Shown here: positions 1 to 64,000 of the stretch, piece after piece
How positions within the stretch are numbered: the first letter of the stretch is position 1
How the letters are laid out: each line of letters opens with the position of its first letter
Source: a virus
Direction: 5' to 3' (one strand)
Virus record (IMG/VR): IMGVR_UViG_3300030419_004857
Location: 32,001-96,000 of that record
DNA: 64,000 nt
The notes under the pieces: model-generated
Seen by the model: the letters and a program-made list of their open reading frames with translations, nothing else
Told to the model about the DNA's origin: nothing
Databases searched by the model: none
Made by a program: the position numbers and the translations under genes

Positions 1-2
1 TT

Positions 3-398
3 GACAGGGTTGAAATACATCAGAGAGCTTCGACCCTTAAGGGTTATATTAGGGAGTGGCCTGATATTTATCGATTTGCAATTCATAGACCTATACAAGA
101 AAGAATTGAAAGTGTTTGTAAATGGGTAGAGTATCTGAGGAAAATAGGGTTTAACAAAGATCCAAACACCTCATCTGAGATAAAAGAGTTTATAGAAAGA
201 GAAAATTATAGAGAGTGGATAGCAGAAAACTGGAAGCATTACACGACACAGTTTTTTACTGAAGGAGTTTACGGTGAGGATCTAGGCGTGGAAATTTATC
301 CTTTTGAAGATCTTCATGACAGATGGGATGAAATTTGTAGAAAATGTCAAATTCCACAATGCGAACTACCTAGGTTGAATACTCCTTCAGGTGTATAA
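3..398 (+). CDS. 5'-truncated ORF, sulfotransferase family (Sulfotransfer_2-like)
   Basis: Translated by hand in frame 3, open from the window edge to TAA at 396-398: ...IYRFAIHRPIQERIES...IYPFEDLHDRWDEIC...LPRLN. This resembles the F..VRxPxER..S 3'-phosphate-binding motif and the FEDL..DW..LP..N tail of this family. The N-terminal PAPS motif lies outside the window. Confidence 0.55.
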   Translation, partial: DRVEIHQRASTLKGYIREWPDIYRFAIHRPIQERIESVCKWVEYLRKIGFNKDPNTSSEIKEFIERENYREWIAENWKHYTTQFFTEGVYGEDLGVEIYPFEDLHDRWDEICRKCQIPQCELPRLNTPSGV

Positions 399-399
399 T
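390..399 (+). promoter_or_regulatory. GGTGTATAAT motif, copy 1 (candidate phage late promoter)
   Basis: Identical 10-mer also at 6984 and 36679, each about 40-50 nt upstream of an RBS-bearing structural-arm gene; contains TATAAT. Confidence 0.6.
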
Positions 400-432
400 C
401 TACATGTATTACAGTAAATAGAGGACTTAAAC

Positions 433-792
433 ATGGCTGAACTAACTGCAAATTTCAACGGTAAGAATATTACCGTAACATATCCAGATTCCATACTTGG
501 AAAGGCTCAAGAAGCTTTTCCTGCCATGAACGCTAACTTATGGTCTTCATTCTACCAAGACAAACTAGATGCCTTAGACGAAGACGAGCCAAGCGAAGAC
601 CAGTTAAGTGAATGGAAGTATGAGTTTACAGTTGACTGTATTATGAATCGTATAGTACGCACAATAAGATCTTATGAAATACAAAAGGCGGTTAAAAATG
701 TTGAGGACCAAGCAAAAGCTGCTGTGGATGAGACGTTAGATCAAATCAATGTAGAAATTGAAGACGAATCATCTGGTCCAAGTTTTGTATAG
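433..792 (+). CDS. hypothetical protein (acidic, 119 aa)
   Basis: ORF with AGAGGA RBS; no recognised motif. Confidence 0.6.
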   Translation: MAELTANFNGKNITVTYPDSILGKAQEAFPAMNANLWSSFYQDKLDALDEDEPSEDQLSEWKYEFTVDCIMNRIVRTIRSYEIQKAVKNVEDQAKAAVDETLDQINVEIEDESSGPSFV

Positions 793-799
793 GTGATGT

Positions 800-1333
800 A
801 TGTTTGGGTTTCATGCGGTAAGTGAAGCTGCCTTTTCTTCTTTTGCTGGTGCTATTCACACCGCAGAAGCTTCTCTTGGTAATGAGTTTGGCTTTGATGA
901 TGGTTTTACCGCCGGATTTGAAGTTGAACCAGCCGTATTAAACGCATCCGCCACCATGATTTGGGCAGGTAGTTCTGCCTTGGAGAAGGGGTTTGGGTTA
1001 TCCGCCGATGCAGTCCTGTTGTCCGATCTCAGTCTTGGTCGCCCAAAGCCGGGTACAGCGTCATTACAAAGTGATTCGATTTTTTCCTCAAAGGGTGTAT
1101 TAATAAGTATAGGGAAGGCTAATTTAGCGGGAGCCGCTAAGTTTGCAGGATTCGACTGGAGTGAAATTAAGTTTTCGCTGTATATTGATCAGGCGAGAAG
1201 TATGACAAATTATATTGATAAACAAAAAGGTGTTACTTTATATTTGGATCGAGAATTAAATGAGACTCTTAGAATAGATCAAACCTCCTCTAAGACTTCA
1301 TATATAGATAAAGAATTGTCGATGGAGACTTAA
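800..1333 (+). CDS. putative virion structural protein with C-terminal 10-aa repeats
   Basis: N-terminus MFGFHAVSEAAFS resembles MFG..x..E.PF starts of phage virion proteins; five LYID-like repeats at the C-terminus. Confidence 0.5.
   Translation: MFGFHAVSEAAFSSFAGAIHTAEASLGNEFGFDDGFTAGFEVEPAVLNASATMIWAGSSALEKGFGLSADAVLLSDLSLGRPKPGTASLQSDSIFSSKGVLISIGKANLAGAAKFAGFDWSEIKFSLYIDQARSMTNYIDKQKGVTLYLDRELNETLRIDQTSSKTSYIDKELSMET
1178..1330 (+). repeat. five tandem 10-aa repeats within the CDS
   Basis: LYIDQARSMT / NYIDKQKGVT / LYLDRELNET / LRIDQTSSKT / SYIDKELSME. Confidence 0.75.
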
Positions 1334-1334
1334 A

Positions 1335-1646
1335 ATGGCCGCTAATGAGATTCATGTAGATGATGTTGGAACTAAATTCATTGTTACCATTAAGGATGGT
1401 GACACTGCTATTAATGTTTCCGCCGCTACCACAAAAAACATTATCTTAAAAAAGCCGTCTGGAACAAAAGTGACGGCAGCAGGATCTTTTGAAACGGATG
1501 GTTCGGACGGCGTGATAAGCTACGTTACGACAGGAACCGAATTAGACGAGGCGGGTACATATAAAATACAGGCGTATGTTGTTTTATCTGCCGGTAACCA
1601 GTTTCATAGCGACATATCCACTTTCAAAGTTCATAGAAACGTATAA
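1335..1646 (+). CDS. BppU N-terminal-like (Ig-like) virion protein
   Basis: Pattern D.GT.F.VTIKD...KKP.G...DG.ISY.....LDEAG.YKIQ.YV is typical of BppU_N-like beta-sandwich proteins. Confidence 0.6.
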   Translation: MAANEIHVDDVGTKFIVTIKDGDTAINVSAATTKNIILKKPSGTKVTAAGSFETDGSDGVISYVTTGTELDEAGTYKIQAYVVLSAGNQFHSDISTFKVHRNV

Positions 1647-1655
1647 GGGGGCAAC

Positions 1656-2168
1656 ATGGCTTGGCAAAACGAGATGTCTATCATAGTTCGTCACCTAGTT
1701 AACGATCTAGACTCTAGCGCCTATGTTTTTTCCAACGATAGGGTGGAGGAGACAATTTTGGTTGCCTCACAACTTGTGTTGCACGAAATGGACTTTGAAA
1801 ATACGTACAGTGTGGATGTAGATTCTTCATCTTTATCCCCAGATCCCACATCGTCCAGTAATAAGGATGACGCATTCATTAGTCTTGTTTGTCTGAAATC
1901 TGCATACATTCTTCTGGGCAGTGAAATTAAAACTCATTCGCTAAACTCCATCTCTCTTAAAGATGGTCCCTCTTCTCTAGATCTAAGAGGGATCGTGCAG
2001 GGGTTAAATATACTATTTTCTGACGTAGTTAAAAGGTATGATGAAGCTAAGCTTCAGTATCAGCTTGGTGGCAGCATTGCTGGTCAAGCCGTCCTTAGCC
2101 CCTATTCTCCCGGTAGCGACGTGGCATATAGAACAAATCTATCCTCAAGATCAGGACGTTTTGAGTAA
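1656..2168 (+). CDS. putative head-tail adaptor/connector protein
   Basis: VRHLVND.....Y.FS.D start, helical, 170 aa, position upstream of the neck and tail genes. Confidence 0.5.
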   Translation: MAWQNEMSIIVRHLVNDLDSSAYVFSNDRVEETILVASQLVLHEMDFENTYSVDVDSSSLSPDPTSSSNKDDAFISLVCLKSAYILLGSEIKTHSLNSISLKDGPSSLDLRGIVQGLNILFSDVVKRYDEAKLQYQLGGSIAGQAVLSPYSPGSDVAYRTNLSSRSGRFE

Positions 2169-4450
2169 TGGCAGAATACACAAAGGCTAGTCTAAAGACT
2201 AAAATTAATGCTGATCTCGCTGACAACAGCGAAGGCGATATCAGTGCGCAAGATGTTAGAGAAAATATGATTAACATAGTTGACTCTGTTAATCCTATTA
2301 TGGCTAGCGGTTCCAGTGTATACTTTCAGAATGATGTTGCTATATGGTCTAGCGGAGTTCTCACAAAGAATACTGCGTTGGGAGTAATTAAAGGCCAGTG
2401 GGGTAAAAATTCAAGCGGTTTCTACGACACGTCAGCTATTCGCTTTTCAAGCGGCGGGGATACGGTCAATAAAGATGACGGCCACATATCATTTTACACA
2501 GCCCCTTCTGGATCTCTTAGCACTACAGGCGGTCCCGATTTAAGATGTAGAATGATGATCTCTAACAGCGGCGTTATTTCTATGTTCGGTAGTGGAGTTG
2601 TTCACCCCACTCTGCATTTACAATCTATACACGGTTCTGGACTCAACCTTTTATTCGACGGCTCTCCAAAAGACATGGCTGTTCCAGAAGGTAAAAATTT
2701 CCAGCTAGGACATTGGAATTCCAATACGTCTACATTTACCAATAGATTTACAATAAATGACAAGGGGTATATGGGCTTGGGGGTTGATTTGCCCAGCCAG
2801 CCAATTCATGTTAGACATTCTGGTGTTAATACTTCCAGTTATATTTTAAGGTTTGATTCCCAAAATTACCCTTCCTCGACTAACGCCGACATTCTTCTGT
2901 ACAAATATGATACGGGAACAACCACCCATAGTGCTGATGACATGCAGCTTGGATTTGGCATGGGTGTTAATGCTATAGGTAGTGGAAATGGTTATTTCTT
3001 TATTGGAAATGATGCAAACAGAGACTTTGCGGTCACCGCGCTGGAATCTATGCTCGTAATCAACAGTGGGGGAAATGTTGGCATAGGAACCACCATACCA
3101 AAAGAAAAGTTGGTAGTGGGAGAAGATCTGGGAGATCTAAGTACAACTGGAAATGCTGTAGTTATTGGGTCTAAAAATGGTCCCTCTCAATTATTTATAG
3201 GGTCTGGTATTAATGACCCCCTGACAGCGCAATATGGTAAGGTTAAATGGGAGGATGATAATCAGAGATTCGTTTTAAGCACCAAAAAGAATTATCATTA
3301 TGCGGATCAGCTAGTTTTAGATTCTACTAATGGCAACGTGGGAATAGGGGGTTCTGGCCATCCTTCAACAGTATGGCGTCCTTCTTACAATTTACACGTA
3401 GCTGCTAGCGGAGCTTCTGGAAAAATCGCTTTAGAAAATTCACGCAATACTGAGACCGCTATATACATTGGTAAAGACACTGACGGCACAGGCTCGGTTG
3501 GTGAAGGTCACTGGTCACAGATAGGCTATAAGTCTGCCACCGAAGTTCTCAAGATCAATAATTCGGGATCATTTGTCCCCTCTCATCTGACCATTGACAG
3601 ATTAGGCCACGTAGGCATAAGTACTGACTCAGTATATAGTTCTAACACCATAGGCACAGACAAGCTACATATTCACGGTGAAAATACCGGTGTCCTCATT
3701 GGAACTCCCTCTGGAGGATCTGGAAAAACTGCACTTAGACTGCTAGGCTCTAGAGAATCAGGCACTTCGTCTGACGACAACGCTTTTATCCAAGCTGGAA
3801 CTACATCTGCCGATACAGGTGCGAAATTACGCATAACCAGAATGGATACTGACGATACCAATATTTCACGCATGGATGTATATGCAGATACTTCTGAATT
3901 TCATGGAAACCTGTCTCTTGCGGGAAATATTTTACTAAACGACTATTGGATTAGTAACGATGGTGGCAATGAGGGTCTTAGAGTTGGTGATGATGGCAAG
4001 GTTGCTATCGGCAAGACTCCGGGCGCTACTCATACATTTGAGCTTAACAGCGGTCAGGGCGCTCAACCAACAAGCACACTATGGGTTAATACTTCTGACC
4101 AAAGAGTAAAAGAGAATATTGAAACTATTGATACGTCTGATGCTCTAGACAAAATAATGTTGTTAAGACCTGTTAGTTTCAATTTCACACACGATTTCTG
4201 TCATTGCATTAGTTCAGATCATGACCAAACCCACTATAACTTTATAGCTCAAGAAGTTGCAAGCGTCTTTCCTGATTCTGTAATTGATACTGATAATCAT
4301 GTTGAGGATCATGAAACGGGCGAGATATCAATATCTGATCTTAAGGGATTAGATGCGCATGCAATTAACATACATTTAGTTTCTGCTGTACAAGAGTTAA
4401 AAACACAACTTGACGCGGCATTAGTTAGAATTTCAGAACTAGAATCCTAA
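2168..4450 (+). CDS. tail fibre/spike with C-terminal intramolecular chaperone (peptidase S74)
   Basis: GNVGIGTT / GNVGIG / GHVGIST / GKVAIG repeats; SDQRVKENI autocleavage site, LRPVSF, FIAQEV and a terminal coiled coil (LVSAVQELKTQLD). Confidence 0.85.
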   Translation: MAEYTKASLKTKINADLADNSEGDISAQDVRENMINIVDSVNPIMASGSSVYFQNDVAIWSSGVLTKNTALGVIKGQWGKNSSGFYDTSAIRFSSGGDTVNKDDGHISFYTAPSGSLSTTGGPDLRCRMMISNSGVISMFGSGVVHPTLHLQSIHGSGLNLLFDGSPKDMAVPEGKNFQLGHWNSNTSTFTNRFTINDKGYMGLGVDLPSQPIHVRHSGVNTSSYILRFDSQNYPSSTNADILLYKYDTGTTTHSADDMQLGFGMGVNAIGSGNGYFFIGNDANRDFAVTALESMLVINSGGNVGIGTTIPKEKLVVGEDLGDLSTTGNAVVIGSKNGPSQLFIGSGINDPLTAQYGKVKWEDDNQRFVLSTKKNYHYADQLVLDSTNGNVGIGGSGHPSTVWRPSYNLHVAASGASGKIALENSRNTETAIYIGKDTDGTGSVGEGHWSQIGYKSATEVLKINNSGSFVPSHLTIDRLGHVGISTDSVYSSNTIGTDKLHIHGENTGVLIGTPSGGSGKTALRLLGSRESGTSSDDNAFIQAGTTSADTGAKLRITRMDTDDTNISRMDVYADTSEFHGNLSLAGNILLNDYWISNDGGNEGLRVGDDGKVAIGKTPGATHTFELNSGQGAQPTSTLWVNTSDQRVKENIETIDTSDALDKIMLLRPVSFNFTHDFCHCISSDHDQTHYNFIAQEVASVFPDSVIDTDNHVEDHETGEISISDLKGLDAHAINIHLVSAVQELKTQLDAALVRISELES

Positions 4451-4462
4451 TAGGAGAAAATC

Positions 4463-4711
4463 ATGGCTGATCCAGCAGTCAATATAAGTGGCACTACAGA
4501 AAGAAACGGTAGTATCGTAGTTGGTGCTCCAAGAGCCGCCGGAACTGGTGCTCTTGGAAGTAATTATATTATTACCCCCGGAGATGCAGTTTCGGCCACT
4601 TCAGGGCCGGTTCGTGGTGTCAATAACGCCATGGATATTGCTGATGTAGTTACCAAGTATGGCGCCAGATTTGACGATATAACATATTATACTGACGATA
4701 GTGCCGAATAA
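4463..4711 (+). CDS. hypothetical virion-module protein
   Basis: AGGAG RBS; 82 aa; lies within the operon. Confidence 0.55.
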   Translation: MADPAVNISGTTERNGSIVVGAPRAAGTGALGSNYIITPGDAVSATSGPVRGVNNAMDIADVVTKYGARFDDITYYTDDSAE

Positions 4712-4722
4712 TTGGGGCTGAC

Positions 4723-5214
4723 ATGGCTATTAATATTCCGTCATCAGCGTTTGAAAAATTCAATGAGGCCATCCTTCTTTTCAACAGGACTGTAACTTTA
4801 GTTTATCCTGAAAAGAGAGATAGGTGTCCTAATTGTATAGTTAATACTATTGGTGGAAGGTCTATTAATACTTATAGAAGTGGTGGGGCTTTCCCATTCA
4901 GTAGAGGGGTTCTTTGTCCTTTATGCGGAGGTAAGGGTCTAAAGTTAACAGAGAATACCGAAGAAGTCCAGATGAGAGTTTACCACAATGCTAGAGATTG
5001 GGTAAAGATAGGATTTGAAGCGGATATCCCTAGTGGGTCAATTCAGACTATAATTTATATGTCTGATTATGTGAAAGTTGTAAAGGCAAAAGAGTTGTTG
5101 GTTGATGTAGGAAAATATAACAAGATGCGTTTCAAGAGACTGGGAGAGCCTTTTACACAAAGCTTGCAACAAAATCCTACACAATACGCCGTTGTTTTTT
5201 GGGAGAGGGTATAA
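4723..5214 (+). CDS. putative head-closure/neck protein with Zn-finger (CPNC...CPLCGG)
   Basis: Two CxxC motifs, beta-rich remainder, position in the neck cluster. Confidence 0.5.
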   Translation: MAINIPSSAFEKFNEAILLFNRTVTLVYPEKRDRCPNCIVNTIGGRSINTYRSGGAFPFSRGVLCPLCGGKGLKLTENTEEVQMRVYHNARDWVKIGFEADIPSGSIQTIIYMSDYVKVVKAKELLVDVGKYNKMRFKRLGEPFTQSLQQNPTQYAVVFWERV

Positions 5215-5888
5215 TGGCGGGAATAATTCCAGCACCGGGTTCAATTAATATAAAGCTTTTAGATACTGACGATATGATCGTTAGCTTGATAATGGCGGGA
5301 CTGGCTTCCAAGGCTAATGATGTAATTGATCGTGCTGCTAGAAAAAGTATATCACCTATTGGCGATGTCGTACAGGAGGCCGTTTTTAATTGTCCTGAGA
5401 TGGTAGAGTTAAGATCGGGAGTTCTCAGAGGAGAATTTGGTCTAACCAAAGGTAAAGCCCAGAGTGCCTCACAGGATATAGCCAAAAGGGTTGGCGATAG
5501 TATAATGGTCAGAGCGCATAAAGTTACATCTTTGGGTAGTTCATCAAAATTAAGAGGTGGAATCGAGATTTTGGTTCAGCCTATTGATTTTGGTAATGTT
5601 CTGTCCTCTCCTCTAGGAATGATTAGGTCAGAAAAAGGTGTACAATTACAATGGTTAGAATGGTTGCTGACTCTGGGAGATGCCGTTATTGTAGACGGTT
5701 ATGAATTCAGGGCCAAGCCGGGAAAGGGAAGAAGTGGATTAGGTGCTATGGCAGAAATGAAAACTGGCATATGGAGAGTCCCCCCTGAGTATGCTGGTAC
5801 AGAAGACAAGAACTTTATCACCAAAGCTTTAGACAATAGGAAGATTGGTGATAAAATTGCTTCAATTTTACAAAAAAATATGATGTAA
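5214..5888 (+). CDS. putative tail-completion/neck protein
   Basis: Start moved from 5199 to the ATG at 5214, which forms a TAATG overlap with the upstream stop. C-terminal P..AGT..NFITKAL; called from synteny. Confidence 0.45.
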   Translation: MAGIIPAPGSINIKLLDTDDMIVSLIMAGLASKANDVIDRAARKSISPIGDVVQEAVFNCPEMVELRSGVLRGEFGLTKGKAQSASQDIAKRVGDSIMVRAHKVTSLGSSSKLRGGIEILVQPIDFGNVLSSPLGMIRSEKGVQLQWLEWLLTLGDAVIVDGYEFRAKPGKGRSGLGAMAEMKTGIWRVPPEYAGTEDKNFITKALDNRKIGDKIASILQKNMM

Positions 5889-5904
5889 CCACAAAGGCTG
5901 TATC

Positions 5905-6969
5905 ATGGCAGAAAGCCACGCAAGATTAAATAAAATTAACAATGTGGGCGATACCAGTATAACCCCTGCGATTAGAGATAATCTTGTAGAGTTTTTTGAT
6001 TGGGCTATATTGGACGCTGGCGGATTCTTTAACGTAAATGTACCCACTGAAGGATTTTACGGGGGCGACAAACATAAGCTAAGAGTTGTTGACGATCCCA
6101 ATTATACCTTGGGGCAGGTGTGGGAGGGGTTCAGATCTAACTGGGTTTGGCAAAGTGGATTGTCATGCTCAGATCAACCTTTAGTTGTTCAAAAATTGTT
6201 GGAAGATAGTGAGTATCCTCTAGCGAAGCGATCACCGGGAATTTCCGGGGTCTTTATTGGGTCGACATTCCAGCCAGTGTCTGGAGTGGGAGATTACTCC
6301 CATCACATTAACTATCCAGCGGGGAGAGTGATCTTTGATAGTGCAATTTCCACCAGTAGCGATGTAAAGGTAGAATTTAGCTATAAATGGGTAAATGTTA
6401 TTCCGGCCAACAATGAGTTTTTTAGAGAGATCCAATATCGTTCTCAAAGAGCAGATGGAGATTTTACATTAGTGGGTTCTGGAGACTGGTCTCAGTTGGG
6501 TGAAACTAGGCTGCAACTACCGGCCATAGCGGTGGAGCCAACAGTTCGTAGAACTCATTCGCCCTTTAATTTAGGAAGCTCGGCATCTTATGTGGCCTCT
6601 GATGTTTTATTTCATGTTTTAGCAGAAGATGATTTTACAAGAGACAAGCTAGTTGACATGGTTTCTCTTCAAGGAGACAAGACTATTTTCATGTTTGATA
6701 GCGATAGAATTGGAAGAAGAGATGATTTTCCGTTAGATTACAGAGGAATGGTTGCGGCCAGCGGACAAAGATATCCAGAACTGGTTGCTCCTAGTGGTGA
6801 GGGAGGCTCCCCCGGTGCGGGGAAAGGATATAGAGTTGGTGCGTTGGCAGCGTCAGAAGGTAAATTTGACAGTTTACGACTTACTGAAGCTAGAGTGACC
6901 ACCACAAGCGCCTTAAGTCCGTCCTTATATCATGGGGTTGTAAGGATCACTACCGAGGCAATCATGTAA
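5905..6969 (+). CDS. putative tail terminator protein
   Basis: QLPAIAVE...DVLFHVLAEDDFTRDKLVD pattern; immediately upstream of the tail tube gene. Confidence 0.5.
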   Translation: MAESHARLNKINNVGDTSITPAIRDNLVEFFDWAILDAGGFFNVNVPTEGFYGGDKHKLRVVDDPNYTLGQVWEGFRSNWVWQSGLSCSDQPLVVQKLLEDSEYPLAKRSPGISGVFIGSTFQPVSGVGDYSHHINYPAGRVIFDSAISTSSDVKVEFSYKWVNVIPANNEFFREIQYRSQRADGDFTLVGSGDWSQLGETRLQLPAIAVEPTVRRTHSPFNLGSSASYVASDVLFHVLAEDDFTRDKLVDMVSLQGDKTIFMFDSDRIGRRDDFPLDYRGMVAASGQRYPELVAPSGEGGSPGAGKGYRVGALAASEGKFDSLRLTEARVTTTSALSPSLYHGVVRITTEAIM

Positions 6970-6983
6970 AAAACCCCCCATTT

Positions 6984-6993
6984 GGTGTATAAT
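6984..6993 (+). promoter_or_regulatory. GGTGTATAAT motif, copy 2 (upstream of tail tube gene)
   Basis: Intergenic, ahead of the AGGAG RBS and the ATG at 7034. Confidence 0.6.
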
Positions 6994-7033
6994 TAAACGA
7001 GCATAATATCCCCTCAACTAAGGAGAGAAAATA

Positions 7034-8056
7034 ATGCCTAATAGAGTATTTTGGGCGGGTCAAGGACTCGCTATTAACACAACTGTCAAAGCTCTGCACG
7101 AACCCGCCGCCGCCGATGCGGTCAACGTTCGTGGTATCCAGAGTGTTGGTATTACCACTACATTCAATCTAGAACAAGTTTTCCAACTTGGACAGCTTAC
7201 CGTATATGAAGATGTAGAAGATATTCCCGATATCGAAATTACGGTTGAAAGAGTACTTAACGACGATAAGAGTTTATATACTCTTACTGGAGCGGTTTCT
7301 GGTAATTCGCTCACCCAAAACCAAGACAAAACATTCGACGTGTATTTCGAAGTTCATAATGACGCGACCGAGAACATCGACGACGATGGAGGATTTCCAG
7401 CCGCACAAGCACATTGTTCGGGCTTGTATGTTTCTTCAATGAGTTGGACCTTCCCAACCGATGGAAACTGTACTGAATCGTTTACGTTTGTTGGTAATGG
7501 TAAAAAGTGGCAGTCTGGAAGCACAGTTGCATCGACTTATGACACCGATGGTATACCGACCGTGGTTGGCGAAGCCAAGGTTTGGCGTAGACAGCAGGTC
7601 GAACTGGAAACCATTCCAACTTCTGTTAACAACATGGATTCTACACCTAAAGTTATGAGTGCTTCAGTTAGTATCGATCTTGGTAGAGAAGCCATTAACG
7701 TTCTTGGCAAAAAACTACCTTATTATCGTTATGTGACTTTCCCAGTAGAAGTTACCTGTGAGCTTGAAGTTCTGGTTAGAGATGCTTACTCCGCAACCGA
7801 TAAGATGGCTGATGGTATTAATGCCGTTCCTGATCCGGGCGCTGGCAGTGGTTCTAACGTTACTGCTGAATCCATTAAAATTAAAGGAACTGGACGTGAG
7901 GCCGGTGGATACACCAAGGAGTGGAACTTGGGCGATAAGAATAAGCTTACTGGTGTCACTTGGGGTGGGGGATCGACCGGTGGTGAAAATGCCACTGTTA
8001 CGTTCTCATATAGAAACTTCAATGACTTTACTTATACCGAAACTGTTGTATCTTAA
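7034..8056 (+). CDS. major tail tube protein
   Basis: GIQSVGITTTFNLEQVFQLGQL..YE...P.IEITVER; beta-rich with two similar halves; strong RBS and own promoter motif; upstream of chaperone-like genes and the tape measure gene. Confidence 0.7.
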   Translation: MPNRVFWAGQGLAINTTVKALHEPAAADAVNVRGIQSVGITTTFNLEQVFQLGQLTVYEDVEDIPDIEITVERVLNDDKSLYTLTGAVSGNSLTQNQDKTFDVYFEVHNDATENIDDDGGFPAAQAHCSGLYVSSMSWTFPTDGNCTESFTFVGNGKKWQSGSTVASTYDTDGIPTVVGEAKVWRRQQVELETIPTSVNNMDSTPKVMSASVSIDLGREAINVLGKKLPYYRYVTFPVEVTCELEVLVRDAYSATDKMADGINAVPDPGAGSGSNVTAESIKIKGTGREAGGYTKEWNLGDKNKLTGVTWGGGSTGGENATVTFSYRNFNDFTYTETVVS

Positions 8057-8061
8057 GATAA

Positions 8062-8126
8062 AGGGGGGAACCCCTGTCAGTACGTATTGCGATAGCCACA
8101 GAGGATAGGCGAGTGAACGTACTGGC
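8062..8126 (+). promoter_or_regulatory. structured intergenic RNA (two hairpins) after the tail tube gene
   Basis: AGGGG-GGAA-CCCCT (8062-8075), then a 10-bp stem GTCAGTACGT (8076-8085) / ACGTACTGGC (8117-8126) with one G-U pair. Confidence 0.5.
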
Positions 8127-8191
8127 GTAATACATAAGGAACGAGAGGAAGGCTATGAAAAAAATTAAGTTCCCGTTTGTGAAATTTCATC

Positions 8192-9205
8192 ATGAAACTT
8201 CATGAGCGGGAATTTTTTGTATCAAGGATCATGTCTGGTCTATTGAAGTATGAAAAAGATGACTTGATTCTTTTTATGCACCCGTTAGATGCTGGACAGT
8301 ATTATGAGGCTCAAGAAGTATTTCAAAAAACTTACCGCGAGGCATTGTCTGAGGGGATAATGACAGAGGAAGAATGCTTGTTAATGCTTGTTGAGCATGG
8401 ATTGTGGAATGATGAAAAGCAGGAAACGATGGATGGGATAGAGAAGGATATGGAAACGTTAAAAATTGAAGTATTTGAAGGCTATTTTAAGGAATCTGTA
8501 AAAAATGCTGCTAAGGATCTCTTAAATAATGCCAAGATAAAATACAGCGAACTTCATGATGAAAGACATTCATATGATTTTGTTACCTGTTTAGGTGTTT
8601 CTACTTTTGCCAGATTTAATTGGATTATAGAAAATACCACCAAACATCTTGACGGAAGCATGTGTGATTGGGAAGAAATTTCTATGCAAGATGTTTTGAT
8701 GCATTTTCAAAAATCTCAGATACCGGAAGATGACTTTAGAGAATTGGCTAGGAGTGAACCTTGGAGAACTATGTGGTCCACCGGAAAAGCAAATGGCCAA
8801 CTGTTCGATAAACCGGGGATAGAGTTAACTGTAGAACAGAGGACTTTAATGGCGTGGTCTGGATTATATGATAGCGTACAAGAATCACCTGAAGCCCCGC
8901 CCGATGAATTGATAGAAGATAATGATGCTTTGGATGGTTGGCTTTTGGTTCAAAAACGAAACAGGGAAAGAGACAAGGCCAAAGAACAAGCCGACTCTCA
9001 GTTCGGTGACAAAACTATGAATGCTGACGAAGTAATTGTATTTGGAGATAAAGATAAAGTTAATGCTTTGAATACTCCAGAATCAAAATGGACTAAAGCT
9101 CAAAGAATGAAACAGTTAGCGGAGGCGGGAGACAAAGGTGTTCGATATGATAAGTTTGATGATATGGTTCAGAAAAGAATTATCGAACAAAATCAATCAA
9201 CTTAA
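8192..9205 (+). CDS. hypothetical protein, possible tail assembly chaperone
   Basis: Acidic, helical; lies between tail tube and tape measure genes; shares an E.G(L/I)WNDEKQ segment with the 9588 ORF. Confidence 0.5.
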   Translation: MKLHEREFFVSRIMSGLLKYEKDDLILFMHPLDAGQYYEAQEVFQKTYREALSEGIMTEEECLLMLVEHGLWNDEKQETMDGIEKDMETLKIEVFEGYFKESVKNAAKDLLNNAKIKYSELHDERHSYDFVTCLGVSTFARFNWIIENTTKHLDGSMCDWEEISMQDVLMHFQKSQIPEDDFRELARSEPWRTMWSTGKANGQLFDKPGIELTVEQRTLMAWSGLYDSVQESPEAPPDELIEDNDALDGWLLVQKRNRERDKAKEQADSQFGDKTMNADEVIVFGDKDKVNALNTPESKWTKAQRMKQLAEAGDKGVRYDKFDDMVQKRIIEQNQST

Positions 9206-9219
9206 ACGAAAGGAATAAA

Positions 9220-9585
9220 ATGGAAGACAGCTATGAAGAGTTAATCAGGCAGTCTGATAAATTTAAAACAGATAAGGAACAAAGATATAAGGAGGTATCT
9301 AAAGAGAGACTTCTTAAAATTGCCAAAAAGAAAATACAGACCACAATGATTGGGGCTTTAAGCTCACTAGAGAAGCATTTTGGTTTTCTTTGGGGACACG
9401 AACAAGAAGGAGAAGTAACTCCAGAACAGCAACATATGAAAGATCTTTATGAAGAAATTAGATCTGAAATATTAGATAAGGGAAATAACCAAATAAGGAA
9501 TCTTGAAACTGAATTTAGCTATTATGATATCACTTGGTTAAGATATCAAATGGTGTTACCTATGAAATCTCGTGAGGAGGGATAA
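9220..9585 (+). CDS. hypothetical protein
   Basis: AAGGA RBS; 121 aa helical ORF in the tail operon. Confidence 0.6.
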   Translation: MEDSYEELIRQSDKFKTDKEQRYKEVSKERLLKIAKKKIQTTMIGALSSLEKHFGFLWGHEQEGEVTPEQQHMKDLYEEIRSEILDKGNNQIRNLETEFSYYDITWLRYQMVLPMKSREEG

Positions 9586-9587
9586 AC

Positions 9588-10508
9588 ATGGCCGAAAGAC
9601 TAACAGTAAACTCTACAGATTCAAAAGGAAAAAAGAAGAAGGTAATCATCGTATTACCAAACGCTAAAATTAATAAAGACGCCCAGCTTGCGTATAATAA
9701 ATCATTTAGCGATGCTTTAAAGTCAGGAGCCATTCTTAGACAGAAGCTCGACCAAGTCATGCGAGAGCAGGGAATTTGGAATGATGAAAAGCAAAAAGAA
9801 TACGACCAGATCATGGTCGATATTAATGATAATGAAAAAAAGCTTGCTGGCGGTGGTATCGCTCTTAGCGAGGCCAAAGCGGTTGCTGTTGAAATGAGAG
9901 TTTTGCGCGAGCGATTCAGAGGCTTGATTGCCGAAAGAACCTCCATGGATGGCAATACGGCAGAAGGACAAGCCGACAATGCCCGGTTCAATTACCTAAC
10001 TTACGCCTGTATGCTGGATGAACAAGGGGATCGAATTTTTGATTCCTATGATCATTATGAAGAAACCGTCGAAGAGCCATACGTGGTTGATTCTGCCGCA
10101 GCTTTAGCAGAAAAACTTTATGGTCTAGACCCTTCATACGAGACTAACCTTCCTGAAAATAAGTTTTTACAGGATTATAAATTCGTTGACAAGGATCTGA
10201 GATTTGTTAACGGGGATGGTCATTTGGTTGATTTAGAAGGTAGGTTAATTGATGACGATGGAAGGTTTATAAAGTATGATGATGAAGGCAATAAGGTGTA
10301 TATTGATATAGAAGGAAACGTTGTAGACGAAGAAGGTGAGTATAAGTTAGACTTTTCTCCATTTTTAGATGATTCGGGTGATCCTGTACCCGTTCCTGCT
10401 AAAAAGGAAGAAAAGAAAGAGGAAGAGGTTAAGAGCGAAGAGAAAAAAGAGCAGCCCAAAAAGGGCCGCAAAAAGAAAGTTTCTGCTGAAGTAGAATCCC
10501 AAGAATAG
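9588..10508 (+). CDS. putative tail assembly chaperone with D-x-x-G-R/N-hydrophobic repeats
   Basis: GAGGAGG RBS; directly upstream of the tape measure gene; 7-aa repeats at about 10182-10343; Lys/Glu-rich tail. Confidence 0.55.
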   Translation: MAERLTVNSTDSKGKKKKVIIVLPNAKINKDAQLAYNKSFSDALKSGAILRQKLDQVMREQGIWNDEKQKEYDQIMVDINDNEKKLAGGGIALSEAKAVAVEMRVLRERFRGLIAERTSMDGNTAEGQADNARFNYLTYACMLDEQGDRIFDSYDHYEETVEEPYVVDSAAALAEKLYGLDPSYETNLPENKFLQDYKFVDKDLRFVNGDGHLVDLEGRLIDDDGRFIKYDDEGNKVYIDIEGNVVDEEGEYKLDFSPFLDDSGDPVPVPAKKEEKKEEEVKSEEKKEQPKKGRKKKVSAEVESQE

Positions 10509-10527
10509 TTTAATCATCCTTGGACAG

Positions 10528-10571
10528 TGGGTGTACTGCTTATCTTTATGGTAACGGTGCGCCCATTTTTT
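10528..10571 (+). terminator. intrinsic terminator/attenuator just upstream of the tape measure gene
   Basis: 11-bp stem TGGGTGTACTG / CGGTGCGCCCA with three G-U pairs, an inner TTATC/GGTAA stem, followed by T6. Confidence 0.6.
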
Positions 10572-10586
10572 ATGTGAGGCCAATAA

Positions 10587-13500
10587 ATGTCGTCTAGATT
10601 TGTTTTAACAGCACAGCTAAATCTGCAAGCTCCAGATGTTAGAAGAGTCGTAAGAGAAATACGCAGAGACTTGTCTGGAATTACCGTAGATCTCAGAGTT
10701 AAAAACGTTGACAAGATACGTAGAGACATTGATAAAGCCACCAAGTCCTTAAAAAGGATGGACAAGCAGACTAAAGCTAGTGCTACCGGCTTCGCAAAGC
10801 TAAGCAAGCAAATGGGTCAAGCCATTAAGAATGTTATTAGATATGACATTGCTAGAAGTGTAATTACCGGCTTTACTATGGCTCTTCGTGGAGGGGTACA
10901 AGAGGCTATAAAGTTTGAAAAAGAATTGATCAAGGTTGCTCAGGTTACAGGTAAGGCGACTTCCAATTTATCTGATCTTACAGGTGAAATCACTAAAATT
11001 GCCACCAAGTTTGGTGTATCTTCATCTTCTCTGGTAAAAACGTCTAGAGTATTAGCTCAGACTGGTATGGCTGCTAACGAAGTACAGAAGGCATTAAAAG
11101 CTCTGGCTCTTACCACTATTGCCCCCACCTTCGATGACATTTCCAATACTACAGAAACTACCATTGCGATGATGCGTCAGTTTGGTATTGCCGCCAAAGA
11201 CGTACAAAGAGAACTTGGTAGAATTAATGCAATAGCCGGTCAGTTTGCTGTAGAGTCTGCTGACATTGGTGTGGCCATTAGAAGGGCGGGTGGAGCTTTT
11301 AAATCTGCCGGTGGCCAACTGATGGAATTGGAAGCTCTGTTCACTAGTGTTAGAGCTACGACGCGAGAAACTGCGGAAACCATTGCTACCGGTTTCCGAA
11401 CCATTTTCACCAGAATGCAACGCCCAAAAACCATTAAATTCTTAAGGTCTATGGGTATAGAGCTACAAAACCTTCAAGGCCATTTTATAGGTCCATATCA
11501 AGCCGTTCAGAAACTTCATTATGCTCTTAAAGGTTTAGATCCACGAGACGTTAGATATTCACAGATCGTTGAACAGCTTGGTGGTTTTAGGCAGGTGTCT
11601 AAAGTTATTCCAATGATTCAGCAATTTGAAATGTCACAAAGAGCATTAAACGTGGCTATGGCTGGAGGAGGCTCTCTGGCTAAAGATGCGGCAAAAGCTC
11701 AAGAAGGTCTGGGAATTCAATTCACCAAGGTAAAAGAAGAATTTACCGCCCTGATGCGTGAACTTGCCATGAGTGAAGGTTTTAAGGCAATGGCAAAAAC
11801 TGTCTTGGCTCTAGCATCTGCTCTTATCTCATTAGCCAGCGCGCTTAAACCCGTTATTCCTCTCTTGACAATGCTTATGGTGGGCAAAGGTCTGTCAATG
11901 GGGGTGGGCTTTATGGGCAAGGGGCTGGGCAAGATGAAGGGGATGGCGAGGGGTGGAATAGTTCCCGGCAGGGGTAATGGTGATACTGTTCCCGCTATGT
12001 TAGAACCGGGCGAGTTTGTGTTGAGAAAGTCTGCTGTAAATGCTATTGGCGCTGGCAGGCTTGCTGGAATTAATAGGTATAATCGTGGCGGTAGAGTTAG
12101 GATGGCGGCTGGCGGAACGTTTGGTCCAGTGCAGCAGTTTGACAGCAATTCTGCTAGATCAAACATAATGAGGAAGAAAAGAAGAAATTATAATAAAGAG
12201 CGTGGTAAGGTATTTAAGGCCGGTGAGCACGCCTTTAATCCAGAAGACAATATCTCAATACCTCAATATTCGAAAAAGAGCTTAAACGCAGCGTCACTTC
12301 TGGGTACAATTAAATCAGAAAAAGCGGCCAATATAGCGAGGACATATCTCCGTGGTCCTTTTGGACAAGGCAGAGCATATGAACAACTTCTCCGTGGTGA
12401 ACATCGCACCGGCGCGAGGAAATACATGACACAAGCGCCCGGCACGGGTGGAACTCAGCCTTTTGACGGAATGTCAAGGGATGGTAAGTTTGTAGAAGCT
12501 AAATCTGTACAACGGTTCGACCGCCATGCGATTGGGGATAAGGCTCTTCAACAAGCCCTAAAAGGTTCCAAAAAATCGCAAATGGGCGCAATGACTCAGA
12601 ACAAAGATACGATAGGTATCTGGGGTATGAAAGTTAGGGCATATCAGGACAATCCCAAGTCCAGCCGAGAGGTAATTAAGGAACAATTAGGGATATGGGA
12701 TGCTAACGAGAAGAAGCGGGCTGATGCGGCGGCAAAAAAGAAAGCACTGAGAAAAAGAGGAAAGGGAGCAACAGGGGGTGTAGCTGTAGGAACCGATACT
12801 ATACCCGCGCTATTAACTCCGGGTGAGTTTGTTATAAATAGAAAATCTGCTAAAGCTTTTGGGTATGGAAATCTTGGTAAGCTTAATAAGTATGCAAAGG
12901 GTGGCGTTGTAGGCAGGCAAAGGTTTGCAGGGGGTGGTGAAGCTGCGGGCGGTGGTGGATTTATGAAGATCATGGGTCTTACCATGGCTATTGATATGAT
13001 CGTACAGATGACCACTACGATGGGAGGCGCGTCTGAGAAGACTCAAGAATTTGCAAATAAGTTAACGTCAGTAATTACTGGCATGGGCGTTCTTCTAATG
13101 GCTATCCAAAGTGAAGCGGCAGCTAGGATGGCTGGCCAAGTTAGGGGAATGAATATTCCCGTGGTGAGTTCTGCGATGTCAGGAAAGGGCTTGGGGGGTA
13201 GATTTGGTGCTGGTGGTGGTTGGGCTGGCGGGATTATAGATAAAAAAGCAATGAAAGGACACAAGATTTTCGGCAAAAGTATGTCGAGAGAAGCGTTTGA
13301 TAAAGGAATGGAGGCTCGTAAGCTTGCAAAGGCAGATGTTATGAGAGCAGCGGGATCGCCAATGAAGGGCACTGTCATGCACACTAAGGCTGTTGCGGAT
13401 GCTTCAAAGGCGGGAACGGAGGCGTTTAAAAAGACATCAGGCGCAATTATGAAAACGACTAAGGCCATGCGGGATCTTGCGCTGGTCATGGGTATGGCGG

Positions 13501-16500
13501 GCATGGCAGTAGAGATGTATGGAGATCATATACACGAACAGGGCAAAAAGGCGATAGAGGCGGGGAATTACGAAGAGGGCAGGATGAAGATGGTTAAGGG
13601 TGGGACGGCGGCAGGAGCAGGGATGGGTATGGCTATTGGGTCTATTCTTGGACCCTTTGGCGCTGCTATTGGCGGGCTGGTTGGAGGATTGTATGGATAT
13701 TGGAAGTCGGTTAAAGAATCTGCCGAACTGATTGAAAGGGTGAAATTTGGAGAGCAATTAAAGCATTTCAAAAATGCCCTAAAGGCTGTAACAGAGGGCA
13801 AGGCGTCTCCGATGGCGGCTGCTGCAAGTATTTCTGCTGGAGTTAAAGCACTAAAAGACAGATTTAATACTCTTGCTAATGCTGCTGATGTTGATGAGTT
13901 GCAAGGGGAAATTAAAAATGCCGTGCCAGCACTCCAAGCTTATATAGATAAAGTCGCTGAAAATGTTACAAGTTTCGCACAGCTAGAAAATGTGGTTGGT
14001 AAGGATACTTTTAGAACATTCTCCCAGTTTTCTAAAATCCCCGTAAGCAAGCTGAGAAAACAATACACAGAACAAATTGCCTTGATGCAGAAATCTAAGA
14101 CTGCTCAGGCTAAGATGTTAGCGGTGATGGAACAACAAACCAGAACAATGTTGATGGTTCGTGATGTTACTAATTCTTTTGCTGCGTTAGAAGCGGGCTT
14201 GCTTACTTTTGATACCGCTCTGGATAATTTAAGCCAGTCTATGAACAACAGCTTCACTGTCAGCGCTGGCGGTAGTATGGCTCCAGCGTTTAAGAACTTG
14301 GAGTCTATAGTTGATTTTGCTGGCTTTGGAAAAAGGGTGGACGCTTTAGCTGGTATGATGGAGCCTTTTTCTGGTGGAATGGCAGAACAAGTTAAGTCTG
14401 CTGCGGTAGTAATGAGAGACCTTCCCGCCATCCTCTTAGAGGCTAGTAACGAAATTGGGGTTGCTGGTGCAGATGCCGGAACCATTATTATGGACAAGCT
14501 GGACCAAGCTGACGTTGGCGGTTTTCTTACAGATAGCATGAAGCGTGGCTTATCGGCTCAAATAGAAGCGTTTACCCTTGGAGAGGGTGGCGGTGGTAAA
14601 CTGGCCGATATGATCAAGAAAGATCTTGATGGAGTTATTAAGCGTCTGACCAAGGGCGTTTTGACATCTCTCAAGGCTTTCCAAAAAGCCGCCGAATTCT
14701 TCGACAAAGCTAATGCCAGACTAGCTAAAGCATTCCAGCTAAGAAATCAAATTGACCAAAAGATTTTAAATACTAGAATAAAGCTGGAAAAAGTTGAAGC
14801 TGATCATGCCGCACGTCTAAGGAGGGCTAGAGGACAAAAGGCAGATCCCACAGCCCAAAGAGATATGTTCCAAAGACAACAGGCGGTGAGAGCACAGGCT
14901 GCTGGAGTAGCACCCGGTGGAGGCATGAATGTTCAAGGGCTTTCCCAAGAATTTAATTTGCTAAAAGTTAGGATTCAGGCGAGTAACCAACAGTTGGCAC
15001 AACAGGGGCTTGATCCTGCGCAGTTGGCGGGAACACAGAACCTGCTTGATAGCCAGAAGAAGTTGATTGAGCAAAATGCAAATCTCAAAAAACAATTTGC
15101 TGCCACTAAGGATGCATTAGTAGCGTTTGCTGATACCGCGAGTAGAGTAGCGGAGATAGAAAGAAGTCTTGCCGAAGAGAAGAAGTCAAGAGAAGCAAAG
15201 AGGGGCGTTGTTTCCGAGTTTACCTTTGGTACAGACGAGAACAGAAAGCAGCTAGCCCAGTCATTAAATACTACATTCGCTGCTGCTGCGGCGGGAACTA
15301 TTTCTTATGTTGATGAAAAGATGCGTCCCGCCGTAGGAAAAATCTTAGACAGGTTCAAAGACGTAGAGCTACCGGGGCTTGGCGGTAAGACTGGCGGCGA
15401 AGTTAAAAAGGAAATGGAGATTGATTATCTGGAGAGCGTGTTTGGACCGCTTACCGCCGCTCAGAAAAAGCAGATTTTTGAGAGAACCACAGCAGAAGAA
15501 CAACTTATTAAGGAAATGCAGAAAGTTCAAAAGGACGCTTTAGATGCCCAAAAGGCTCTCCTACAAGGCTTAAAGGATGATAGACGCCAAGCTAATCAAG
15601 AAATTACACAGCTTCATGAAAATTTGGTTAACGGGCTAGAAAGAGTTCTTACCGAGCAAAACAAAAGACAGATGCAAAGAGAGTTAGGGCAAGAGAAAAG
15701 CACTAAACAGTCTGCTGATAAGACTCTTGCTGTTTTAACTAAGCTTCAGGCAGATATTGGTGGTGCTGGAGTTGCTGATCTTTCTACTGGTCAGGGCATG
15801 GAGCAATTTAGGAATATGATGCCTGCTATGGTGAAGGCGCAAGAAGCGCAAGCGGAACAGGCAAGAATTGCGGCCAGTGGTGTTCAAGCGGTTTATGAAA
15901 GTGCTCGTAAGGATACATCTATGACCAGTACTGGTTTTGAAGATGTGTTTGCACCGATGGGGCGTGGGGCGGGCATGGGTATCGATTGGGATATGAAAGA
16001 TCTTTCCCATGCTCAGGACTTGATGGAATCTTATATTAGGGATAATGTTAAGGATCAAGAGATTGCAGACGCAATGATCATGGATGGTAAGAATAAGATG
16101 GCGGAAGCGTTTAAAGCGGGTATGGATATTGATGATGCAGGCGTAGTATTAGAGGGTGTTTTTGCTAGCGTTGCCAAAGGACAGATGGATCAGCATCAGA
16201 AGACCATAGACGCTGCTCATCAACTGGCAAAAGCCCAAAATCTAACAACCGTTCAGTTTAACAATCTTGTAACTCACGCCAGTCAATTCTCAACGGTCCT
16301 AAAAAATATTCCAAGCGGAGCCAATATAAAGGACTTGTCTGATGCTTCTCAGACTGCGGCTGGAAACATTCAACAGCTAGATACCAACATTCAGGGCGCA
16401 AACGCAAGATTAGGCCAACTTGGCCAACCCGGCGTTGGTGGACGGGTTCAGACTCTAGCGGTGGGCGGTGTGGCCTTTTCTCCTAAAGGAACTGACACAG

Positions 16501-19313
16501 TACCGGCCATGTTAACCCCCGGTGAGTTCGTAGTTAATAGAAAATCTGCCCAAGCTAATATGGGGACTTTAAAAGCTATTAATGCTGGATATTATTCGGG
16601 TGGTGGCGAGGTGCAGTTGCAAATTCCACATCAAATGAGATACTTCGATTCCACTAAAGATCTTACGGAAAAATCTATTTCTTCATGGAATCCTGCCGAA
16701 CATATAAATAAACCCATGCTGGCTCTCTATAAGACACTTTCTGAAGCAAAACAAGGCATGAAAAGTGTTCCATTTTGGCTTAATGATCCCAAGGCGATGG
16801 ATTGGACTCCGGGGGATACACCTACTGAGGGCATTAATGCAATCATAGGTCATATGATGGGGACGGGTGGTCTGAAAAATCTGCCTTCTGAGGAGTTTAA
16901 ACACGCATATATGCAGTGGATAAAGGGGGGGATGCCCGGAAGCGAAAAAGGAGTAGAAGGTGTAATGCTCGGTGGAAATGATCCGAGTTGGTGGAATTAC
17001 AACAAAGAGAGCGGAGCGGTTTGGACGGATGTAAAAGGTCTGCAACGGGACATGCTCGGAGATTCGCATGCACTTTCTGGCAAATGGTTGGAAGCGAGTA
17101 AAGGATTTGGGGTTGGTACTACCCAAATAGTCTCAGGGAGCGTTTCCGGCGGCGTCGGGGGTCGTGGTCATGGTGGGGACACGACCACAGTGTCGACCCA
17201 CGTGATTCGCCGTCGTCCCGGCCAACAGATACCGGGATTGTGGGCGCAGATGAGACTAAATAATGGAGCCAAGATATTCAAGTTGAGCGAAATAGCAAAA
17301 TCAGGAATAAAAGCTGATATGCATAAGTATTCTGATGGTATCTGGAATATTGGCCCCAATATACAAGGACAAAGCACCCAATATACATCCTTGAAGAAGA
17401 GTACGGGTCTACACAACAGTGGCAGGCAGATGGAGGTTGATGGGCCTAATGGAACCTTAAGTCAGGTCTTCGACTGGGGCGCATTTTTAAAATCTTCTTC
17501 AGAAGGGAAAGCGTTTGTAGACAGATATCAACAGTTTGCGAATGATAAGGCAAACTATGTGGGAACCTTAGCGGCTAATTGGCTGGCTGGAAAAAAGGAA
17601 GAAGCCGTGGTGGCTGCTAGTGATCCCAAGTTAGCAAGGGAATTGATACAGGGTCTTTATACTCATATTGATCAGGCGGGGATTGGGAGGGACTTTTCGG
17701 GTCTTAGTGGTGAAATAGACATGGCGAATCTTCCAATTGGCGGCAGAAGGCAGCTAGGTGGGATTGGATCGAGCACATTGAGACTGCCCGATGTCTTAAG
17801 GTGGGCTTTTAACGATACGATATTTGGTGAGAGAGGCATTTTAGCCAAGATGATGCTAGATTCGGACTCGTGGATCAAAAAAGCAAAGAATGATCACGGC
17901 GTTGCCTCTGCCGCGCTTAAACAAATGTATAACCACGAAACTCCCCATCACTTTATTGGACACATATTTGATCAATATGGTTTTTCAGATATAGGAAAAA
18001 GTGTAGAAGAAAAAAGAGCTACAGATAAACAGGCGAAAAAGCAAGACTTTGACGATGCGACCGCAGCGCGAATATCCGATGCTAATATAGCAATCTATGG
18101 CGCTAATGAGGTGGGAAAGGCTTTCATTAAAAAAGCGTTTGGAGACTCAGCATTTAGAAGAATGAGACTGCCGGGTTACGCAAGAACGAACTTGGAACTC
18201 AATAACCGACAAGGAACATTACAGAGCGCACTTGCTAAGCGTGGATTTTGGAATAAGGGTAAACCGGCAGGAGGTGATGCGTCCCCAGCATGGTTCACAG
18301 GAGCCATATTCCCCACTATCATGAACTGGATTGACATTTTAGATAAGACCCAGCAACGTTGGGGAATAATTTCGGCTTCTGATGGTAAATCCTCTTTCGA
18401 ATGGGACGAAGCTAGGGTTTTGGCTAAGATAGAAGAAGAGCGTTTGGAAAATCCGAAGGCTGCTGGGGGTAAGGGTAGCATGTTTAGTGCGGTGAATGGC
18501 TTTATAAGAATGATCACGCCAAGCATGAGTCCATTCGATAAAAAACATCCATTTCAACAAGGGGGCATCTCAGGCAGTATGAAAACCGGTGGGGCGGCGG
18601 AAGAAGCATTTACTAGAGCCATTTTTAGCGGAGCCGCAGGATATTATCAAGCCGTTGCTGCCGCATCAGAAGCTTTGACAAAGACGGTTGACGAAACATA
18701 TCAGTTGACTCCAGAAGGATTAATGAAACAACAAAAGAAGAAGGCCGCGCCAACAAAACCGACTCGACCGAAAAATGTTCTTGGGATGGCTCAAGGAGGA
18801 GCGGTTAGCTCCGCGATGTTCGTTCCTCAAGGCACTGATACCGTTCCCGCCATGTTAACTCCCGGCGAATATGTAATAAGAAAATCCTCTGTGGATGCTT
18901 TGGGGGTTGAGTTCCTAGATTATCTGAATAACTCCAGTCAGAAATCTACCGGAAGAAAATATAGCAGGGGTGGTCAAGTTCAATATCTACAGGAGGGGGG
19001 TGAAAAGACTGCTGGAGGCGCCAAGCTTGATAGTAGTGCTTTTGATGCAAGTGTAAAACACTTTTCTACTATTGTAGACAAACTTAGTAACATAACTTTG
19101 GGCGGATCACTAACGGTTGATGGTACAGTTAATGTGAATGTTAATCTCAATGGTCATGAAGTTCTTGCGGAAGCCAAATCAGAACTTGGTCGAGCGGCTG
19201 GTGATAAGATCGATGGAGGAATCATTTCCATGCTAAAGGCTCACTTCCCTAAGATTCATCCGAAATTATCATACAGTAGTCCAGAAGGTCCGTCGCATCC
19301 GGGGCCACCATAG
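10587..19313 (+). CDS. tail tape measure protein (2908 aa) with embedded cargo regions
   Basis: TP901/PhageMin_Tail-like core (FEKELIKVAQVTG...LAQTG...AIRRAG...TRETAETIATGFRTIFTR), hydrophobic and glycine-zipper segments, long coiled coils, four G.DT(V/I)PA(M/L)L.PGE(F/Y)V motifs. Confidence 0.9.
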   Translation: MSSRFVLTAQLNLQAPDVRRVVREIRRDLSGITVDLRVKNVDKIRRDIDKATKSLKRMDKQTKASATGFAKLSKQMGQAIKNVIRYDIARSVITGFTMALRGGVQEAIKFEKELIKVAQVTGKATSNLSDLTGEITKIATKFGVSSSSLVKTSRVLAQTGMAANEVQKALKALALTTIAPTFDDISNTTETTIAMMRQFGIAAKDVQRELGRINAIAGQFAVESADIGVAIRRAGGAFKSAGGQLMELEALFTSVRATTRETAETIATGFRTIFTRMQRPKTIKFLRSMGIELQNLQGHFIGPYQAVQKLHYALKGLDPRDVRYSQIVEQLGGFRQVSKVIPMIQQFEMSQRALNVAMAGGGSLAKDAAKAQEGLGIQFTKVKEEFTALMRELAMSEGFKAMAKTVLALASALISLASALKPVIPLLTMLMVGKGLSMGVGFMGKGLGKMKGMARGGIVPGRGNGDTVPAMLEPGEFVLRKSAVNAIGAGRLAGINRYNRGGRVRMAAGGTFGPVQQFDSNSARSNIMRKKRRNYNKERGKVFKAGEHAFNPEDNISIPQYSKKSLNAASLLGTIKSEKAANIARTYLRGPFGQGRAYEQLLRGEHRTGARKYMTQAPGTGGTQPFDGMSRDGKFVEAKSVQRFDRHAIGDKALQQALKGSKKSQMGAMTQNKDTIGIWGMKVRAYQDNPKSSREVIKEQLGIWDANEKKRADAAAKKKALRKRGKGATGGVAVGTDTIPALLTPGEFVINRKSAKAFGYGNLGKLNKYAKGGVVGRQRFAGGGEAAGGGGFMKIMGLTMAIDMIVQMTTTMGGASEKTQEFANKLTSVITGMGVLLMAIQSEAAARMAGQVRGMNIPVVSSAMSGKGLGGRFGAGGGWAGGIIDKKAMKGHKIFGKSMSREAFDKGMEARKLAKADVMRAAGSPMKGTVMHTKAVADASKAGTEAFKKTSGAIMKTTKAMRDLALVMGMAGMAVEMYGDHIHEQGKKAIEAGNYEEGRMKMVKGGTAAGAGMGMAIGSILGPFGAAIGGLVGGLYGYWKSVKESAELIERVKFGEQLKHFKNALKAVTEGKASPMAAAASISAGVKALKDRFNTLANAADVDELQGEIKNAVPALQAYIDKVAENVTSFAQLENVVGKDTFRTFSQFSKIPVSKLRKQYTEQIALMQKSKTAQAKMLAVMEQQTRTMLMVRDVTNSFAALEAGLLTFDTALDNLSQSMNNSFTVSAGGSMAPAFKNLESIVDFAGFGKRVDALAGMMEPFSGGMAEQVKSAAVVMRDLPAILLEASNEIGVAGADAGTIIMDKLDQADVGGFLTDSMKRGLSAQIEAFTLGEGGGGKLADMIKKDLDGVIKRLTKGVLTSLKAFQKAAEFFDKANARLAKAFQLRNQIDQKILNTRIKLEKVEADHAARLRRARGQKADPTAQRDMFQRQQAVRAQAAGVAPGGGMNVQGLSQEFNLLKVRIQASNQQLAQQGLDPAQLAGTQNLLDSQKKLIEQNANLKKQFAATKDALVAFADTASRVAEIERSLAEEKKSREAKRGVVSEFTFGTDENRKQLAQSLNTTFAAAAAGTISYVDEKMRPAVGKILDRFKDVELPGLGGKTGGEVKKEMEIDYLESVFGPLTAAQKKQIFERTTAEEQLIKEMQKVQKDALDAQKALLQGLKDDRRQANQEITQLHENLVNGLERVLTEQNKRQMQRELGQEKSTKQSADKTLAVLTKLQADIGGAGVADLSTGQGMEQFRNMMPAMVKAQEAQAEQARIAASGVQAVYESARKDTSMTSTGFEDVFAPMGRGAGMGIDWDMKDLSHAQDLMESYIRDNVKDQEIADAMIMDGKNKMAEAFKAGMDIDDAGVVLEGVFASVAKGQMDQHQKTIDAAHQLAKAQNLTTVQFNNLVTHASQFSTVLKNIPSGANIKDLSDASQTAAGNIQQLDTNIQGANARLGQLGQPGVGGRVQTLAVGGVAFSPKGTDTVPAMLTPGEFVVNRKSAQANMGTLKAINAGYYSGGGEVQLQIPHQMRYFDSTKDLTEKSISSWNPAEHINKPMLALYKTLSEAKQGMKSVPFWLNDPKAMDWTPGDTPTEGINAIIGHMMGTGGLKNLPSEEFKHAYMQWIKGGMPGSEKGVEGVMLGGNDPSWWNYNKESGAVWTDVKGLQRDMLGDSHALSGKWLEASKGFGVGTTQIVSGSVSGGVGGRGHGGDTTTVSTHVIRRRPGQQIPGLWAQMRLNNGAKIFKLSEIAKSGIKADMHKYSDGIWNIGPNIQGQSTQYTSLKKSTGLHNSGRQMEVDGPNGTLSQVFDWGAFLKSSSEGKAFVDRYQQFANDKANYVGTLAANWLAGKKEEAVVAASDPKLARELIQGLYTHIDQAGIGRDFSGLSGEIDMANLPIGGRRQLGGIGSSTLRLPDVLRWAFNDTIFGERGILAKMMLDSDSWIKKAKNDHGVASAALKQMYNHETPHHFIGHIFDQYGFSDIGKSVEEKRATDKQAKKQDFDDATAARISDANIAIYGANEVGKAFIKKAFGDSAFRRMRLPGYARTNLELNNRQGTLQSALAKRGFWNKGKPAGGDASPAWFTGAIFPTIMNWIDILDKTQQRWGIISASDGKSSFEWDEARVLAKIEEERLENPKAAGGKGSMFSAVNGFIRMITPSMSPFDKKHPFQQGGISGSMKTGGAAEEAFTRAIFSGAAGYYQAVAAASEALTKTVDETYQLTPEGLMKQQKKKAAPTKPTRPKNVLGMAQGGAVSSAMFVPQGTDTVPAMLTPGEYVIRKSSVDALGVEFLDYLNNSSQKSTGRKYSRGGQVQYLQEGGEKTAGGAKLDSSAFDASVKHFSTIVDKLSNITLGGSLTVDGTVNVNVNLNGHEVLAEAKSELGRAAGDKIDGGIISMLKAHFPKIHPKLSYSSPEGPSHPGPP
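11943..18975 (+). repeat. four dispersed ~45-60-aa GG..G.DTVPAMLTPGEFV..RKS repeats in the tape measure protein
   Basis: Copies at about 11943-12092, 12765-12905, 16455-16605 and 18786-18975. Confidence 0.9.
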
Positions 19314-19325
19314 TAGGAATAGGAT

Positions 19326-22013
19326 ATGGCTACAATTAATAACAATATAGGATTTTCAATGCTAGCGGGCGTGGAACACGTCGGCACTAAAAGCATTGCG
19401 CCTAGTGGTTTCAATCAAGAGTATGGCTATTGGAGAGGTAATAAACACAGGACGGTGATTGAAAATAAATTCAATCAATTGTATATGGCTTTTGAGGGTA
19501 GTGGAGTAACTGGGGGCGCAACCTACCCACTAACTTGGAACAATGCAGGAGAAACTGTTCCAATATTCACCACCGCAGGCACGGCATATAATTCCAGCGT
19601 AAACAAGGCTGGAAGCCTATCAGCCACGATGGGTAATAATGCTATACAGGAAAGGTCTGTTTTTCTTGGCAAACACCCCTTTATGATTGCTAGCGGTATA
19701 ACTACCGAACCATATTTTTCTGCATACGCTAAAGTCTTGCCCAGTGGTAATATGGCCGATACGGTTATAATGGGGCAACATAATGCAGACCCCGCACAAT
19801 TTATTTTAGGCTGCGATGGTGACGGTAAATTTTATGTCCGATCTGATGGCGTGGTTTCCGGCGTAAATATTCCATACTATGCCAAGAGTTCTAAAAACTT
19901 CGCAGACTACGATTATCCTGTACATATTGTAGGTACGTATGCTTCTGGCGATGGGTTTTTAAAACTTTATGTAAATGGCGATTTCGAAAGTCAATCAGCG
20001 TCATTTACCAGAGACATAACTGACAACAGTGACACATGGGTCTATATTGGTAAAAGACAATTTGCATTTGATCAAAGGCCATTTACCGGATGGTATGATG
20101 AATTGGGTGTTGGTAATGTTAGCATGAAAGAGTCTGATGTCAAGGACTTATATTACAGCACATTTGGTTTAAGTAGATTTATTCGAGACGAAATAAGAGA
20201 AGACGGCGATGCAAGTTCAGGAACTATAAGTAAGTGTGGTTGCACAACTCTTCCAACAAGTGTTCAAGCAGAAATTACTGGAATAACTTTACCGGACGGT
20301 GGAACCGACAAGGGCGCGGTGGGAGAAAAAATTACGCTAACATACGATGCTGCCGCCACTTATACCGACTCTGCCGGTCCTACTACCTACACCGGTATAT
20401 GGGATTCTGGAACTACATCTCTATCTTGTGGGGGCACAGTTAGATTAAGATTGTACTGTGGGGCAAGTAGTAATTTTTATATGGCTCATGATTTTTCTTT
20501 TATGAGCGCCGGTGAAGAGCAGAGATCCAGTCAGGTTTGTAGTCCACTTAATATTGCTTTCGCTCTTGCTGGAGTAACTTCTGGAGGCGGGGGGTGCTGT
20601 AGTGATGACGCCGCTGCTGAAATTGCAGTAACTGTTACCGGAAGCCCAACCCCCCAATCTTTTTCGGGTGCGGATTTTGGCGCTGGCTTTTTGGCAACTG
20701 ATGAGACCTATATTCATTTTGTTGTAGAATCTGGCGTCTTGAGTAGTGACAGAGGAAAATCTAACCGTAATCAAGCTATGGGAAAAACCCTTGGTGGGGC
20801 TTATGACAAAACCCTTTGGGGAACTGTCGCTGAACATGCGATCTCATCCCAGATCACCTTCGATCTAGAACCATCCTACGGAAATTTCCACCAGCTAACA
20901 GACATTTCTGTAGAGGTTTTGGCTGAGCATTTAACCAACCATCCCAGCGGTGCAAAACTATCTGTTTCCATAGACAAAAAAAGTGCTGGCCCCAATGAAT
21001 TAAATTGGTATCCTTTGGGGGTAATGGTTCCGTCTGGCTCTCTTCAAAAGCTAACCTTTACTAAGGATTTAGACGAAACTGTATATCGTTTAGATAGTCG
21101 AAGTTTTAAAGAAGAGTTTGATGATCACCAATTAAAACTAACAGTTTATTATCCTCAATCTGACGAGCCTTACGACGGTGAGTTCAAAATTTATTCCACG
21201 AGGGTAAACTACGGGAGCTTCTCGCGGATAGATACTGCTGTTTCGACTGAACCTACACTTTTCACTAAAGGAGGTTCGCTTGTAAGTGCTAGCGGCAATA
21301 TGCCACTGTTTGTAAACGCAGATATAGCCGCAGGAAGTTTAGAGCTATTTATGGATGCCACGCTACCTCAGTTGCTTGGCGGGTCTGTAATGTCGGCTGA
21401 TGCTAGTGTAATTACGAATAAAGATATTTCGTTATTTACTCAAGGAGGAATGATAACTCTTGAGACCCCAATGTATATCTTGGGTTCAACCGAGGGGAAA
21501 ACTGGCTTTGTGGAAGCTTTTGGTTCGATAGGTCTAGAGACCAAGGGTGGCAGACACGTATTTCCTCACGCTCAAGCAACAACATCTCTGTTCATTAAAG
21601 ACGTTGTTTCGGGAAGTGGTTTGGTCTCTGATAGCATGAACCTATTCTTGAAGCCCGCGCCTTCAATATTGACAAGCGGGACTATGAACATGTCTGTAAG
21701 GGGCGATTTCAATAAGACTATACCACTGTTCCTAAAGGGGGCTGAAGCCTCTACAGCAACAGCCACCCTAATACTAGAGGGGCCAGAACAGATCTCAACC
21801 AGCGGAACAATGAATTTATTTATCAAGCAAGCAGACCCTCTTTTCCTAAGCACTTCTCAGTTGTCTTCTAACGCGGGGGTTCTGACCAACAATAATACTT
21901 CTCTACATATTTCCGGTCTTGGGTTCCCCAGCGGAACCATCCCATTGTCAATGCCAAATACTATTGGTAAACCGAACAATTCAATAACGTTAAACATAGA
22001 GGGCTATGAATAA
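19326..22013 (+). CDS. LamG/concanavalin A-like domain virion protein with Cys-containing insert and C-terminal beta-repeats
   Basis: HIVGTY.....LKLYVNG...VYIGK...FTGWYDELGV is the LamG-like signature; many (S/T)(M/I)(N/P)LF(I/L).G repeats in the last ~260 aa. Confidence 0.7.
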   Translation: MATINNNIGFSMLAGVEHVGTKSIAPSGFNQEYGYWRGNKHRTVIENKFNQLYMAFEGSGVTGGATYPLTWNNAGETVPIFTTAGTAYNSSVNKAGSLSATMGNNAIQERSVFLGKHPFMIASGITTEPYFSAYAKVLPSGNMADTVIMGQHNADPAQFILGCDGDGKFYVRSDGVVSGVNIPYYAKSSKNFADYDYPVHIVGTYASGDGFLKLYVNGDFESQSASFTRDITDNSDTWVYIGKRQFAFDQRPFTGWYDELGVGNVSMKESDVKDLYYSTFGLSRFIRDEIREDGDASSGTISKCGCTTLPTSVQAEITGITLPDGGTDKGAVGEKITLTYDAAATYTDSAGPTTYTGIWDSGTTSLSCGGTVRLRLYCGASSNFYMAHDFSFMSAGEEQRSSQVCSPLNIAFALAGVTSGGGGCCSDDAAAEIAVTVTGSPTPQSFSGADFGAGFLATDETYIHFVVESGVLSSDRGKSNRNQAMGKTLGGAYDKTLWGTVAEHAISSQITFDLEPSYGNFHQLTDISVEVLAEHLTNHPSGAKLSVSIDKKSAGPNELNWYPLGVMVPSGSLQKLTFTKDLDETVYRLDSRSFKEEFDDHQLKLTVYYPQSDEPYDGEFKIYSTRVNYGSFSRIDTAVSTEPTLFTKGGSLVSASGNMPLFVNADIAAGSLELFMDATLPQLLGGSVMSADASVITNKDISLFTQGGMITLETPMYILGSTEGKTGFVEAFGSIGLETKGGRHVFPHAQATTSLFIKDVVSGSGLVSDSMNLFLKPAPSILTSGTMNMSVRGDFNKTIPLFLKGAEASTATATLILEGPEQISTSGTMNLFIKQADPLFLSTSQLSSNAGVLTNNNTSLHISGLGFPSGTIPLSMPNTIGKPNNSITLNIEGYE

Positions 22014-23974
22014 TGTCAGTTTCATTTCACCCCAATGCAGCAGCCGGTGCTTCGTATTTAATACCAACCCCCTTTGTCAGTGTGGGTAAAACTTTTGACA
22101 AGTCTGGTTCTGGAGAAATTTTAGGGGTAAGATATGCTATCACCTTAACCGGAACTCTTATTTACGATAGAGGATCACCCAACTCATCTGGGGGTTTCTC
22201 TTCCTCGGACGCTACCGAAACCATTGCGGCTGATGCAGAATATGCATCCATACAAGCTAAACAAAAAGCGATAATGAATTTGTTTAGTAAGAAAAACGAA
22301 GGTGGATTGTTACATGTGGATAATCCAAAGGCTGGCGCTGTCGGTTTTAAATGTTATCCCAGAATTATATCTGTTGATATGCCGACTCATGATCCGGGTA
22401 GGCCCACCATGGCGGCATATACTATAGTTTTAGAGGCGGATAAATTAATTGGCCCAACAGGCGTATTAAATGATGAGGATGATTGGGAAAGATTAAATAA
22501 GTGGCTAGTTTCTTCGGCAAGTGAAAGTTGGACTATAAATGAGAATGAGGGCGGAAAAGCTATCACTATGGCTTCTGGCCCTATCACCAAAGTGGAAAAA
22601 ACCTACACTCTTACCAGAAATATTAGCGCTACCGGCAAAGGCAAATTTGATACTAGTACAGCAGCGGCAGATGGGCTTAAGGGTGATGACTTTAGTACTA
22701 AATACGTGGAAGATGTGGTTACTTCCTCTGGAGGAGCAGAACCAACATACACAACAGTCGCAAAAGATGGGCAGGCTTGGCAACAAGCTAGAGGCTTTGT
22801 CTATGACATTCTGAAGTATGGAAATGTCTTTTTGGTAGGGGAGCAAGCTAACAGTACCAATACCATGGATGCTAATGGTATTAATTTACCTGACGGATAC
22901 GATGGGTACAACTATGTAAGAAGTGAAACGGTGGACGAGCTTGGCGGCACTTTTAGTGCTACCGAAAGTTGGATATTGCTTCCAGATGGTCATAATAAAG
23001 TAACTGAAACTGTTGAAAGTTCTCTTAGTCAATCTCAAGATACCGGAATAATAAAGGTGTCAATAAATGGCACAATACAAGGAGTGGGAACTCAAAATAA
23101 GGATGCTACTTTACCCGGCACTGAGGCTGCGGATACCACTGTAGATTTTGATGACAAGTATGCCAACGCCACAGCTAGACTAACCGGAATAGAAGGTAAG
23201 TTATACCTGACGGCTCAGGATTTATTACGGGATAATGCTGCGTATAGTAGCACGGTTCTTAACCCAACCCCATTATCTAAAACCGTTGGCAGGAATCCCT
23301 ATACAGGGACTATCACATATAGTTTAGAGTTTGACAATAGGCCCACATTTGCTATACCGGGTGTCAGAAGTGAAACCATTACAGTCAATGACACATATCC
23401 GGGCTATGTAGCAGCCACTACTCAGGTTATAGGCAGGGCTTTAGGTCCGGTTCTACAAAGTATAGGAACTCAAACTGTGTGGGAGCGCTCTCTTAGTATA
23501 TCATGCGTTGTAGACACTTCCGGTGGTTATTGTACGGGGCTAACAGATGATACTGGGGCGGCAGTGACCCAACCTACCAATCAGACTGATTGCGAGGCCG
23601 ATCCCGGTGGAACAGGAACTGCTGGTACTTGGTCTCCGGGTGGGAATAATGCATTGGGGAATCCAGAGGTTGATTTTTATGCTTCTTCTATGGCGGCTAA
23701 GCCCAGTCATGTACAAACCCAAAGAGAGGCGATAATAAAAATTATTGATCAATTCAATCCCGCTAAGGCGGGGACGCATGATGGCACACCCACTGGCACT
23801 CCTCTCATAAATGTGTTTTTTACAAAGTCGCCTTCAGAAACATGGAATCCTAGAACTGGAGCTTGGACATTTGATGTTTCGTGGACTTATGAGCCATATC
23901 TAACGTATCAATTCATACCTCTCGGTACTCCCCAAACTAATTCGGCAGCACCATATCCGAAGACGATTATTTAA
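22013..23974 (+). CDS. putative tail-tip (distal tail-like) structural protein
   Basis: Beta-rich, S/T-rich, repeated SESW/TESW/SETW strands; downstream of the tape measure gene. Confidence 0.5.
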   Translation: MSVSFHPNAAAGASYLIPTPFVSVGKTFDKSGSGEILGVRYAITLTGTLIYDRGSPNSSGGFSSSDATETIAADAEYASIQAKQKAIMNLFSKKNEGGLLHVDNPKAGAVGFKCYPRIISVDMPTHDPGRPTMAAYTIVLEADKLIGPTGVLNDEDDWERLNKWLVSSASESWTINENEGGKAITMASGPITKVEKTYTLTRNISATGKGKFDTSTAAADGLKGDDFSTKYVEDVVTSSGGAEPTYTTVAKDGQAWQQARGFVYDILKYGNVFLVGEQANSTNTMDANGINLPDGYDGYNYVRSETVDELGGTFSATESWILLPDGHNKVTETVESSLSQSQDTGIIKVSINGTIQGVGTQNKDATLPGTEAADTTVDFDDKYANATARLTGIEGKLYLTAQDLLRDNAAYSSTVLNPTPLSKTVGRNPYTGTITYSLEFDNRPTFAIPGVRSETITVNDTYPGYVAATTQVIGRALGPVLQSIGTQTVWERSLSISCVVDTSGGYCTGLTDDTGAAVTQPTNQTDCEADPGGTGTAGTWSPGGNNALGNPEVDFYASSMAAKPSHVQTQREAIIKIIDQFNPAKAGTHDGTPTGTPLINVFFTKSPSETWNPRTGAWTFDVSWTYEPYLTYQFIPLGTPQTNSAAPYPKTII

Positions 23975-23984
23975 GGAATAAACT

Positions 23985-26900
23985 ATGGCACACGGTGAAG
24001 AACTTATTACATCGCCAGTTGTTCAACAGAGCTTCTTTGGGGCTTCGATTACTAATTTTTCCGTCAACATCGGATTTAATAGTAACTCTTCTAGCCTTAA
24101 TCTTTCCTTGGTGGAAGATAATAAATTTAAAGAAGGGAAAATTCCCAATATAAATAATGGTGTTGCGAGAGGAAGCTCGGTCTGGGAGGGGTATCATCCT
24201 TGGGATCATTCTGCTCACCCCGTAACGACTATGGGTGATTGTCGTGAGCTTCAAATCGGCGCTGCGCGCCCGTTGGCTGATTATGGAGACTTCTTTTGTC
24301 CTCCCACACCCGGAGAACCTGCGTATTTTAAATATTATGACGGTGTTGGAAGCTTGGTTTTTTCCTATAACGGAATTGTAAATCGATACGAAAGAAGTCA
24401 GGGTGGCAGTGGAACTACTTATAGTGTCAGTATCTCAGATCCACGAATGATACTAGAAGGTTCCCAGCTTATTTTTGACAAGTATATGGGAACTACCGCA
24501 CCGGCAGATGCCTCTCACAGCTTAGTGACTTCTCCTTTTGCCAGAACATATACCAACGGCTGGTTGGGGTATTATAATTTAATTAACGTATTTGGATATT
24601 ATGAAGGCGTTCAATACGGAGCGGCATTGAAGACTGACGCGGGGATGCCTTGGTTAAAAGTTTTGGATGCTATGAACATTATGCTTACATCTAATTCTAT
24701 ACCGGGGACGACGGTGGCTCCCTATATGCCTAATGAACCGTATGGCGGGCCTTTATATTACTTACCTAAGAGCGCTCCCGGTGCTCCAATATCTACTTCT
24801 CCAGTTAATGCCCATAGGTATAAAGTAGATGTAATGGATCTAGCTTTATTAAGCGGAACGCGCAACCCGACGACTCCCACAAACAAAGGGGGTATAATTC
24901 CAGATGATTTTAGAATCTCTGGAACAAGCATGAGCATAATGAGTTTTATACAACAGGTTTGTGACACAGGTGCAGCAGACTTCTTTGTTGAATTACAAGA
25001 AGATGGACCTATTTCAGAATATGACAATGCTGGAAATTTGATTGCTACTCATTCAAGTCCCTTCGCCGGGGTTATAAAAGTAAGAGTGATACCAAGGAAT
25101 CGTCCTGTAGTACTAGGAAAAATTAGAGCAGAAATCAACAGGGCTACTACCCTCCCCGACCCCACCACCGGATTAAGCACCTCCACGGGTCCGTGGGCCA
25201 ATAGAGTTGTCTCCTCTAGTCTAGGTTACGAATTTACTGATCCTGAAGTTGGCACTATGATGATTGGTGCTCCTAGAACAAGAGTTATTGGGGTTACTCC
25301 TTTAGGGGCTGCTAAACTTAGATCTGAATATGCTGTTGGGGCTGATGTTCTTGTAGAAGTATATCCAGATGGCGAATTCGACGGCGTTAAGATGAATGGT
25401 TATCCAACTGATTTGTCAACATTAGAAGCATTGAAGCCTCAAGATCCTCAATTCCCCAGTACTTCACCAACAGAAGTTACAAGAAACGACAACTATCTTA
25501 ATTGGTTCTGGGGTTTGCATGGAAATAACCTCGACAAATCAGTAAGGCAATTAAATTCTGTTGAAGAAGGACAAGACGGAATGATAGACATGTTTCCTTG
25601 CTGGGGTTTTCACACTGTGACCCCCGTAGGAACTTCTCATGGCGCGGTTGTTTCAGTAGAAAGCAAGGGAATGCCCATACTAGGGCGATTTCATGATGAC
25701 AGTCCGTATAGAGATTTTGATAAAAGATATGGAATTTTTTCTAGTCATGAAGATCATGGCGTGCTGGAATGGGTAAAGGGTGGAGATAAGGCGACTGGAA
25801 CTGTGGCCGATGCAAGATGTTTAGGTGGCCCACTTGGTAAATACAACGCTTCTTGTCCAGCAAGTCGTAATGTTTCAGTTCCAAGCGCAACTTATAATGT
25901 TCCAAGATTTCGTACACAATCTGATTCAAATATTGCGTGTAGTTCAACCTCTCAAACTGCTGCGTGTAAAGCTATAGATCTTAGTAGTCCTTTTAAGTCT
26001 CCGGTAAGTGCTACTATTCCTATTGACTTGGGGATGATCGGTTATGGTGGTGGTCCCACTGGAATCAATGGAGATTTTAGTAATTATTATTATGCGACTG
26101 TTACAGAATTAAGACATGCCATTCAGGGAAAAGAAGACTGGTTAAAATATATGAGAGATTATCAGCCATTTTTGCCGTGTTATATGGGCTGGAATGGTTA
26201 TTGTCCTATACAAAATATGAATGGTCCGGCGACGGGTAGGGCGATTGCAGGTACTATAGGTCAGGGGCTGAATGTTGGAGCAAACGGTCAACAGCAGAAC
26301 CAAGCCGGTCGTCGTGCTGATGGTAGAAATTCTGAAGACACTTCGGTCGGGGCAATGCAAGCGGCTCAGGCTAGGCAAAAAAAGGCTGTAGCTGCTATAA
26401 TGGCGGAACAGCAAAATCACGCTTTTAAACAGATTAGTAATATAGCTAATAATTATTATGGTAAAAAATACTTAGTTCCTCTACCATATGCTGGACAGTT
26501 TGATGTCTTTGGCGATATGGATAATTGGATTAAAAGAATAGATGCAGCATCTATGCAGTTTGAATTGAGATGGGATATTAGCAATGCTGGCTGGGCTGGA
26601 GAGATAAAGATTGCAGATCCAGATCCCGTCACCGGAAATGCCAATCCAGAAGAGGGAAAAAGATATCCTCATAATGTCAATTTTTATGATGAAGATGGAA
26701 AGCTCGGTGCTTTTGTGGCATTTCCCACTAAGGAGAAGATGAGGGGTTCTAAGCAGATGGCCTTTTTAGATTTTGGATCGATTTCTCCAGACGACATACA
26801 TAGCACACCCTTGGCTAATAATAGTATGGGGGGAGATTCAGAAGGAAAAACTTATGTAAAGGCTAATGTGGATACTAAGACTTATTGGATGTTAGATGCT

Positions 26901-27701
26901 CCTGCAATTGATATTCATAATAATAATGTTACCTCTGCTACTGTTAGACCTTTTGCGTTAATAACTATTAATTCTCCTGTACATTGGTCCACTGACGACT
27001 CCCTTAATATTGGTGGTGGTAAACAAATAACAATTCCTTTGGGGGGATATGCCGACAGTAGACAGATTGACAATTCCAATATAGCTGCGGCGATTGCTGG
27101 AATATATGGAGCGCAGGTTTGGTCTGGAACTGACCTTTCTAAAGCCAATGCTGGACCTTCCAGTGGTGTAGGTCAAATGGCGATGGCCCCGGCTAGATAT
27201 AAACCATGGATGTCTGCTATTCCACAGAGAAGCAACAGATTTACTTGGGGTCCGTGGGCTGCTGGAGTGAATTTTGGCAAGGCAAAATTTATAGATGACA
27301 GTAGTTATTCTCCAGAAAGTTTTGGCAGTGAGGCTTTGATGAATTCAGCAGCTAAAAGTAAAGTACTGACATTGCAAGATCCCAATGTTTTTGTTGAGAG
27401 TGGTAATGTTACACTTACAGGCTTACCAGACCCTCAATATAGCTTGGGGGCGCAGATGCTAGGTGTTGGTCCTACCATTTCAGATATTTCCGTGGATATC
27501 GGGTCGGGTGGAATTACCACATCTTACACTATGCAGACTCAGGCAAAATTCGGAGATACACAAAGCATCTTTGAAAATAGGATAACAAAACTACAAGAAG
27601 ATGCGATGGAGAATTCTAAAAAGATGGCAGCATCTCTTAAGAAGACGAAATTAATTTCGTTTAGAGATCTGGCGGGTAAATTTAACGACCTCAATAAATA
27701 A
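23985..27701 (+). CDS. putative baseplate hub / tail-tip protein
   Basis: N-terminal FFGASITNFSVNIGF...LNLSLVED and C-terminal ESGNVTLTGLP...ISDISVDIGSGGITTSY are hub-like; terminal coiled coil; synteny. Confidence 0.55.
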   Translation: MAHGEELITSPVVQQSFFGASITNFSVNIGFNSNSSSLNLSLVEDNKFKEGKIPNINNGVARGSSVWEGYHPWDHSAHPVTTMGDCRELQIGAARPLADYGDFFCPPTPGEPAYFKYYDGVGSLVFSYNGIVNRYERSQGGSGTTYSVSISDPRMILEGSQLIFDKYMGTTAPADASHSLVTSPFARTYTNGWLGYYNLINVFGYYEGVQYGAALKTDAGMPWLKVLDAMNIMLTSNSIPGTTVAPYMPNEPYGGPLYYLPKSAPGAPISTSPVNAHRYKVDVMDLALLSGTRNPTTPTNKGGIIPDDFRISGTSMSIMSFIQQVCDTGAADFFVELQEDGPISEYDNAGNLIATHSSPFAGVIKVRVIPRNRPVVLGKIRAEINRATTLPDPTTGLSTSTGPWANRVVSSSLGYEFTDPEVGTMMIGAPRTRVIGVTPLGAAKLRSEYAVGADVLVEVYPDGEFDGVKMNGYPTDLSTLEALKPQDPQFPSTSPTEVTRNDNYLNWFWGLHGNNLDKSVRQLNSVEEGQDGMIDMFPCWGFHTVTPVGTSHGAVVSVESKGMPILGRFHDDSPYRDFDKRYGIFSSHEDHGVLEWVKGGDKATGTVADARCLGGPLGKYNASCPASRNVSVPSATYNVPRFRTQSDSNIACSSTSQTAACKAIDLSSPFKSPVSATIPIDLGMIGYGGGPTGINGDFSNYYYATVTELRHAIQGKEDWLKYMRDYQPFLPCYMGWNGYCPIQNMNGPATGRAIAGTIGQGLNVGANGQQQNQAGRRADGRNSEDTSVGAMQAAQARQKKAVAAIMAEQQNHAFKQISNIANNYYGKKYLVPLPYAGQFDVFGDMDNWIKRIDAASMQFELRWDISNAGWAGEIKIADPDPVTGNANPEEGKRYPHNVNFYDEDGKLGAFVAFPTKEKMRGSKQMAFLDFGSISPDDIHSTPLANNSMGGDSEGKTYVKANVDTKTYWMLDAPAIDIHNNNVTSATVRPFALITINSPVHWSTDDSLNIGGGKQITIPLGGYADSRQIDNSNIAAAIAGIYGAQVWSGTDLSKANAGPSSGVGQMAMAPARYKPWMSAIPQRSNRFTWGPWAAGVNFGKAKFIDDSSYSPESFGSEALMNSAAKSKVLTLQDPNVFVESGNVTLTGLPDPQYSLGAQMLGVGPTISDISVDIGSGGITTSYTMQTQAKFGDTQSIFENRITKLQEDAMENSKKMAASLKKTKLISFRDLAGKFNDLNK

Positions 27702-27718
27702 ATATCTAGGAATAAAAA

Positions 27719-29566
27719 ATGCCTCAAGAACCACAAAATACAGATACTCAGAGGGAAAGGTCCGACGAGAATCATGTAATGCTGGGCGGAAAGCTGGTCA
27801 GAAAGACCTACATTTTGTCGGATGATCAAGGTAACCCTCTTCAGGGAATGGATAAAGATGGCGTAACTGGCAATTTGGACAGGGGGGACAAGTCTCCAGT
27901 TATTGATACAGCCACTTTGGGTTCTTTTAAAGGAAATTTTCCTCAGATTATAGAACAAGATCCTAACGATCCCACCAGAACAATTCTTAGCGATAAGCAT
28001 TGGAATGATCAAGCTGGCATGAGTATGGACGGGTTGCTTATTCCGTATTCAGCCGAGTTCGTTACGACGGGTCCACAGGGATCTCTAACAAATGTTCCTA
28101 TTCCTAGCGGTGACCTCCCGTCTTTTTGGAAGCCTGTTGGTATTGGTAATGAATCTCTTATAGATTGGTGGAACGTTGGCTCGGGTGTTATTACGTCTGC
28201 CACATTAAATCCTCTGGCCAGTGGTCATAATATAGAGTATGTTGTTCGAAACTCTAACATGACAGACCTATCTGTCAGAAGCGAGGTGGGAGGCTATGCT
28301 AAATCAGCTAGACCTCTGGGTAAGGTAGCAGAAATTACCAGTCAGAACACGGACGACGCTAATCAAGCAGCTAGACCCATTGGGCTGCGTGGTCCTATGG
28401 TGGTTTCTGGGTGGGGGTATGATATTGATGGTCGTCCAGTCCCCAATGCAAAATATGATGCCGACAGAAGAGTCCCATATAGCTCTGGTGGTGGTGGAGA
28501 TGTAGATAATGTCGGCCTACCGGTTGAATTACAGCATAGTAAAACACGGGCACATTTGAACTTTTTACCACATCATCTTCAAAGAACAGATAGATGGAAA
28601 AGTGGGCCAGTGGATCTTAGATGGGATAGAGAAAGAAAGGTCTGGGTTGGCGGCAGATTTAACGGTGTCTATCTCAGTAAAGCTGTAAAATGTATTTTAC
28701 CAAAGGCGGGGTTAGACGGAAAAAACTCTTTCAACTTTGGTATAAACGATAATGTAACTAATCCCGGCAGACTTTATAGAAATCCATGTCCTCAAACTAG
28801 TTGCACATATGAAACATATTTTAATACTAGTACATATTATCCCGATATAGAAATATATGACCCAGAAGACAAGGAGTGGTGTGGAAATTGTGAAGTGGTA
28901 AAAATAGGAACCGGAACCGCTGCAAAATATGCTGTTGAATGTTCACAATTTTCTACCACCTGTACTCCCTTTTACGACGCTGTTATTGTAAGATCTGTGG
29001 ATCACACGGTAAGAGGAAGAAACGTATATTCAGATTGTGGTGATAAATTTAGTAAAGTTTCCGGTGGAAGCCCGCAAAGCAGAAGAATGGGAGATCCATG
29101 TCATAGATTTGGTGGCAGCGCCTTAGCGCAGAATAGTTTGGGTCCAGAACCATTACATGCTATTATGCCCCCCGTTGCCACAGGAGTTAATGCTAAGTAT
29201 TCTGAAGCTGCTAAGGCAATTTTGTATCAAAAAATACTGATTGAAAATCCTTTAAATCAAGGTTTAATGCTAGGAGACTCTTTTCTTAGTTATGATACTG
29301 GTAGAAGAGTAGCTATATCTTATTCTAAATCAGATAGAGCAACAGGTTGTTCAGGTGGAAATCCAATAACGGTTCAAGAAATATTACCCGTACATGTTAT
29401 ATTGCAAGCAGAGTTTTTCAGTGCCGAAGTGCTGACTCACGCCAATTGTTCACAGGGAGAGTTTAGTAATTGTACGAAAAAACTATTTTTCCAAGGTATG
29501 TCTACACTGGAAGACTGCGGGCCGGATGATGACTACCCGCAAACAGCAATAACAACGGGTGTATAG
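27719..29566 (+). CDS. putative tail-tip protein with Cys-rich C-terminal half
   Basis: Operon position; GPVDLRWDRERKVW segment; many Cys in the C-terminal half. Confidence 0.5.
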   Translation: MPQEPQNTDTQRERSDENHVMLGGKLVRKTYILSDDQGNPLQGMDKDGVTGNLDRGDKSPVIDTATLGSFKGNFPQIIEQDPNDPTRTILSDKHWNDQAGMSMDGLLIPYSAEFVTTGPQGSLTNVPIPSGDLPSFWKPVGIGNESLIDWWNVGSGVITSATLNPLASGHNIEYVVRNSNMTDLSVRSEVGGYAKSARPLGKVAEITSQNTDDANQAARPIGLRGPMVVSGWGYDIDGRPVPNAKYDADRRVPYSSGGGGDVDNVGLPVELQHSKTRAHLNFLPHHLQRTDRWKSGPVDLRWDRERKVWVGGRFNGVYLSKAVKCILPKAGLDGKNSFNFGINDNVTNPGRLYRNPCPQTSCTYETYFNTSTYYPDIEIYDPEDKEWCGNCEVVKIGTGTAAKYAVECSQFSTTCTPFYDAVIVRSVDHTVRGRNVYSDCGDKFSKVSGGSPQSRRMGDPCHRFGGSALAQNSLGPEPLHAIMPPVATGVNAKYSEAAKAILYQKILIENPLNQGLMLGDSFLSYDTGRRVAISYSKSDRATGCSGGNPITVQEILPVHVILQAEFFSAEVLTHANCSQGEFSNCTKKLFFQGMSTLEDCGPDDDYPQTAITTGV

Positions 29567-29574
29567 GAACAGTA

Positions 29575-32500
29575 ATGGCTATAGGCGACAATTTTGACAC
29601 AACTCCTCCGGGGTATACAAACCAGACCACTGGAAGGAAGTCTGGCCATGGCGTAATTAGTCAGTATCCGGGTCATTATACCGACGACAATCAAGGACAT
29701 CCTTGTAATATAGGATGTGGCTGTAAATCCGCTTGTAGATCTGGAACTGAGTCCGATCCCGCCGCTAGATGCACACTACCCCCAGAGCTAACTATATATA
29801 TTACTAAAGCTGGAAGTAGAACTTCGGCTAGACAGAACATCTCCTCAAACCAATCCACTGAGATAGTACACCTAGTTTATACTAAAGCTTTGGGCGGGGT
29901 TGGCGCTTGGAGAGGTAGAAAATGTTGTCAATTTGACGCAAATGGCAACGAGCTTTGCGATCCATGTGATGTTACTACCGACAAAGATGGAAATAAAACA
30001 GATTGTTCATATAGTGGTCAAGAAGGGACAACACGTAATCGTCCGATATTCCACCCGACGACCGGACAACTGATTGGCCATAGCACTGGTCCCCCCGGAG
30101 GCACTAGAAGAAATGATCTAAATATGCCTGACGGAGATCCGGCTGGTGGTAGATGTCTTCAAGATGGAGACACTCCAAATCAGTTTATGGCTTGTAGGTC
30201 TTATACAGATGCCAATTTCAACAATCTTTATGGACAAGTGAATTTTGAACAGTGTCATAACGGATTTTGTATTGATGGTGCTGGAAATGTTTTGGGTTAT
30301 GATAAAAGAGCTTGTTGTGCTGGTGGATTTACTTGGAAATATCCCCGCTGCTTAGACAGTTCTGGAAATCCGGTTGGTGGTAGCTGTGCAGGAGATGCGT
30401 TAGATGGTTCGGATTGTAGTACTAAATCCGAGTGTGATTGTACGTTAGCAGAAGGCTGCGCGTGGGTGGAGGAATTTGATGAATGGGAATGTTCTGCGCA
30501 GTATAAATCTAGCGGATACACATGGTCTCATAGCTGGATTACTGACCCCTCATCCGCAGATGTAAACGAATGTTGTGGTGGTCAGATTATTTCTGACAAG
30601 GCCCCATCTCATCAACCTGCCGTATCTGGTGGTGGAGGTGAAGGATCTTTAGAGAAAGCAAAGGGGCAGCTTACCTGTATTACTCCTTATAAGGAATATA
30701 TTCTTATACCCGGCGGCGCGCCTAACTTTCAATATGGGTGTAAAGCTGTAGACAATCCAACTCCAGAAGTTAGAAATGATCTTGGAAAAGCTGGCTCGGC
30801 AGGCGTATTTACTTTAATTATAAGAGAGTGTAACTATAACGATAATTGTCTTGATTCACCTAGCGCGCAAGATGATAGTTTGATAGGAAAAGAGACCGTT
30901 TTATATATACCAATTGATCAAATGATTAATTGTTCTGATTTTCGTCTTCCATTTGATCAAAGAACTGCTGAGTTAGGAAATCCAGCAGGGTTTTATCCAG
31001 AAGACGTAAACTGGTGTAATGATCCAGACGAAAATCGTGATGGTACTGCGGACATTAACGGAGAAGGATGCTCTCGTTTTTTGTATCAGGAAAGCGGCGT
31101 GATTCGAGATCGTACTATATATGAGAATGGGGCGCATCAGCTACATCAATTAAACTTGCAGGCCCAGCCATTCAAAGCAACAGAAAGTAACCAGTTAACG
31201 GCTAAAAGTTTAGATCAAGCAAGAGCAGATCAAGCAGCCCACTATGGCTGTGTGTGCGGGGCTGGAGTAGATTGCCCAGACTGTTTAATGGACATAAATC
31301 ACGGATTGGCATATTGGTTTGAAAATGATTTTGTTGGCACTGATTCGGCTTGTTCACAAGCCCGAACTCAAATTAAAGGTATTATTGATGGAGCGGCTAG
31401 TGCGAGAGAGGTATGGAGTTGTCATGATGATTGTGGTGACCCGTCTGGATACTTACATTATTGGTCTGGAGGATTAGAAGGTATAATTTATAGTTCGTCT
31501 CTGGTTGGAGACAGCGGTCTTTATACCGGAAGATTGGGCTATTGGGGCGCTACTGGATTATATCCTGCAAACATATATACTCCATATCAGCCTGAAAATA
31601 GTACTCCACCCATTAGCCACACTTTGGATAATTGTTATGGCTCTCATAGAGGGGGAAGATCTGGAGTTGTGGAGTTTGCCAGTAATACTTCTCCCATAGT
31701 GATTAAATCTACCAATCATGGTCTTGTGGACGATGATTTTATCAGCGTCAAGGGGGTTCTGGGCAATTTTAGCGCCAACACCTTGACGCTCGCAGAATGG
31801 AAGGCTATTTCTTGGCAGGATAAGCTGGGAGATGGTTGTGATGGGGAAGAGTGTCCTAAAATCTTTAATCCTCCGGGGCTTTGCGAAACAGCACCGTTTG
31901 ACACCAGCGGACTAGCAAGCGGATCAATAAGTCTACCTTTATGGGTTGTGGAGATTGTAGATAAAGACCATTTCCTCCTAAAGGACTGCAATGGAGATTA
32001 TAGCGATGGAACAATAGATTTTGCGCCCCAGTGCGATTCCACCTTCACCTGTGTAGATTATCTTGCCAACACAGTTGAAGTATGCCCTTGTAATACGCTT
32101 GACAATGTTCCAGATGTGATTTCATCAACCGCCGTTGATCTGTTAACAGATGAAGCTACATGTAAAACTTACGGTTATTGTCAGATTGTTTCGGGGTATC
32201 CAGACCCAAACACTATGATGACCAAGGACGACTGCATAACCCTAGCTAAGAAATATTCTCTATACGACGGAGGCGGAACTGCGCTTAATCCCGCCTTCCC
32301 CGGATCTTGTACAGATGGATGTAATGGAAGCTCCGTTGCTGCATCAGATTATCAAGACTGTATAGCTAAAACCAATAGTGGTTGTCCACCCAATGGGTGG
32401 GCAAATCCAAATTATCATTCCTGCGTGTCAGTTGTTGACAATGTTGCAAACTTTGATGCGTGTTGGTCAGGACACGATTGGAAGCCTGCCTCTACTGCCG

Positions 32501-35500
32501 ATCCATATAAGGATAAGGTTGGTAACTGGCCTGCCTGTCCATTTACCGGAGAGTGGACCCTTTGCGACCAGCTTAACCATGACACATGTACAATTAGAGA
32601 AATGTCTGGATCAAGAGATGGAACAGATCAATATCGTTTAGGATATGATCATACCTCTAAGATTAGGGAAGATCTTGCTAATGGTTACTATGTACAAATA
32701 GATCAAACTGAAGTTTGTCCAGTTTGTTGTGATCATTACATGCCAAAATCTTTAACGGCTACTATTAGCAGTATGTCTTCTCAATCATTAAATGATAGGT
32801 ATTGTCAGACTGATTGTAATGGAAATCTCCCGCCTGTAGTAGCAACAGGATATAAAGTTTTTCCCGGTGCTGATGAACCATATGTTTGTGAACCAGATCA
32901 GAATGGAAATTATGGTTTGGGTTGCGAAGATGGATACACGGGAGGGACATACTGTTGTGATTGTGTGAGCACTCCTGAAGGAGCCATTGCAGGATGTTTT
33001 GATTGTGGTAAAACCTATAGGATAGATTCTGATTGGCAAAAACTTGACGAATTGCCCGGCGCTGATGAACAGTTTAAAACCTGTTGTAGTTGTGATTGTG
33101 AGCCGGGAGATGTTAAAAAACCATCGTGTGAAAAGGATTTTCCCACGTTAGATGACTTCTTTGCTTGCAATGGCTGTTGTGGAGAACATGACGGAAAGCA
33201 AACCGATTGTGAAAATAATGGATGTGCCTATAATGCCTTAGACGGAAGTTGTAACTTGAAAGATGGCTGTGGTGGAACATGTGGTAATTTGTCATGTGAA
33301 GCTGATGACGCTGGTGGTGGTGGAGAGTGTAGAGCTACATACGGATCTTGTTCTGATATTACAACAGAATCAGCTTGTGATGGTGCAAGCGGGTGTAGCT
33401 GGAGTGAAGTTACGCCGGGGTCGGGATATTATACATGCGGTGGAAACATAAATAATGACATTTGTAATACTTATGATGACCCCGACGACTGTAATGATGA
33501 TGACTACTGCAACTTTGTAAATTTCACTTCTAACACTGGCACATGTAAATGTACCCCCTGTACTGGTTTTCCCGGTAGTAGAGATTTGAAGTGTGAAGAT
33601 CCTTTTGTGTGTGGCGGTGGAAACGGTGGAAATAGAGGCGGATGTACAGACACAAATTCTGCCTATTGTTCGGGGGGAATGGGGTTAGATAATCCAGATG
33701 GACAGGGCTGTGGAGACCCCGGCATTCCGGGCGCTGTAGCTGATTGCGTAATGCCCAAAAGAGAATATCATGAGGGATGTCCCGGTTTAGGCACAATTTC
33801 TTTTGATATGGAGTATAATGGGTCGTCGTGGGTTTCTGACTGGGTTGCAATGAATGATGTGGGTAAAAAACAATGTAAGCTCACTAACTATCCTGATTTT
33901 TGTAATGATGTTTTTTGTATAAAAAATGGAAAGGTTGTTATTCCAGCCGGGGGGGCATCTTGTGAGAGCGTTGGTGGGGAACTTAAGCCGGGGTGTCCTA
34001 ATAAGCCAATCGTAGGTGCTGACTGTGGCGCTTGTAGAGAAAAACAGTTTGATGGATATAATTGTGGGCCAGACGCTGATGACTGGCCTACAGGACAAGA
34101 TAATCATTATATCAGAACTGAAATGTATTGTGGAGATCTTGAGGATCAAGAGGCTCTTGTTAGCCATGCTGGCCCGCCTTATGGTGGATTGGTTTCTGAT
34201 GAACAATATCAGGGCGGATCAATGCATTTAAATGCGTGGATAACGACTTGTAAATATCCGTCTTGCGGACCCGGCAATTCTCCTTGTCCCGAGTCTGGGT
34301 GTTTTGGTGACTGTTCTGCCGCGCAAGATGGCTCTGTTCAACTTGTTACAACTGCCCACATACCCGGTGTAAATTGTGGAGCAAGATCGCCATGTGTAGG
34401 GTGTTGTGCATTTATGGAGCCTTTCTGCACGGTTACAGCGGGTGGGGGTTGGCTTTTCGACACAGAAGATTGCCCCCCTCAGACAAAAGGTTGTGGAATT
34501 CCTTGCGATGGGTCTTGTGAAGATGAATTGTTAACTTTGGTCGAATGCAAGGCTAGCGGGTTTGTTAAAAGTCCAAAAGCCCCGATGATATTTAATGTTC
34601 GGTTTGTTGATCATGGAGGAGAAGACCCAACAACTGGAAAAGTTCCGGGCAAGTTAATTGGAATGACTAACGCTCCTGCCTGTAATTGGCCAGCAGGCAC
34701 AAGTGTTAGTTTGGGTGTTTCAGATAGATTAATAGCAGAAACCGGAGGAGGAAGTGACGCTACGCCAATGTATGGTACAACTACTGATATCCTAGCCCTT
34801 CCTCCAAATTACCCACAGGGCACAGTACTGACTCAGGAGATTCCTATAAGCGAATATGACAATAACCTTATAGAACTGAACGTTGAAGATGTTAGAGCCT
34901 TCATGTCATATTCAGGAGCGTTAGATAGACATCTGTGGAGAAATACTAATACCGAACCGTTCCCGTATGGTAGATCCCCTTGGCCAGTCCTCCACCAAGC
35001 CGATACAGGAAACCCACAGGCTCTGAATAACCTTGAAAGAATAGGCAAAAAGATGCTCAGTGGGAGTGCCGCATCTTATGATCCGCAGAATAAAATTGTC
35101 AATATTGAAAACGTTTATGACGGAAACGGAGTTTTCTCTCATATCCTAGTTACTACAGACAGAGATCATGATCTTATTACAGGCGAAAAGATTATATTAG
35201 ATAGGGCTGAATGCTATGCGGCATCTTGCAGTTGCCCCGCTTATGATCCTGTTTCTGATGTTGGGGGATGCAGAAGAGTCGGGACGGGAACGGTGATAAT
35301 TGACGAGGATACTGAAGAAGCTGCTACCTCAGTTAAAAATGTTGACCAAGTCGGATGTCAGGCTCTGGGTGGGACATGGACTCCGTCAACGAATAAACTA
35401 ATATCGTGTCCGAAGGAGTGCGAGGTAAATGGGTGGTTTGATGAGGCTCCATGTGATCCGAATAAGGATAACAAACCGTGTAATTCTCCCAATTGTAGAA

Positions 35501-36162
35501 AGCCCCCCGGAGAACAACAAAAGGTGTGTTACGGCTGCGCTGGCTCTGTTGATGAAACCGCCATTGTTGCTGGTGTAGAAGAAGATCCTATAACCGATGA
35601 TCTCAACGGTTCCTATGTTGTCAAATTCATCTCCAGCAGATCATTTTCTATCCATTATGAGAAATATTTAGATTTTGATCAATACGGTTCGCAAGCTATT
35701 GGCTATGATCCTACAACCAATAACACTACCGGATTGGCTGCAAATACACTCAATGATTCCGATACGTGGAATGATAATGTAAAAGGAACACCGTGGGGCC
35801 ATGAAATTATGGTTGGTCCAGCGGTTGGTCCATTTGTAGATAAAGTAATTGATTGGTCTGGCACAGAGACTGCTGGAGGTGCTAGGTGGACACGTCACGC
35901 AGGAACTTTTAATGTCGTATTGCAAAATTTCGAGTATGTTGATAAACCGGGCACTGCATGCAGACAGGGTAATAGTCAGAATCCGGTAAATCTAGAATGG
36001 GATCTATTTTTTGAAAATGGATGTTGTAATAATAGACAACCTCCAAGAAACTTCGGATGTGAAGATAAGTGCTATCAGGGTGGAGGGCCAATGATAATCG
36101 ATTGGGTGGATAAAGATCAAGATAGAGGAAAAGCTGCTATTCATATAGCTGTAACAGAATAA
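29575..36162 (+). CDS. giant cysteine-rich virion-module protein (2195 aa), possible adhesin or receptor-binding fibre
   Basis: Very high Cys/Gly/Asp content; C..GG.W and C......C....GC.W repeats; two modules like the E1-FCCH-type beta domain of phage tail proteins (SNTSPIVIKSTNHGLVDDDFISV; ILVTTDRDHDLITGEKI). Confidence 0.65.
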   Translation: MAIGDNFDTTPPGYTNQTTGRKSGHGVISQYPGHYTDDNQGHPCNIGCGCKSACRSGTESDPAARCTLPPELTIYITKAGSRTSARQNISSNQSTEIVHLVYTKALGGVGAWRGRKCCQFDANGNELCDPCDVTTDKDGNKTDCSYSGQEGTTRNRPIFHPTTGQLIGHSTGPPGGTRRNDLNMPDGDPAGGRCLQDGDTPNQFMACRSYTDANFNNLYGQVNFEQCHNGFCIDGAGNVLGYDKRACCAGGFTWKYPRCLDSSGNPVGGSCAGDALDGSDCSTKSECDCTLAEGCAWVEEFDEWECSAQYKSSGYTWSHSWITDPSSADVNECCGGQIISDKAPSHQPAVSGGGGEGSLEKAKGQLTCITPYKEYILIPGGAPNFQYGCKAVDNPTPEVRNDLGKAGSAGVFTLIIRECNYNDNCLDSPSAQDDSLIGKETVLYIPIDQMINCSDFRLPFDQRTAELGNPAGFYPEDVNWCNDPDENRDGTADINGEGCSRFLYQESGVIRDRTIYENGAHQLHQLNLQAQPFKATESNQLTAKSLDQARADQAAHYGCVCGAGVDCPDCLMDINHGLAYWFENDFVGTDSACSQARTQIKGIIDGAASAREVWSCHDDCGDPSGYLHYWSGGLEGIIYSSSLVGDSGLYTGRLGYWGATGLYPANIYTPYQPENSTPPISHTLDNCYGSHRGGRSGVVEFASNTSPIVIKSTNHGLVDDDFISVKGVLGNFSANTLTLAEWKAISWQDKLGDGCDGEECPKIFNPPGLCETAPFDTSGLASGSISLPLWVVEIVDKDHFLLKDCNGDYSDGTIDFAPQCDSTFTCVDYLANTVEVCPCNTLDNVPDVISSTAVDLLTDEATCKTYGYCQIVSGYPDPNTMMTKDDCITLAKKYSLYDGGGTALNPAFPGSCTDGCNGSSVAASDYQDCIAKTNSGCPPNGWANPNYHSCVSVVDNVANFDACWSGHDWKPASTADPYKDKVGNWPACPFTGEWTLCDQLNHDTCTIREMSGSRDGTDQYRLGYDHTSKIREDLANGYYVQIDQTEVCPVCCDHYMPKSLTATISSMSSQSLNDRYCQTDCNGNLPPVVATGYKVFPGADEPYVCEPDQNGNYGLGCEDGYTGGTYCCDCVSTPEGAIAGCFDCGKTYRIDSDWQKLDELPGADEQFKTCCSCDCEPGDVKKPSCEKDFPTLDDFFACNGCCGEHDGKQTDCENNGCAYNALDGSCNLKDGCGGTCGNLSCEADDAGGGGECRATYGSCSDITTESACDGASGCSWSEVTPGSGYYTCGGNINNDICNTYDDPDDCNDDDYCNFVNFTSNTGTCKCTPCTGFPGSRDLKCEDPFVCGGGNGGNRGGCTDTNSAYCSGGMGLDNPDGQGCGDPGIPGAVADCVMPKREYHEGCPGLGTISFDMEYNGSSWVSDWVAMNDVGKKQCKLTNYPDFCNDVFCIKNGKVVIPAGGASCESVGGELKPGCPNKPIVGADCGACREKQFDGYNCGPDADDWPTGQDNHYIRTEMYCGDLEDQEALVSHAGPPYGGLVSDEQYQGGSMHLNAWITTCKYPSCGPGNSPCPESGCFGDCSAAQDGSVQLVTTAHIPGVNCGARSPCVGCCAFMEPFCTVTAGGGWLFDTEDCPPQTKGCGIPCDGSCEDELLTLVECKASGFVKSPKAPMIFNVRFVDHGGEDPTTGKVPGKLIGMTNAPACNWPAGTSVSLGVSDRLIAETGGGSDATPMYGTTTDILALPPNYPQGTVLTQEIPISEYDNNLIELNVEDVRAFMSYSGALDRHLWRNTNTEPFPYGRSPWPVLHQADTGNPQALNNLERIGKKMLSGSAASYDPQNKIVNIENVYDGNGVFSHILVTTDRDHDLITGEKIILDRAECYAASCSCPAYDPVSDVGGCRRVGTGTVIIDEDTEEAATSVKNVDQVGCQALGGTWTPSTNKLISCPKECEVNGWFDEAPCDPNKDNKPCNSPNCRKPPGEQQKVCYGCAGSVDETAIVAGVEEDPITDDLNGSYVVKFISSRSFSIHYEKYLDFDQYGSQAIGYDPTTNNTTGLAANTLNDSDTWNDNVKGTPWGHEIMVGPAVGPFVDKVIDWSGTETAGGARWTRHAGTFNVVLQNFEYVDKPGTACRQGNSQNPVNLEWDLFFENGCCNNRQPPRNFGCEDKCYQGGGPMIIDWVDKDQDRGKAAIHIAVTE

Positions 36163-36176
36163 AGAGAGGAATTAAT

Positions 36177-36677
36177 ATGTCTTGTAAAGGATGTGGTGGA
36201 AATCAGCCAACTATAATACCAAGAGGGCTTCCTCAAGGTCCAACTGGCGAAACTACTCAGTGTCAATGCAATTTTCCAGATGGTCAGAATACAATCTTTT
36301 GTGACAGGCATAAGTGTACAAAAACTAAACCCTTGTATCATTTATGTAAATATAGAGAAGACTATTATCAATTGTGGGAGAGCGGACACGGACCAATGCA
36401 AACGGTATCTAAATACCAAGTTGAAGAAGAGCGTCCAACTCCAAAACCAGAAAAACCAAAGAAAACCACTGGGTTTTTTAAAGATGAAAATGAAGATTCA
36501 AAAGCTCAAGGTCTTGGAGATACTATTGCCAAAATTACCGAAGCTACTGGCATTAAGACAGTCGTAGATGCGGTTAGCGAAGCTACAGGAAGAGACTGTG
36601 GTTGCAGACAAAGGCAAAATAAATTGAACGAGATGTTTCCCTATAAACAAAAGAAAACAAAAGGGTTTTTTCAGTAA
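36177..36677 (+). CDS. small Cys-rich protein with C-terminal GLGD...CGC..RQ..LN module
   Basis: N-terminal CKGC, CQC, C..H.C; C-terminal GLGDTIAKITEATGIK...DCGCRQRQNKLN, a module I recognise from aquatic phage hypothetical proteins. Confidence 0.6.
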   Translation: MSCKGCGGNQPTIIPRGLPQGPTGETTQCQCNFPDGQNTIFCDRHKCTKTKPLYHLCKYREDYYQLWESGHGPMQTVSKYQVEEERPTPKPEKPKKTTGFFKDENEDSKAQGLGDTIAKITEATGIKTVVDAVSEATGRDCGCRQRQNKLNEMFPYKQKKTKGFFQ

Positions 36678-36678
36678 T

Positions 36679-36688
36679 GGTGTATAAT
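36679..36688 (+). promoter_or_regulatory. GGTGTATAAT motif, copy 3
   Basis: Intergenic, upstream of the AAGGAG RBS and the ATG at 36719. Confidence 0.6.
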
Positions 36689-36718
36689 ACATTAGATTAT
36701 CTCTAAGGAGACACAAAT

Positions 36719-37429
36719 ATGGCAACAATTAGCTTTTATGCGGGCAGTACCGCAATTAATAACATATCAGGCTCTGGGCTAGGTTTCTTCGGTGGCTCCT
36801 TTGGTCAGTCTGTAGAGATTAATAAGTTTCAGGATACTACCTTTATTACTAACGGCGCTGGCACAACCCAAGCCGGTGCTGCCAACAACATTAAGTATTC
36901 TAGTGATATACTGGCCTTTGCCCCCGGTATTGTTCCAGCAACTGGTCTTAAGTATATTCCTAACGAGAAAGCTACTTGCAACGTAAGATTCACAAACGCA
37001 TCTGCTGTAAAAACGCAAAACGTTAGACTGAGAATCTTCGACAGGACCAACAAAGATCATCCCGCCAGCGGAGTGATCACTAGGGCTGCTGAATTACTTC
37101 ATCCTTCAACTTCATATAGCGTGGAAGGATCTGGAGACGCTACCTTTTGGGGAACTTCTACTCACACGGGGTCAGATGCTCAAGGAACATTCCAAGCCGG
37201 TTCCAATCCAAGTGTAAGACTTCCGGCGGGTGTTTACACGGTTGGCGGTAGTGGTATTATTGTACCTCTAGCCCAGTCTCCGGGGCCAAGTGGATATTAT
37301 GCTGGAGACGGCTCAGCAAATACTGCATCATACACCCAGCATGATTGGTATGTAGCTATTACAGCCTCTCCTGATAGTATCGGGAGCAAGACTCTATACG
37401 GTCTTTATGTAGAGCTTGAATATCTATAA
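36719..37429 (+). CDS. putative virion protein (S/G/T-rich, beta-rich)
   Basis: Strong RBS, own promoter motif, last gene of the + arm. Confidence 0.55.
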   Translation: MATISFYAGSTAINNISGSGLGFFGGSFGQSVEINKFQDTTFITNGAGTTQAGAANNIKYSSDILAFAPGIVPATGLKYIPNEKATCNVRFTNASAVKTQNVRLRIFDRTNKDHPASGVITRAAELLHPSTSYSVEGSGDATFWGTSTHTGSDAQGTFQAGSNPSVRLPAGVYTVGGSGIIVPLAQSPGPSGYYAGDGSANTASYTQHDWYVAITASPDSIGSKTLYGLYVELEYL

Positions 37430-37465
37430 ACGCAAAAATTTAATTGCAGTTGCCTTGGGTGGCAA

Positions 37466-37499
37466 TAAAAAACCCCGGCCTTTCACAGCCGGGGTTTTT
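37466..37499. terminator. bidirectional intrinsic terminator between the convergent arms
   Basis: AAAAAACCCCGGC-ctttcaca-GCCGGGGTTTTT: GC stem with an A-tract before and a T-tract after. Confidence 0.9.
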
Positions 37500-37520
37500 C
37501 ATTCCATCAGCTACCTATAT

Positions 37521-37868
37521 TTACTCTTCCTGTTGGGTTTCTTTATTCCATTTCACCCAGCCACGATCAGGTAGCCAATTGCCTTCCTTGTCCTTGCGTC
37601 TCGGGAAGAGCTTTCCTCCCGTCTTCATAGTGCCGAAGGCGAGCTTTGCGCCGCAATCCAAGCACCGAAGTTCGTAGTAGAGGTTGTCGTCGATGTTCCT
37701 AACTTGGAATCTCAGATTCTCACTACTACATTTTGCACACTCCGACTCATCAAAAATTTCCTGAAAAGTCGCTAGCTGCATAAACAGGTCGGTTTGAGTT
37801 TCGCTGTCAATCTCCACTGTCAGTCTACCGCTTCTGTTAGTGTATTGAACTTTCATTAGTTTCTCCAA
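37521..37868 (-). CDS. Zn-ribbon hypothetical protein
   Basis: CAKC...CLDC motifs. Confidence 0.6.
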   Translation of the reverse strand: MEKLMKVQYTNRSGRLTVEIDSETQTDLFMQLATFQEIFDESECAKCSSENLRFQVRNIDDNLYYELRCLDCGAKLAFGTMKTGGKLFPRRKDKEGNWLPDRGWVKWNKETQQEE

Positions 37869-38758
37869 TCTGATTGATAACCTAAAATATTTTCTGGAAT
37901 GGTATCTGTGTTATTTTGATATCCATTCAAAACCCCAATCATTTTTGTAGCACTCTCTCTTGTTACATCATTAATACTCCTGTAGACCTTTTCGCCAATA
38001 CTTATAAAACCCATAACATTTAAATCTAACTGTTTGCATTTGTTGTCAAGAAAATTGATCTGTTGCGAACTGATTCTGTCATCAGAATTATAGCTGCCAT
38101 CCGTTGTCTTCTCAACACTTCTTTGCACAATTTCCACAATATTCTTCTTTGCCAACTCTTCCGCCGCCAGAACTCGCAACTTCAGAGCCTTCCTGAGCGC
38201 TCTGCCTTCCGCTCTGGTACACGCAGTAGCAACAGGATGCGCGCAGAATAAATCGTCCGTATTTCCATGCCATACGTCAGCAGCTTCACTAAAGGTTTTA
38301 TATACGCCACTGTTCATCCAGTTGAACACCACCTTATATACAACCGTCGCTCTACCCGGACCATCAGAATCCGTAGGAGAATCCACCTGTGTAGGCCCAG
38401 TTTCTACGATGTCTCCAAGAAGAAATTCAGCCACTCTACGCAAACCGGCACAAACCGGATTACCATCGATAAGTTCATTTTTCTCAAAGTGTGACATTAC
38501 ATAATTGTGCCACTCAGGAGAAAAAATAGAGGGGGTGTCATCCTCTTGAACTACATCAGGACCGTCACCTCCAAGAACACCGTCTTCAAACATGTCATCT
38601 TCATGAAGACCAGTTTCTTTCAATACATTTTCTACCGATAACATTTCATCCTCCAAAATTTTTATCAAGTCTTGTTTTACTGCATTAGGGGGGATAGATA
38701 ATCCCATATCCTGTAGAAGTTTTTTCAATTCTTTGACGGTGCTGTCTTTAAAACTCAT
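37856..38758 (-). CDS. putative ssDNA-annealing/recombination protein (Rad52/Sak-like) with N-terminal SAP/HeH-like motif
   Basis: TVKELKKLL...G.......KQDLI N-terminus; GLRRVA...HPVATACTRAEGRALRKAL helix; C-terminal ISSQQINFL motif. Confidence 0.5.
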   Translation of the reverse strand: MSFKDSTVKELKKLLQDMGLSIPPNAVKQDLIKILEDEMLSVENVLKETGLHEDDMFEDGVLGGDGPDVVQEDDTPSIFSPEWHNYVMSHFEKNELIDGNPVCAGLRRVAEFLLGDIVETGPTQVDSPTDSDGPGRATVVYKVVFNWMNSGVYKTFSEAADVWHGNTDDLFCAHPVATACTRAEGRALRKALKLRVLAAEELAKKNIVEIVQRSVEKTTDGSYNSDDRISSQQINFLDNKCKQLDLNVMGFISIGEKVYRSINDVTRESATKMIGVLNGYQNNTDTIPENILGYQSDWRN

Positions 38759-39543
38759 GATTCTATTTCTATTAACCTCTTTGTCGGTGGAGGAAATTCT
38801 TCTTCGATTTTCTTTAATTCAACAATGATAGAATTCAATACATCTCTCATGTTCTTAGCGGACAAATTTTTGATCAAGTTTTTGACTCGTATAATAGCAA
38901 AACCTCTGTTGATCAACAATCCGGCCTTTTGCGCATCTGCTCGAATGTGTCTTTGCAAATTTGCTTCTCCCCAGATTGGAAGAAAGTGCGCGGGGCCGTC
39001 TATTTCGATTGCCGTTCTTAACACAGGAAGGAAAAGATCCACCTCAAGTTTGTCATTCGCTAGCAGACCTCTCTTGTGAAATATAGTTTCGTAGCCAGCT
39101 TTTGTCAATCCCTCATAGACAAATTTTTCAATTTTGGACCCCTCTTTGCTGGCTTTTCGCACGGCTTCTGCCGCAGCCCGCCTCAAGTTATCCTTTTCCT
39201 GATCGCTCATTTGCTCCCATTGATATTTAGAGAGTTCGGAACGTCTGCCTCTTTCTTCATCGTCCATATTGTCCCAGAAGTTTGACATGCCATTGCTGAT
39301 TGCCACCTTTTCGGACTCTGTTCTCTGCTTTCCTTTAGTTGGATGTTCGTGTCTACCAGTACTAATCGCAACGGTCTGTGCCTGACTCTTAGTTCTTAAA
39401 TCCACTCCGAGAGACTTTAAGGCTCTTCTGATTTTGTTAGGATATGTGCTAAGCTCTTGAGCAATTTCATATGTGCTCTTCTGCTTAGTAATATACTGTT
39501 CGATTAGAAATTCTTTATGCTTCTGTGCAAATCTGCTGCTCAT
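38755..39543 (-). CDS. HTH + NUMOD3-like + Vsr/DUF559-type endonuclease (homing endonuclease-like)
   Basis: STYEIAQEL...IRRAL HTH; KGKQRTESEKVAIS; SKIE...EVDLFLP...AIEIDGPAH...D..K...L...GF.IIRV. Confidence 0.7.
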   Translation of the reverse strand: MSSRFAQKHKEFLIEQYITKQKSTYEIAQELSTYPNKIRRALKSLGVDLRTKSQAQTVAISTGRHEHPTKGKQRTESEKVAISNGMSNFWDNMDDEERGRRSELSKYQWEQMSDQEKDNLRRAAAEAVRKASKEGSKIEKFVYEGLTKAGYETIFHKRGLLANDKLEVDLFLPVLRTAIEIDGPAHFLPIWGEANLQRHIRADAQKAGLLINRGFAIIRVKNLIKNLSAKNMRDVLNSIIVELKKIEEEFPPPTKRLIEIES

Positions 39544-40003
39544 CGGTAATCCTCACTATTTTCTTAAGGTTGAAATTGTTAACTATATGGTCTACTGTTC
39601 TGTTGGCGTAATTTTCGATAGCCAAAGCGTGCTCTTTGCTTCTTGCTATTAATTTTACATCTTTGTTGTTATAGGCTTGTATTAAGTAACTAAAATCTTT
39701 TCCATGTCTACGTGTCCATTCTAAATCCCACACATAAAAGTATTTAGCTTTAGCAAATGTGTTTATCATTGAAAGGGTTGTTGATACCGACGTAGATATT
39801 AAAATTCCATCAAATCCCCAAATCTCGTTTATGTTCATTGTGCCTACTTCAGGCTGAAGTATGGAGGTTGAGGAATTTTCAAAAAAGATCACAAAATCGC
39901 AATCGTCCGAACCTAGATACTCGTTTATATTTTTGATAACATAATACGACAATTGGCTGGCGCTTAAGTCATCAATAATAATTCCAATTTTATTTTCGTG
40001 CAT
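39515..40003 (-). CDS. hypothetical protein, glycosyltransferase N-lobe-like
   Basis: Rossmann-like alternation, KYFYVWDLEW; last gene of the glycosylation cluster. Confidence 0.45.
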   Translation of the reverse strand: MHENKIGIIIDDLSASQLSYYVIKNINEYLGSDDCDFVIFFENSSTSILQPEVGTMNINEIWGFDGILISTSVSTTLSMINTFAKAKYFYVWDLEWTRRHGKDFSYLIQAYNNKDVKLIARSKEHALAIENYANRTVDHIVNNFNLKKIVRITDEQQICTEA

Positions 40004-40943
40004 CTGCTTCCTCTTTGTTTTCTATGTACCAATCGACGGTTTTTTGAATACCGTCTTTGACGGAGAGCGGGTCTATTTGTATAATTTGCTTCATTTTTTC
40101 AACACTTAGAAGCTTTTTCATTTGCCCGTCTGGCTTTTCTGTATTCCACACAACTTCGCCATCATATTGAACCGCTTCAGAAATATATTCTACCAGTTCT
40201 TTTATTGTAATGTCGTGTCCTGTTCCTATATTTAGTAGGTCGCTTTGGTTTTCGTATTTTTGCAAAGCCTGAACTATGGCATCAGCGGCGTCGTCCACGT
40301 ACATAAATTCCCTTTTTGGACTACCCGTCCCCCAACATTCTACCTCCTGCTCTCCCTCCTGTTTGGCCTCTACAAATTTCCTGATCAAAGCACCAACAAC
40401 TTTAGTTCTAAACAAATTAAAAGTGTCGTGTGGTCCATATAAATTAGTGACACATACAGGTACAGAATTGAAGTTGTATTGATCTATGTACGCTTCAGAT
40501 GCTGCCTGTAAAATTCTTTTAGCCACTCCGTGTGCTCGTATAGTCTTATTCGGTTGACCGCTCCAAAAATCTTCTTCATGCAATACTTCCATCCCTGTGT
40601 CTGGATACGCACAGGATGTCATTATAGTCAAAAGCTTCTTTACGTTAGCATACTCACAAGCGTGATGAATATTTAGACCCATGATTGTGTTCGTATAGAG
40701 TATGTCCGCTGGATACGCCCTGTTAAACTCTATTCCACCATTGTAACCGGCGCAATGTATACAGTAATCTGGACGTACCTCCATAAGGTATTCCATCAGG
40801 GAATACAGGTCCAATAGATTAACATGTTCAGATCCTATGGCTACAGGGATAGCTCCCGCTGTTCTCAGGGACTTCCGAAGAGCGCGTCCCAAAAATCCAG
40901 TTCCTCCGGTAACCAGTACCTTTTTTTGATCCAGATTAATCAT
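39990..40943 (-). CDS. fcl: GDP-L-fucose synthase (Fcl/WcaG)-like epimerase/reductase with atypical catalytic residues
   Basis: GGTGFLG, GGIEFN..YPAD, TSCAYP, NLYGPHD.F, WGTGSPKREFMYVDD, KPDGQ.KK; YxxxK appears as HGVAK. Confidence 0.8.
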   Translation of the reverse strand: MINLDQKKVLVTGGTGFLGRALRKSLRTAGAIPVAIGSEHVNLLDLYSLMEYLMEVRPDYCIHCAGYNGGIEFNRAYPADILYTNTIMGLNIHHACEYANVKKLLTIMTSCAYPDTGMEVLHEEDFWSGQPNKTIRAHGVAKRILQAASEAYIDQYNFNSVPVCVTNLYGPHDTFNLFRTKVVGALIRKFVEAKQEGEQEVECWGTGSPKREFMYVDDAADAIVQALQKYENQSDLLNIGTGHDITIKELVEYISEAVQYDGEVVWNTEKPDGQMKKLLSVEKMKQIIQIDPLSVKDGIQKTVDWYIENKEEADARK

Positions 40944-41863
40944 GAATACTGATGCCTTATTTGTAGTAAAGGAGTGACTTTAATTAATTGTTCTATACCT
41001 TGCTCCATGCTTACACTACATTGAAAACCTTCATCGTTGATTTTACTATAATCTACTTCATAATCTCTTTGATCAGAGTCTTCTCCTATCTCTGCGTAGT
41101 GTACGATAGCTCCTGTTTTTTCTCCAATATATTCTGCCAATTCCGCCTTTGTCCAATTTAAATTGTTGTCCCCAACATTGTATACGTTATGTTTCATATT
41201 TTCATAGTTTTCAATGCCATGAATAAAAGCTCTTGACATATCCTTCACATGAATAAAAGTTCTCCTAAAATGAGCCTGAAAAATATTCAGACACTTTTGC
41301 GTCATTGCTTGATACACAAAGTCGTTAACTAAAAGATTAACCCTCATACATGGGCTAACCCCAAAGCCTGTAGCAAATCTATAGGAAATTGTGTTGGGTG
41401 CAGATCTTATTTCCATTTCCGCAGCTTTCTTTGTTTCTCCATACAAAGACACGGCTCTTAACGGAGATTCTTCTGTACAGACCCCATCCACTTTGCCATA
41501 TACGCTTCCAGTAGAAGCAAAAATTAATGGAGTAGACTCATCTCTATGCTCCAATAAATTCAAAGCCCCGTCGATATTCACAGACGTGGCCAAGGAGGGC
41601 TGTTTTGCACAAGCGGGAAAACCAACAAGAGATGCCAAGTGAATAACTCCATCCACTCCATCTAATGCCTTAACGACATTACCCACACTTATCACGTCTC
41701 CGTACATGAATTCAAAGTTAGGATTTTCTACTAACCCTATCAAAGCATCGCATTGCCCCTTATGAAAGTTGTCTAGACAGCGCACTTTGTAGCCAGAATT
41801 CAAAAGATCTCTACAGAGCACATTTCCAACGTATCCGCCGCCACCGGTAACTAGTATTTTCAT
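40940..41863 (-). CDS. NAD-dependent sugar epimerase/dehydratase
   Basis: TGGGGYVG, HLASLVG, ASTGSVYG, SLYGETK, RTFIHVKD. Confidence 0.9.
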   Translation of the reverse strand: MKILVTGGGGYVGNVLCRDLLNSGYKVRCLDNFHKGQCDALIGLVENPNFEFMYGDVISVGNVVKALDGVDGVIHLASLVGFPACAKQPSLATSVNIDGALNLLEHRDESTPLIFASTGSVYGKVDGVCTEESPLRAVSLYGETKKAAEMEIRSAPNTISYRFATGFGVSPCMRVNLLVNDFVYQAMTQKCLNIFQAHFRRTFIHVKDMSRAFIHGIENYENMKHNVYNVGDNNLNWTKAELAEYIGEKTGAIVHYAEIGEDSDQRDYEVDYSKINDEGFQCSVSMEQGIEQLIKVTPLLQIRHQYS

Positions 41864-41873
41864 GATTCATTCC

Positions 41874-42941
41874 TCAAAGTTTTTCTAGTATTCCCAAAAG
41901 TCTCTGGGCTTCGTTTGTAGTAGTTAGTCTGGTTTTCGTGTATTCGTGTAACTGATCGCGTATATCTAAATAGTTTTTTTCATCAAATCTATCAAAGTCA
42001 ATGCGGCCTCTTTCTTCTCCGGGCAATATCATTTTAGATGTTCCTATAAACGAATTCATATGAGGAGCATACGGAATTTTAGTGCCGGGATAAACACCTG
42101 TTATACTCTTAGCTCGCATGCACAGTTCCTTTGGAAATCGTTCTAAAGTTGTTCTGGGGCACAATTCTATGTCTGTAAAGAAAGGAACGCATCCACAGGC
42201 TAGTATTTCATAATGACGCATACAATCCCAGCCTTCGTCTAAAGCGTCTTCTCTCGCCTTTTTGCAGGTAAATGCAAAATAGCTTTTTTGGTAATCTGCG
42301 TAGTATTCTTTTTCGTTTTCATAAATGTATGATTTCTCATGGGGGTCGTCGCAGTCAGCAAAGGCTGGTATAAGGGGTGCAAAATCAAACGACTTGTCCA
42401 TTGGTTCACAAATTTTTTCTTTGGGAATGGAAAATGAGATTGAAAATGCGTGTGGGATTAATTCTTCGGACAGTTCTCTTTTAAAGTAGGTTACTTTTTT
42501 AGATATACTTGTATTTATATGTTTTCTCTCTCGTCCGTCAAGAATTGCAATTTTATTTTTAGGATAAATTTCCAGTAGATCGTCTAGCATCTCGTGGATA
42601 TGTTCGGCGTTATTGTCTATTGCGTCGGATTGACTGTGGTGAAGTGGGCATATGATATAGTCGTAGTATTTATTTTTTACCTTGCTGAAAAGATCGCTTC
42701 TGTCAATGTCTAAATCAGGCAATAGCCCATATGTGGTAAATCCTTTGCCAGACAAATCTTTAAACATCTCAGGCTTTTCTTCAAAGTCTCTCTTATACAA
42801 ATGCCACAATCTGGGTGCGTCAACAACATCTTCTCCCAAAAATGATCTTAGGCCATGAAAAATGGTATCGCAAAGATAATCCCCAACCTCAGACGGGTGT
42901 AAGTCAGACGTATTCATAATTGGTAGATATAATATCTTCAT
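41874..42941 (-). CDS. putative GT-B glycosyltransferase (exostosin/GT47-like C-terminal motif)
   Basis: YQKSYFAF...GWDCMRHYEILACGCVPF resembles the R..EA...GC.PV nucleotide-sugar-binding motif; cluster context. Confidence 0.55.
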   Translation of the reverse strand: MKILYLPIMNTSDLHPSEVGDYLCDTIFHGLRSFLGEDVVDAPRLWHLYKRDFEEKPEMFKDLSGKGFTTYGLLPDLDIDRSDLFSKVKNKYYDYIICPLHHSQSDAIDNNAEHIHEMLDDLLEIYPKNKIAILDGRERKHINTSISKKVTYFKRELSEELIPHAFSISFSIPKEKICEPMDKSFDFAPLIPAFADCDDPHEKSYIYENEKEYYADYQKSYFAFTCKKAREDALDEGWDCMRHYEILACGCVPFFTDIELCPRTTLERFPKELCMRAKSITGVYPGTKIPYAPHMNSFIGTSKMILPGEERGRIDFDRFDEKNYLDIRDQLHEYTKTRLTTTNEAQRLLGILEKL

Positions 42942-43894
42942 TAAATCATCTCGCTTACAGCCTTTTTAATTGCATCGATAGATTTAGGATACTTCATTTC
43001 AAACCCAGTCTCCTTAAGCTTACTGTTATCAACCGATACAAGTTTATTGTCACCCTTCCAGTTGGCCTTTTCCCCTAACCACTCAATAGGCTTATGAATA
43101 TTACACACGTCCATTACGGCGTGTGCTATCTCTTCTACACTAGCTGTGTCATCAGAGACAACATTATAGACTCCAGACATGTCTGAAGTTGCGGCAAACA
43201 CAAAAGCATTGACAACGTCTGAAATATGACAAAACGGCTTGATTGATCCGGGTTGATCGCCCAGTACTTGTAGCGATTTTTCGTCCTCGTTTAACTTTCT
43301 TATAAAGTCCTTAAGCACGCCATGAGTAACTCCGTCCCCAACGGTAGCGCATAAACGTAAAGAGACCCCGTTTACCCTGTCCATATTATGATAAATATTC
43401 AGTAGACTTTCACAGGCTACCTTGCTAGCTCCATATACAGATGTTGGAACTGTTTTGTCGTCTTCATAGTATTTTCCAGTTTCAAAAAATTCCTCAAACC
43501 AGTCTCCGTAAACCACCACGGAAGAAGCTAGAACAATTCTACACCCCTCTGGAGCGTAATGTATAACCTTTTGGGTTCCAACAATATTGTCCATCACTAC
43601 TTTGTGCGGGTTAATTTCATCCAGTTTGCTGGTGGGGTATCCAGCAAGGTGAAAAATAACATCAGGTTTGTGTTCGGAGCATACTTTGTCAAAGATGTAA
43701 TAATCTGGCGATTCAATGTTTGACTCACCCAGATCACAAGCGTAATATTTTATGGGTTCTCCGAGATAGTCTTTAAAATTAATAGCTGGCCGTCTTCCCA
43801 TACAAATCAAATCGAACTTGTCTCGTTCGTATGTTAGCCTCTCGGTTAATTTTCTTCCTATGAAACCGCTGGCTCCAGTAAGTAATACTTTCAT
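42941..43894 (-). CDS. NAD-dependent epimerase (UDP-glucose 4-epimerase-like)
   Basis: TGASGFIG, FHLAG, ASSVVVYG, SVYGASK, HGVLKDFIRKL, W.GD. Confidence 0.85.
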   Translation of the reverse strand: MKVLLTGASGFIGRKLTERLTYERDKFDLICMGRRPAINFKDYLGEPIKYYACDLGESNIESPDYYIFDKVCSEHKPDVIFHLAGYPTSKLDEINPHKVVMDNIVGTQKVIHYAPEGCRIVLASSVVVYGDWFEEFFETGKYYEDDKTVPTSVYGASKVACESLLNIYHNMDRVNGVSLRLCATVGDGVTHGVLKDFIRKLNEDEKSLQVLGDQPGSIKPFCHISDVVNAFVFAATSDMSGVYNVVSDDTASVEEIAHAVMDVCNIHKPIEWLGEKANWKGDNKLVSVDNSKLKETGFEMKYPKSIDAIKKAVSEMI

Positions 43895-44934
43895 TTTATC
43901 ATGCCTTTGTATAGTGTTAAGCAGTTGTCTTTTTCATTTTTCATTCCAAGTTCTTCAAATATTTTTGCGACTCTGTGAAAGTATGTATGTCTATCTAGGA
44001 CGCAATTATAACCCTTGGTAATATGTTTCTCTCTTTTTTCTGGATGCTTGATGTAGTGCTCTATCTTATTTTTAAAATCCATTGGGCTTTTTGCAAAAAC
44101 AATTTCGCCATTTGGAAAAATTTCTTCTGCCATAGACTTAACGTAGTCTGAAATACAAAATCCCTGACTCATTAATATTTTAAAAGGTCTTTCAATAACA
44201 TCGTACCCAAAATCTTGCGAGTGTGGTTCACTTACATTTGGACAAATCTTAGCGGATCTAAAAACGTGTTTCACCTCATCGTTGTTGATACTCCCTAAGT
44301 ATTGTACTACTGGCCAGTCAGAATTGCCAAATATTTTTATATTATATTTTCCAACAGGCTTGCACAATGGAATCAAATACTTATCAATGGATTTTGCTTT
44401 GTACTCCCAGTACCCTCCAACAAAAGATAGGTCACTCTTGTATTCCGGCTTTTCCTCGCCGTTAGCATAGTCGAATACATCCGCCGCATGAATCAGGGAG
44501 ACCGGTTTAACTCCTATATCTTTCCATTTATTGTGAGTAACTTTCATCCACTTGGCTGTGTAGTGATTGTGAACAAAATCAGGCTTGCCAGTCTCCTCCT
44601 TTAGTTTTTCAACCCATTTTATTTCATCTTCTCGGGCAGACAAAACTGGATACTTATCTTTATCTATGTCTTTCTGCATATCTCCCCAATCGGACGCCCG
44701 CATCACTACCTTTAGATGAGGTCTCTCTTTTATACACGTAAATAGCGCCCTGTCTAGGTTATAGGTTTGTCCTAGAAAGATATCTGGCTCCATTTCATCA
44801 AAAGCGTCAAACGCAGGAACTTCATGCACGTCCCATACCCCCACGTCATGACCCATTGCGTTAAAAACCCTAGCCCACCCCATTCTGATGTAGTAATGTG
44901 CGTGAGGTCCATCACTAGATATCATTATTTTCAT
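43891..44934 (-). CDS. CgeB-like glycosyltransferase (Glyco_trans_1_2)
   Basis: DLSFVGG, IKIFG..W, SAKICPN, ERPFKI...GF.ISD, VLDRHTYFHRV. Confidence 0.8.
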   Translation of the reverse strand: MKIMISSDGPHAHYYIRMGWARVFNAMGHDVGVWDVHEVPAFDAFDEMEPDIFLGQTYNLDRALFTCIKERPHLKVVMRASDWGDMQKDIDKDKYPVLSAREDEIKWVEKLKEETGKPDFVHNHYTAKWMKVTHNKWKDIGVKPVSLIHAADVFDYANGEEKPEYKSDLSFVGGYWEYKAKSIDKYLIPLCKPVGKYNIKIFGNSDWPVVQYLGSINNDEVKHVFRSAKICPNVSEPHSQDFGYDVIERPFKILMSQGFCISDYVKSMAEEIFPNGEIVFAKSPMDFKNKIEHYIKHPEKREKHITKGYNCVLDRHTYFHRVAKIFEELGMKNEKDNCLTLYKGMIK

Positions 44935-45650
44935 GTTTTTATATCCCTCAAGGAGTCCACTTCTTGTATCTTCATTCCCTTCGGCTCTACTGTCTCAATT
45001 TCAAAACCTTCGTCTATAATGATATTAAACAATTCAAAGGGATACATTTTGTTTCTTTTTCTATTGGAGCATAGGGCTTTAAACAGTGATAAAACCTCGC
45101 CCTCCAGATAGATAATCTGACCCCACTTAATGTCTAAGCCGTAAGCGAAATTAGTAACCAAGTTATCAACCACGGTGACCCCCACCTCTTCATTCTTAAA
45201 ACTGTTTTTAGAATCTACCACCACGCACGAATTACCATCGGTCAGGTTGGTGATTGATTTTGTATTAAAAATAAGATCGCCGTAGATTATTAATACTCTT
45301 GTATTAGTTATACTGTTTAATGCGAGCCTTAAACTTTCTACAACATTAGTTTCAGAATAGAATTGATTTTCTATAATTCTAACGCCCTTGGGAATGGTTT
45401 TAATTACCCTGTCTGCCTCAAAACCAACCACTGTGGTGATCTCGGAATTTGGATAGACTTTTTTAACATTTTTAATTATGTTTTCAATTATTGTCTGAGT
45501 TGTAGAAATTGGAAGTAGGCATTTAGGACCGTAGGATTTCATCCTATGTCCGGTTCCAGCCGCAGGAATAATAACAGATAAATCATTATTCTCGATTGTT
45601 GTGGATGGTCGTTTTTTGACCGCTGTTGTATATCTGTTATATTTTTTCAT
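44931..45650 (-). CDS. sugar or choline-phosphate nucleotidyltransferase (LicC-like)
   Basis: IIPAAGTGHRM...PKCLL, VVGF, N..Y..TN, YGDLIF, EVD. Confidence 0.8.
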   Translation of the reverse strand: MKKYNRYTTAVKKRPSTTIENNDLSVIIPAAGTGHRMKSYGPKCLLPISTTQTIIENIIKNVKKVYPNSEITTVVGFEADRVIKTIPKGVRIIENQFYSETNVVESLRLALNSITNTRVLIIYGDLIFNTKSITNLTDGNSCVVVDSKNSFKNEEVGVTVVDNLVTNFAYGLDIKWGQIIYLEGEVLSLFKALCSNRKRNKMYPFELFNIIIDEGFEIETVEPKGMKIQEVDSLRDIKT

Positions 45651-46449
45651 TGGCTCTAGCAGTTAGCTTGTGTCTAATTTTTGCCCAATTTTCCTCCCAG
45701 ACATCCCTATTCACCACGAAGCTAGAGTTATCTCCCGTTACTCGAACAAGAGTTAAGGATTCTGGAATATGGACTATCATGTATTTTTCACTTATTCTAG
45801 TCCACAAGTCGTAATCTTCGCAAACCCTCATAGTCTTGTCATAGTATCCGGTGTTTTCTTTTACGTCTATCAAGGCTTGCTTATTAATTATCGATCCGCT
45901 ATGAACAATACACTCTTCTAGCAGCCTTCTTCTGCTAAAAGGCTCCTTAAATTCTCTTATCATCTTTCCTGTGTTTATTGTGTATGTGTCATAATCACCA
46001 TAAACGGCTCCAATACGATCCATATCTTCCATCATGATATTGACACATTTTGAAATTTTATTCGGCTTCATTTCATCATCTGAATCTAAGACCGCATATA
46101 TGTCCGTAGACTCCAATGTGTATTTTATTCCTTCGTTTCTAGCATCACTAGGTCCACCGTTTGGTTTTTTAACAGCGACCAAGCCTCTTTTTTTGACCTT
46201 GCCTCTATGATTGATGGTGTCGGTTAATACTTCAATGTTTTCGTGTGCTTTTCTAGAAACAGTTTGTCCAAAGATACCTTCAATTTTATCCCACGATCCA
46301 TCTGTAGAACCGTCGTCTATGATACATGCGCACAAAGGCCCATCGTAATCTTGCTTGATGGCACTATTGTAAGCTTTTATGATATAATCCTGATCGTTAT
46401 AGTTAGCGATCAGTACTGTTACTCTTGGTAAAGACATCTGATAATTCAT
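45637..46449 (-). CDS. glycosyltransferase family 2
   Basis: VTVLIANYN, IIDDGSTD, NGGPSDARN.G, LDSDD, CEDYDLW.R. Confidence 0.9.
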   Translation of the reverse strand: MNYQMSLPRVTVLIANYNDQDYIIKAYNSAIKQDYDGPLCACIIDDGSTDGSWDKIEGIFGQTVSRKAHENIEVLTDTINHRGKVKKRGLVAVKKPNGGPSDARNEGIKYTLESTDIYAVLDSDDEMKPNKISKCVNIMMEDMDRIGAVYGDYDTYTINTGKMIREFKEPFSRRRLLEECIVHSGSIINKQALIDVKENTGYYDKTMRVCEDYDLWTRISEKYMIVHIPESLTLVRVTGDNSSFVVNRDVWEENWAKIRHKLTARANEKI

Positions 46450-47251
46450 CCCATGTATACACTAGGCTGGCTTTTGACCCGTCTTCGTTTTGAATATTTT
46501 TAATTTTTAATTCTAGAGTGTCTTCTAAATTTCCGTGAAGATGCTTATGTAAAACGCTGTGAACAGTCATCATACTTACTTCATCTTTGCTTTTCACCAT
46601 GCCGATATTTAGTAACTGCGTGTTAATGGCATGACTTAAAATTTCGTCCATATTATGGATAATTGTGTCCCCAGCTTTGAGCACGCAATAAAATCCATTT
46701 TTTACATTCAAAAATCCAATATCTATGCGATCAAAACTAGTAGATGTTTCCGTTGTTACCTTCATGATTTTATAATCTGTACCTTCAGAAAAAATATCCT
46801 GCGCCTCTTGAAGCAATTCTAAGGGTGACAACTGAGCGTTTGGTAGATTATTGACTACAATGAAATAGCCCGGAGGGTATTTTAATCCGTCATGAATACT
46901 TTTTACCGTTTTGGATATGTCTGCAAAGATTTCGTCTTTATCTTTAGGTTCTTCAATTAGAATCATGAACCCAATTTTGGGAATGGTCTCTTTTTCGTAT
47001 ACTTTGACTAAGTCCTTTCCAGAGTGAAGCTCCGACCATGATTCCAGTCTATATCCAGTACACACTCCATCAATAACATAAAATTCTTTGTCATGGTCTT
47101 CTGCTTCTATAACTTCAATATCATTTTTTGTAAAGTGTTCTATGCGATTTAAATCGCATGATACTTGTGTTTTTCCAATGTAATGAGCAAAGGCACATTT
47201 TTTGCAACTTGTCGAAAGCGTATTTACTTGATTAAATGCGTCGTAGGTCAT
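46403..47251 (-). CDS. hypothetical protein (N-terminal Cys motif, possibly degenerate GT-A fold)
   Basis: CKKC.F...C...C; overlaps both neighbours in the cluster. Confidence 0.5.
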   Translation of the reverse strand: MTYDAFNQVNTLSTSCKKCAFAHYIGKTQVSCDLNRIEHFTKNDIEVIEAEDHDKEFYVIDGVCTGYRLESWSELHSGKDLVKVYEKETIPKIGFMILIEEPKDKDEIFADISKTVKSIHDGLKYPPGYFIVVNNLPNAQLSPLELLQEAQDIFSEGTDYKIMKVTTETSTSFDRIDIGFLNVKNGFYCVLKAGDTIIHNMDEILSHAINTQLLNIGMVKSKDEVSMMTVHSVLHKHLHGNLEDTLELKIKNIQNEDGSKASLVYTWDELSDVFTKSNSTDR

Positions 47252-47721
47252 GGTCTTTCGCCTTCTATTACTAGATTGAATCCATCAGTTCTCTTTTTTA
47301 AGATTTTTACACCACAAGATTCCAATTTTTTTTGCAAGTCTTCAATGGTGGCATGACTCATTAACACGTCCCAAGGCCCAGAAAACGTGCCATGAGTAAG
47401 CAGGTTAAATTCTACAATGTTAATTTCCTTATAGTAAAACATTTTACTGACCTGATGAGCGTCTATACCGCCGATTACGATTTTTCCACCATGTCTTAAT
47501 TTTTTCACCCAGTGTAACAAAGTCTGATCGGCCTCATTAGCCTCCAGATAACCAAGAACGTTTTCAGCTATCAATTCGGTGCATTCGGAATCCAGAACTA
47601 ATTCATCTAGATTTCGTATATCGGCCTTAACGCTACCCTCGACATTCCCGCCCGTAATGGGGTCTATATTGAGATAGCCCGGCTTAACCAGTTCCTTACC
47701 CACGCTGATATGTATTTTCAT
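47248..47721 (-). CDS. short SAM-dependent methyltransferase-like protein
   Basis: GYLNID...ADIRNL...VLGYL...W.KKLRHGGKIVI; motif I is degenerate. Confidence 0.6.
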   Translation of the reverse strand: MKIHISVGKELVKPGYLNIDPITGGNVEGSVKADIRNLDELVLDSECTELIAENVLGYLEANEADQTLLHWVKKLRHGGKIVIGGIDAHQVSKMFYYKEINIVEFNLLTHGTFSGPWDVLMSHATIEDLQKKLESCGVKILKKRTDGFNLVIEGERP

Positions 47722-47722
47722 G

Positions 47723-48742
47723 TCATCCTCTAAAACAAATTTGAGAAGCTGTATTAAATATATTATCCCAGTTTCTTATAAATTGATTCTGTGAGAAACG
47801 CCCTTCAATAGTTTTCCTAGCTTCGGCTCCCAATTTTTGAGATAATTCTTCATCGTTTAACAAATCTATTAAATATTGTTCCAACTCTTTTTCATCATTG
47901 CTGATGAACCCATTGATTCCATTTTCTATTATTTCAGGTATCATACATGTGGAAGTAGAGACCACTGCACACCCACATGCCATAGCTTCAAGCAACGCTG
48001 TAGGTACAGGAGATATGGTAGACGTGTTTAAAAAGATTCTGCTCGTTTGGTAATTTTTGACAAGCTCCTCTGTATTTTTTGCTGGTTCAGATAGACCCGG
48101 AGTATCGCCCACAACAAATGTTGGCAATTTGTTAGCAACCCTCTGCCATATGTTAAAACCGCAGCACCAATCTCTGTTAATCCAATCGTTTACAACTGAC
48201 AAGATATGATCTTCTCTTTCAACTTCTGCATCTGGTTTAAACAATTCACAATCTACACCATGATGGATTACTGCTGTGTCGCCATTATTTTGCCACTTCC
48301 ATTTGTCGATACTAAACTCAGAGATGAAAACATTTATGTCTCCGCGCATATTCTGTAGTGATTGTAGAATTTCGGCTGACCAGTTGGGAACTGGCAGCGT
48401 ATGTTCAAGACTAACAAGTGGTAGGTGTAAATTTTTTGAAAATTGGTTTGCTATTTGATACTGCCCAAACTTATTTTGAGACAATACTAGATCTAAATCA
48501 AGATGCAAAGGTATCTGATCTTCTTTTAGGTCTTTATTGAGTAATTGATAGTTTTCGGGAATTTTGGCATAAGATTCGTTCCAGTCTTTTATACCGTCTG
48601 CTCTATAAGAGTAGAAATTGTGCCCCGTTCTGCATAAAAGACTTTCGTATCTTTCGTGTGTAGGAAAGGTTAAAATGTTGAGCGGTTCAGATATACGTCT
48701 GACAGAGGCTCTCATTATTGATGATACTGGACTAGTTGGCAT
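47723..48742 (-). CDS. glycosyltransferase family 4
   Basis: VIHHGVD...F.P; FLNTS...P.ALLEAMACGCAVVS; IENG.NG. Confidence 0.9.
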   Translation of the reverse strand: MPTSPVSSIMRASVRRISEPLNILTFPTHERYESLLCRTGHNFYSYRADGIKDWNESYAKIPENYQLLNKDLKEDQIPLHLDLDLVLSQNKFGQYQIANQFSKNLHLPLVSLEHTLPVPNWSAEILQSLQNMRGDINVFISEFSIDKWKWQNNGDTAVIHHGVDCELFKPDAEVEREDHILSVVNDWINRDWCCGFNIWQRVANKLPTFVVGDTPGLSEPAKNTEELVKNYQTSRIFLNTSTISPVPTALLEAMACGCAVVSTSTCMIPEIIENGINGFISNDEKELEQYLIDLLNDEELSQKLGAEARKTIEGRFSQNQFIRNWDNIFNTASQICFRG

Positions 48743-49865
48743 TTAACGCCTCTTTTATCAGGGTTCCTATTGCCTCATGAGAGTGGTTATACGCAGACTT
48801 CAACCCCTGACTCTTCATCTCTTTATACGGTTCTTTGTTTTCATCACGAGACATGTTATATATTCTTCTCATCTCTTTCATAAGCTTCAATATATCTATC
48901 GACACCCATCTTTCATAACCAGTATATAATTCTACAAATGTGTCAATCATTCCACTTACCGGCTCTACCCTGCCATCGACTAAAACGCCGCCACCATTAT
49001 TTAAAAAGTCTGCCATTCCCCCGACGTTTGTACAAATGGGAGTTTTTCCAAATCCCATAGCATCAAAAGCTGGAATACACCACGCCTCTCCGTAACTAGG
49101 CATTACAAAACAATCGCATCCAGAATGAAGACGATACAGATCCTCTTGACTAAGAAAGTCGGTAATTATTAGATCTTCTTTGTAGTCGTCAAGTGATGGA
49201 TATAGCTTTAAATCAGATTTTACCTGATCACAAAGTGATTTAACTTCTCCAGCACATTCATCTGGAGAAAGACCATACTTGTTTGTTTTTATAACCATCG
49301 ATACTGGTTCGGTAGCATGAAACTCTAGATGAAACGCTTTGATCAAAGCCTCTAGATTTTTCCTTTTGTTTAGCTCTCCGATAAAATAAAAAATGAATGA
49401 GTCCTGTGAGTTTGGTAATTCAAACTTCTTATAGCCACGTTCAAATTTAGAAAAGTCTGTGGCGTGTGGGATAATTTTGATTGGTACATTAACCCCGCAA
49501 TTCTGCGAAGAAGAAGCCATCTCGTTATTAATAACCCAAGCCTCGTCCATAAGGTTTATCTTTTCCACCCAAGGCGGTTTTACAAACAAGTCTGTTTCCG
49601 TAGCGTATAAGGCGATATTTTTTTCGAATCTTCCATTGTAATCCATCATATGGGGCAGAACATGCTGGATACATACGTCACAACCTCTACTATCTCTACC
49701 CTCTAGTTCAGTTAAACGTGCAGGAATTTCTGGATTTCTGACATTTAATTTAACCGGTCTTGGAACAACGTTTATTCCAACCGAGTCCATAGCAAGGATA
49801 TAATCCGTAGCGGCATTGCCCCATCCGGTTCCATCTCTATAACATCCTATATATAATACTTTCAT
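48732..49865 (-). CDS. glycosyltransferase family 4
   Basis: IIPH, FIG....RKN, DCFVMPSYGEAWCIPAFDAM..GK..I.T..GG..DF. Confidence 0.9.
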   Translation of the reverse strand: MKVLYIGCYRDGTGWGNAATDYILAMDSVGINVVPRPVKLNVRNPEIPARLTELEGRDSRGCDVCIQHVLPHMMDYNGRFEKNIALYATETDLFVKPPWVEKINLMDEAWVINNEMASSSQNCGVNVPIKIIPHATDFSKFERGYKKFELPNSQDSFIFYFIGELNKRKNLEALIKAFHLEFHATEPVSMVIKTNKYGLSPDECAGEVKSLCDQVKSDLKLYPSLDDYKEDLIITDFLSQEDLYRLHSGCDCFVMPSYGEAWCIPAFDAMGFGKTPICTNVGGMADFLNNGGGVLVDGRVEPVSGMIDTFVELYTGYERWVSIDILKLMKEMRRIYNMSRDENKEPYKEMKSQGLKSAYNHSHEAIGTLIKEALNAN

Positions 49866-51511
49866 CTGCCAACCCTGTTATATCTTTGTGTTTCCCATTT
49901 GTTTCTATGATTACAGAGTTGTGCAGCCATATTGTAAGCCTTCTCTTTGTCAAAAGATTCATATTGAGGCTTAACAAATTGATAAGAATCTTCATTTACA
50001 TAAGTATCTCCGGTTCCTTGTATGAACATCCCGTAATTTAAGTCTCGTATCATTCTAGCTTCCATATAACTGTTTAGTTTCTCTGGGTCGCCTAGAACAT
50101 TGATAATTAACCATTGTACGTATTCTCGGGGGCTTAGGTTTTCGGGAACCTGCGTTAAGGGCTGGTGGATTACAGGTGGGGACAGCCATGTTTCCTCTGA
50201 TGGGGGAACAATCACGCTATCAAAATAATCTTCCCACTTTTTAGCGGTGGCGTCCCATTGGTAATGTTTGTCAAAATTTGATTTGGTTTTATCTGATAAT
50301 TTCTTTCTATCTTGTTCTGATAGATTAAAAAACTCGTTCATTTTAGCGGCGGTATAATCATTGTCTGGCACAGCCCTGTTGCACCCAGTTTCCAATTCTT
50401 GGTACACAGCCTTCACTTTTAGAGGAATCCCCTCCAGTTTACGCACCACGCTGGACATAGCGGAATAATCAATGCTCATAACCGGAATAGCACAAGCCGC
50501 AGCTTCTACTTGGGGTAAACCAAACCCCTCACTGTTTGCGTATTGGATATATAAGTCGAATGTATTTGTTATCTTGGAGAGATCTTGGTAAGATACCCCT
50601 TTTTGCACGTTGGACAATCCTGCGGCATATGAATTACAACGAACGCATTTGGCTCTAGCGTCCGAAAAGAACATCGGAAAAACATGTTCGCAGTGCTGAC
50701 AAACATAAGTAAATATAACTTTGCTACTGAGTCCATACCTATTTATTAACTTTGGTATATCCCATCCCAAGTCTGGGTAACTGGTGTGGCAGTAAAGGTA
50801 AACGTCGGATCTACCAGAAACGTTTAAGAATTTTCTAAATGCCTCAAATAGATCTGGAAATAGTTTCCGTCTCTGGTTTCTCATTATTGTTCCCACAATT
50901 TGCATAGATGGATCAAAACCCATACTTATCTTGTGGTTAATTTTATTTTCCACCGGGGTATATGCGGCGTTGGCGGAAGGAGGGGCAGAACCCAGACATT
51001 TGATTACATTATTGCTTTCTCGTTTAAGTAGGTCTCGGCCCCAATCTGAATAGGCAAAAACTGCATCGGCATTAGAGAAGGTAGATAGCCACTGTTCGTT
51101 TTGTGGTTCAGCGTCTACTGTTGGCATAATTGCCCAATTGAAAAGTCTTCTAAATGGAGACCTTTCTTGGTAATCTATCATCCAAAAATCTCTGATATCA
51201 AAAACGATATCAGGAAGAAAATCTAGAAGGACATTTTCAAACTGCCATTCACCAAACTGATTTGTTGGAACAGAGTTGTATGTATCAACTTCCTGTTTGT
51301 TTGTTAAGTCTGGGAGATTACCATAAAAACCCCAAGGGATTTCTTTAGCTCTTGGGTCCGTATCGTCTCCATAACTAGCAAATTCAGCCAGATCATACTT
51401 TCCAGTATTAAAAAGCCTTCTCATTACTTCTCTACCGTAAGTTGCATATCCAGTATTAAGATATGTAGCTTCGCAACAAAGAAGAATCCTTTTTTTTCTA
51501 TTCATTGGCAT
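49862..51511 (-). CDS. glycosyltransferase family 4 with CxxC-CxxC insert
   Basis: TGYATYG, RNQRRK, EGFGLPQVEAAAC; internal CQHC...CVRC. Confidence 0.9.
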   Translation of the reverse strand: MPMNRKKRILLCCEATYLNTGYATYGREVMRRLFNTGKYDLAEFASYGDDTDPRAKEIPWGFYGNLPDLTNKQEVDTYNSVPTNQFGEWQFENVLLDFLPDIVFDIRDFWMIDYQERSPFRRLFNWAIMPTVDAEPQNEQWLSTFSNADAVFAYSDWGRDLLKRESNNVIKCLGSAPPSANAAYTPVENKINHKISMGFDPSMQIVGTIMRNQRRKLFPDLFEAFRKFLNVSGRSDVYLYCHTSYPDLGWDIPKLINRYGLSSKVIFTYVCQHCEHVFPMFFSDARAKCVRCNSYAAGLSNVQKGVSYQDLSKITNTFDLYIQYANSEGFGLPQVEAAACAIPVMSIDYSAMSSVVRKLEGIPLKVKAVYQELETGCNRAVPDNDYTAAKMNEFFNLSEQDRKKLSDKTKSNFDKHYQWDATAKKWEDYFDSVIVPPSEETWLSPPVIHQPLTQVPENLSPREYVQWLIINVLGDPEKLNSYMEARMIRDLNYGMFIQGTGDTYVNEDSYQFVKPQYESFDKEKAYNMAAQLCNHRNKWETQRYNRVGR

Positions 51512-52010
51512 TTCGCAATGTTTGAATTATGCTTTGTAATTTTAAATCAACAACCCGTTTAGAACAGTGTAATTCTTCTGCGATTTCTTTGTTGGTGTGG
51601 TTTTGAAGTTTCAGTTGGAGAATAAATTTCTCGTTTGCTGTGAGATAGTCTGGGATAAATTCCATGATTTTATCTTTGTCAAAAAACTTTTGATCTCCAG
51701 CCGCAGAATCTAACAGATTGGTATCGTATATAATCTTTGGCTTTTTTCTTTTGGGGTCTTTTCTTTTGTAGTTTAGAAATGCATTTTTTATGCACAAAGT
51801 GGCAAAAGTGGAGAACTTAGATTTTGTTTCATCATATTTTCTTATGGCTTTCAATAGAGCTATTAGTCCAACCTGAATGAAATCTTCAAGGTTAGATTTA
51901 TTGTCGTCACCTAAAAAAGAAAGAGCCTGAGAAACGACTAGTCCATAATGTTCATGAACCAGTTCGTTCTCAAGCCCTTCTCCGTTTTTTATTATCACTT
52001 CATCATTCAT
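51498..52010 (-). CDS. sigma-70 family RNA polymerase sigma factor (compact, regions 2 and 4)
   Basis: GLVVSQA...EDFIQVGLIALLKAIRKYD...KFSTFATLCI; HTNKEIAEEL HTH. Start probably at the second Met (52010), overlapping the ssb stop. Confidence 0.9.
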   Translation of the reverse strand: MNDEVIIKNGEGLENELVHEHYGLVVSQALSFLGDDNKSNLEDFIQVGLIALLKAIRKYDETKSKFSTFATLCIKNAFLNYKRKDPKRKKPKIIYDTNLLDSAAGDQKFFDKDKIMEFIPDYLTANEKFILQLKLQNHTNKEIAEELHCSKRVVDLKLQSIIQTLRNANE

Positions 52011-52407
52011 CTGTTGTGTCTGACACGGCATCTAGAACAGTTTCTTTTGAATCTTCTGTCTTGGTGGTGTCACCATAATTATTATTGAATAACTTAAATT
52101 CCTTAACACGGAATCTAATTTGGAACTTCTTGTTGCCCTCTTTATCTACCCAAGAATTATTGCGCGCAGAAGCAACTAAATCAACAATGTCACCCTTCTT
52201 GCAGTATTTATTTAATGTGGTGGCTCCTGAATCCCATGCTTCAAAATCGAGATAGCTTACTGTCTTCTTTTTGTCACCATTCTTTTCTCGTCTGTATTCA
52301 CTCACTGCGAGAGTGAAAGTAAGAAGATCCGTGTTTTCTAGTTTAATAAGCTTAGGATCACCAGCAAGACGACCAATAAATCTACAGTAGTTAGAAATAG
52401 TATTCAT
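52003..52407 (-). CDS. ssb: single-stranded DNA-binding protein
   Basis: GRLAGDP, FTLAV, FEAWD..A......KKGD, W.DKEG; acidic tail. Confidence 0.92.
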   Translation of the reverse strand: MNTISNYCRFIGRLAGDPKLIKLENTDLLTFTLAVSEYRREKNGDKKKTVSYLDFEAWDSGATTLNKYCKKGDIVDLVASARNNSWVDKEGNKKFQIRFRVKEFKLFNNNYGDTTKTEDSKETVLDAVSDTTDE

Positions 52408-52419
52408 ATCAATCCTTCC

Positions 52420-52468
52420 AATAGAGTCCAGTTTTCTATATTATAGCTGTTTTATACAAAAATCGCAC
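52420..52468 (-). promoter_or_regulatory. possible promoter for the ssb-sigma-glycosylation operon
   Basis: Minus-strand TATAAT (52440-52445) in the only sizeable gap of this arm, followed by a GGAAGG RBS; poor -35. Confidence 0.4.
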
Positions 52469-54039
52469 TAAATTTGAAAAACATCCTCCACGACCATGCC
52501 GTCGTGATCAGATTTTCGTGATGTGGCACACGATAATATCACAGTGTTTTCACCATATAAAATCCCCTTATATTTTTGCAATTGTTCTGGGAAGATAGTA
52601 ACAGAATCTACGCTTCCCGTTTGGTCTTCGACACACAAAAACGCCATATCCTTACCCTTAGACTTACCCTTTTTAATCGTATACTTCCTGATGTCAGTTA
52701 GAGTAACGGCAAGTTTCATTTTTCCCTGTTTGCCGTCTAGAAACTCTTTGCAGGTAGTGTCTGCCATGCTAGTGTCGCATGATTCCACTTTGGAATAAGT
52801 TAGAGGTACTCCCAGATAGCCCTCCTCTGTTCTGGTTATCCATTCTGGATCGTCATCCAGAGGATACGATGGTGACTTTGTATGAAGAATTAGATCTTCA
52901 ACTATTGCGCACCTGTTTACATTGGAAGTCCCGCCACCGTTTTTCTTAGTCGGGGCTAGTGCGGTTAAAGCTTCCAAGAGACTTGAATAATTTGACTGTT
53001 TATCAGAAACCCAAGATCGTTCTAACTTTGTTAATTTTTTCCAAGTGTCAAATTCGTCTAACATTTTGGTTCGACTGTTATTGGTATTTGGAACTATGCC
53101 TAAAGAGATCATAGCAACAACAATCGAAGAATTAGCATTCATGGAGAGGTTGACTAGAAACTCGTACCAAGACCAATCTTCTACCTTTTTGTTTAGCAGC
53201 TTTTCGGCCTTTTCGGATTCTTCTTTTAGCTTTATAATTTGTTTTGAGCCTATAGATTTAATGTTTTTAAACCCAAAATGGATTTTATCACCAATAATAA
53301 CAGTGTCTTCGTTCATAGCTCCTAACGAAGGAGGCTGAATGAAAATGTCATTAACCTTCGCGTCAATTACCAGTTCCTTTACTTCCTGCTGTGGATCTTG
53401 TTTTCCGTCAGAGAAGTGCAAATACTGGGAATAGAACTCAAGTGGAAAATGTGCTTTAGCATAAGCAGACCAGTAAGCACAAATAGCATAAGAAACAGCA
53501 TGGGACTTATTAAAAGCATAACGACTTGATTTTTCAATCCAGCCGAATATCTCCTCCGCTGTTTCTTTAGGAACAATATCTTCATTTTCTGATCCTTCAA
53601 GAAACCTCTTTTTAACTTCAATCATCAAGTCAGCCTTTTTCTTGCCGATTGCCTTCCTTAGATCGTCGGCTTCTTGCAAATTGAACCCTGCAATTCTTTG
53701 GGCAATTTCCATGGACTGTTCTTGGTATACCAAAACCCCCTGCGTTTTTTCCAAAATTGGCTCTAACGCATCGTGCAGATAAGTTACCTGCTCTTTGCCA
53801 TGTTTGCGATCAACATAATGCTGCGTCATTGATTTGCCGTCAACAATTGCTTTGAGACACCCCGGACGTAGCAACGCAACCAAAGCGGCTAACTCTTCAA
53901 GATTTCTCGGTTTAAGCCTTTTTGCCCAAGATTTACCCAGACTACTCTCTAACTGAAAAACCCCCTTGGTTCTGCCCGCACAAATAAGATCCCAAGCCTG
54001 AGCATCTTCATATCCAATGTTGCTTACATCAAATTTCAT
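52468..54039 (-). CDS. dnaE: DNA polymerase III alpha, C-terminal part (fingers, HhH, OB fold)
   Basis: TKGVFQLES, ALLRPG, GVLVYQEQ, ADDLRKAIGKK, YAFNKSHA, IKSIG, KDMAFL.VED.TG. Confidence 0.92.
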   Translation of the reverse strand: MKFDVSNIGYEDAQAWDLICAGRTKGVFQLESSLGKSWAKRLKPRNLEELAALVALLRPGCLKAIVDGKSMTQHYVDRKHGKEQVTYLHDALEPILEKTQGVLVYQEQSMEIAQRIAGFNLQEADDLRKAIGKKKADLMIEVKKRFLEGSENEDIVPKETAEEIFGWIEKSSRYAFNKSHAVSYAICAYWSAYAKAHFPLEFYSQYLHFSDGKQDPQQEVKELVIDAKVNDIFIQPPSLGAMNEDTVIIGDKIHFGFKNIKSIGSKQIIKLKEESEKAEKLLNKKVEDWSWYEFLVNLSMNANSSIVVAMISLGIVPNTNNSRTKMLDEFDTWKKLTKLERSWVSDKQSNYSSLLEALTALAPTKKNGGGTSNVNRCAIVEDLILHTKSPSYPLDDDPEWITRTEEGYLGVPLTYSKVESCDTSMADTTCKEFLDGKQGKMKLAVTLTDIRKYTIKKGKSKGKDMAFLCVEDQTGSVDSVTIFPEQLQKYKGILYGENTVILSCATSRKSDHDGMVVEDVFQI

Positions 54040-54048
54040 AAATTTTTC

Positions 54049-54732
54049 CTACAGATGAATTCTACCGTCTGCAAACGCTTGTTCAAATTTAATCTTTGGG
54101 GACATTTTTCGATAGAGCTTCATAAAAGCTATTAGTAGATTTGCCGTATCTTTTACATCTTGTAGGGCGTCGTGAGCATTATCCTTTGGAACGCCCAACA
54201 AATCTCTCATCGAATCCATGCTGATAGATTTAACATCGGAATTATTTTCGAACCAAAGCCACACAGTTTCCATCAAGTCAATCTTATGAATTCTATTGAA
54301 CAGAACCTGTTCCCCCCTCTTTTTATCAATAGGTCCATATTCAGAACACATTCTTTCAACTATGTGCATATCAAAGCCGTGAATATTATATCCGGCCATT
54401 ACTGGCGCGTAGTAAGGAGTTTTCTTAAAGTTGTATTTATTTACAAAATTAGTAAATTTGTTCCATACGGTTTTAGGTAAGGGGGCTTTTGCTAAAAGCT
54501 TTCTTTCCTTTTTGGTCACCGCCAACGCCTCATCTTCTATAGGGTCTAAACCTGCGGCCACCGCCTTCTCATCATCCAAGATGGGGCGAATTTCGCTATT
54601 AAAGTAGCCACCCGGCTGCACGGTCAATTTTCTTCCGTGAATCGCCACGGCGGCAACTTGTGTGGGTTGAGTTTTGTGAGGGTTTCTGCTCCCGGTTTCA
54701 AAATCGACAACAATAATATCCCGGTAATTCAT
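54049..54732 (-). CDS. DEDDh 3'-5' exonuclease (DnaQ/epsilon-like)
   Basis: VVDFETG, AGYNIHGFD, HDALQD. Confidence 0.9.
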   Translation of the reverse strand: MNYRDIIVVDFETGSRNPHKTQPTQVAAVAIHGRKLTVQPGGYFNSEIRPILDDEKAVAAGLDPIEDEALAVTKKERKLLAKAPLPKTVWNKFTNFVNKYNFKKTPYYAPVMAGYNIHGFDMHIVERMCSEYGPIDKKRGEQVLFNRIHKIDLMETVWLWFENNSDVKSISMDSMRDLLGVPKDNAHDALQDVKDTANLLIAFMKLYRKMSPKIKFEQAFADGRIHL

Positions 54733-54741
54733 GGCGTTCCT

Positions 54742-54957
54742 TTATTTTTTGAGTTTATATTTGATTTCTAGAAATTTACTGATGGCCCTGTCAATATTAT
54801 AATAAAATTTACTAAATTTGTATTTATGATTGTCAGAATGTACCTGATAAACATCCTCTCTTGGAACTATACGTTCTATACAACAAATGCATACATCGTC
54901 TACTTCTTCGTAATGTCCAAGCTCCAACTTGCGCCTTATTTTTTGTCTAACTGTCAT
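54742..54957 (-). CDS. hypothetical protein (71 aa)
   Basis: ATGA overlap with the dnaE-N stop; basic, CICC motif. Confidence 0.55.
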   Translation of the reverse strand: MTVRQKIRRKLELGHYEEVDDVCICCIERIVPREDVYQVHSDNHKYKFSKFYYNIDRAISKFLEIKYKLKK

Positions 54958-56858
54958 TGGTTTGGTTCCAGTACACTTCTAATTCCCATGATTTTGTCCA
55001 ATAGAGAAACTCCTAAAATATCGAATTTAACATGACCCATTGCTTCTAAATCGTTCATTTCCATCCCCGCTATCTTTTCAGACCCCTTTTTATCTCGTAC
55101 CATGGGGCAGACTTTATCTAAACTATTAGATGAGATAACCACCCCAGCCGCATGCTTTCCTTGAGATTTAAATGTACCCTCAATTCTCATGGCCTGTTCA
55201 AACAGCTTTGAATAGTCCCCCTCCAAAGTTCCATCATCGTTTAGTCTACAATAATCTCTTAACGTGTCGGGCTGATTTGCTAAAGCCCATTCGATGACAG
55301 ACTGTCCCCCCATGTCAGCTAGCTGGTCTGAGATTTCATGTTCATGAGGTAGACTTTTAGTGATCACGTTCATCTCATCGTATGAACACGCCTGATTCAT
55401 TCTAAGCACTTCTTTTAGGGCGCTTCGACCCTGCAATCTTCCAAACGTAACCATTTGCCCGACCTTGTCTCTTCCATATTTTTCTCTGATATAGTCGATG
55501 GTTTCATCGCGCTTGGTGGCCGGTACATCTATATCAATATCGGGCAAAGAGATATGGTCTTCTGTGTTTCTTCCGGCGTTATAAAATCTTTCGAAAATTA
55601 AACCGTGTTCTATAGGATCAACCTGTGTAACGCCTATGAGATAAGAAACCAAACATCCTGCGGCAGACCCCCTCCCCGGACCCGGAAGCCAATCGTTTTC
55701 TTTTATATTTGCTACGATATCTCTAACGATTAAAAAATATCCAGATAGATTGGCATCACTGATTACCTCTAACTCTTTAGTGATTCTGTCCACATAAATA
55801 TTTTCATTCGGACCAAGTTTGCTGGTGTTGCTTAACTTTGCCTTCCAGCCCTCTCTGCACAACTGTCTGAGATAGGTTTCTTCTTCCACGTCTTCTGGAC
55901 ACTTGAACTTTGGAAGAGTCGGAGATCCTAAGATGTCATATTCTTCACACATGTCTGCTATTTGCATTGAATTCTTTAGTTCAGATTCTGTATGCAACTT
56001 AGACATTTCTTCATATGTCGGGATATGAAAATTGTTCGACTTTAAAAATCCAGAAAATCCCACATCTTCATTGTTGTCCAACTTTCTCTTAATGTCTCTA
56101 AGAGGAGTTTTCATAGCAGAGCATAACAACAATAGGTGGTCGCTAGCATCTTCTTTGGTGGGATAGTGTGAATCTGCCGTTGCGACAGACGGGATAGAAT
56201 ACTTTTTAGAGACGTATCTTAACCCCTGAGCGACCAACTTTGCTGCCGGGGAAACTTCTTCGTCTATACATTGAATTTCGATAAGAAAATTCTCTTTGCC
56301 AAAAATGTCTTTATACAAATTTGCCTGACTAAGAACTTTTGACTCCCAATCTGGATTAATGTACCTTTTAACTTCTTCTTCTGTTGAGGCTTTGTATGCA
56401 GATTTAGGGTCTTCGAAAATACAATTCGCTAACTCACTACCAAGATGACCGCTAAATGCAATTAAGTCTCCGTTCGCGTGCTCTTTTAAAATATCAAGAT
56501 CTAATCTAGGTTTAAAATAAAACAAATCCTCATCGTTACTTCGAGAAGTAATCTCGATTAGATTTTTCCAGCCATTAATGTTTTTTGCCAATACCACCAG
56601 ATGGCTTAGAGATCTATTTGAAACATCTTTAACTGTTGCTGGCTGATCGCTGATATATAGCTCGCATCCCAATATAGGCTTTATGTTCTTGTCCTTCATT
56701 GCTTTTGTAAAGGCTACTGCTCCAGCTATCGTTCCATGATCTGTAACAGCACAAGAATTATATCCTAGCTCAGAACATCTTGAAGCGACTTGTTCGGGCT
56801 TTGAGAGTCCATCCAACAGGCTGTAGTGAGTATGCAAATGTAGAGGTGTCCAATTCAT
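54954..56858 (-). CDS. dnaE: DNA polymerase III alpha, N-terminal part (PHP, palm, thumb)
   Basis: HLHTHYSLLDG, TDHG, GCE, DSHY, GRGSAAG, FERF, PDIDID, GKHAAGVVI, KFDILG. Confidence 0.95.
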   Translation of the reverse strand: MNWTPLHLHTHYSLLDGLSKPEQVASRCSELGYNSCAVTDHGTIAGAVAFTKAMKDKNIKPILGCELYISDQPATVKDVSNRSLSHLVVLAKNINGWKNLIEITSRSNDEDLFYFKPRLDLDILKEHANGDLIAFSGHLGSELANCIFEDPKSAYKASTEEEVKRYINPDWESKVLSQANLYKDIFGKENFLIEIQCIDEEVSPAAKLVAQGLRYVSKKYSIPSVATADSHYPTKEDASDHLLLLCSAMKTPLRDIKRKLDNNEDVGFSGFLKSNNFHIPTYEEMSKLHTESELKNSMQIADMCEEYDILGSPTLPKFKCPEDVEEETYLRQLCREGWKAKLSNTSKLGPNENIYVDRITKELEVISDANLSGYFLIVRDIVANIKENDWLPGPGRGSAAGCLVSYLIGVTQVDPIEHGLIFERFYNAGRNTEDHISLPDIDIDVPATKRDETIDYIREKYGRDKVGQMVTFGRLQGRSALKEVLRMNQACSYDEMNVITKSLPHEHEISDQLADMGGQSVIEWALANQPDTLRDYCRLNDDGTLEGDYSKLFEQAMRIEGTFKSQGKHAAGVVISSNSLDKVCPMVRDKKGSEKIAGMEMNDLEAMGHVKFDILGVSLLDKIMGIRSVLEPNQ

Positions 56859-56862
56859 TATT

Positions 56863-57567
56863 CTATATTCCGTCTATTCGATTTCTGTGTTTAGCAATCT
56901 CGTATTGCATAAGAATTCCACCGCGCATGCCATCACTATCCTCTACGAAACTATGTGTTGACCTCTGAATTGCTAGACTGGGCACACAGATATAGAAATT
57001 ATATTGTCTAGCCATCTTCGTTCCTAAAATCCAATCTATGGGACCGATTGGATCGTATGTTACGAGCTTCTCAATTATATTACGTTTGAGAATACATGCA
57101 TGAAAACCCGCATGTCTCTGTGATTGCTCGATCTTGAACTTTTCATACATCTCATAATGCGGCGGGTTTCCACCGTGATACGAACCCAGCCACAAACCGT
57201 CCCATTCTTTGTATTCTATTTGTTGAAGATTTTCTACAAAATCATTGGTGAAGTAAGCGTCGTCTTCTAGAAAGAGCGCATTACTCACCCCTTCTTCCAG
57301 AACAATGTTCATCATTTCTTTATGACATTTCCATGCGTTGTACGCATTGGGACGGTTTACCCATGAATTATGACCAGATGTTAACGGTTTCTCGTTATTA
57401 TCCACCTTGTCATAGACGTGTCCATCTAATGATTGCCCATCGCCAGCGATAAACTTGTGCATGGGTCTACCGAATATGCTCTTTACCTGTTCGTCCAATT
57501 CGGACCAGAGCTTCACCCTCTTATCTAAACACAAACAAATAATCTTATCTATATCTGATATGTTCAT
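56863..57567 (-). CDS. glycosyltransferase family 25-like
   Basis: CLCLDKR, H......LFLEDD, WDGLWLG, PIDW, P.LAIQ...S. Start probably at Met 57567 (ATGA overlap). Confidence 0.75.
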   Translation of the reverse strand: MNISDIDKIICLCLDKRVKLWSELDEQVKSIFGRPMHKFIAGDGQSLDGHVYDKVDNNEKPLTSGHNSWVNRPNAYNAWKCHKEMMNIVLEEGVSNALFLEDDAYFTNDFVENLQQIEYKEWDGLWLGSYHGGNPPHYEMYEKFKIEQSQRHAGFHACILKRNIIEKLVTYDPIGPIDWILGTKMARQYNFYICVPSLAIQRSTHSFVEDSDGMRGGILMQYEIAKHRNRIDGI

Positions 57568-58241
57568 CTTATGTAGATCCCATCTCCCCAAGAATGATGC
57601 GCCATGTAAGTGTCTACTCTGTCAAATCCGTATCCCGATAAAAATTCGTCAATCTCGCTCGCTTTAGCTCCTCCTACATAAAGCTCCTCAAAGGCCAACT
57701 CTGTGTAGATAACTTTACAAGAACCTGACTCTAGATATTTTTTCATGCCTTCCAGAGCCTTCATTTCTGCACCCTGCAAATCCATATTCAGGAATTCAAA
57801 GTCTTTTGGATTGAATTCATGCCTCTTGAAGAGGGTGTCCAGTGTAATTGTGTTAACTTTAACCTGAGAAACTTCATCAATATGAGGGTAATATTCTTTG
57901 TGTTTTCCCAAAGAAAGAAGTGATGAACAGCCGCAGTTACCCTGTTCAGGAAAATTATGATAATTTTGACGATCATCAGGATAAATAATTTTAAAATCGA
58001 CCGTGCTATCATCTACATCCGAAATAGCATAATCAAATACATTCTGAAAATTCTCGTCAAAATCATATAAATTTTTACGAATGATAGGTAGCAAGTCTGG
58101 ATTTGCCTCAACCCAAATTACACGATCTATTTCGCAAGCTCTGTACTCATACCTTTCTTCTGCCTTACAGGCTCCTAAATGAATAGCCCCTTTAATGTTT
58201 AGGTTGTAACGACTAATTATGCTTGCTAATGATTCTATCAT
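57564..58241 (-). CDS. FkbM family methyltransferase
   Basis: IHLGA, WVEANP, SSLL, TITLD, FLNMDLQGAE..ALEG, LY.G, WGDGIY. Start probably at Met 58241. Confidence 0.9.
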   Translation of the reverse strand: MIESLASIISRYNLNIKGAIHLGACKAEERYEYRACEIDRVIWVEANPDLLPIIRKNLYDFDENFQNVFDYAISDVDDSTVDFKIIYPDDRQNYHNFPEQGNCGCSSLLSLGKHKEYYPHIDEVSQVKVNTITLDTLFKRHEFNPKDFEFLNMDLQGAEMKALEGMKKYLESGSCKVIYTELAFEELYVGGAKASEIDEFLSGYGFDRVDTYMAHHSWGDGIYIR

Positions 58242-58242
58242 T

Positions 58243-59247
58243 TTACTGTGCCGCCCTTCCACCACCAGCCCCGTATGATCCTATTTTGTCAACATTGCCA
58301 TATTCAAGAACCACTTTGTTTACCCCCTTTTTTCTCACTTCGTCTCTAATATGTTGACACATGCTTTTTTTAGCACCGGATTTGTACGGGGCGCTGAATT
58401 TGCATAATTTTTGACATTTCCAGTGGGTGTTTTCATTTGAAAGGAGTTTAGGATGACTCACATCACGGATATATTTGAACTTTCGTTTTAATATATTCTC
58501 TGCTTTTTTGTAATCAGTGTCATCAAAACACATCGAAAACAATCCGCCATCATTTATGTAAAATATACTTACTGAAAAATCGTAGTCTGGGTACAGATTT
58601 TTTAGGGCGTAGTAGTATAAAAGAAGCTGGGTGTCTTTTTGTAGACTCTCAAGGGTTTTCTCCTCCCCCGTGGCCCAGTTCAGCCTTCTGCCAGTTTTGT
58701 AGTCGATCAACTCGTAGTAATTCTCTTCGTGTTTCACGATTAAGTCAACAGTCCCTTTGATCGCCAAGTTTCCTTTTATGATTTTTCCGCCGATATCGTA
58801 AGAAAATTTGGCCCAAGGCTTATCAATTTCTATATCAAAAAACTTCTCGGTTGCAAACACGTTTTGATTTCTAGGATCTAGGAGTCCATTATTATAACTA
58901 ATGGCCTTTTCCACCCAGCCTGTACATTTCTTAAGTTCAGCCTTACTCAGATCCACATCTGGTTCTAAGTCGGTGTAATAATCAAACGCTTTTTCCGTAA
59001 CTTTTGGAATATTGTCACATTCCTTGAGCGAAAATCTTCCTAACTCGCCATCCCCAAAGCTCTTATTTCCTCTCTGCATGCAAAGCTTTTTATCAGCCAA
59101 TACCTGCAAAGCTTTATGGACGATGGTTCCCATAAGAGCTTTTTTATTTGTTTTATCCTTAAAAGCCAAATTATACTGTAGGAAGTATTTCTGCTCACAG
59201 AAATCCAAAGTACCCAAGCTACTACTTCTGTGATAACAAACTATCAT
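58243..59247 (-). CDS. Cas4/AddB-like PD-(D/E)xK exonuclease with Fe-S cysteines
   Basis: SSL....C; GTIVH; GTVDLI...IDYKTG; QL..Y; C..LC......C. Confidence 0.85.
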   Translation of the reverse strand: MIVCYHRSSSLGTLDFCEQKYFLQYNLAFKDKTNKKALMGTIVHKALQVLADKKLCMQRGNKSFGDGELGRFSLKECDNIPKVTEKAFDYYTDLEPDVDLSKAELKKCTGWVEKAISYNNGLLDPRNQNVFATEKFFDIEIDKPWAKFSYDIGGKIIKGNLAIKGTVDLIVKHEENYYELIDYKTGRRLNWATGEEKTLESLQKDTQLLLYYYALKNLYPDYDFSVSIFYINDGGLFSMCFDDTDYKKAENILKRKFKYIRDVSHPKLLSNENTHWKCQKLCKFSAPYKSGAKKSMCQHIRDEVRKKGVNKVVLEYGNVDKIGSYGAGGGRAAQ

Positions 59248-59734
59248 TTAATTCATTTAACTCACTTATTTTAAGGTTGAAACAGTCCGCTTTTACTACA
59301 AAATTATTTGATGGATCTACGTCCCCTTTATTAAGAAAGGTTGCTTTGGAGAAATATTCATCTCTACCCATGACTCCTAAGATCCAAGCAGTTTTCCATT
59401 CATTGGGTTTACTTTTGTGCCATTCTATACGCACAAAAATGTAAGCATCGCATCTTTGGTGGTCGCTAGTTTTGGCTATTGAACACTCATAGAACGGCTT
59501 TGGTGGAGATGTGCAGCGTTTTGTTTTCACGTCGATCTTAAGGTCGCCCTTTATTATATCATAGTCGTATTTATCTACAATTTGCCCATTAATTAAATTG
59601 TTAACAACTTCTTCCCCCAGAAACCCCGCGATGTTTCCACGACCTCTAGTGATAGAATTATTAATTACACCCATAGATTTTGAGCGTTCTTTAGCCTTCT
59701 TAAGCATCTCCTTGGTAATTTCAACTTCAAACAT
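59222..59734 (-). CDS. hypothetical protein, PD-(D/E)xK-like
   Basis: G.LGE...YD......IDVKT motif. Confidence 0.6.
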   Translation of the reverse strand: MFEVEITKEMLKKAKERSKSMGVINNSITRGRGNIAGFLGEEVVNNLINGQIVDKYDYDIIKGDLKIDVKTKRCTSPPKPFYECSIAKTSDHQRCDAYIFVRIEWHKSKPNEWKTAWILGVMGRDEYFSKATFLNKGDVDPSNNFVVKADCFNLKISELNELNDSLLSQK

Positions 59735-60095
59735 TTAATTCTCTCCCGTATTCATCTTCCAATCTTACAATATCTTCTTCGGAACATTTTCCAAACTGCA
59801 TCTCGTAAGCAACAATGTCATCGTTTCCATTATTTATCAGTTGATGAGATTCATTCGTCTTTATATGAAAATATGATCCGGGTCCAACCTTCCATACAGA
59901 GGCATTAAGTCTCATTGCACCCCTCCCAGACACCACATACCAAAATTCCTCTCGTTTGTGGTGAAGCTGGTATGATATTGACTGTCCGGGTTGCACAACA
60001 ATTTTTTTAAAAACAACTTGGTCGTTTCTAAAATAATCCTTATAATATCCCCAAGGCTTACCTACTTGGTCACTTTTGCTTTCAGCCATCCCCAC
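59727..60095 (-). CDS. mannose-6-phosphate isomerase type II C-terminal cupin
   Basis: KPWG.Y, K.IVV.PGQSISYQLH.KREE.W.VV.G, H.L.N, EMQ.G...EEDIVRLED.YGR. Confidence 0.9.
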   Translation of the reverse strand: MGMAESKSDQVGKPWGYYKDYFRNDQVVFKKIVVQPGQSISYQLHHKREEFWYVVSGRGAMRLNASVWKVGPGSYFHIKTNESHQLINNGNDDIVAYEMQFGKCSEEDIVRLEDEYGRELNV

Positions 60096-60826
60096 TCCTT
60101 TAGCGTGTTTAACAAGAGTTTATTAGATTCATCTATACTCATTGAAGAATTATCTATCACACAGTCGAAACCATCATATTCGTTAAGAGCAATTTCGCTA
60201 GCATGTTCATCTTCAAAGGGGTTTCTAGTTAGTCTGATGACTTTTCCACCCGCCTTTTGTAAAGCTTCTACTTCGTTTGGAAATCTACAATCAGCAACAA
60301 TCGCTAACTCTGTACCACTTTTATGAATTCTATCAATACAAGCCGCCGTCCAAATATCTGGTTTAATGGTCCTACAAATATCTGTTCCAAATACTTGCAT
60401 AAATTCTCTGGCTGTTAAATAACCTTCCTTATTCTTAACGCCCGGAATATGCTCCCACTTTATGTTAACAGGGGTGTTTTTGTCATCGTCGGACCCGTGA
60501 CACTGTTCGTAATTTAGGCCAAAAAGACCGATGCATAGCGCTTTTAGTGGGTCTGCAAAACTAAAGGCTTTCACGAATGGCCAGATATTTTGACTAGCAT
60601 ACATGCTAAACTCGTAATCGGTTCTGAACACGTCAATAATTCCAACACCCTCCACCTCCTCCCCTTTCTCGTCCAAGGATGTGGTGTTTACAAGAATTTC
60701 CCCCCGGTCATTCATAAAAAATTTATCAATTATATCATGAAATTTCATTTGATATCCATGAAGAAAATTGGCGCATGTGGTTTTTCCACTTTGCTTAGAT
60801 CCTGATATTCCCAAAATGTGCTGCAT
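60062..60826 (-). CDS. deoxynucleoside monophosphate kinase
   Basis: GISGSKQSGKTT P-loop, SFADPLK, REFMQVFGTD, DCRFPNE, H.SE. Confidence 0.88.
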   Translation of the reverse strand: MQHILGISGSKQSGKTTCANFLHGYQMKFHDIIDKFFMNDRGEILVNTTSLDEKGEEVEGVGIIDVFRTDYEFSMYASQNIWPFVKAFSFADPLKALCIGLFGLNYEQCHGSDDDKNTPVNIKWEHIPGVKNKEGYLTAREFMQVFGTDICRTIKPDIWTAACIDRIHKSGTELAIVADCRFPNEVEALQKAGGKVIRLTRNPFEDEHASEIALNEYDGFDCVIDNSSMSIDESNKLLLNTLKEWGWLKAKVTK

Positions 60827-61875
60827 TATACTAATCCTTCTAATTGAGGTACAAGTTCTGAGTGAATTTGTTGTATTGTCATCTCTCCGACATCTTTGGT
60901 AGATATTTCCGGGTAAACTATGTGAAACAGCCTCTCACACTTTTTAGTAATAGATTCTTTGGCTTTCTGACCAGCGGAATCGTTATCGCTTAAAATCACT
61001 ACGTTTAAGGCTCCAGAGGTTTCCAAAATTCTTGCCTGTGCATCGCTTAAGCTGGAACCAAACATCCCTACGCTGTTAGTGAGTCCCGCCTCGTGCAGCC
61101 TCCAGACATCTCCCTGTCCTTCGACTAGGATCACACTTCGAGTTTCTCTGATTTTATCTTTAGCCAACCAATACCCATAGAGCCACATGCCGGAATTAAA
61201 ACTTTTGGAATTGATCCATTTTCTTCCATTACAATTTTCCTCCTGTGACCTACCAACACACCCCACCATAAATTGATAGTCATCATCATATACAGGAGCA
61301 ACAACGCGATGTTTCATCTGCTTGGTGGTATCTGTACACACACCCACATCAAATTTTTCCAAAGTTTCTGTTTTGTACCCTCTATTAACATAATAGATGG
61401 CGGGTCTCTGTAGCATCTCTTTAACTTTTTGTCTTGGGATTCCACTAGTAGGACGGGGTTTTTCCTCATAAACATCCCTATAGATTTTTTCAAAATGATC
61501 TTTTGATAGTTTGCTTCCTTCTGTTTTAAGCTCCTGAGACGACGTATTAACAAATTCAATAGCAAATTCTACAGCGTCTTGAAAAGAAACGTCGTCTTCT
61601 TTTTGGGCGCTCAGAATACCTCTGATTAGCCCAATCGGACTGTGAACATATTTTTTTTCACACGAATGAGTCCAGCATCTCCAGCATCCAAAAAAAGAAC
61701 CTCTTTTAGTAGTTATAGTAAACGCTTCTGGATTATCAGCCCCCTCATGTATAGGACAAGATGTAGTTAGACGATCATAGCTTTCTACATACCTTATTCC
61801 AAAATAATCCAAAAGATCTTTCATTTTACAAGCGAGCTTTTCTGATAAAATTGTCAATTCTTTTTGTGTAATCAA
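60826..61875 (-). CDS. dnaG: DNA primase (Zn-finger + TOPRIM)
   Basis: CPIH...CWTHSC; VG.VGR; KWINS; LVEGQGD; SDND.AG. Confidence 0.9.
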   Translation of the reverse strand: MITQKELTILSEKLACKMKDLLDYFGIRYVESYDRLTTSCPIHEGADNPEAFTITTKRGSFFGCWRCWTHSCEKKYVHSPIGLIRGILSAQKEDDVSFQDAVEFAIEFVNTSSQELKTEGSKLSKDHFEKIYRDVYEEKPRPTSGIPRQKVKEMLQRPAIYYVNRGYKTETLEKFDVGVCTDTTKQMKHRVVAPVYDDDYQFMVGCVGRSQEENCNGRKWINSKSFNSGMWLYGYWLAKDKIRETRSVILVEGQGDVWRLHEAGLTNSVGMFGSSLSDAQARILETSGALNVVILSDNDSAGQKAKESITKKCERLFHIVYPEISTKDVGEMTIQQIHSELVPQLEGLV

Positions 61876-63329
61876 AATGGACTCTCCTCAACACTGCCGC
61901 TGTCTGTTAAAAATCCTTCTTTGTGCTGATTAACACCAGCAGCAACCTCTCTTCTTGTCTCTTTTTCTATGATCTCAGCAGTTGAACCATGCATAGCAAT
62001 ATTGATATAGTCGTATTCTTCGAGACCGGGTCCATGTCTAGATTCAATTGGAATTAATTTTCTGTTTCCACTTTCCCCTTGGTCTTCAGCTATTTCTTCA
62101 TCCGACTTCCGCTTGAAAATTGAAAAACTACTGCACAGCCAAATCAATCTGTCGGACCCACTAACTACATCCGTAGATTCTTTGGTAATGCCGTCTCTGT
62201 TAAGCTGCACAAAAGAAAGGCATGGGCAATCATACTTAACGCAAAAGTTGTGAAGCTCTGTAATTTGAAATCCCAGAACCTGAAACTCCTGCATATTGTT
62301 ATTAATTTTGTCAGAAGTCATCAACTTTAAATAATCATATATAATCATGCAGTCATTTACACGACCATTTTCATCATACCCAACATTTTTTATAATCCAC
62401 CTTCTCATTATGGATAAGGTTTCTTCAAACGGCTTTCCCGCAATAGCTATGTAGCTCAGTGGGGCGTCTTTTAGTTTCTCTACTGCCTGACGAACCCTTT
62501 CTCTGGTTCCAGAGTTTTTAGCAAATGTACCTGCGGCTATATCATTAATATTAACGCCGCTATTTTTTGCTATCAATCTGTTCATATGATCTTCCTTGGA
62601 CATTTCTGTATCAAGATACAATACAGGAATACCAAGCGTTCCGGCAATGTGCAATCCAACATTTCCAGCCAACATGCTCTTACCAACCTTTGGTCTAGCT
62701 GCGATAAGATCTACACACTTTCTTCTGAAGCCACCACCAATCGCTGCGTCATATTTAGCAAAACCACTACTTAGACCCAAAATGTCTGATGGGTTTTCCT
62801 CCAAATGACGAATGTAATCTTCTACCTCGTCACCTAAGACTAGAGGCTTTTCTTCTACAGAACCATTTAAAGATGACGAAAGTTCGAATATAGGGGCTTC
62901 AGCAACGTTGATGATTTCATCAACAGTTTCGTCTCCGGTTACATCTGATATATCGGTTATGATCTGTTTGGCTTGAACGCTTATCTGTCTAGCGATTTCT
63001 AATTTCTTCAGCTTTACAGCGTGATGTCTGACATTCTCTAAGCCAATGTCAACACTAGACATGGCCTTAATGTGACTGCCTGAAATTTGATTTTCAAACC
63101 ACGAATCAAGTCCAAGGTCGTTAGCAGCACTCAGTATAGAGGGTAAATCAACGGTATCGCTATTATCTAGAACCTTTTTCACACACGCATATAAGATCTG
63201 GTTTTCTTCTAAGGTAAACGTATCAACAGTTATTATGTCGTCAATGTCAATGAAAGCATCTGAGCCGTGCTGTAGAATACCGGATAGTACGGCTCGTTCC
63301 GATGCCGAGTTGTTTATCGTTTTTGCCAT
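61872..63329 (-). CDS. dnaB: replicative DNA helicase
   Basis: SERAVL, AARPKVGKS Walker A, DTEM, IIYDYL, QLNR, SRHG. Confidence 0.93.
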   Translation of the reverse strand: MAKTINNSASERAVLSGILQHGSDAFIDIDDIITVDTFTLEENQILYACVKKVLDNSDTVDLPSILSAANDLGLDSWFENQISGSHIKAMSSVDIGLENVRHHAVKLKKLEIARQISVQAKQIITDISDVTGDETVDEIINVAEAPIFELSSSLNGSVEEKPLVLGDEVEDYIRHLEENPSDILGLSSGFAKYDAAIGGGFRRKCVDLIAARPKVGKSMLAGNVGLHIAGTLGIPVLYLDTEMSKEDHMNRLIAKNSGVNINDIAAGTFAKNSGTRERVRQAVEKLKDAPLSYIAIAGKPFEETLSIMRRWIIKNVGYDENGRVNDCMIIYDYLKLMTSDKINNNMQEFQVLGFQITELHNFCVKYDCPCLSFVQLNRDGITKESTDVVSGSDRLIWLCSSFSIFKRKSDEEIAEDQGESGNRKLIPIESRHGPGLEEYDYINIAMHGSTAEIIEKETRREVAAGVNQHKEGFLTDSGSVEESPF

Positions 63330-63778
63330 TACTTTCTCGTTACGCAGTTATCACACCTGTAGAAATCGCCAACAACCAGCGTCTCGTTAACTATAGTTTC
63401 GCTTCCACATAGATGACACTTCACTTCAACCGTTTTTACAGGATTTCTTGTTCGGGGAGTGGGAGTATATTCGGGAGTCTCTATGTCCCTTGCTTCTTCC
63501 CTGTCGTCAACGAACTGATTCTCTTTAACAACGATAGATTCCATTCTTGCCAGTCTTTTTTTACCCTCTTGCGGATTGTCAGTTTTTGATGGCGCTATAA
63601 AAGAATCTCCCGTGTGGGATTCTGAACTGGCTACTTCATCTGCGACAACGGTTTCTTCCTCGACATCTTCCTCACTAGGTGGATCAACAACTTCACCAGT
63701 TAATTGCGCAAAACCTTTAGAAACCATCTCCATATTATTATTTGCAATCCCCTTCTTAATTACATCTAGTGGTGTCAT
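63329..63778 (-). CDS. hypothetical protein with C-terminal Zn ribbon
   Basis: CHLC...CDNC. Confidence 0.6.
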   Translation of the reverse strand: MTPLDVIKKGIANNNMEMVSKGFAQLTGEVVDPPSEEDVEEETVVADEVASSESHTGDSFIAPSKTDNPQEGKKRLARMESIVVKENQFVDDREEARDIETPEYTPTPRTRNPVKTVEVKCHLCGSETIVNETLVVGDFYRCDNCVTRK

Positions 63779-63999
63779 GAATATGTTTTCCTTTTACTTA
63801 ATTCCATTAATGAGTCTGCCATTTTTCTAATGTCTCTAGTTTTATCTGTAAGCCAAAGAACTCTGGCTTCAACGTGCAATTTAATCTCATTTACTTTTCT
63901 AGCGAAATCGTTTCCTGCTATGGCCTGTTGATACTTCTGTTCATATTTGGTATACTTTGTTCCATACTGATCTATTTCTTTAGCGAGAATTCTCCACAG
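63775..63999 (-). CDS. 5'-truncated helical protein (possibly a UvsY-like recombination mediator)
   Basis: Translated by hand: LWRILAKEIDQYGTKYTKYEQK...LMELSKRKTYS*; ATGA overlap with the next gene. Confidence 0.5.
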   Translation of the reverse strand: MWRILAKEIDQYGTKYTKYEQKYQQAIAGNDFARKVNEIKLHVEARVLWLTDKTRDIRKMADSLMELSKRKTYS

Positions 64000-64000
64000 G

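Follow-up and report, generated by a model that had tools for sequence, protein, structure and literature searches.

A conserved nuclease-like module in a repeat-bounded slot of a giant phage tape measure protein

The tape measure protein (TMP) encoded in the window, by which we mean the whole 64,000-nucleotide stretch of viral DNA that was analysed, carries between its first two repeat modules a domain (aa 515-728) that is, judged from its sequence and those of its homologues, discrete, conserved and very basic, and not a sporadic or one-off cargo. We place about even confidence in the view that this domain is an enzyme-like module, most likely of the PD-(D/E)xK (restriction-endonuclease, REase) fold, which is probably delivered and acts on nucleic acid. 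The best reading of the whole protein would be that of a polyvalent, ejected protein with a conserved, REase-fold, nuclease-like module. The features on which this account draws are listed below, numbered by position in the window.

10587..19313, + strand: tape measure protein gene, 2,908 aa (P0001), from the ORF list, translation, PF10145 and PHROG
10992..11585, + strand: PhageMin_Tail domain (Pfam), aa 136-333, in the conserved N-terminal TMP region, aa 1-455
11949..12122, + strand: repeat module R1, GDTVPAMLEPGEFV...YNRGG, aa 455-512, from sequence comparison within the TMP
12129..12770, + strand: type A nuclease-like domain, aa 515-728, filling slot 1 entirely, from iterative profile search and alignment
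12171..12209, + strand: N-terminal basic stretch RKKRRNYNKERGK, aa 529-541, likewise basic in the homologues
12354..12581, + strand: conserved core, aa 590-665, with the invariant or nearly invariant alignment columns G595-x-x-Y-E599, P-F-D627-G, F-V-E637-A-K639-S and I-G-D-K652
12735..12764, + strand: C-terminal basic stretch KKKALRKRGK, aa 717-726; homologues have K/R-rich linkers before R2
12762..12935, + strand: repeat module R2, GTDTIPALLTPGEFV...YAKGG, aa 726-783
12954..13166, + strand: hydrophobic, Gly-rich segments of membrane-like character immediately following R2, aa ~790-860, from the translation
16461..16634, + strand: repeat module R3, aa 1959-2016
18804..18977, + strand: repeat module R4, aa 2740-2797

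The protein encoded at 10587-19313 is a tape measure protein, as the preliminary description had stated. It matched PF10145 (PhageMin_Tail) over aa 136-333 with 88.5 bits against a cut-off of 33.2 (E 6.9e-25), and also phrog_4211, phrog_167, phrog_28 and other PHROG families annotated as tail length tape measure protein. The gene order around it is that of a relative, L002, in which the upstream 340-aa gene has a faint match to Phi812_tail_tube, and this common order with a tube-like upstream gene places the TMP in a tail module. Its N-terminal region shares 40-58% identity with 236 relatives in IMG/VR, and the clade in which slot 1 occurs consists of giant TMPs of uncultured, mostly aquatic phages.

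A module of approximately 50 aa, 'DTVPAMLTPGEFV', was found in four copies in the TMP (aa ~455-512, 726-783, 1959-2016 and 2740-2797), and the stretch between the first two of these was defined as slot 1. The two conserved repeats that had been proposed to flank the insert are therefore real, being copies R1 and R2 of the four. In some 150 related TMPs an R1-type module follows the N-terminal region immediately.

Within slot 1, the strings GRAYEQ (aa 595-600, nt 12369-12386), PFDG (aa 625-628, nt 12459-12470) and GKFVEAKS (aa 633-640, nt 12483-12506), along with the basic ends, were located within 3 nt of where they had previously been placed. In this single sequence alone the E...D...ExK motif is within chance: 25% of shuffles of the segment aa 515-728 contain the loose pattern E-x(20-35)-D-x(6-12)-[DE]-x-K. 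The motif rises above chance because it is conserved across distant homologues. Over its 214 aa the slot-1 segment carries a net charge of +26, which would suit nucleic-acid binding.

A single-sequence search of 1.84 billion representatives retrieved four true homologues of the domain; one further match, P0004 (7,361 aa), was repetitive and compositionally biased, and was rejected as false. Profile iteration over the fetched TMP loci then identified the type A domain in 18 ORFs (13 distinct), in all of them directly after R1. Pairwise identities between type A domains ranged from 16 to 32%. In alignment A7, which comprised 14 type A sequences (13 distinct at the profile level), the acidic residues picked out beforehand proved well chosen, E599 and D627 being invariant, as was K652, and E637 being at least 90% conserved, as was G595. 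In the L211 lineage an Asp takes the place of E637, in keeping with the (D/E)xK pattern, and K639, the remaining member of the set, is Lys in most type A members and Arg in two (L006 and L112). Word-indexed homology searches with the single sequence and with the A1 and A7 profiles returned only known members or none, and no standalone or toxin-context homologue of the type A domain, whilst tblastn of the domain against 50,697 phage records gave no match. The sole match in a metagenome pattern scan was a 93%-identical relative, L005. When the window was compared with this relative, at 97% identity, the domain differed by 12.5 non-synonymous and 1.5 synonymous changes, half of them in one 8-residue patch; these counts are too small for pN/pS to be interpreted.

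A second domain, type B, with the motifs G..FE, FDFP.GLG, (D/E)xKRT and K, was present in 99 of 137 slot-1 segments of related TMPs. When the two types were compared by hhalign (Prob 78%, E 1.9e-5), all four motifs fell in register, those of type A with G..FE, FDF, DAK and K of type B; with another alignment the values were 43% and 2.5e-4. Type A or type B was present in 117 of the 137 slots, and both were found together in some TMPs (L002, L010, L120 and L211). By these profile comparisons, type A belongs, as one branch, to a domain superfamily found in slot 1 of most members of the large giant-TMP clade. Several type B copies read D-x-T-R at the (D/E)xK site, which, together with the Arg at the ExK Lys in two type A members, indicates that not all copies need be catalytic. 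Single-linkage clustering of the slot-1 segments was uninformative, with all segments joined in one component.

As had been envisaged, homologues also carry different domains at this position. The length of slot 1 ranged from 100 to 1,870 aa across relatives; ADPrib_exo_Tox was identified in four and ART in one of 96 slot-1 segments, a HAD-like DxDxT domain occupies slot 1 of L002, and an HTH and a cytidylyltransferase-related region were found in slot 1 of different relatives. Such contents bear on a reading that we regard as very unlikely, in which the domain would be a non-enzymatic, structural part of the TMP, such as the place where the tail assembly chaperone, tube or terminator docks, with its charges engaged in salt bridges and no role after ejection. 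A slot of such variable length, filled in relatives by unrelated enzyme domains, is unexpected for a docking element, and the sole invariant residues of the domain are a classic catalytic set. The structural reading could nonetheless draw on the fixed position directly after R1 in every member, on the lack of a detectable family, and on the predominance of non-synonymous over synonymous differences from L005, which is unlike strong constraint, albeit on small counts.

The preliminary description had likened the motif to the PD-(D/E)xK signature of Tox-REase toxin domains, a proposal of which one part found support: the conserved residues align in register with the Mrr-type restriction endonuclease catalytic domain (Mrr_cat, PF04471). 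Sequence and profile searches with all type A members against Pfam, NCBIfam, PHROG and PDB gave no consistent match. Comparison of A7 with 26 Mrr_cat domains by hhalign gave P 8.4e-4 over 52 columns, with a Prob of only 24%, and brought FE, D and (E/Q)xK into register, these being FE, GiD and QxK in Mrr_cat; in controls with a reversed alignment and 20 column-shuffled alignments P was 0.09-0.97, and none of the 21 reached 8.4e-4. The likeness lies in the order and spacing of a helix with x-F-E-x-x-L, a strand Asp, and a strand h-(E/Q)-h-K. The two families differ in that ExK in type A stands against QxK in Mrr and P-F-D-G against D-G-G-I-D, in that type A has a further invariant Lys on the helix that follows, and in that type A is embedded in a virion protein whereas Mrr is a standalone restriction enzyme. 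Type B showed no similarity to Mrr_cat, Tox-REase-5 or Tox-REase-7 in hhalign comparisons.

Membership of a Tox-REase family, the other part of the proposal, was not established, because no Tox-REase Pfam model matched any type A member. The published signatures are 'Y, FDG, EAK, Y, Q, W' for Tox-REase-5 and 'GxxxE, IxD, ExK, Q' for Tox-REase-7 (Zhang et al. 2012, PMC3482391). The window domain resembles Tox-REase-5 (PF15648) in the spacing of FDG...EAK, but the downstream Y, Q and W are absent from the alignment; it has the GxxxE, D and ExK of Tox-REase-7 (PF15649), with Lys in place of the conserved Q. The Tox-REase-5 model had no hmmscan match at E up to 10 in any of 14 members, although hhalign against five true Tox-REase-5 members gave P 0.016, in the FDG...EAK motif region only. 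For Tox-REase-7, PF15649 gave no match at E up to 10 in any of the six frames of the complete phage genome, and hhalign against a shallow template of two sequences gave none either. In a comparison of ESM-Atlas features two Tox-REase-7 clusters ranked first (0.89), which serves as a lead only, and an Atlas query with a distant type A member gave no match. The Tox-REase-5 and -7 toxins of polymorphic toxin systems are domains delivered into another cell, as proposed here for the slot-1 domain. The phage copies of Tox-REase-5 that were found, by contrast, are not TMP domains but form toxin-Imm52 cassettes of their own in temperate phages of Ralstonia and Burkholderia, and no immunity-like partner was detected by Pfam among the genes neighbouring the TMP.

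The REase alpha/beta core is unconfirmed by structure prediction, because AlphaFold2 models of aa 515-728 had a pLDDT of 51 from the single sequence and 50 from a 6-sequence alignment, with the core below 50. At this low confidence, DSSP assigned helices at E599 and K652 and short strands at D627 and E637, followed by a hairpin, a pattern that would be compatible with an alpha-beta-beta-beta-alpha-beta core but is unreliable. A different fold is one way to account for these values and for the want of a matching nuclease family model, in which case the E/D/ExK likeness would be coincidental, as the frequency of the bare motif in shuffles might suggest, and the domain may act on the envelope while the phage penetrates it, with lipid, peptidoglycan or a phosphorylated sugar as a possible substrate. 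The hydrophobic, membrane-like segments directly after R2 would accord with this, and the enzymes characterised to date within TMPs are mostly cell-wall hydrolases. Three observations lead us to consider a different fold decidedly improbable: the in-register Mrr_cat alignment outperformed all 21 controls; the order, spacing and hydrophobic context of G-x-x-F/Y-E, P-x-D and h-E-h-K are typical of a REase core; and the extreme positive charge suits a nucleic-acid over an envelope substrate.

For a domain of REase fold, we infer the fold, catalysis, delivery and target as follows. E599 would lie on the first helix and K652 on the helix after the E637-x-K639 strand, whilst D627 and E637-x-K639 would occupy two neighbouring strands and make up a putative metal-dependent phosphodiesterase site. 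As the TMP fills the tail tube and exits the virion before the DNA, the slot-1 domain would probably be delivered at infection and act on nucleic acid where the genome enters. Its target may be the DNA of the host or of a competitor, a component of a defence system, or the end of the entering genome.

TMPs are usually regarded as proteins that set tail length and form a channel, and that now and then bear a wall-cutting motif, such as the peptidoglycan hydrolase motifs embedded in mycobacteriophage TMPs and in Pb2 of T5. These are likewise enzymatic modules inside a TMP that are used at entry, as proposed here, but they act on the cell wall, whereas the slot-1 domain is very basic and bears a nuclease-type signature. 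That a TMP can also deliver a cytoplasmic enzyme is demonstrated by gp96 of Thermus phage P23-45, a 5,002-aa TMP whose N-terminal part is the virion RNA polymerase (Nat Commun 2024;15:317, PMC10770324). Both proteins are giant TMPs with a nucleic-acid enzyme, putative in the present case, towards the N-terminus, and since that of gp96 works in the host cytoplasm after ejection, delivery of the slot-1 domain is probable; the gp96 enzyme is, however, a two-barrel RNA polymerase of demonstrated activity, whilst the slot-1 domain is a small, putative nuclease in a repeat-bounded slot.

Further precedents are the polyvalent proteins (Iyer et al. 2017, as related in PMC7824862), large proteins thought to be injected with DNA and bearing swappable ART and nuclease domains, and the Sle1 effectors of contractile injection systems, in which a TMP-like scaffold carries exchangeable functional domains (PMC13277306). 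Slot 1 shows what characterises a polyvalent protein, namely several unrelated enzymatic or effector domains in one large virion protein that vary between relatives. Polyvalent proteins are for the most part virion or transfer proteins in their own right, whereas here the TMP itself is concerned, and the excerpts consulted describe neither a repeat-bounded slot nor the type A family.

Two further considerations weigh against a delivered nuclease. The 161-kb phage genome lacks thymidylate-synthase-like, N6/N4 and C5 DNA methylase families, which leaves no evident means of sparing the phage's own DNA, and a folded domain of 210 aa in three copies does not obviously fit the lumen of the tail tube. 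The absence of these three DNA-modification families as self-protection genes would be in keeping with handling of the phage's own DNA, an unlikely alternative in which a nuclease-fold clamp or end-processing module binds the front end of the genome within the tail or neck, perhaps nicking or trimming it, and pilots it through a channel of the downstream hydrophobic segments, possibly with weak or no turnover. The domain lies in the head-proximal quarter of the protein (aa 515-728 of 2,908), near the N-terminal region, and in siphophage and myophage structures the TMP N-terminus is near the neck and the DNA end; DNA-TMP contacts have reportedly been described for the neck of 80-alpha. The charge of +26 with K/R-rich linkers on either side, the near-universal presence of type A or B in the clade and the loss of the Lys in some copies would also suit such a role. 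Conservation of the three acidic residues and the Lys, however, points to a need of catalysis and not of binding alone, the joint presence of types A and B in four TMPs is unexplained by a single clamp role, and the cargo in relatives includes host-directed enzyme types such as ART.

Should the slot-1 domain prove to be an active nuclease and enter the cell, it would represent a new class of pre-made phage effector that acts before phage gene expression, with a bearing on host takeover, superinfection competition and anti-defence, and an unannotated family would be added to the PD-(D/E)xK superfamily. Across the giant-TMP clade, with 236 N-terminal relatives in IMG/VR alone, a conserved domain of nuclease signature occupies a fixed slot bounded by repeats, in which ADP-ribosyltransferases are sometimes found. 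The slot architecture suggests that phage tails could be loaded with proteins by way of a natural scaffold. It is conceivable, if somewhat doubtful, that the TMP is a modular injection vehicle in which the DTVPAMLTPGEFV modules mark swap slots and types A and B are unrecognised PD-(D/E)xK nucleases that cut DNA at genome entry; their substrate might then, to put it just as tentatively, be the DNA of the host or of a rival element, or the nucleic-acid component of a defence system. The domain would in that event be, to our knowledge, the first nuclease effector known on a tape measure protein.

With regard to the Gly-rich segments after R2 and a further glycine-zipper match at aa 1005-1040, the Gly-zipper_Omp and C19orf12-like matches were both under the Pfam cut-off. 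The genes 3' of the TMP are large, unannotated structural genes, one of which encodes a Laminin_G_3 domain.

P0001, the gene in which the domain lies, is carried by an IMG/VR virus record of 161,265 bp rated complete by CheckV, and is identified by its sequence matches as encoding a tape measure protein (TMP). Residues 136-333 matched PF10145 (PhageMin_Tail; E 6.9e-25), and the first ~450 aa matched several PHROG families annotated as 'tail length tape measure protein'. The genes upstream encode proteins of 340, 337, 121 and 306 aa, an order that agrees with the related contig L002, in which the 340-aa gene gave a faint tail-tube match. The neighbouring genes were mostly without a family, the downstream 895-aa protein having a Laminin_G_3 domain. 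No tRNA genes were found in the 64-kb window. Four copies (R1-R4) of a repeat module of ~50 aa, with the consensus G-x-D-T-V-P-A-M-L-T-P-G-E-F-V ... N ... Y-A-x-G-G, are distributed along the protein as follows.

Tape measure gene P0001 and its repeat modules (window coordinates)
10587-19313, + strand, open reading frame of 2,908 aa, TMP gene P0001
11949-12122, + strand, aa ~455-512, repeat module R1
12762-12935, + strand, aa 726-783, repeat module R2
16461-16634, + strand, aa 1959-2016, repeat module R3
18804-18977, + strand, aa 2740-2797, repeat module R4

The feature under study is the entire stretch between R1 and R2 (slot 1). The repeat module (DTVPAMLTPGEFV) was widespread, being found in more than 500 IMG/VR stretches and in 338 from contigs of bacterial genomes or metagenome-assembled genomes (MAGs) of many phyla. 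The N-terminal TMP region had 236 IMG/VR relatives, and in about 150 TMPs the module followed this region directly, in 2-6 copies each; it may serve as a slot boundary, a processing site or a tube contact. Many of the matches in 'bacterial genomes' were to short MAG-bin contigs from very different phyla with near-complete phage tail modules, for example L006 (NZCP01000025.1, from a Candidatus Woesebacteria bin), with others among L007-L084. These are probably mis-binned phage contigs rather than prophages, and hence carry little information on the host.

The strings by which a preliminary description had recognized a nuclease-like domain in slot 1 were all recovered, at most 3 nt from their reported positions, as were the basic ends of the segment, which form K/R-rich linkers; the domain as a whole has a net charge of +26. 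The pattern E-x(20-35)-D-x(6-12)-[DE]-x-K occurred in 25% of shuffles of the R1-R2 segment, so that the motif in a single sequence proves nothing and conservation is the test. Scanned with HMMER, a set of 1.84 billion representative proteins yielded only four true homologues of this domain (type A): P0003 and P0005, both Tara Oceans fragments, P0006 from the ENA contig of L002, and one 48-aa fragment. When TMP relatives were gathered through the repeat module and N-terminal region, profile iteration over these loci expanded the family to 18 ORFs (13 distinct), every one of them inside a TMP and directly after R1. No standalone or toxin-context homologues were found in homology searches with the single sequence and with profiles.

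In the family alignment, where identity to the P0001 copy fell to 16%, E599, D627 and K652 were invariant, whilst G595 and E637 were at least 90% conserved; the E637 position was Asp in one lineage, and K639 was Arg in two members. The family consensus comprises the blocks G-x-x-(F/Y/W)-E-x-x-L, P-(F/L/V/I)-D-(G/F) and h-(E/D)-h-(K/R), followed by a helix with the invariant Lys, and these motif positions were the sole ones to survive the divergence of the family. As aligned, the set and order of the conserved residues match the PD-(D/E)xK active site. That the domain is a purely structural docking element was considered the least probable reading. Between P0001 and its close relative L005, the domain showed 12.5 non-synonymous and 1.5 synonymous differences. 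Six of eight consecutive residues at window 12657-12680 (aa 691-698) differed between the two (KSSREVIK vs QFSKKGIT) with identical flanks, a patch that could be a compensated frameshift or local diversification.

On these sequence comparisons, the type A domain probably adopts the PD-(D/E)xK fold. Aligned by hhalign against 26 bacterial Mrr_cat domains (the catalytic domain of Mrr-type restriction endonucleases), the family gave 52 columns at P 8.4e-4 (Prob 24%), which brought FE, D and (E/Q)xK into register. Controls, namely the alignment reversed and 20 versions of it with shuffled columns, gave P 0.09-0.97. Pfam, NCBIfam, PHROG and PDB models matched no family member. Structure prediction, suggested in the preliminary description, was run with AlphaFold2 and gave pLDDT 51 from the single sequence and 50 from a 6-sequence alignment; in these low-confidence models E599 falls in a helix, D627 and E637 each lie at a short strand, and K652 is on a further helix that is followed by a hairpin, an arrangement that is compatible with the fold but cannot carry weight.

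Both tabulated Tox-REase signatures, 'FDG, EAK' for Tox-REase-5 and 'GxxxE, IxD, ExK' for Tox-REase-7 (Zhang et al. 2012, PMC3482391), are present with matching spacing, and two Tox-REase-7 clusters ranked first in protein-language-model Atlas features (0.89, a lead-level score only), though a distant type A member returned nothing there. However, the Tox-REase Pfam models did not match the domain, and hhalign was not significant against a shallow Tox-REase-5 alignment (P 0.016) and found nothing for Tox-REase-7. The claim of a PD-(D/E)xK domain is favoured by the conserved residues, the Mrr_cat register and the strong positive charge. Membership of a named Tox-REase family was not established. 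We regard a different fold or substrate, with the motif coincidental, as rather improbable. Where the phage database contained true Tox-REase-5 domains, these were standalone genes of P2-like temperate phages (Burkholderia phage vB_HM795 and Ralstonia phage RSA1), each next to a gene of the 'immunity 52 family', and are toxin-immunity cassettes, not virion proteins.

Across 96 aligned non-redundant slot-1 segments, the majority consensus was G..FE ... FDF..G ... DAK ... K. A search seeded from the corresponding L002 piece, with the repeat removed, defined a commoner relative, type B, with the motif G..(F/L)E / (F/I)DFP.GLG / PT(D/E).KRT / K. It was present in 99 of the 137 slot-1 segments searched, usually in a position immediately before R2. 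Alignment of type B to type A by hhalign kept the four motifs all in register (Prob 78%, E 1.9e-5; 43%, E 2.5e-4 with an independent alignment). Type A is thus a single branch of a wider superfamily of domains, and that superfamily is almost a standard component of these related TMPs. The 'cargo' of the preliminary description is a discrete domain in a TMP slot, but not a one-off. Both types occurred together, A before B, in L002, L010, L120 and L211, whilst in P0001 type A alone fills the slot. In nine type B copies (L097, L124, L228, L194, L244, L206, L141, L145 and L103) D-x-K was replaced by D-A-T-R, D-T-T-R, D-I-T-R or D-V-T-R, with Arg one position later; these may be inactive, or have a shifted basic residue.

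Slot 1 ranged from 100 to 1,870 aa among relatives, and homologues do carry different domains there. A Pfam census of the 96 segments (L007-L244) revealed ADPrib_exo_Tox (PF03496) in four (best E 7e-7), and ART (PF01129) and HTH_3 in one each. The 1,870-aa slot of L211 (L211:11912-17521) combined types A and B with a cytidylyltransferase-related region (PF16581, E 2.4e-7); no Pfam match passed the cut-off in five further slots of 1,100-1,800 aa, L101 giving a weak sub-threshold PF16581 hit. In L002 the order was type A, a HAD-like DxDxT domain, other pieces with 'A-x-G-G' linkers, type B and R2. The L002 TMP (L002:4776-10853, ENA contig ctg136690) spans four overlapping frames, probably owing to sequencing frameshifts, given the 2x coverage in the contig name.

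Such slot-1 domains are of kinds described for the 'polyvalent proteins' that enter the cell together with phage DNA (PMC7824862). The giant TMP gp96 of Thermus phage P23-45 has an N-terminal part shown experimentally to be a cytoplasm-acting enzyme (PMC10770324), and Sle1 effectors of contractile injection systems are reported to have TMP-like scaffolds with exchangeable functional domains (PMC13277306). These systems support the general idea of TMP-borne delivery, which remains putative for P0001. In the literature searched, the known TMP-embedded enzymes were wall hydrolases and the P23-45 RNA polymerase, alongside the polyvalent injected proteins, and no PD-(D/E)xK-like family in a repeat-bounded TMP slot was described.

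We give roughly even odds to the leading mechanism, in which the type A domain would exit the virion as part of the TMP and, as a putative metal-dependent, restriction-endonuclease-fold module, would then act on nucleic acid at entry; its main weakness is that the fold is predicted and unconfirmed. Shredding of host DNA is counted against, since standalone or toxin homologues and an immunity partner were not found, and thymidylate-synthase-like, N6/N4 and C5 DNA methyltransferase families had no match anywhere in the 161,265-bp genome; the housing of three folded copies in the tail tube is a further point against it. The foremost alternative, though unlikely, is that the domain handles the end of the phage DNA itself, which it would clamp, trim or pilot; in favour are its head-proximal position, strong positive charge and near-universal presence in the clade, as well as the copies that have lost the Lys.

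Elsewhere in the TMP, P0001 and L005 (VTLG01014416.1) shared 92-100% identity per 100-aa block, except for 28-61% across aa 2001-2500 (window 16587-18086, after R3). This region matched no Pfam family and, from its divergence, appears to be a mosaic or fast-evolving second slot.

Follow-up and report, generated by a model that had tools for sequence, protein, structure and literature searches.

A giant tape measure protein (TMP) encoded in the complete genome of an uncultured phage is divided by four copies of a conserved module. Comparison of its gene with the nearest relative shows, at the codon level, that the blocks fenced by these modules are swapped between phages that are nearly identical elsewhere, and that the crossovers lie at the xAxGG edges of the modules. 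Judged by profile matches, the module is an old and widespread junction element of tape measures, the same that occurs once in lambda gpH and twice in gp16 of mycobacteriophage Douge. On balance, we lean towards an explanation in which this old junction module is both a recombination patch and a cut or hinge joint that would free exchangeable cargo.

Four modules divide the tape measure protein P0001

The window analysed here, a stretch of 64,000 nucleotides, comprises bases 32001-96000 of a 161,265-base IMG/VR virus genome that is rated complete by CheckV. The protein of interest, termed P0001, is encoded by a single ORF and is a TMP of the TP901 type. It matches PF10145 (aa 136-333, E 6.9e-25, 88.5 bits vs a curated cut-off of 33.2) and TIGR01760 tape_meas_TP901 (aa 94-425, E 1.1e-25, 90.5 bits vs a cut-off of 28.8), and its PHROG matches are tape-measure families. 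A tail fibre gene lies upstream, as indicated by PHROG matches, and the very large genes of the distal tail follow downstream, with ORFs of 895, 653, 1238, 615 and 2195 aa, the first of which carries a Laminin_G_3 domain. A Pfam sheath domain was found nowhere in the genome.

The preliminary description of this DNA had reported four copies of one motif in the TMP. The regular expression DT[VI]PA[ML]L.PGE[FY]V indeed matches P0001 at aa 466-478, 737-749, 1970-1982 and 2751-2763 (nucleotides 11982-12020, 12795-12833, 16494-16532 and 18837-18875). Moreover, when copy 1 was searched against all six frames of the 161-kb genome, exactly four sites were returned, all of them in P0001 (E 8.6e-50 for copy 1 itself; 8e-10, 1e-9 and 6e-9 for the other copies), which confirms the four copies in a single TMP ORF. 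Aligned with each other, the copies span ~75 aa and share 14 invariant columns. The layout of the module (~70 aa) is xAxGG, the core GTDT(V/I)PA(M/L)LxPGE(F/Y)V, two short helices and (Y/F)AxGG. The resulting map of the protein, in window coordinates, is as follows.

10587..19313, + strand: TMP gene P0001, single ORF, 2908 aa
10587..11921, + strand: N-terminal TMP domain, aa 1-445, ending with a hydrophobic stretch at aa 399-441 (hydropathy)
11922..12146, + strand: module R1, aa 446-520; MARGG, GDTVPAMLEPGEFV, helices, YNRGG/MAAGG
12147..12743, + strand: insert 1, aa 521-719, 199 aa; exchangeable cassette, weakly PD-(D/E)xK-like
12744..12974, + strand: module R2, aa 720-796; GATGG, TDTIPALLTPGEFV, helices, YAKGG/FAGGG
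12975..16433, + strand: middle ruler segment, aa 797-1949; 97% identical to the nearest relative, P0002
16434..16652, + strand: module R3, aa 1950-2022; LAVGG, TDTVPAMLTPGEFV, helices, YYSGGG
16653..18776, + strand: insert 2, aa 2023-2730, 708 aa; orphan cassette
18777..19049, + strand: module R4, aa 2731-2821; MAQGG, TDTVPAMLTPGEYV, helices, YSRGG
19050..19313, + strand: C-terminal tail, aa 2822-2908 (87 aa); 100% identical to P0002, homologous in 9 relatives

It had also been proposed that the copies form two pairs, each bracketing an insert, with the membrane-like sequence outside. For P0001 this is borne out: the pairs enclose inserts of 199 aa (aa 521-719) and 708 aa (aa 2023-2730), and the hydrophobic or glycine-zipper stretches (aa 399-441, 822-840 and 1014-1035) as well as the PF10145/TIGR01760 domain (aa ~94-425) all lie outside the pairs. 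The notion of pairs is too narrow, however, since in relatives with 5-8 copies a module stands like a fence post between every two adjacent blocks, and the modules flank the conserved helical ruler segment too.

Outside the inserts, P0001 is built from conserved blocks. The N-terminal domain has homologues in 108 of 120 relatives, with identities of 44-98%. The middle ruler segment, which falls in the largest segment family (102 proteins), contains no module copy over its ~1150 aa; hydropathy places glycine-zipper/hydrophobic stretches at aa 822-840 and 1014-1035, and a match to Gly-zipper_Omp (E 2.6e-4) remains below the curated cut-off. The C-terminal tail is probably the end that binds the tail tip.

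The module is conserved across giant tape measure proteins

We found 298 long relatives of P0001, TMPs of 1600-5000 aa. All 121 giant TMPs examined (121/121) contain the module, in 2-8 copies each, and in giant TMPs it is found at every border between conserved ruler or membrane blocks and non-ruler blocks.

The consensus module reads (F/x)AxGG, ~8 aa, GTDTVPAMLTPGEFV, two short helices, (Y/F)AxGG. For 465 of the 531 copies the core could serve as an anchor, and in these each of the 13 residues D-T-V-P-A-M-L-T-P-G-E-F-V is 85-100% conserved. The core is followed by (I/V)NKxA....G...L..(I/L)N, and the flanks are glycine-rich. Upstream, an xAxGG (mostly FAxGG) is found within 35 aa in 69% of the modules, most commonly at a distance of 13 aa; downstream, 61% have a (Y/F)AxGG at 30-55 aa. 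The chance expectation for xAxGG flanks is ~0.06. At the position before AxGG in the modules, R or K ranks second in frequency.

Compared with their counterparts in other TMPs, R1 and R2 of P0001 show 60-69% identity; for R1, the closest matches are the R1 copies found elsewhere (0.60-0.65), whereas identity to the other copies within P0001 itself is only 31-38%. By this measure, the module copies are positional orthologues rather than recent duplicates, which argues that the layout is old and that each copy has been kept by selection.

The module has no match in Pfam, even at E <= 10, and none to the NCBIfam models. In an AlphaFold2 model based on 140 copies (pLDDT 65), the core is extended and two short helices are predicted with confidence, but the monomer does not form a compact fold. 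Foldseek returned zero matches for this weak model, and a complex prediction with three module copies, scoring 0.01, gave no verdict. When the profile of the 140 copies was run against the whole PDB, the significant matches were TMPs only. Lambda gpH is matched at 732-795 (E 1e-4 PDB-wide, 1.2e-9 locally), and Douge gp16 (PDB 8zdo) is matched twice, at 963-1030 and 1411-1460 (E 1.6e-10). An actinophage variant of the module, with the core SDSMLARVSNGEFI, is present in 1055 records of cultured phages, most of which have a single copy; Pseudomonas, Vibrio and Burkholderia phages are among these records.

Module-fenced blocks are exchanged between close relatives

The nearest relative, P0002, comes from locus L005 of an independent ENA metagenome; a scan of IMG/VR with the ruler segment found no close relatives. 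The two loci have an identical order of tail genes around the TMP gene and are 95-97% identical in nucleotide sequence over 29 kb, with two gaps, both inside the TMP gene. Segment by segment, P0001 compares with P0002 as follows.

Backbone: amino acid identity 96-100%, dS 0.02-0.17, dN/dS ~0.24
Insert 1 region (511-727): amino acid identity 20-53%, dS 2.7, dN/dS 0.19
Insert 2a (2001-2455): amino acid identity 23-50%, dS 1.4, dN/dS 0.45

Saturated dS in the inserts, beside low dS in the flanks and with dN/dS below 1, indicates replacement by diverged alleles rather than rapid change in place. The exchanged blocks are under purifying selection and therefore encode working proteins. Codon-level identity between the two genes stops directly after MAAGG of R1 (aa 506-510), restarts at ATGG of R2 (aa 728-731) and stops again directly after YYSGGG of R3 (aa 2002-2007). 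Thus, three of the four switches lie exactly at xAxGG edges.

Other close pairs behave alike. Among 12 close pairs of relatives, 36 out of 60 switches in identity are located inside a module or no more than 15 aa from it, where 9.3 are expected, a count that is inflated because the modules are conserved islands at domain borders, so that part of the enrichment is to be expected, and that comes from pairs which are not all independent. Taken together, the saturated inserts, the switches between P0001 and P0002 at module edges and the similar behaviour of the other pairs support the earlier proposal that the module is a recombination anchor for cargo swapping.

The diversity of the exchanged blocks is large. 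The 640 inter-module and terminal segments fall into 174 sequence families, 122 of which are singletons. The inter-module blocks are thus very diverse, and the finding that would have spoken against the earlier proposal, inserts that are invariant and helical, is not borne out; the large conserved families are the N-terminal domain, the ruler segment and the C-terminal tail. A Pfam search on 115 representative cargo segments identified just two ADP-ribosyltransferases (ART) and one or two P-loop NTPases, and ART-PolyVal (PF18760) is carried by just one relative. As two module-fenced blocks have been exchanged wholesale, the ruler probably has a second role in carrying cargo that can be exchanged.

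The two inserts of P0001

Insert 1 is 40% identical to its counterpart in P0002. Its family consists of P0001, P0002, P0003, P0020, P0124 and two remote members, and where the flanks are known it always occupies the slot between R1 and R2. Local iteration left the family at five members, a profile search over longer proteins added two fragments and nothing more, and a homologue search restricted to insert 1 found none in giant TMPs. Pfam, PHROG and PDB sequence searches gave no matches. The AF2 model (pLDDT 68, pTM 0.58) has an alpha-beta-beta-beta-alpha-beta core whose topology fits PD-(D/E)xK. The top Foldseek rows are Cas4/ACE1, McrC, PvuII, NhoI and lambda exonuclease, all weak (E 0.18-2), and VIA lists FAN1/VRR-NUC (Z 4.1 and 3.4) and Cas4 (Z 3.6), likewise all weak, the best row (FAN1/VRR-NUC, Z 4.1) having an rmsd of 3.8 over 87 residues. 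E599, D627 and E637-x-K639 (E79, D107, E117 and K119 of the alignment) are conserved in five of the seven members, and the other two have DAA. A nuclease-like fold is conceivable, with a likelihood that we put a little short of even.

Insert 2 is rich in Trp and His, in contrast to the remainder of P0001. It has no Pfam, NCBIfam or PDB match, and beyond P0002 an exhaustive search of 1.84 billion representatives returned just two fragment matches. Its first two-thirds (aa ~2001-2455, counted from the R3 edge) are exchanged relative to P0002, and its last part (aa 2456-2730) is conserved, with 12 nonsynonymous and 0 synonymous differences. We considered a diversity-generating retroelement as the source of this 12:0 pattern, but the changes show no specificity for adenine, and we therefore rejected it. 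The fourth exchange boundary, at aa ~2455, is situated inside insert 2, away from any module, and as such counts against the explanation favoured below.

A putative recombination patch and cut or hinge joint

In the explanation we favour, the module would act at two levels. As DNA it may provide a shared homology patch for recombination between TMP genes, as it is the sole sequence that otherwise unrelated TMP genes have in common. As protein it would be a joint: during maturation of the tail or during ejection, the TMP would be cleaved there or would at least have a hinge there. The cargo blocks would thereby be released into the envelope or the cytoplasm of the host before the DNA arrives. 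For P0001, this cargo would be the possibly nuclease-like 199-aa domain and the 708-aa orphan domain, and R4 with the 87-aa tail would remain at the tail tip, like lambda gpHC.

The preliminary description had proposed the module as a processing or release signal, and here the support is circumstantial: it comes from the homology between the module and the stretch of lambda gpH that directly follows the cut region. Lambda gpH is cut in a glycine-rich region to give gpH* of ~78 kDa and gpHC of ~14 kDa, with the cut not mapped to the residue (PMC12617516); its C-terminal end remains in the virion (PMC12617516), and residues 818-849, the only ones resolved, are located in the tail tip (PMC12617516, PMC10721106). 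By our calculation, a cut at residues 715-735 yields 78-80 kDa. The C-terminal region of gpH (~686-853) resembles P0001 in that a hydrophobic, glycine-rich stretch (686-720) is followed by FATGG, KYEPAGIVHRGEFV with the core ...PAGIVHRGEFV, helices, YATGG and a short, tip-located tail. In the 121 TMPs the last module lies at a median of 116 aa from the C terminus, so R4 and the 87-aa tail of P0001, which mirror the layout of gpHC, look like a unit of the same type. Lambda gpH differs in having one degenerate copy (KYEPA, without D-T) and no cargo block, compared with the four copies and two inserts of P0001. Since the lambda cut is not mapped to the residue, it is too early to identify the module with the cleavage site, and since lambda lacks the core D-T, a shared D-T self-cleavage chemistry is unlikely.

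Two further considerations, on the particle and its genes, count against cutting or hinging. The lumen of the tail tube would have to accommodate globular cargo of 200-700 aa, in 3-6 copies, and no peptidase family is present in the tail genes adjoining the TMP; by Pfam, none of the ten tail proteins neighbouring P0001 has a peptidase or JAB domain.

The module might instead be a structural element for docking or registration that is never cleaved. Its partner would be the tail assembly chaperone, the lumen of the tube or the tip, or else it would keep the TMP chains aligned at both sides of a bulky insert; exchange would then be a side effect of its conservation. The 13-residue core is conserved far beyond the needs of a protease site, the predicted monomer, an extended stretch with two confident short helices, resembles an interface peptide, and the last copy is always found ~100 aa before the C terminus, close to the end that binds the tip, an end that in lambda stays in the virion (PMC12617516). 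Periodic contact with a chaperone or the tube, however, fits poorly with a ruler segment of ~1150 aa that is free of copies; moreover, the single copy in lambda adjoins a known cut. We therefore regard docking without cleavage as rather unlikely, albeit as the strongest competitor of the joint.

It is distinctly improbable that the module is an envelope-binding unit which, after ejection, attaches to peptidoglycan or membrane and places enzyme blocks in the periplasm. The predicted order of a strand, two short helices and a strand is LysM-like, and GEFVxNKxAxxxxGxxxLxxxN recalls LysM by eye; in P0001 and lambda the modules adjoin hydrophobic or glycine-zipper stretches, and in Douge they bracket a match to a cell-wall hydrolase. 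Yet the absence of Pfam matches at E <= 10 includes LysM (PF01476), the structure search with the low-confidence module model gave nothing, and DTVPAMLTPGE, the most conserved part, lies outside the helices.

Finally, conserved islands between variable domains yield identity switches at their edges anyway, but the reading of the modules as mere linkers left by old internal duplications, with inserts that differ through fast evolution and without special exchange, is very improbable and already disfavoured by the comparison of synonymous sites, as insert dS of 1.4-2.7 vs flank dS of 0.02-0.17 with dN/dS below 1 indicates replacement by diverged alleles, and as a core that is near-invariant across copies of otherwise ~30% identity, together with positional orthology, argues for strong selection on each copy.

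For the cut or hinge joint that we favour, a bolder version can be formulated. The xAxGG-core-xAxGG unit might be a general processing joint of TMPs and the giant TMPs polyproteins that inject exchangeable effectors, which would also explain the cleavage of lambda gpH; we consider this possible, though doubtful. Equally tentative is the effector set that would go with it, cut during maturation or ejection and made up of nuclease-like, ADP-ribosyltransferase and NTPase domains and hundreds of unknown folds. Effector delivery by TMP cargo is inferred, and few of the blocks have a recognisable enzyme fold. If the module is a cut or hinge, the xAxGG beside the GEFV core becomes a residue-level candidate for the lambda gpH cleavage site. 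In that case, the giant TMPs of uncultured phages would also constitute a second route of protein injection beside head-packaged polyvalent proteins, and the hundreds of fast-exchanging domain families that they carry would be a source of candidate proteins for countering host defences or taking over the host. For annotation, the module profile is a simple tool to split any TMP into ruler and cargo blocks.

Comparison with known systems

Enzyme motifs embedded in TMPs, cleavage of the lambda and T5 TMPs, polyvalent proteins and TMP-derived effectors of contractile injection systems (CIS) are already published. Our literature search found no paper on the module as a repeated cassette border, and motif strings gave nothing on phages.

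Douge gp16 provides a module-cargo-module cassette in a cultured phage, similar to those of P0001: its two modules bracket an NlpC/P60 match at 1295-1331. It differs in having a single slot, filled with a recognisable cell-wall enzyme, whereas P0001 has two slots and its relatives up to seven. Mycobacteriophage TMPs with embedded cell-wall hydrolase motifs are known, for example TM4 gp17 (Piuri & Hatfull 2006, as cited in PMC13277306), and the published mycobacteriophage TMP work describes no flanking module around these motifs.

T5 pb2 is cleaved to pb2* and pb2C after R1127, at ...FVPR|AEGG... (PMC10038345), that is, between a hydrophobic stretch and a C-terminal piece that bears an enzyme, and AEGG looks xAxGG-like. 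We rejected pb2 as a member of the module family, since a search with the module profile gave no match to it, also with every filter disabled; the likeness of AEGG is thus by eye only.

Polyvalent proteins (Iyer et al. 2017, PMC5512222) resemble giant TMPs in being very large, mosaic, multi-domain and rapidly shuffled and in having ART domains. They enter the host with the DNA and have been proposed to be processed (PMC5512222), as is proposed here for giant TMPs. In contrast to the latter, they are packaged in the head or transferred by conjugation and are not TMPs, and no conserved junction module has been described for them (PMC5512222); tape measure proteins are not mentioned in that paper (PMC5512222). 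None of the domains of polyvalent proteins (MuF, zincin-like peptidase, ART) was found in P0001, which sets it apart from this class.

The Sle1-type effectors of actinobacterial CIS share with the TMPs described here a tape-measure-derived scaffold with interchangeable functional domains. We found no report of a repeated GTDTVPAMLTPGEFV module for these effectors, which also differ in being cellular and in carrying one C-terminal functional domain. In actinobacterial CIS effectors, swapping of domains has been shown to alter function (PMC13277306, PMC11126660).

Divergence within the last third of insert 2

Comparison of the 2908-aa tape measure protein (TMP) with P0002, its counterpart in the nearest relative, identifies the last third of insert 2 (aa 2456-2730, window 17952-18776) as a conserved region in which the codon changes comprise 12 nonsynonymous and 0 synonymous ones. 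In the TMP backbone, in contrast, dN/dS between the same two proteins is ~0.24. Judged from the codon pattern, this segment may be under positive selection. A DGR-like origin of the 12:0 pattern was ruled out, since the codon changes show no adenine bias.

The TMP (window 10587-19313, + strand) contains no cysteines. When it is counted together with its relatives P0002-P0121, cysteine is absent from 111 of 121 giant TMPs.

Tail genes around the TMP

The following genes lie around the TMP here, with one counterpart from the nearest relative:

window 2168-4450, tail fibre gene, assigned by PHROG tail fibre families
L005:1578-3848, tail fibre counterpart in the nearest relative, carrying Peptidase_S74
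window 19326-36162, five very large ORFs after the TMP (895, 653, 1238, 615 and 2195 aa)

Peptidase_S74 is a self-cleaving intramolecular chaperone. Laminin_G_3, in the first of the five large ORFs (895 aa), is the sole Pfam match among them, and none of the five has a PHROG match. Structural genes occupy the + strand up to ~37.4 kb and are followed by a long block of - strand genes; coding strand and GC/AT skew both change over at window ~37500.

Domains between module copies in other TMPs

Some giant TMPs (P0063, P0101, P0119, P0121 and P0106) contain ADP-ribosyltransferase domains (PF03496, PF18760), and in the representatives tested these matches are positioned in inter-module slots. In mycobacteriophage Douge gp16 (L007:615-5711), an NlpC/P60 match (aa 1295-1331) is found between the two module copies. 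The first copy is followed by a long linker rich in proline, which precedes a hydrophobic stretch.

Follow-up and report, generated by a model that had tools for sequence, protein, structure and literature searches.

This locus raises the question of what 146 cysteines do in a single phage tail-module protein, and how they could become bonded if synthesis takes place in a reducing cytoplasm. The window analysed here, a stretch of 64,000 nucleotides from the viral record IMGVR_UViG_3300030419_004857, carries an open reading frame at 29575-36162 on the plus strand, as are the features of the window mapped below, which encodes 2195 amino acids (235 kDa, pI 4.4). Cysteine makes up 6.7% of its residues, compared with 0.59% in the structural block upstream and a mean of 1.4% in the other open reading frames of the genome, so the earlier note on this DNA was right to call the protein extremely cysteine rich. 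A shadow or artefactual reading frame was rejected on the basis of a conserved protein family, a ribosome-binding site, and synteny, and a promoter and terminator scan returned chance-level hits only. The same note had seen no evident signal peptide, and hydropathy agreed: the best 19-residue window scored 1.27 and the acidic, non-hydrophobic N terminus scored -0.81, indicating neither a signal peptide nor a membrane helix. None of the 30 family N termini listed was signal peptide-like. A Sec-exported fibre oxidized by periplasmic Dsb proteins was therefore rejected.

The cysteines had been described as dense throughout, with CC, CxC, and CxxC motifs and repeats. These motifs are present but not above chance (9, 9, and 11, respectively, with about 11 of each expected at this cysteine density), and the distribution is uneven, residues 1701-1800 holding one cysteine and residues 2001-2100 none. 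All four quoted repeat motifs were located (at residues 1202, 1259, 1297, and 1928), but as degenerate inserted modules rather than a tandem array. Similarly, the suggested likeness to eukaryotic extracellular proteins held for composition but not for domains, as no EGF-like, laminin, or furin-like Pfam match occurred in the query or three homologues.

The giant protein belongs to a syntenic marine phage family whose members span 2189-4101 amino acids and 116-212 cysteines. In all relatives examined its gene keeps the same position as the last large gene of the tail module, at the distal end downstream of the tip genes and of the tape measure gene (10587..19313; 2908 amino acids, zero cysteines), which sets the tail-module context; intergenic gaps in the surrounding operon are 8-17 bp. 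An acidic N-terminal peptide is conserved in the family, and across a wider phage group the giant-gene slot is highly variable and often cysteine rich. This distal position and the combination of a conserved anchor, the N-terminal peptide, with exchangeable distal parts, namely a swapped slot and the wide length range, are the features by which a tail-tip protein was judged. Neither the giant protein nor profiles of its halves matched anything in Pfam, PHROGs, NCBIfam, PDB sequences, or GenBank phages, Pfam giving no family for the giant protein even at an E value of 0.1, and no named tail family was matched by the upstream tip genes or by the giant protein. The 161-kb phage is marine and probably has a Planctomycetota host, a host assignment drawn from one host-type gene (DUF1501). 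Its tail is probably non-contractile, and no sheath gene was found. The giant protein probably serves host recognition in these marine planctomycete phages, a group that is widespread and uncultured.

Structure prediction suggests a nested build in which barrels carry inserts in their loops, although the half-protein model had a mean pLDDT of 39 and all fold matches had Z below 8. Two separately predicted models, one of this inflated copy and one of a compact copy in a neighbouring gene, matched the same eight-stranded barrels. In the low-confidence fold, residues 1048-2195 (32716..36159) would form a discontinuous, eight-stranded up-and-down barrel, with strands near residues 1059, 1407, 1418, 1511, 1551, 2139, and 2186 and nested inserts of about 1000 amino acids. 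Inside it lies a RIFT-type barrel (residues 1666-2120, 34570..35934; low-confidence model, Z 5-6.7), which is interrupted by cysteine-rich inserts and whose matches include E1 FCCH (4p22) and lambda J (8iyk). The start of the N-terminal unit (residues 44-460, 29704..30954) appears to resemble the first three strands of the C-terminal barrel, which mapped to residues 68, 96, and 111 in an ordered-segment test (z 4.7, with segments chosen by eye). Since comparing the halves by hhalign and aligning the compact barrel with free gaps both gave collinear but non-significant results, the claim of homology rests on the folds and on this test. Foldseek found no match among viral models for either model, and ESM Atlas returned no usable feature match for the compact barrel, only generic structural rows.

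Between the two units, alignment placed a cysteine-flanked DxNxDG loop at residues 481-499 (31015..31071), a candidate calcium site. The best-conserved block (residues 696-806, 31660..31992), which contains a cysteine insert at C755/C760, is a probable first small barrel of RIFT/FCCH type; its match to the second barrel was weak, collinear, and not significant. A swappable slot follows (residues 826-985, 32050..32529), which is cysteine rich in the query; eight relatives have an M23-like domain there instead, and three lack the segment. The M23-like insert, which is confined to one clade and absent from the query, matched the C-terminal half of the Pfam model above cutoff; compared with the canonical order of the zinc ligands HxxxD and HxH, it appears circularly permuted, with HxH first (intact in six of eight) and H-x-D about 90 residues on. 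A degenerate copy of a two-cysteine hairpin module lies at 35356..35388 (E 0.05, module alignment).

The same barrel and hairpin modules recur in the neighbouring tail genes. A compact cysteine-stapled barrel of 138 amino acids (20229..20642) is inserted in a LamG-domain tail gene (19326-22013). Searching all libraries with it recovered four close relatives plus two spurious matches, P0034 and P0035; it was not found in any of 401 planctomycete-phylum genomes, and a second copy produced nothing beyond chance matches in 301. Of the cysteine patches that had been described in three neighbours, that of the 615-amino acid gene at 27719..29566 was borne out, with 13 cysteines, of which 11, in its C-terminal half, are invariant across 13 homologues, but the 653-amino acid gene at 22013 has four (0.6%), with a single two-cysteine hairpin (23519..23641; E 0.03), and the gene at 23985 has ten (0.8%). 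The 27719 gene is the conserved anchor of the wider phage group, and its product is a probable tip adaptor. A 166-amino acid Cys/His partner (36177..36677), which comes next after the giant gene wherever a relative's downstream DNA is present, is a candidate folding chaperone or metal-binding helper.

Cysteine is the best-conserved residue of the giant protein family. A 58%-identical homologue retained cysteine at 142 of 145 aligned sites, and among 27 distant homologues identity was 75% at cysteines, 52% at tryptophans, and 15-41% at the remaining residues. Poor conservation of the cysteines, which had been named beforehand as grounds for abandoning the idea, was therefore not found. Furthermore, of 34 indels of at least 15 amino acids between relatives, 32 altered the number of cysteines evenly, 20 of these by exactly two (cysteine down-weighted in the alignment; 13 disjoint pairs), which departs from a 50:50 expectation at p = 3.5e-8, compared with even shifts in 63 of 195 for control residues. 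Changes of four or six, seen in 11 of 34, would fit metal sites as well as disulfides, and changes of three or five did not occur. C66 and C453 both disappear on one branch, and C1175 and C1340 are both missing in the same four taxa, each a pattern common to no other query cysteine; C755 and C760 are also lost jointly. Such conservation above other residues, with gain and loss in pairs, is what distinguishes disulfide-rich proteins, and the even-numbered indels and joint loss of distant pairs indicate a disulfide pattern, supporting the stapling that the earlier note had proposed. Most of the 146 cysteines would likely lie in intrachain disulfides, up to about 70. Hairpin number did not explain total cysteine across homologues (rho -0.1).

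The note's other branch, a metal-loaded protein, is disfavoured for most cysteines. If they mainly bound Zn, Fe-S, or Cu, like the Fe-S/Zn sites of siphophage tail tips, the fibre would fold fully in the reducing cytoplasm and no oxidation step would be necessary; some invariant clusters (e.g., residues 1048-1054 and 1601-1611) resemble ligand clusters, and the genome carries a HesB/IscA gene. However, CC, CxC, and CxxC at chance frequency argue against zinc-finger or heme sites, and the CxxC excess looked for in zinc-finger, Fe-S, and multiheme proteins was lacking family-wide (225 versus 250 expected), CxC even being depleted (143 versus 253 expected). A heme protein was rejected because the giant protein contains zero CxxCH. 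The modal change is two cysteines, the mobile hairpin module lacks a conserved histidine, and histidine (1.8%) is mostly unconserved, making predominant metal binding quite unlikely. Less likely still is a protein outside the virion, either set free by lysis or presented at the surface of the infected cell, and acting as a decoy, matrix, or superinfection shield. Its failure to match any known tail-fibre family, its acidic composition resembling that of surface proteins, and the fact that no trimeric fibre motifs were seen would suit such a role, whereas the absent export signal, the invariant place in the tightly spaced tail operon, and the modules common to neighbouring tail genes speak against it.

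As for how disulfides would form, a dedicated oxidative route or oxidation after lysis had been envisaged. No DsbB or VKOR was found in the genome, and the Erv search (PF04777 plus a motif scan) found nothing in the genome or three relatives, the model having no positive control above cutoff, so that a divergent Erv could be missed. With no dedicated route found, postlysis oxidation becomes the more economical of the two. The genome does encode a signal-less thioredoxin with a WCPHC motif (genome positions 108716-109042). Thioredoxin occurs in four of five relatives; among three that were read, two have CPHC and one CPFC, and two relatives add a second thioredoxin with CGPC. CPHC is the active site of DsbA, and such thioredoxin variants help cytoplasmic disulfide formation (PMC3526497). 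It is therefore conceivable, albeit unlikely, that this thioredoxin, the Cys/His partner whose gene is tightly linked to the giant gene, or both, make and shuffle the disulfides of a virion protein in the cytoplasm by a non-Erv route. Against this, the phage also has a gene for a class II ribonucleotide reductase, an enzyme requiring a thioredoxin-type reductant, which the CPHC thioredoxin may serve; about 40 kb separate the thioredoxin gene from the giant gene, and the searches for an electron sink (Erv, DsbB, or VKOR) found none.

We consider it likely, on balance, that the giant protein works at the tail tip as a host-binding scaffold stapled by disulfides, most of the oxidation following assembly or lysis. 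An adhesin role is suggested by where the gene lies, how variable its slot is, and the M23-like payload in relatives, and we infer the protein's virion location, disulfide state, receptor binding, and oxidation timing, as well as the host. The protein would be the outermost tail-tip component, touching the host, and its scaffold would consist of two related halves, each a small beta-barrel with loops swollen by nested insertions. Short two-cysteine hairpins would staple local loops, while the long-range pairs C66-C453 and C1175-C1340 would anchor large inserts to the barrel at both ends; with inserts so tied, the protein could grow from 2200 to 4100 amino acids and swap payloads without unfolding. 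Synthesized in the cytoplasm without a signal peptide, the chain would fold around its barrels, perhaps assisted by the small downstream partner, and join the tip, and its pre-positioned thiols would oxidize late in infection or postlysis in oxic seawater. Forming about 70 disulfides spontaneously and in the right pairs, with no isomerase, would be demanding.

Several known systems bear comparison. Cytoplasmic eukaryotic DNA viruses use an Erv/ALR disulfide pathway, vaccinia E10R-A2.5L-G4L; disulfide-bonded virion proteins from a reducing cytoplasm and a thioredoxin-fold gene would be common features, but no Erv domain was found here or in three relatives. Like lambda gpJ-type tip proteins, the giant protein is encoded by a large variable gene ending the tail module, some relatives have a peptidoglycan-hydrolase-like domain, and its predicted inner barrel of RIFT type has weak matches (Z 5.0-5.4) to lambda J 490-567, the JBD30 baseplate, and the Chi tail tip; unlike gpJ, it has no HMM match, appears nested rather than bead-on-string, and holds far more cysteines. 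TbpB, NHBA, HpuA, and haemophores (OmpW/NspA topology) have the same barrel arrangement (Z up to 6.3 for the compact copy and 7.4 for the inflated one), but with Z below 8 and about 10% identity this denotes a common arrangement and is no evidence of homology or ligand; the barrel here is moreover cysteine stapled, with about 1000 amino acids of inserts. The cell wall of the probable host is itself cysteine rich, planctomycete cysteine-rich envelope proteins being the YTV proteins (PMC8567305), but the giant protein has neither YTV repeats nor an export signal. The same two-cysteine hairpin is present in a loop of a signal peptide-bearing, secreted vWA protein, encoded by a genome that came up in the planctomycete search, which favours the disulfide reading; since just 1 of the 151 genomes searched had it, a host origin of the hairpin is not established.

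Disulfide-rich virions have already been published and show that phages do use this chemistry. In Agrobacterium phage Milano (PMC10811340), cyanophage Pam3 (PMC9942802), and the tail tube protein gp39 of siphophage NBD2 (PMC13576161), structural proteins of cytoplasmic origin, baseplate and receptor-binding components among them, end up disulfide bonded, as would be the case here. In the available text of these reports the bonds described number a few per protein and are often between subunits, whereas those of the giant protein would seem to be modular and for the most part intrachain; cysteine makes up 2.1% of Milano structural proteins (PMC13576161), versus 6.7% in one chain here, and no sequence homology to the Milano, Pam3, or NBD2 proteins was detected. 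Phage virion disulfides are described as relatively rare (PMC13576161), and the available parts of these three papers do not state their formation route. What is new here is the scale and the pairwise evidence. A more far-reaching possibility, which we rate as rather improbable, is that the CPHC thioredoxin and the Cys/His partner together carry out Erv-less oxidative folding in the cytoplasm, yielding a tip protein of 235-450 kDa held by 60-100 disulfides, and that the phages may use thiol-disulfide exchange with the cysteine-rich planctomycete wall as part of attachment or entry. A family whose chains contain 116-212 cysteines, and which lacks both an export signal and a recognisable oxidase, is an extreme case for testing the timing and mechanism of phage protein oxidation, and its even-parity rule represents a way to enlarge a host-binding protein, by adding self-stapling two-cysteine hairpins and whole domains to barrel loops.

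The giant gene at 29575-36162 translates into 2195 aa with 146 Cys (6.7%), which confirms the extreme Cys richness claimed in the earlier note. Cys makes up 1.4% on average in the other ORFs of the 161,265-bp phage record and 0.59% in the structural block upstream of the giant gene, and it is absent from the 2908-aa tape measure protein. Neither a signal peptide nor a membrane helix was found in the giant protein (235 kDa, pI 4.4), as had been proposed of the signal peptide, and all four motifs quoted earlier were recovered. The argument from CC, CxC and CxxC motifs, however, did not hold, as these occurred 9, 9 and 11 times versus about 11 each in local shuffles. Similar Cys patches had also been reported in neighbours; that of the 27719 gene is conserved and is the sole such case, whereas that of the 22013 gene is one two-Cys hairpin.

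Lack of Cys conservation among homologues had been named as one observation that would speak against a disulfide-stapled or metal-loaded protein; instead, Cys was the most conserved residue of the family. A homologue with 58% overall identity retains 142 of the 145 Cys sites that could be aligned, and in 27 distant homologues identity was 75% at Cys versus 52% at Trp. Indels of at least 15 aa that changed the Cys count were then examined in 13 disjoint pairs of relatives, with Cys down-weighted in the alignment. The change was even in 32 of 34 such indels (p = 3.5e-8; 20 by two, seven by four, four by six, and none by three or five), versus 63 of 195 for seven control residues. Joint losses of distant cysteines were found for C66 and C453 (one branch), C1175 and C1340 (four taxa), and C755 and C760 (five taxa). 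Across the family, CxxC occurred at chance level, CxC was depleted and motif counting found no CxxCH. A hairpin of 25-30 aa is the common insert; it bears two Cys and one Trp but no conserved His. Of 151 planctomycete-phylum genomes searched, one also encodes this hairpin, placed in a loop of a vWA protein that has a signal peptide. Together, these data favor a disulfide-bonded state for most of the cysteines. There may also be a few metal sites and one calcium-type loop, a DxNxDG-type candidate aligned at aa 481-499. In some relatives further tail genes have acquired the hairpin as well (L005:7517-9988 and L099:2356-4638), with 35 Cys in a tail gene that usually has 13.

The upstream LamG-domain gene (19326-22013) carries a 138-aa insert (20229-20642) whose motifs follow the same order as in aa 1048-2195 of the giant protein, where they are spread out. 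Modeled alone, this insert formed a compact eight-stranded up-and-down barrel (pLDDT 74, pTM 0.72; one of five models confident). The model of aa 1030-2195 was poor overall (pLDDT 39), with six ten-residue blocks above 70, all on predicted strands. By structural alignment, its residues 20-1166 matched the same barrels as the compact copy, 106 residues of 6d0t being aligned with either model, and its residues 637-1091 matched RIFT-type barrels including the E1 FCCH domain and lambda J. Because every Z-score was below 8, these model-based matches name an arrangement and no relative. When compact-barrel segments, chosen by eye, were placed blind in order on the C-terminal half, they landed at the predicted sites (score 89 versus 48.5 +/- 5.3); with another copy of the compact barrel, encoded by a distant phage, three of seven sites were recovered. 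Segment matching on sequence indicated that the N-terminal half starts with the same three strands. From these models, placements and strands, the giant protein looks like nested barrels swollen by Cys-stapled inserts. In eight relatives the slot at aa 826-985 holds an M23-like domain instead, and its presence suggests that the protein touches the wall of the host. The domain is circularly permuted: in these eight, the homologue P0012 (1410-1600) and seven others, HxH lies ahead of the H-x-D motif.

Protein searches found homologues in 29 clusters (2189-3811 aa, 116-197 Cys), and IMG/VR held 16 loci, the largest encoding 4101 aa with 212 Cys; record names point to open-ocean viromes for several. 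Gene order was identical at every family locus examined. Upstream lie the tape measure gene, the LamG-domain gene and three unnamed genes, and downstream the 166-aa Cys/His protein (36177-36677), a 236-aa gene and a strand switch; a search for a sheath gene found none. In the wider phage group anchored on the 27719 gene (190 matches), the protein encoded in the giant-gene slot ranges in length from a few hundred residues to about 3300 aa; it is often rich in Cys, and a gene for a small Cys protein usually comes next. By analogy, such variation is the behavior of a receptor-binding slot, and the giant protein, which matched no named family, would act like a receptor-binding tail-tip protein. 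At L077:1-6472 the giant gene occupies two ORFs, the last 218 aa standing apart, which may be a natural split or an assembly error. In one phage group (L110:17329-17784, L120:11905-12342), the small partner is fused to DUF6171 and still adjoins the giant gene, but on the opposite strand. A 352-aa protein of this phage (genome 30244-31302; L009:3244-4302) resembles the partner's Cys motif at its N terminus and is fused to a weak phosphoribosyltransferase-like domain.

As to how the bonds would form, the suggested search for oxidases recovered no Erv, DsbB or VKOR, the Erv search having been run without a positive control, so that a divergent copy is possible. A signal-less thioredoxin with a CPHC site is encoded outside the window and was found in four of five relatives. 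CPHC is the DsbA-type active site, and thioredoxin variants carrying it aid cytoplasmic disulfide formation (PMC3526497), which speaks for a cytoplasmic route run by the phage. The phage, however, also encodes a class II ribonucleotide reductase, of which the thioredoxin would more simply be the reductant. Since no oxidase was recognized and the thioredoxin is better explained in this way, oxidation late or after lysis is favored; of the two routes in the earlier note, the post-lysis one is thus preferred over the dedicated one. We consider the model as a whole, in which the giant chain would be a tail-tip protein that folds first and then oxidizes late or after lysis, moderately probable. The phage-run cytoplasmic route ranks next and is unlikely; a mainly metal-bound protein, against which the CxxC, CxC, CxxCH and hairpin data argue, is slightly less likely still, and a role outside the virion is the least probable. 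The thioredoxin (WCPHC) adjoins two trypsin-like proteases with hydrophobic N termini (genome 108716-112830; L010:13716-17830), and two relatives carry adjacent CGPC and CPHC thioredoxins.

The host is probably a planctomycete, judging from one gene, since the best matches of the encoded DUF1501 were overwhelmingly Planctomycetota (top match, a Pirellulales genome at 49% identity); DUF1501 was also present in one of two close relatives tested. The closest matches include two contigs of a genome labeled SAR202 (L022 and L049; 64 and 153 kb), which may be mis-binned phage contigs. A HesB/IscA Fe-S assembly gene (genome 122172-122507) adjoins DUF1501, and a MotA/ExbB-like membrane gene with two membrane-anchored neighbors lies at genome 11191-12921 (L008:4191-5921). 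Close behind the tail module, a minus-strand series of glycosyltransferase-like and sugar-epimerase genes (39515-51511) could serve virion-protein glycosylation; relatives carry epimerases at the matching place.

Disulfide-bonded phage virions are already known: the cited reports describe bonded fibers and wedge in Pam3 (PMC9942802), sheath and baseplate in Milano (PMC10811340) and tail tube in NBD2 (PMC13576161). Cys content is given as 2.1% for Milano structural proteins (PMC13576161), versus 6.7% in the giant protein. Planctomycetes, the probable hosts, have Cys-rich wall proteins (PMC8567305). On sequence grounds, the giant-protein family is real and unusual; what is new is the scale, the predicted nested build and the numerical evidence of pairwise Cys turnover where no oxidase is recognized.

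Follow-up and report, generated by a model that had tools for sequence, protein, structure and literature searches.

Clusters of glycan-synthesis genes of this kind have already been published for cyanophages and giant viruses, and similar ones are known from large phages. In Bacillus subtilis, the spore-crust genes (cgeB, sps operon) place a glycan on a protein shell, which takes place in the cytoplasm of the mother cell and without export. The glycosyltransferases (GTs) of chloroviruses are soluble and early-expressed, viral GMD/GMER and sugar methylation have been described, and mimivirus glycogenes are organised in clade-specific clusters (PMC9614988). In mycobacteriophages, glycans on capsid and tail tube are known (Freeman et al. 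2023, as cited in PMC12619734).

Here we describe a glycan-type gene block in an uncultured marine phage with a complete genome of 161 kb (CheckV-100%), which belongs to a siphovirus-type family with a 2908-aa tape measure and a split DnaE. The window, that is the whole stretch of DNA analysed, comprises 64,000 nucleotides (positions 32,001 to 96,000 of IMG/VR record IMGVR_UViG_3300030419_004857), and the 12-kb block occupies positions 39515-51511 on its minus strand. The first-pass annotation had counted 12 co-oriented genes; the common orientation holds, but the ORF listing gives 13, so tightly packed that neighbours overlap or are separated by at most 10 bases. As had been stated, the block follows immediately on ssb and a sigma-70-type gene; the 3' end of the latter shares 14 bases with the start of the first GT gene, a junction found in most relatives, and the block is predicted to be co-transcribed behind dnaE-ssb-sigma. 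Its location is the replication operon, with a T4-gp1-type dNMP kinase gene nearby and the structural genes elsewhere. Searches of Pfam, NCBIfam and the PDB yielded the following gene assignments for the block and its surroundings:

51498-52031, minus: sigma-70-type factor gene (PF04542, 1.6e-15)
49862-51511, minus: GT549, GT4-type (GT-B) glycosyltransferase of 549 aa (PF00534, phrog_2170)
48732-49865, minus: GT377, GT4-type glycosyltransferase (PF00534, 2e-18)
47723-48742, minus: GT339, GT4-type glycosyltransferase (PF00534, 8e-18)
47248-47721, minus: u157, small protein, weakly methyltransferase-like (family profile against PDB)
46403-47251, minus: u282, fast-evolving protein whose family is confined to viruses (alignment of relatives)
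45637-46449, minus: GT2-family (GT-A) glycosyltransferase with DSDDE motif (PF00535, 5.7e-18)
44931-45650, minus: sugar- or polyol-phosphate nucleotidyltransferase (PF12804 NTP_transf_3, 1.2e-11)
43891-44934, minus: CgeB-type glycosyltransferase-like protein (Glyco_trans_1_2, PF13524, 2.2e-22)
42941-43894, minus: SDR317, extended-SDR NDP-sugar epimerase or reductase (PF01370, 2.6e-34)
41874-42941, minus: U355, glycosyltransferase with a GT-B fold, family unnamed (AF2 fold)
40940-41863, minus: SDR307, NDP-sugar dehydrogenase/epimerase (closest PDB entry 6vo6)
39990-40943, minus: Fcl-like GDP-4-keto-sugar 3,5-epimerase/4-reductase, GDP-L-fucose synthase family (NF047922, 1bsv)
39515-40003, minus: u162, small protein (syntenic homologues only)
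56863-57591, minus: weak GT25-like gene (PF01755, E 0.0057, below the cut-off)
57564-58265, minus: FkbM-family methyltransferase, accessory to glycan synthesis and situated in the replication module (PF05050, 1.4e-19)
59727-60095, minus: small cupin of the mannose-6-phosphate isomerase C-terminal type (PF01050, 4e-19)

The cluster accordingly holds 6-8 GTs (6 of them supported), three SDRs, one nucleotidyltransferase and one weak methyltransferase-like gene. These searches agree with the earlier assignment of three GT4, one GT2 and one CgeB-like GT and of the nucleotidyltransferase, as well as with two NDP-sugar epimerases beside an Fcl homologue, and the FkbM and cupin genes were likewise recovered by Pfam. 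A chance run of ORFs can be dismissed, since every gene has syntenic homologues in related viral contigs (more than 25, at 30-71% identity).

The first gene of the cluster, GT549, is a core gene across the phage family, with 64-71% identity in relatives and 34-43% in distant ones. Its AF2 model (pLDDT 88.8) matches best, according to Foldseek, the chlorovirus NY-2A protein B736L (3oy2; E 3.8e-18, TMt 0.79), a protein that likewise ranks among the top HHpred matches of T4 a-gt (PMC6024577). GT549 carries a zinc-ribbon insert (CxxC-x14-CxxC, residues 271-292), and its C-terminus is extended by about 120 aa of helical structure. Identities in relatives reach 59-65% for GT377, 64-70% for GT339 and 61-67% for the CgeB-type protein, and D122, D124 and D125 of the GT2 protein are invariant in the family alignment. 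U355, the final gene of the conserved core, matched no family in Pfam, NCBIfam or PHROG searches; its AF2 model (pLDDT 92.9) confidently adopts a GT-B fold, and its C-terminal domain contains an invariant R-H-Y-E ... P motif. Many GT4-like enzymes are tied as its best structural matches (VIA Z 12-14), T4 alpha-glucosyltransferase among them, and these are better matches than exostosin, so that the earlier label "exostosin-like GT" stands as to the GT and falls as to the exostosin. By fold, both GT549 and U355 yield generic, GT4-like matches, which embrace glycosyltransferases of DNA, small molecules, lipids and proteins.

Among the sugar-nucleotide enzymes, SDR307 aligns over its full length with 6vo6 (phmmer, 3.2e-71), which we take to be Cj1427, the GDP-heptose C4-dehydrogenase of the C. 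jejuni capsule pathway; the function of Cj1427 is treated in PMC10680097. The adjoining Fcl-like protein scores 253 bits against NF047922, under the equivalog cut-off of 500, and matches E. coli GDP-fucose synthetase (1bsv) at 3e-56. SDR317 has GalE-1 (3ehe, 1e-31) as its top PDB match, and the nucleotidyltransferase resembles GlmU in the N-terminal domain only.

For u157, which matched no Pfam family, the methyltransferase likeness proposed earlier is a weak one (family profile against 3hnr, "probable methyltransferase", E 0.024) and covers a class-I methyltransferase in its C-terminal half only. u282 matched nothing in Pfam or the PDB, its Atlas clusters are viral only, and in relatives it shows 24-38% identity where adjoining genes show 55-70%; four N-terminal Cys residues are invariant, and a GT-A-like core lacking the DxD motif is possible judging by its sequence, the hhalign comparison with the adjoining GT2 family being weak (E 0.0018, probability 15%). 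No family was found for u162 in Pfam/PHROG-type searches; it accompanies SDR307-Fcl in relatives, with syntenic homologues at 49-58% identity.

Including the block, glycan-type genes make up about an eighth (about 13%) of the phage's genes. A Gmd gene (374 bits) adjoins the terminase gene outside the window, a second cluster elsewhere in the genome comprises a GT4, an exostosin/RXYLT1-like GT and an SDR, and a Methyltransf_24 gene lies in the structural module of this phage and two relatives, with a paralogue within the glycan cluster of one relative. The previously listed GT25 gene stays sub-threshold (E 0.006), and its homologues (28-35% identity) directly follow U355 within the cluster of relatives (17 related loci); FkbM homologues adjoin the U355 family in other phage lineages. 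Sulfotransferases are absent genome-wide as judged by PF13469 and PF00685, which leaves the sulfotransferase-like gene of the first-pass annotation and, with it, the sulfated half of its "methylated or sulfated" glycan without support; methylation is backed by FkbM and Methyltransf_24.

GT549 is kept behind ssb in 15 of the 15 DnaE-C-anchored loci that reach far enough, and its conservation is on a par with that of DnaE (DnaE-C identity in these loci 59-64%). Closer relatives have the sigma gene between ssb and GT549, whereas distant ones retain GT549 and a second GT, the remaining genes having changed; the general layout is a conserved core followed by a variable block of 0-12 genes. The U355 family counts 598 homologues. 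It occurs at 484 viral and 347 bacterial loci (SAR11, Acidobacteriota, Mucilaginibacter and others), and no homologue was found in any record of a cultured-phage collection. In two other phage lineages, its clusters also lie among replication or recombination genes: between gp47 and gp46 in a T4-like lineage, which has another GT beside gp43, and right behind a PD-(D/E)XK nuclease in a further one.

Sequence and fold establish that the phage encodes enzymes for GDP-linked modified sugars (Gmd, Fcl-like, 6vo6-like oxidoreductase, SDR, nucleotidyltransferase, PMI-type cupin), 6-8 soluble GTs in one operon and further ones at other sites of the genome, as well as methyltransferases of the sugar type. 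None of the 13 cluster proteins has a hydrophobic or transmembrane segment, no ORF of the complete genome has more than two hydrophobic segments, and an ORF with at least six TM segments occurs in 0 of 80 viral U355 loci as against 33 of 80 bacterial ones. The best explanation for the block is that it supplies most of a glycan assembly line which is encoded by the phage and independent of membranes, in keeping with the soluble, multi-sugar pathway suggested before. The enzymes would work in the cytoplasm in succession and produce a methylated hetero-oligosaccharide with 6-deoxy or epimerised sugars; the first step, on a conserved acceptor, would fall to GT549, elongation would be the task of the GTs in the conserved core, and the variable distal block may diversify the outer chain between phage lineages.

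The most likely acceptors, which we assign tentatively, are virion proteins of the phage itself, be it a single one or several. They are favoured because a glycan-type methyltransferase lies in the late/structural operon and the core is conserved like a DNA polymerase; enzyme content, solubility and precedents point the same way. This target had been proposed before and is still the best single reading. It should also be noted that the cluster sits among replication genes, that no structural protein of the phage has a Ser/Thr-rich tail or stalk which could serve as candidate acceptor, and that the GT folds are generic.

Soluble phage GTs might instead modify undecaprenyl-linked or lipid A-core intermediates of the host at the inner membrane face, the host's own priming transferase, flippase or ABC exporter, and ligase completing an altered surface polysaccharide, which could block superinfection or prevent progeny from adhering to debris. 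Cyanophage "LPS/cell-wall" clusters are usually accounted for in this way, published ones included (PMC12801897), and we consider this reading a serious, if doubtful, option here. The missing membrane genes are compatible with it, as GTs for O-antigen and capsule are mostly soluble or peripheral too, and the bacterial U355 relatives reside in export-linked polysaccharide loci, beside polytopic membrane proteins in the 33 of 80 loci mentioned above (347 in total), so that the enzymes may still use lipid-linked acceptors. SDR307 and the adjoining Fcl-like gene, moreover, resemble the C4-dehydrogenase/C4-reductase pair of a capsule heptose pathway, and the cluster is predicted to be expressed with early/middle genes. 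However, its first GTs are core genes with polymerase-level conservation, where host-strain-specific accessory genes would differ; 80 of 80 viral U355-family loci, from several lineages, lack an exporter or priming enzyme, and the host flippase would need to accept a new unit of 6-8 sugars; and a glycan-type methyltransferase is retained in the late/structural operon.

It is improbable that the acceptor is some other cytoplasmic one, giving a free oligosaccharide, a glycolipid, a glycosylated small molecule or a host protein modified during takeover. Compatible solutes or methylated polysaccharides like the mycobacterial methylmannose polysaccharides are conceivable products, given that all proteins are soluble, methyltransferases are present and the fold relatives include MshA, BshA, sucrose-phosphate synthase, tetrahydrobiopterin glucosyltransferase and the methylmannose-polysaccharide mannosyltransferase 7qsg. 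Nevertheless, a lineage-variable distal block is easier to reconcile with a recognised surface structure than with a metabolite, and we know of no phage that spends about 13% of its genes in this way.

Glycosylation of the phage's DNA is unlikely. ThyA homologues, Tet_JBP, C5-DNA methylases and TGT are absent from the complete genome, which extends the earlier statement on base-modifying enzymes beyond the window, and five other phage records with the U355 family contain neither ThyA homologue nor Tet_JBP; the sole dioxygenase belongs to PF10014, presumably an amino-acid hydroxylase family. Among the 20 hexamers with the strongest under-representation, 14 are palindromes (CCCGGG, CTGCAG and GGATCC: 0 each against about 21 expected), a pattern shared by relatives, against 3 of 20 in a 50-kb T4 control, which implies that the DNA is exposed to restriction enzymes. 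Acceptor-forming enzymes being missing and restriction sites strongly avoided, we think it very improbable that GT549 and the following GTs put an oligosaccharide on a modified base after the models of T4, RB69/DLP3, RL38J1 or MT/TET-dependent clusters, even with a zinc-ribbon GT549 predicted to be translationally coupled to sigma and ssb, a replication-operon setting that recurs in other U355 lineages, a dNMP kinase nearby and T4 alpha-glucosyltransferase among the tied U355 matches. The earlier premise that DNA glucosylation usually needs only 1-2 GTs is out of date, as phage DNA tri-saccharides made via phage-encoded sugar-nucleotide pathways exist (PMC13326640; bioRxiv 10.1101/2023.12.21.572611); 6-8 GTs, methyltransferases and a hypervariable block nonetheless go far beyond any known DNA glycan. 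That the GTs of the cluster are all acidic also speaks against DNA, although T4 a-gt, too, is near neutral.

With the systems by which phages glycosylate their DNA (T4 a-gt/b-gt; RB69/DLP3 arabinosyl-5hoC; RL38J1; MT/5mYOX-GT clusters), the locus shares GT4-like GT-B enzymes that give the same generic fold matches, phage-encoded sugar-nucleotide synthesis, a dNMP kinase and a site among replication genes, and it differs by lacking thymidylate-synthase homologue, TET/JBP and C5-methylase, by its strong restriction-site avoidance and by far more transferases and methyltransferases. With the B. subtilis spore crust it has in common a CgeB-type transferase, a GT2 and enzymes of the SDR and nucleotidyltransferase types; the crust, however, belongs to cellular differentiation, and the sole link is PF13524, the Pfam family of one gene. 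Mycobacteriophage O-glycosylation, as far as the citing source describes it, likewise involves soluble phage GTs, sometimes with a methyltransferase, which would decorate capsid or tail in the cell, but its cassettes of 1-4 genes lie beside structural genes and target C-terminal tails of capsid and tail-tube subunits, whereas here at least 13 genes stand in the replication operon and no such tails are seen. The cyanomyoviruses P-SSM2, S-SCSM1 and S-SCSM2R are also marine and rich in GTs (up to 13) and NDP-sugar epimerases, and their "LPS / cell-wall synthesis and modification" clusters likewise lack exporters (PMC12801897); yet they are T4-like and their glycan genes are treated as accessory host-surface modifiers, while our phage is siphovirus-type with a split DnaE and has its first GTs as core genes in a fixed place. 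A further close parallel is the autonomous machinery of giant viruses, namely chloroviruses (PBCV-1/NY-2A major capsid protein glycans) and mimiviruses (PMC9614988): soluble virus-encoded GTs without ER or membrane steps, an own GDP-mannose dehydratase with Fcl-type epimerase/reductase, sugar methyltransferases, a cluster content varying by clade and early GTs (predicted for the phage), with GT549 best matching chlorovirus B736L, itself without proven acceptor. Ours, in contrast, is a tailed bacterial phage with one tight operon behind replication genes. If virion proteins are indeed the acceptor, its particles would be released bearing a glycan coat specific to the lineage, in parallel to chloroviruses, mimiviruses and some actinobacteriophages.

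The glycan-synthesis genes occupy 39515-51511 on the minus strand of a genome of 161,265 bp (GC 42%, CheckV completeness 100%), whose bases 32001-96000 form the window. The ORF listing gives 13 ORFs there, one more than the 12 genes of the first-pass annotation, and each overlaps its neighbour or lies at most 10 bases from it. In order of transcription they are:

49862-51511, minus strand: GT4-type glycosyltransferase, 549 aa (GT549; PF00534)
48732-49865, minus strand: GT4-type glycosyltransferase, 377 aa (GT377; PF00534)
47723-48742, minus strand: GT4-type glycosyltransferase, 339 aa (GT339; PF00534)
47248-47721, minus strand: 157-aa protein (u157)
46403-47251, minus strand: 282-aa protein (u282)
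sixth gene, minus strand: GT2 glycosyltransferase (PF00535)
seventh gene, minus strand: NTP_transf_3 nucleotidyltransferase
eighth gene, minus strand: CgeB-type Glyco_trans_1_2 protein (PF13524)
ninth gene, minus strand: SDR protein
41874-42941, minus strand: 355-aa protein (U355)
40940-41863, minus strand: second SDR (SDR307)
39990-40943, minus strand: Fcl-like SDR
39515-40003, minus strand: 162-aa protein (u162)

This cluster is the tail end of a long operon, which upstream includes genes for DnaB, primase, a dNMP kinase, a cupin, a nuclease, FkbM (already recognised in the window on first reading, and confirmed here as an operon member) and a GT25-like protein, and which continues through a split DnaE with its exonuclease, ssb and sigma into the cluster; the sigma gene and the first glycosyltransferase share a 14-base overlap. 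The genes behind dnaE-ssb-sigma and the structural genes lie on opposite strands, and the cluster is followed by three conserved small genes and then by convergent tail-fibre genes. A promoter and terminator scan was indistinguishable from shuffled sequence. In all relatives, even distant ones with a different glycan block, the operon is closed by genes of 262, 300 and 115 aa (window 37521-39543, minus strand) with weak DUF559/HNH, SAP/HeH and zinc-ribbon signals. In our phage the thyX gene (genome 149861-150631) is remote from the replication module; some relatives (loci L017, L022 and L024, at ~4900-5560) have it between the genes for the dNMP kinase and a PD-(D/E)XK nuclease, a slot that holds the cupin and an unnamed gene in the source phage and that seems to exchange accessory genes.

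Comparison of related loci, anchored on the C-terminal half of DnaE, sigma and U355, revealed a fixed core of GT549, GT377, GT339, u157, u282, GT2, NTP transferase, CgeB-like protein, SDR and U355, followed by a GT25-like gene. Downstream of it the loci vary, with 0-12 unrelated genes, before SDR307, Fcl, u162 and the three conserved small genes are reached. Identity of GT549 is 64-71% among relatives whose DnaE C-terminal halves share 59-64%, and in distant relatives (DnaE 41-45%) GT549 and a second glycosyltransferase are retained while the rest is replaced. Marine metagenomes from at least six studies (2014-2025) contain near-identical genomes (98-99%) in which the cluster is collinear. Contigs of four marine runs, likewise collinear and 98-99% identical, gave no sign of strain-level cassette swapping; the joints listed in them, which have short flanks, are probably artefacts. 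Among cultured phages, neither megablast of the 12-kb cluster nor tblastn of U355 found a match, and GT549 retrieved only a glycosyltransferase of Tetrasphaera phage TJE1 (21% identity), part of a small sugar cassette upstream of the terminase.

All three GT4-type proteins exceed the Pfam cut-off for PF00534 (26.4 bits), with GT549, GT377 and GT339 scoring 34, 66.9 and 65 bits, respectively. The AlphaFold2 model of GT549 (pLDDT 88.8) aligns with GT4 structures (E 1e-14 to 1e-18), the best being the chlorovirus NY-2A glycosyltransferase B736L (E 3.8e-18, TMt 0.79), which leads MshA, BshA and sucrose-phosphate synthase by four orders of magnitude. Because B736L is also a top HHpred match of T4 a-gt and of the putative DNA arabinosyltransferase RB69 ORF003c (PMC6024577), this match says nothing on the target of GT549 and was dropped as a clue. 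A Gtf1/GtfA match (E 0.019) was likewise rejected as evidence of a protein O-glycosyltransferase, since it spans only the common nucleotide-binding motif. GT549 further carries a CxxC-x14-CxxC insert (residues 271-292), which is present across the phage family with the cysteines gone in some members and is wholly missing in a second lineage of homologues (476-503 aa), as well as a helical C-terminal extension of ~120 aa.

U355 has 598 homologues and no match in Pfam, NCBIfam or PHROG, and PDB sequence searches with U355, u282 and u157 returned nothing usable. Its AlphaFold2 model, built from a 32-sequence alignment (pLDDT 92.9), is a GT-B glycosyltransferase, which rules out the phytanoyl-CoA dioxygenase suggested by a weak PDB match (E 0.45). 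Foldseek and VIA-align match it about equally well (Z 12-14) to a wide range of GT4-like enzymes (~45 chains), including methylmannose-polysaccharide mannosyltransferase, BshA, tetrahydrobiopterin glucosyltransferase, T4 alpha-glucosyltransferase and Gtf3/GtfC. EXT1/2 score lower (Z 11.8, rmsd 5.8), and the label "exostosin-like" given earlier therefore holds for the fold class but is not specific. Of the smaller proteins, u282 represents a virus-only, fast-evolving family (24-38% identity where neighbouring genes have 55-70%) in which four N-terminal cysteines are invariant, and its profile is collinear with that of the adjacent GT2 family, a weak match in which the DxD motif is missing; u157 weakly resembles the C-terminal half of a methyltransferase. 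Two enzyme groups stand out: a GT-B family without a Pfam model, spread over hundreds of viral and bacterial loci, and a zinc-ribbon GT4 conserved like the phage polymerase.

As to the sugars made, the Fcl-like protein aligns with GDP-fucose synthetase of E. coli (1bsv; 3e-56) and reaches 253.5 bits against NF047922, below the equivalog cut-off of 500; it belongs to the GDP-L-fucose synthase family, with a product sugar that is not certain. The adjacent SDR307 is closest to PDB 6vo6 (3e-71), which we take to be C. jejuni Cj1427. This enzyme is a GDP-heptose C4-dehydrogenase, whose partners are an Fcl-like C4-reductase and an epimerase of the cupin type (PMC10680097). A GDP-mannose 4,6-dehydratase (Gmd; PF16363, 374.7 bits) is encoded at genome 12918-14012, beyond the window and a short way upstream of the terminase. 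Its gene and an adjoining ornithine cyclodeaminase gene span genome 12918-14926, in a block that also encodes a second sigma factor and a membrane protein resembling MotA/ExbB. Gmd, the Fcl-like protein, the 6vo6-like SDR, a PMI-type cupin and the nucleotidyltransferase would together yield GDP-linked 6-deoxy or C3/C5-epimerised hexoses or heptoses as putative exact products, while FkbM and a Methyltransf_24 protein are consistent with O-methylated sugars. The Methyltransf_24 gene lies just before window base 1 (genome 31275-31862), inside the structural module and at the same place in two relatives; in the relative L194, a paralogue is found within the glycan cluster, between the 6vo6-like SDR and Fcl. 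The sulfated glycan proposed earlier finds no counterpart, as neither PF13469 nor PF00685 detects a sulfotransferase in the genome. A second glycan cluster (genome 116857-121882; 84857-89882 on the window scale, outside the window) comprises a GT4 of 362 aa, an SDR epimerase of 307 aa, an exostosin/RXYLT1-like glycosyltransferase of 317 aa (genome 119971-120924) and three unnamed genes, two of which have homologues in the relatives' variable block. Altogether, glycan-related genes make up ~23 of the 188 ORFs of at least 70 aa. The genome also encodes a DUF1501 protein (246 bits; genome 122504-123742), a family which we take to be typical of Planctomycetes.

As to the acceptor, we tentatively favour the virion proteins. 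All machinery is soluble, and a conserved starter enzyme would act on a conserved virion acceptor; the lineage-variable outer block next to hypervariable tail-fibre genes and the methyltransferase in the late operon would fit the same picture. Giant viruses offer a precedent, with soluble, early-expressed glycosyltransferases, viral GMD/GMER, methylated sugars and clade-specific clusters (PMC9614988). A composition scan of the last 30 residues of every structural-module ORF, among which the capsid, portal and tail-tube genes could not be assigned by PHROGs or Pfam, found no acceptor-like Ser/Thr-rich tail or stalk; Ser/Thr enrichment was modest and confined to three proteins after the presumed capsid gene. 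These three (206, 688 and 766 aa; genome 24794-29849) contain moderately Ser/Thr-rich stretches, the first two sharing a similar C-terminal motif (..LYHQxESIT..), and are possibly head decoration or fibre proteins, hence candidate glycan acceptors. A 760-aa protein on the plus strand (window 2168-4450) ends in a Peptidase_S74 domain, an endosialidase-type intramolecular chaperone, and represents a self-cleaving fibre or spike. A further structural gene is located at genome 22799-23806.

That the soluble glycosyltransferases instead work on lipid-linked intermediates of the host, and so alter its surface, is the standard idea for cyanophage clusters (PMC12801897), and it fits the bacterial context of U355, whose homologues occur in 484 IMG/VR loci and in 347 bacterial loci including SAR11, Acidobacteriota, Mucilaginibacter and Planctomycetota. 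In every annotated viral lineage the homologue stands in a long co-oriented run with homologues of glycosyltransferases, SDRs, Gmd or methyltransferases. An ORF with at least six hydrophobic segments lies within 8-10 kb of the U355 family gene in 33 of 80 bacterial loci and in none of 80 viral ones; phages thus took the soluble part of bacterial polysaccharide loci, consistently without the export part. The lack of a flippase or Wzy first noted in the window extends to the whole genome: the transmembrane check proposed at the time found no hydrophobic 19-mer (≥1.6 KD) in the 13 cluster proteins, and no ORF of the genome has more than two such segments. Neither the priming phosphoglycosyltransferase, flippase, polymerase or ABC exporter of a Wzx/Wzy- or ABC-type locus nor the membrane proteins GtrA, GtrB and GtrC of serotype conversion were found, though host-encoded priming and export enzymes could substitute. 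Since none of the 80 viral loci holds an exporter, the first glycosyltransferases are highly conserved core genes and a methyltransferase is retained in the late operon, we regard a host-surface target as less likely than virion proteins.

DNA as the target would agree with the position of U355-family clusters among replication and recombination genes in three lineages, in the T4-like one between gp47 and gp46, and with a DNMK-family dNMP kinase gene at 60062-60826, although phages whose DNA is unmodified can have such kinases too. DNA glycans of up to three sugars have by now been described (PMC13326640; bioRxiv 10.1101/2023.12.21.572611). Against it, a six-frame search of the CheckV-100% genome gave no match to PF00303, PF12851 or PF00145, and no ThyA homologue, Tet_JBP, C5-methylase or TGT was found, ThyX alone being present; the original statement that base-modifying enzymes of the hydroxymethylase or TET/JBP type are missing therefore holds for the complete genome. 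Nor did PF00303 or PF12851 match anything in five further phage records that carry U355 clusters, of which two are complete T4-like genomes. The only dioxygenase is a PF10014 2OG-Fe enzyme (142 bits; genome 145890-146510), a family which presumably hydroxylates free amino acids. Far from appearing shielded, the genome strongly avoids palindromic restriction sites: the five rarest of all 4096 hexamers relative to expectation are palindromes, as are 14 of the 20 lowest. CCCGGG, CTGCAG, GGATCC, GCCGGC, GACGTC, CAGCTG, GGTACC and CGGCCG are absent against 13-22 expected, and TCCGGA occurs once against 22 expected, so that nine palindromes stand at 0-1 versus 13-22; the tetramers GGCC, CGCG, GTAC and ACGT are likewise avoided. 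The same avoidance is seen in 252 kb of relatives, whereas in a 50-kb piece of the glucosyl-hmC phage T4 only 3 of the 20 lowest hexamers are palindromic. This implies that the host subjects the phage to heavy type II restriction. Such avoidance is expected of DNA that restriction enzymes can cut, and we therefore consider DNA glycosylation very unlikely. The isoelectric point does not discriminate DNA-acting glycosyltransferases, T4 a-gt also being near neutral. In the T4-like case, a 217-kb contig with terminal repeats (L073, 2349-18986), a seven-gene block with a glycosyltransferase and the U355 homologue lies between gp47 (SbcD) and gp46 (SbcC), another glycosyltransferase follows between gp46 and the gp43 polymerase, and the record has no ThyA homologue or Tet_JBP. 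A glycan on phage DNA or on a replication-linked nucleoprotein, attached by acceptor chemistry outside the hydroxymethyl, hydroxy and deaza routes, would explain both the zinc-ribbon insert of the core transferase and the U355 clusters in replication and recombination modules of three unrelated lineages, and we give it scant credence; what probability the virion, host-surface and DNA readings leave falls to other cytoplasmic products.

If the glycan does coat the virion, a sugar coat that varies between lineages would be a core trait of an abundant ocean phage family, and such a coat would bear on the sticking of particles to marine gels, on escape from grazers and enzymes, and on host recognition. 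To our knowledge, the only viruses shown so far to have such a coat are giant viruses and certain actinobacteriophages. In the mycobacteriophage cassette, glycosyltransferase genes lie within or beside the structural operon, and capsid and tail-tube subunits carry Ser/Thr/Gly-rich C-terminal tails; in our phage, by contrast, only Methyltransf_24 lies in the structural module, and no such tails were found among the structural ORFs scanned, in which the capsid and tail-tube genes are unnamed. The giant-virus type is matched in its soluble glycosyltransferases and, through Gmd and the Fcl-like protein, in virus-encoded nucleotide-sugar synthesis (GMD + GMER/Fcl); its glycan sits covalently on capsid or fibre proteins, as is proposed for the source phage. 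Large glycan clusters with open targets have been published for cyanomyoviruses (PMC12801897), and glycan clusters are mentioned for other aquatic phages (PMC12619734). To these the present cluster adds a further example and some constraints, a new principle not yet being established. New are the GT-B family without a name, whose genomic context differs between viruses and bacteria, the scattering of pathway genes over the genome, the case that restriction-site avoidance makes against a DNA target, and the core-plus-variable architecture shown for the family of the source phage.
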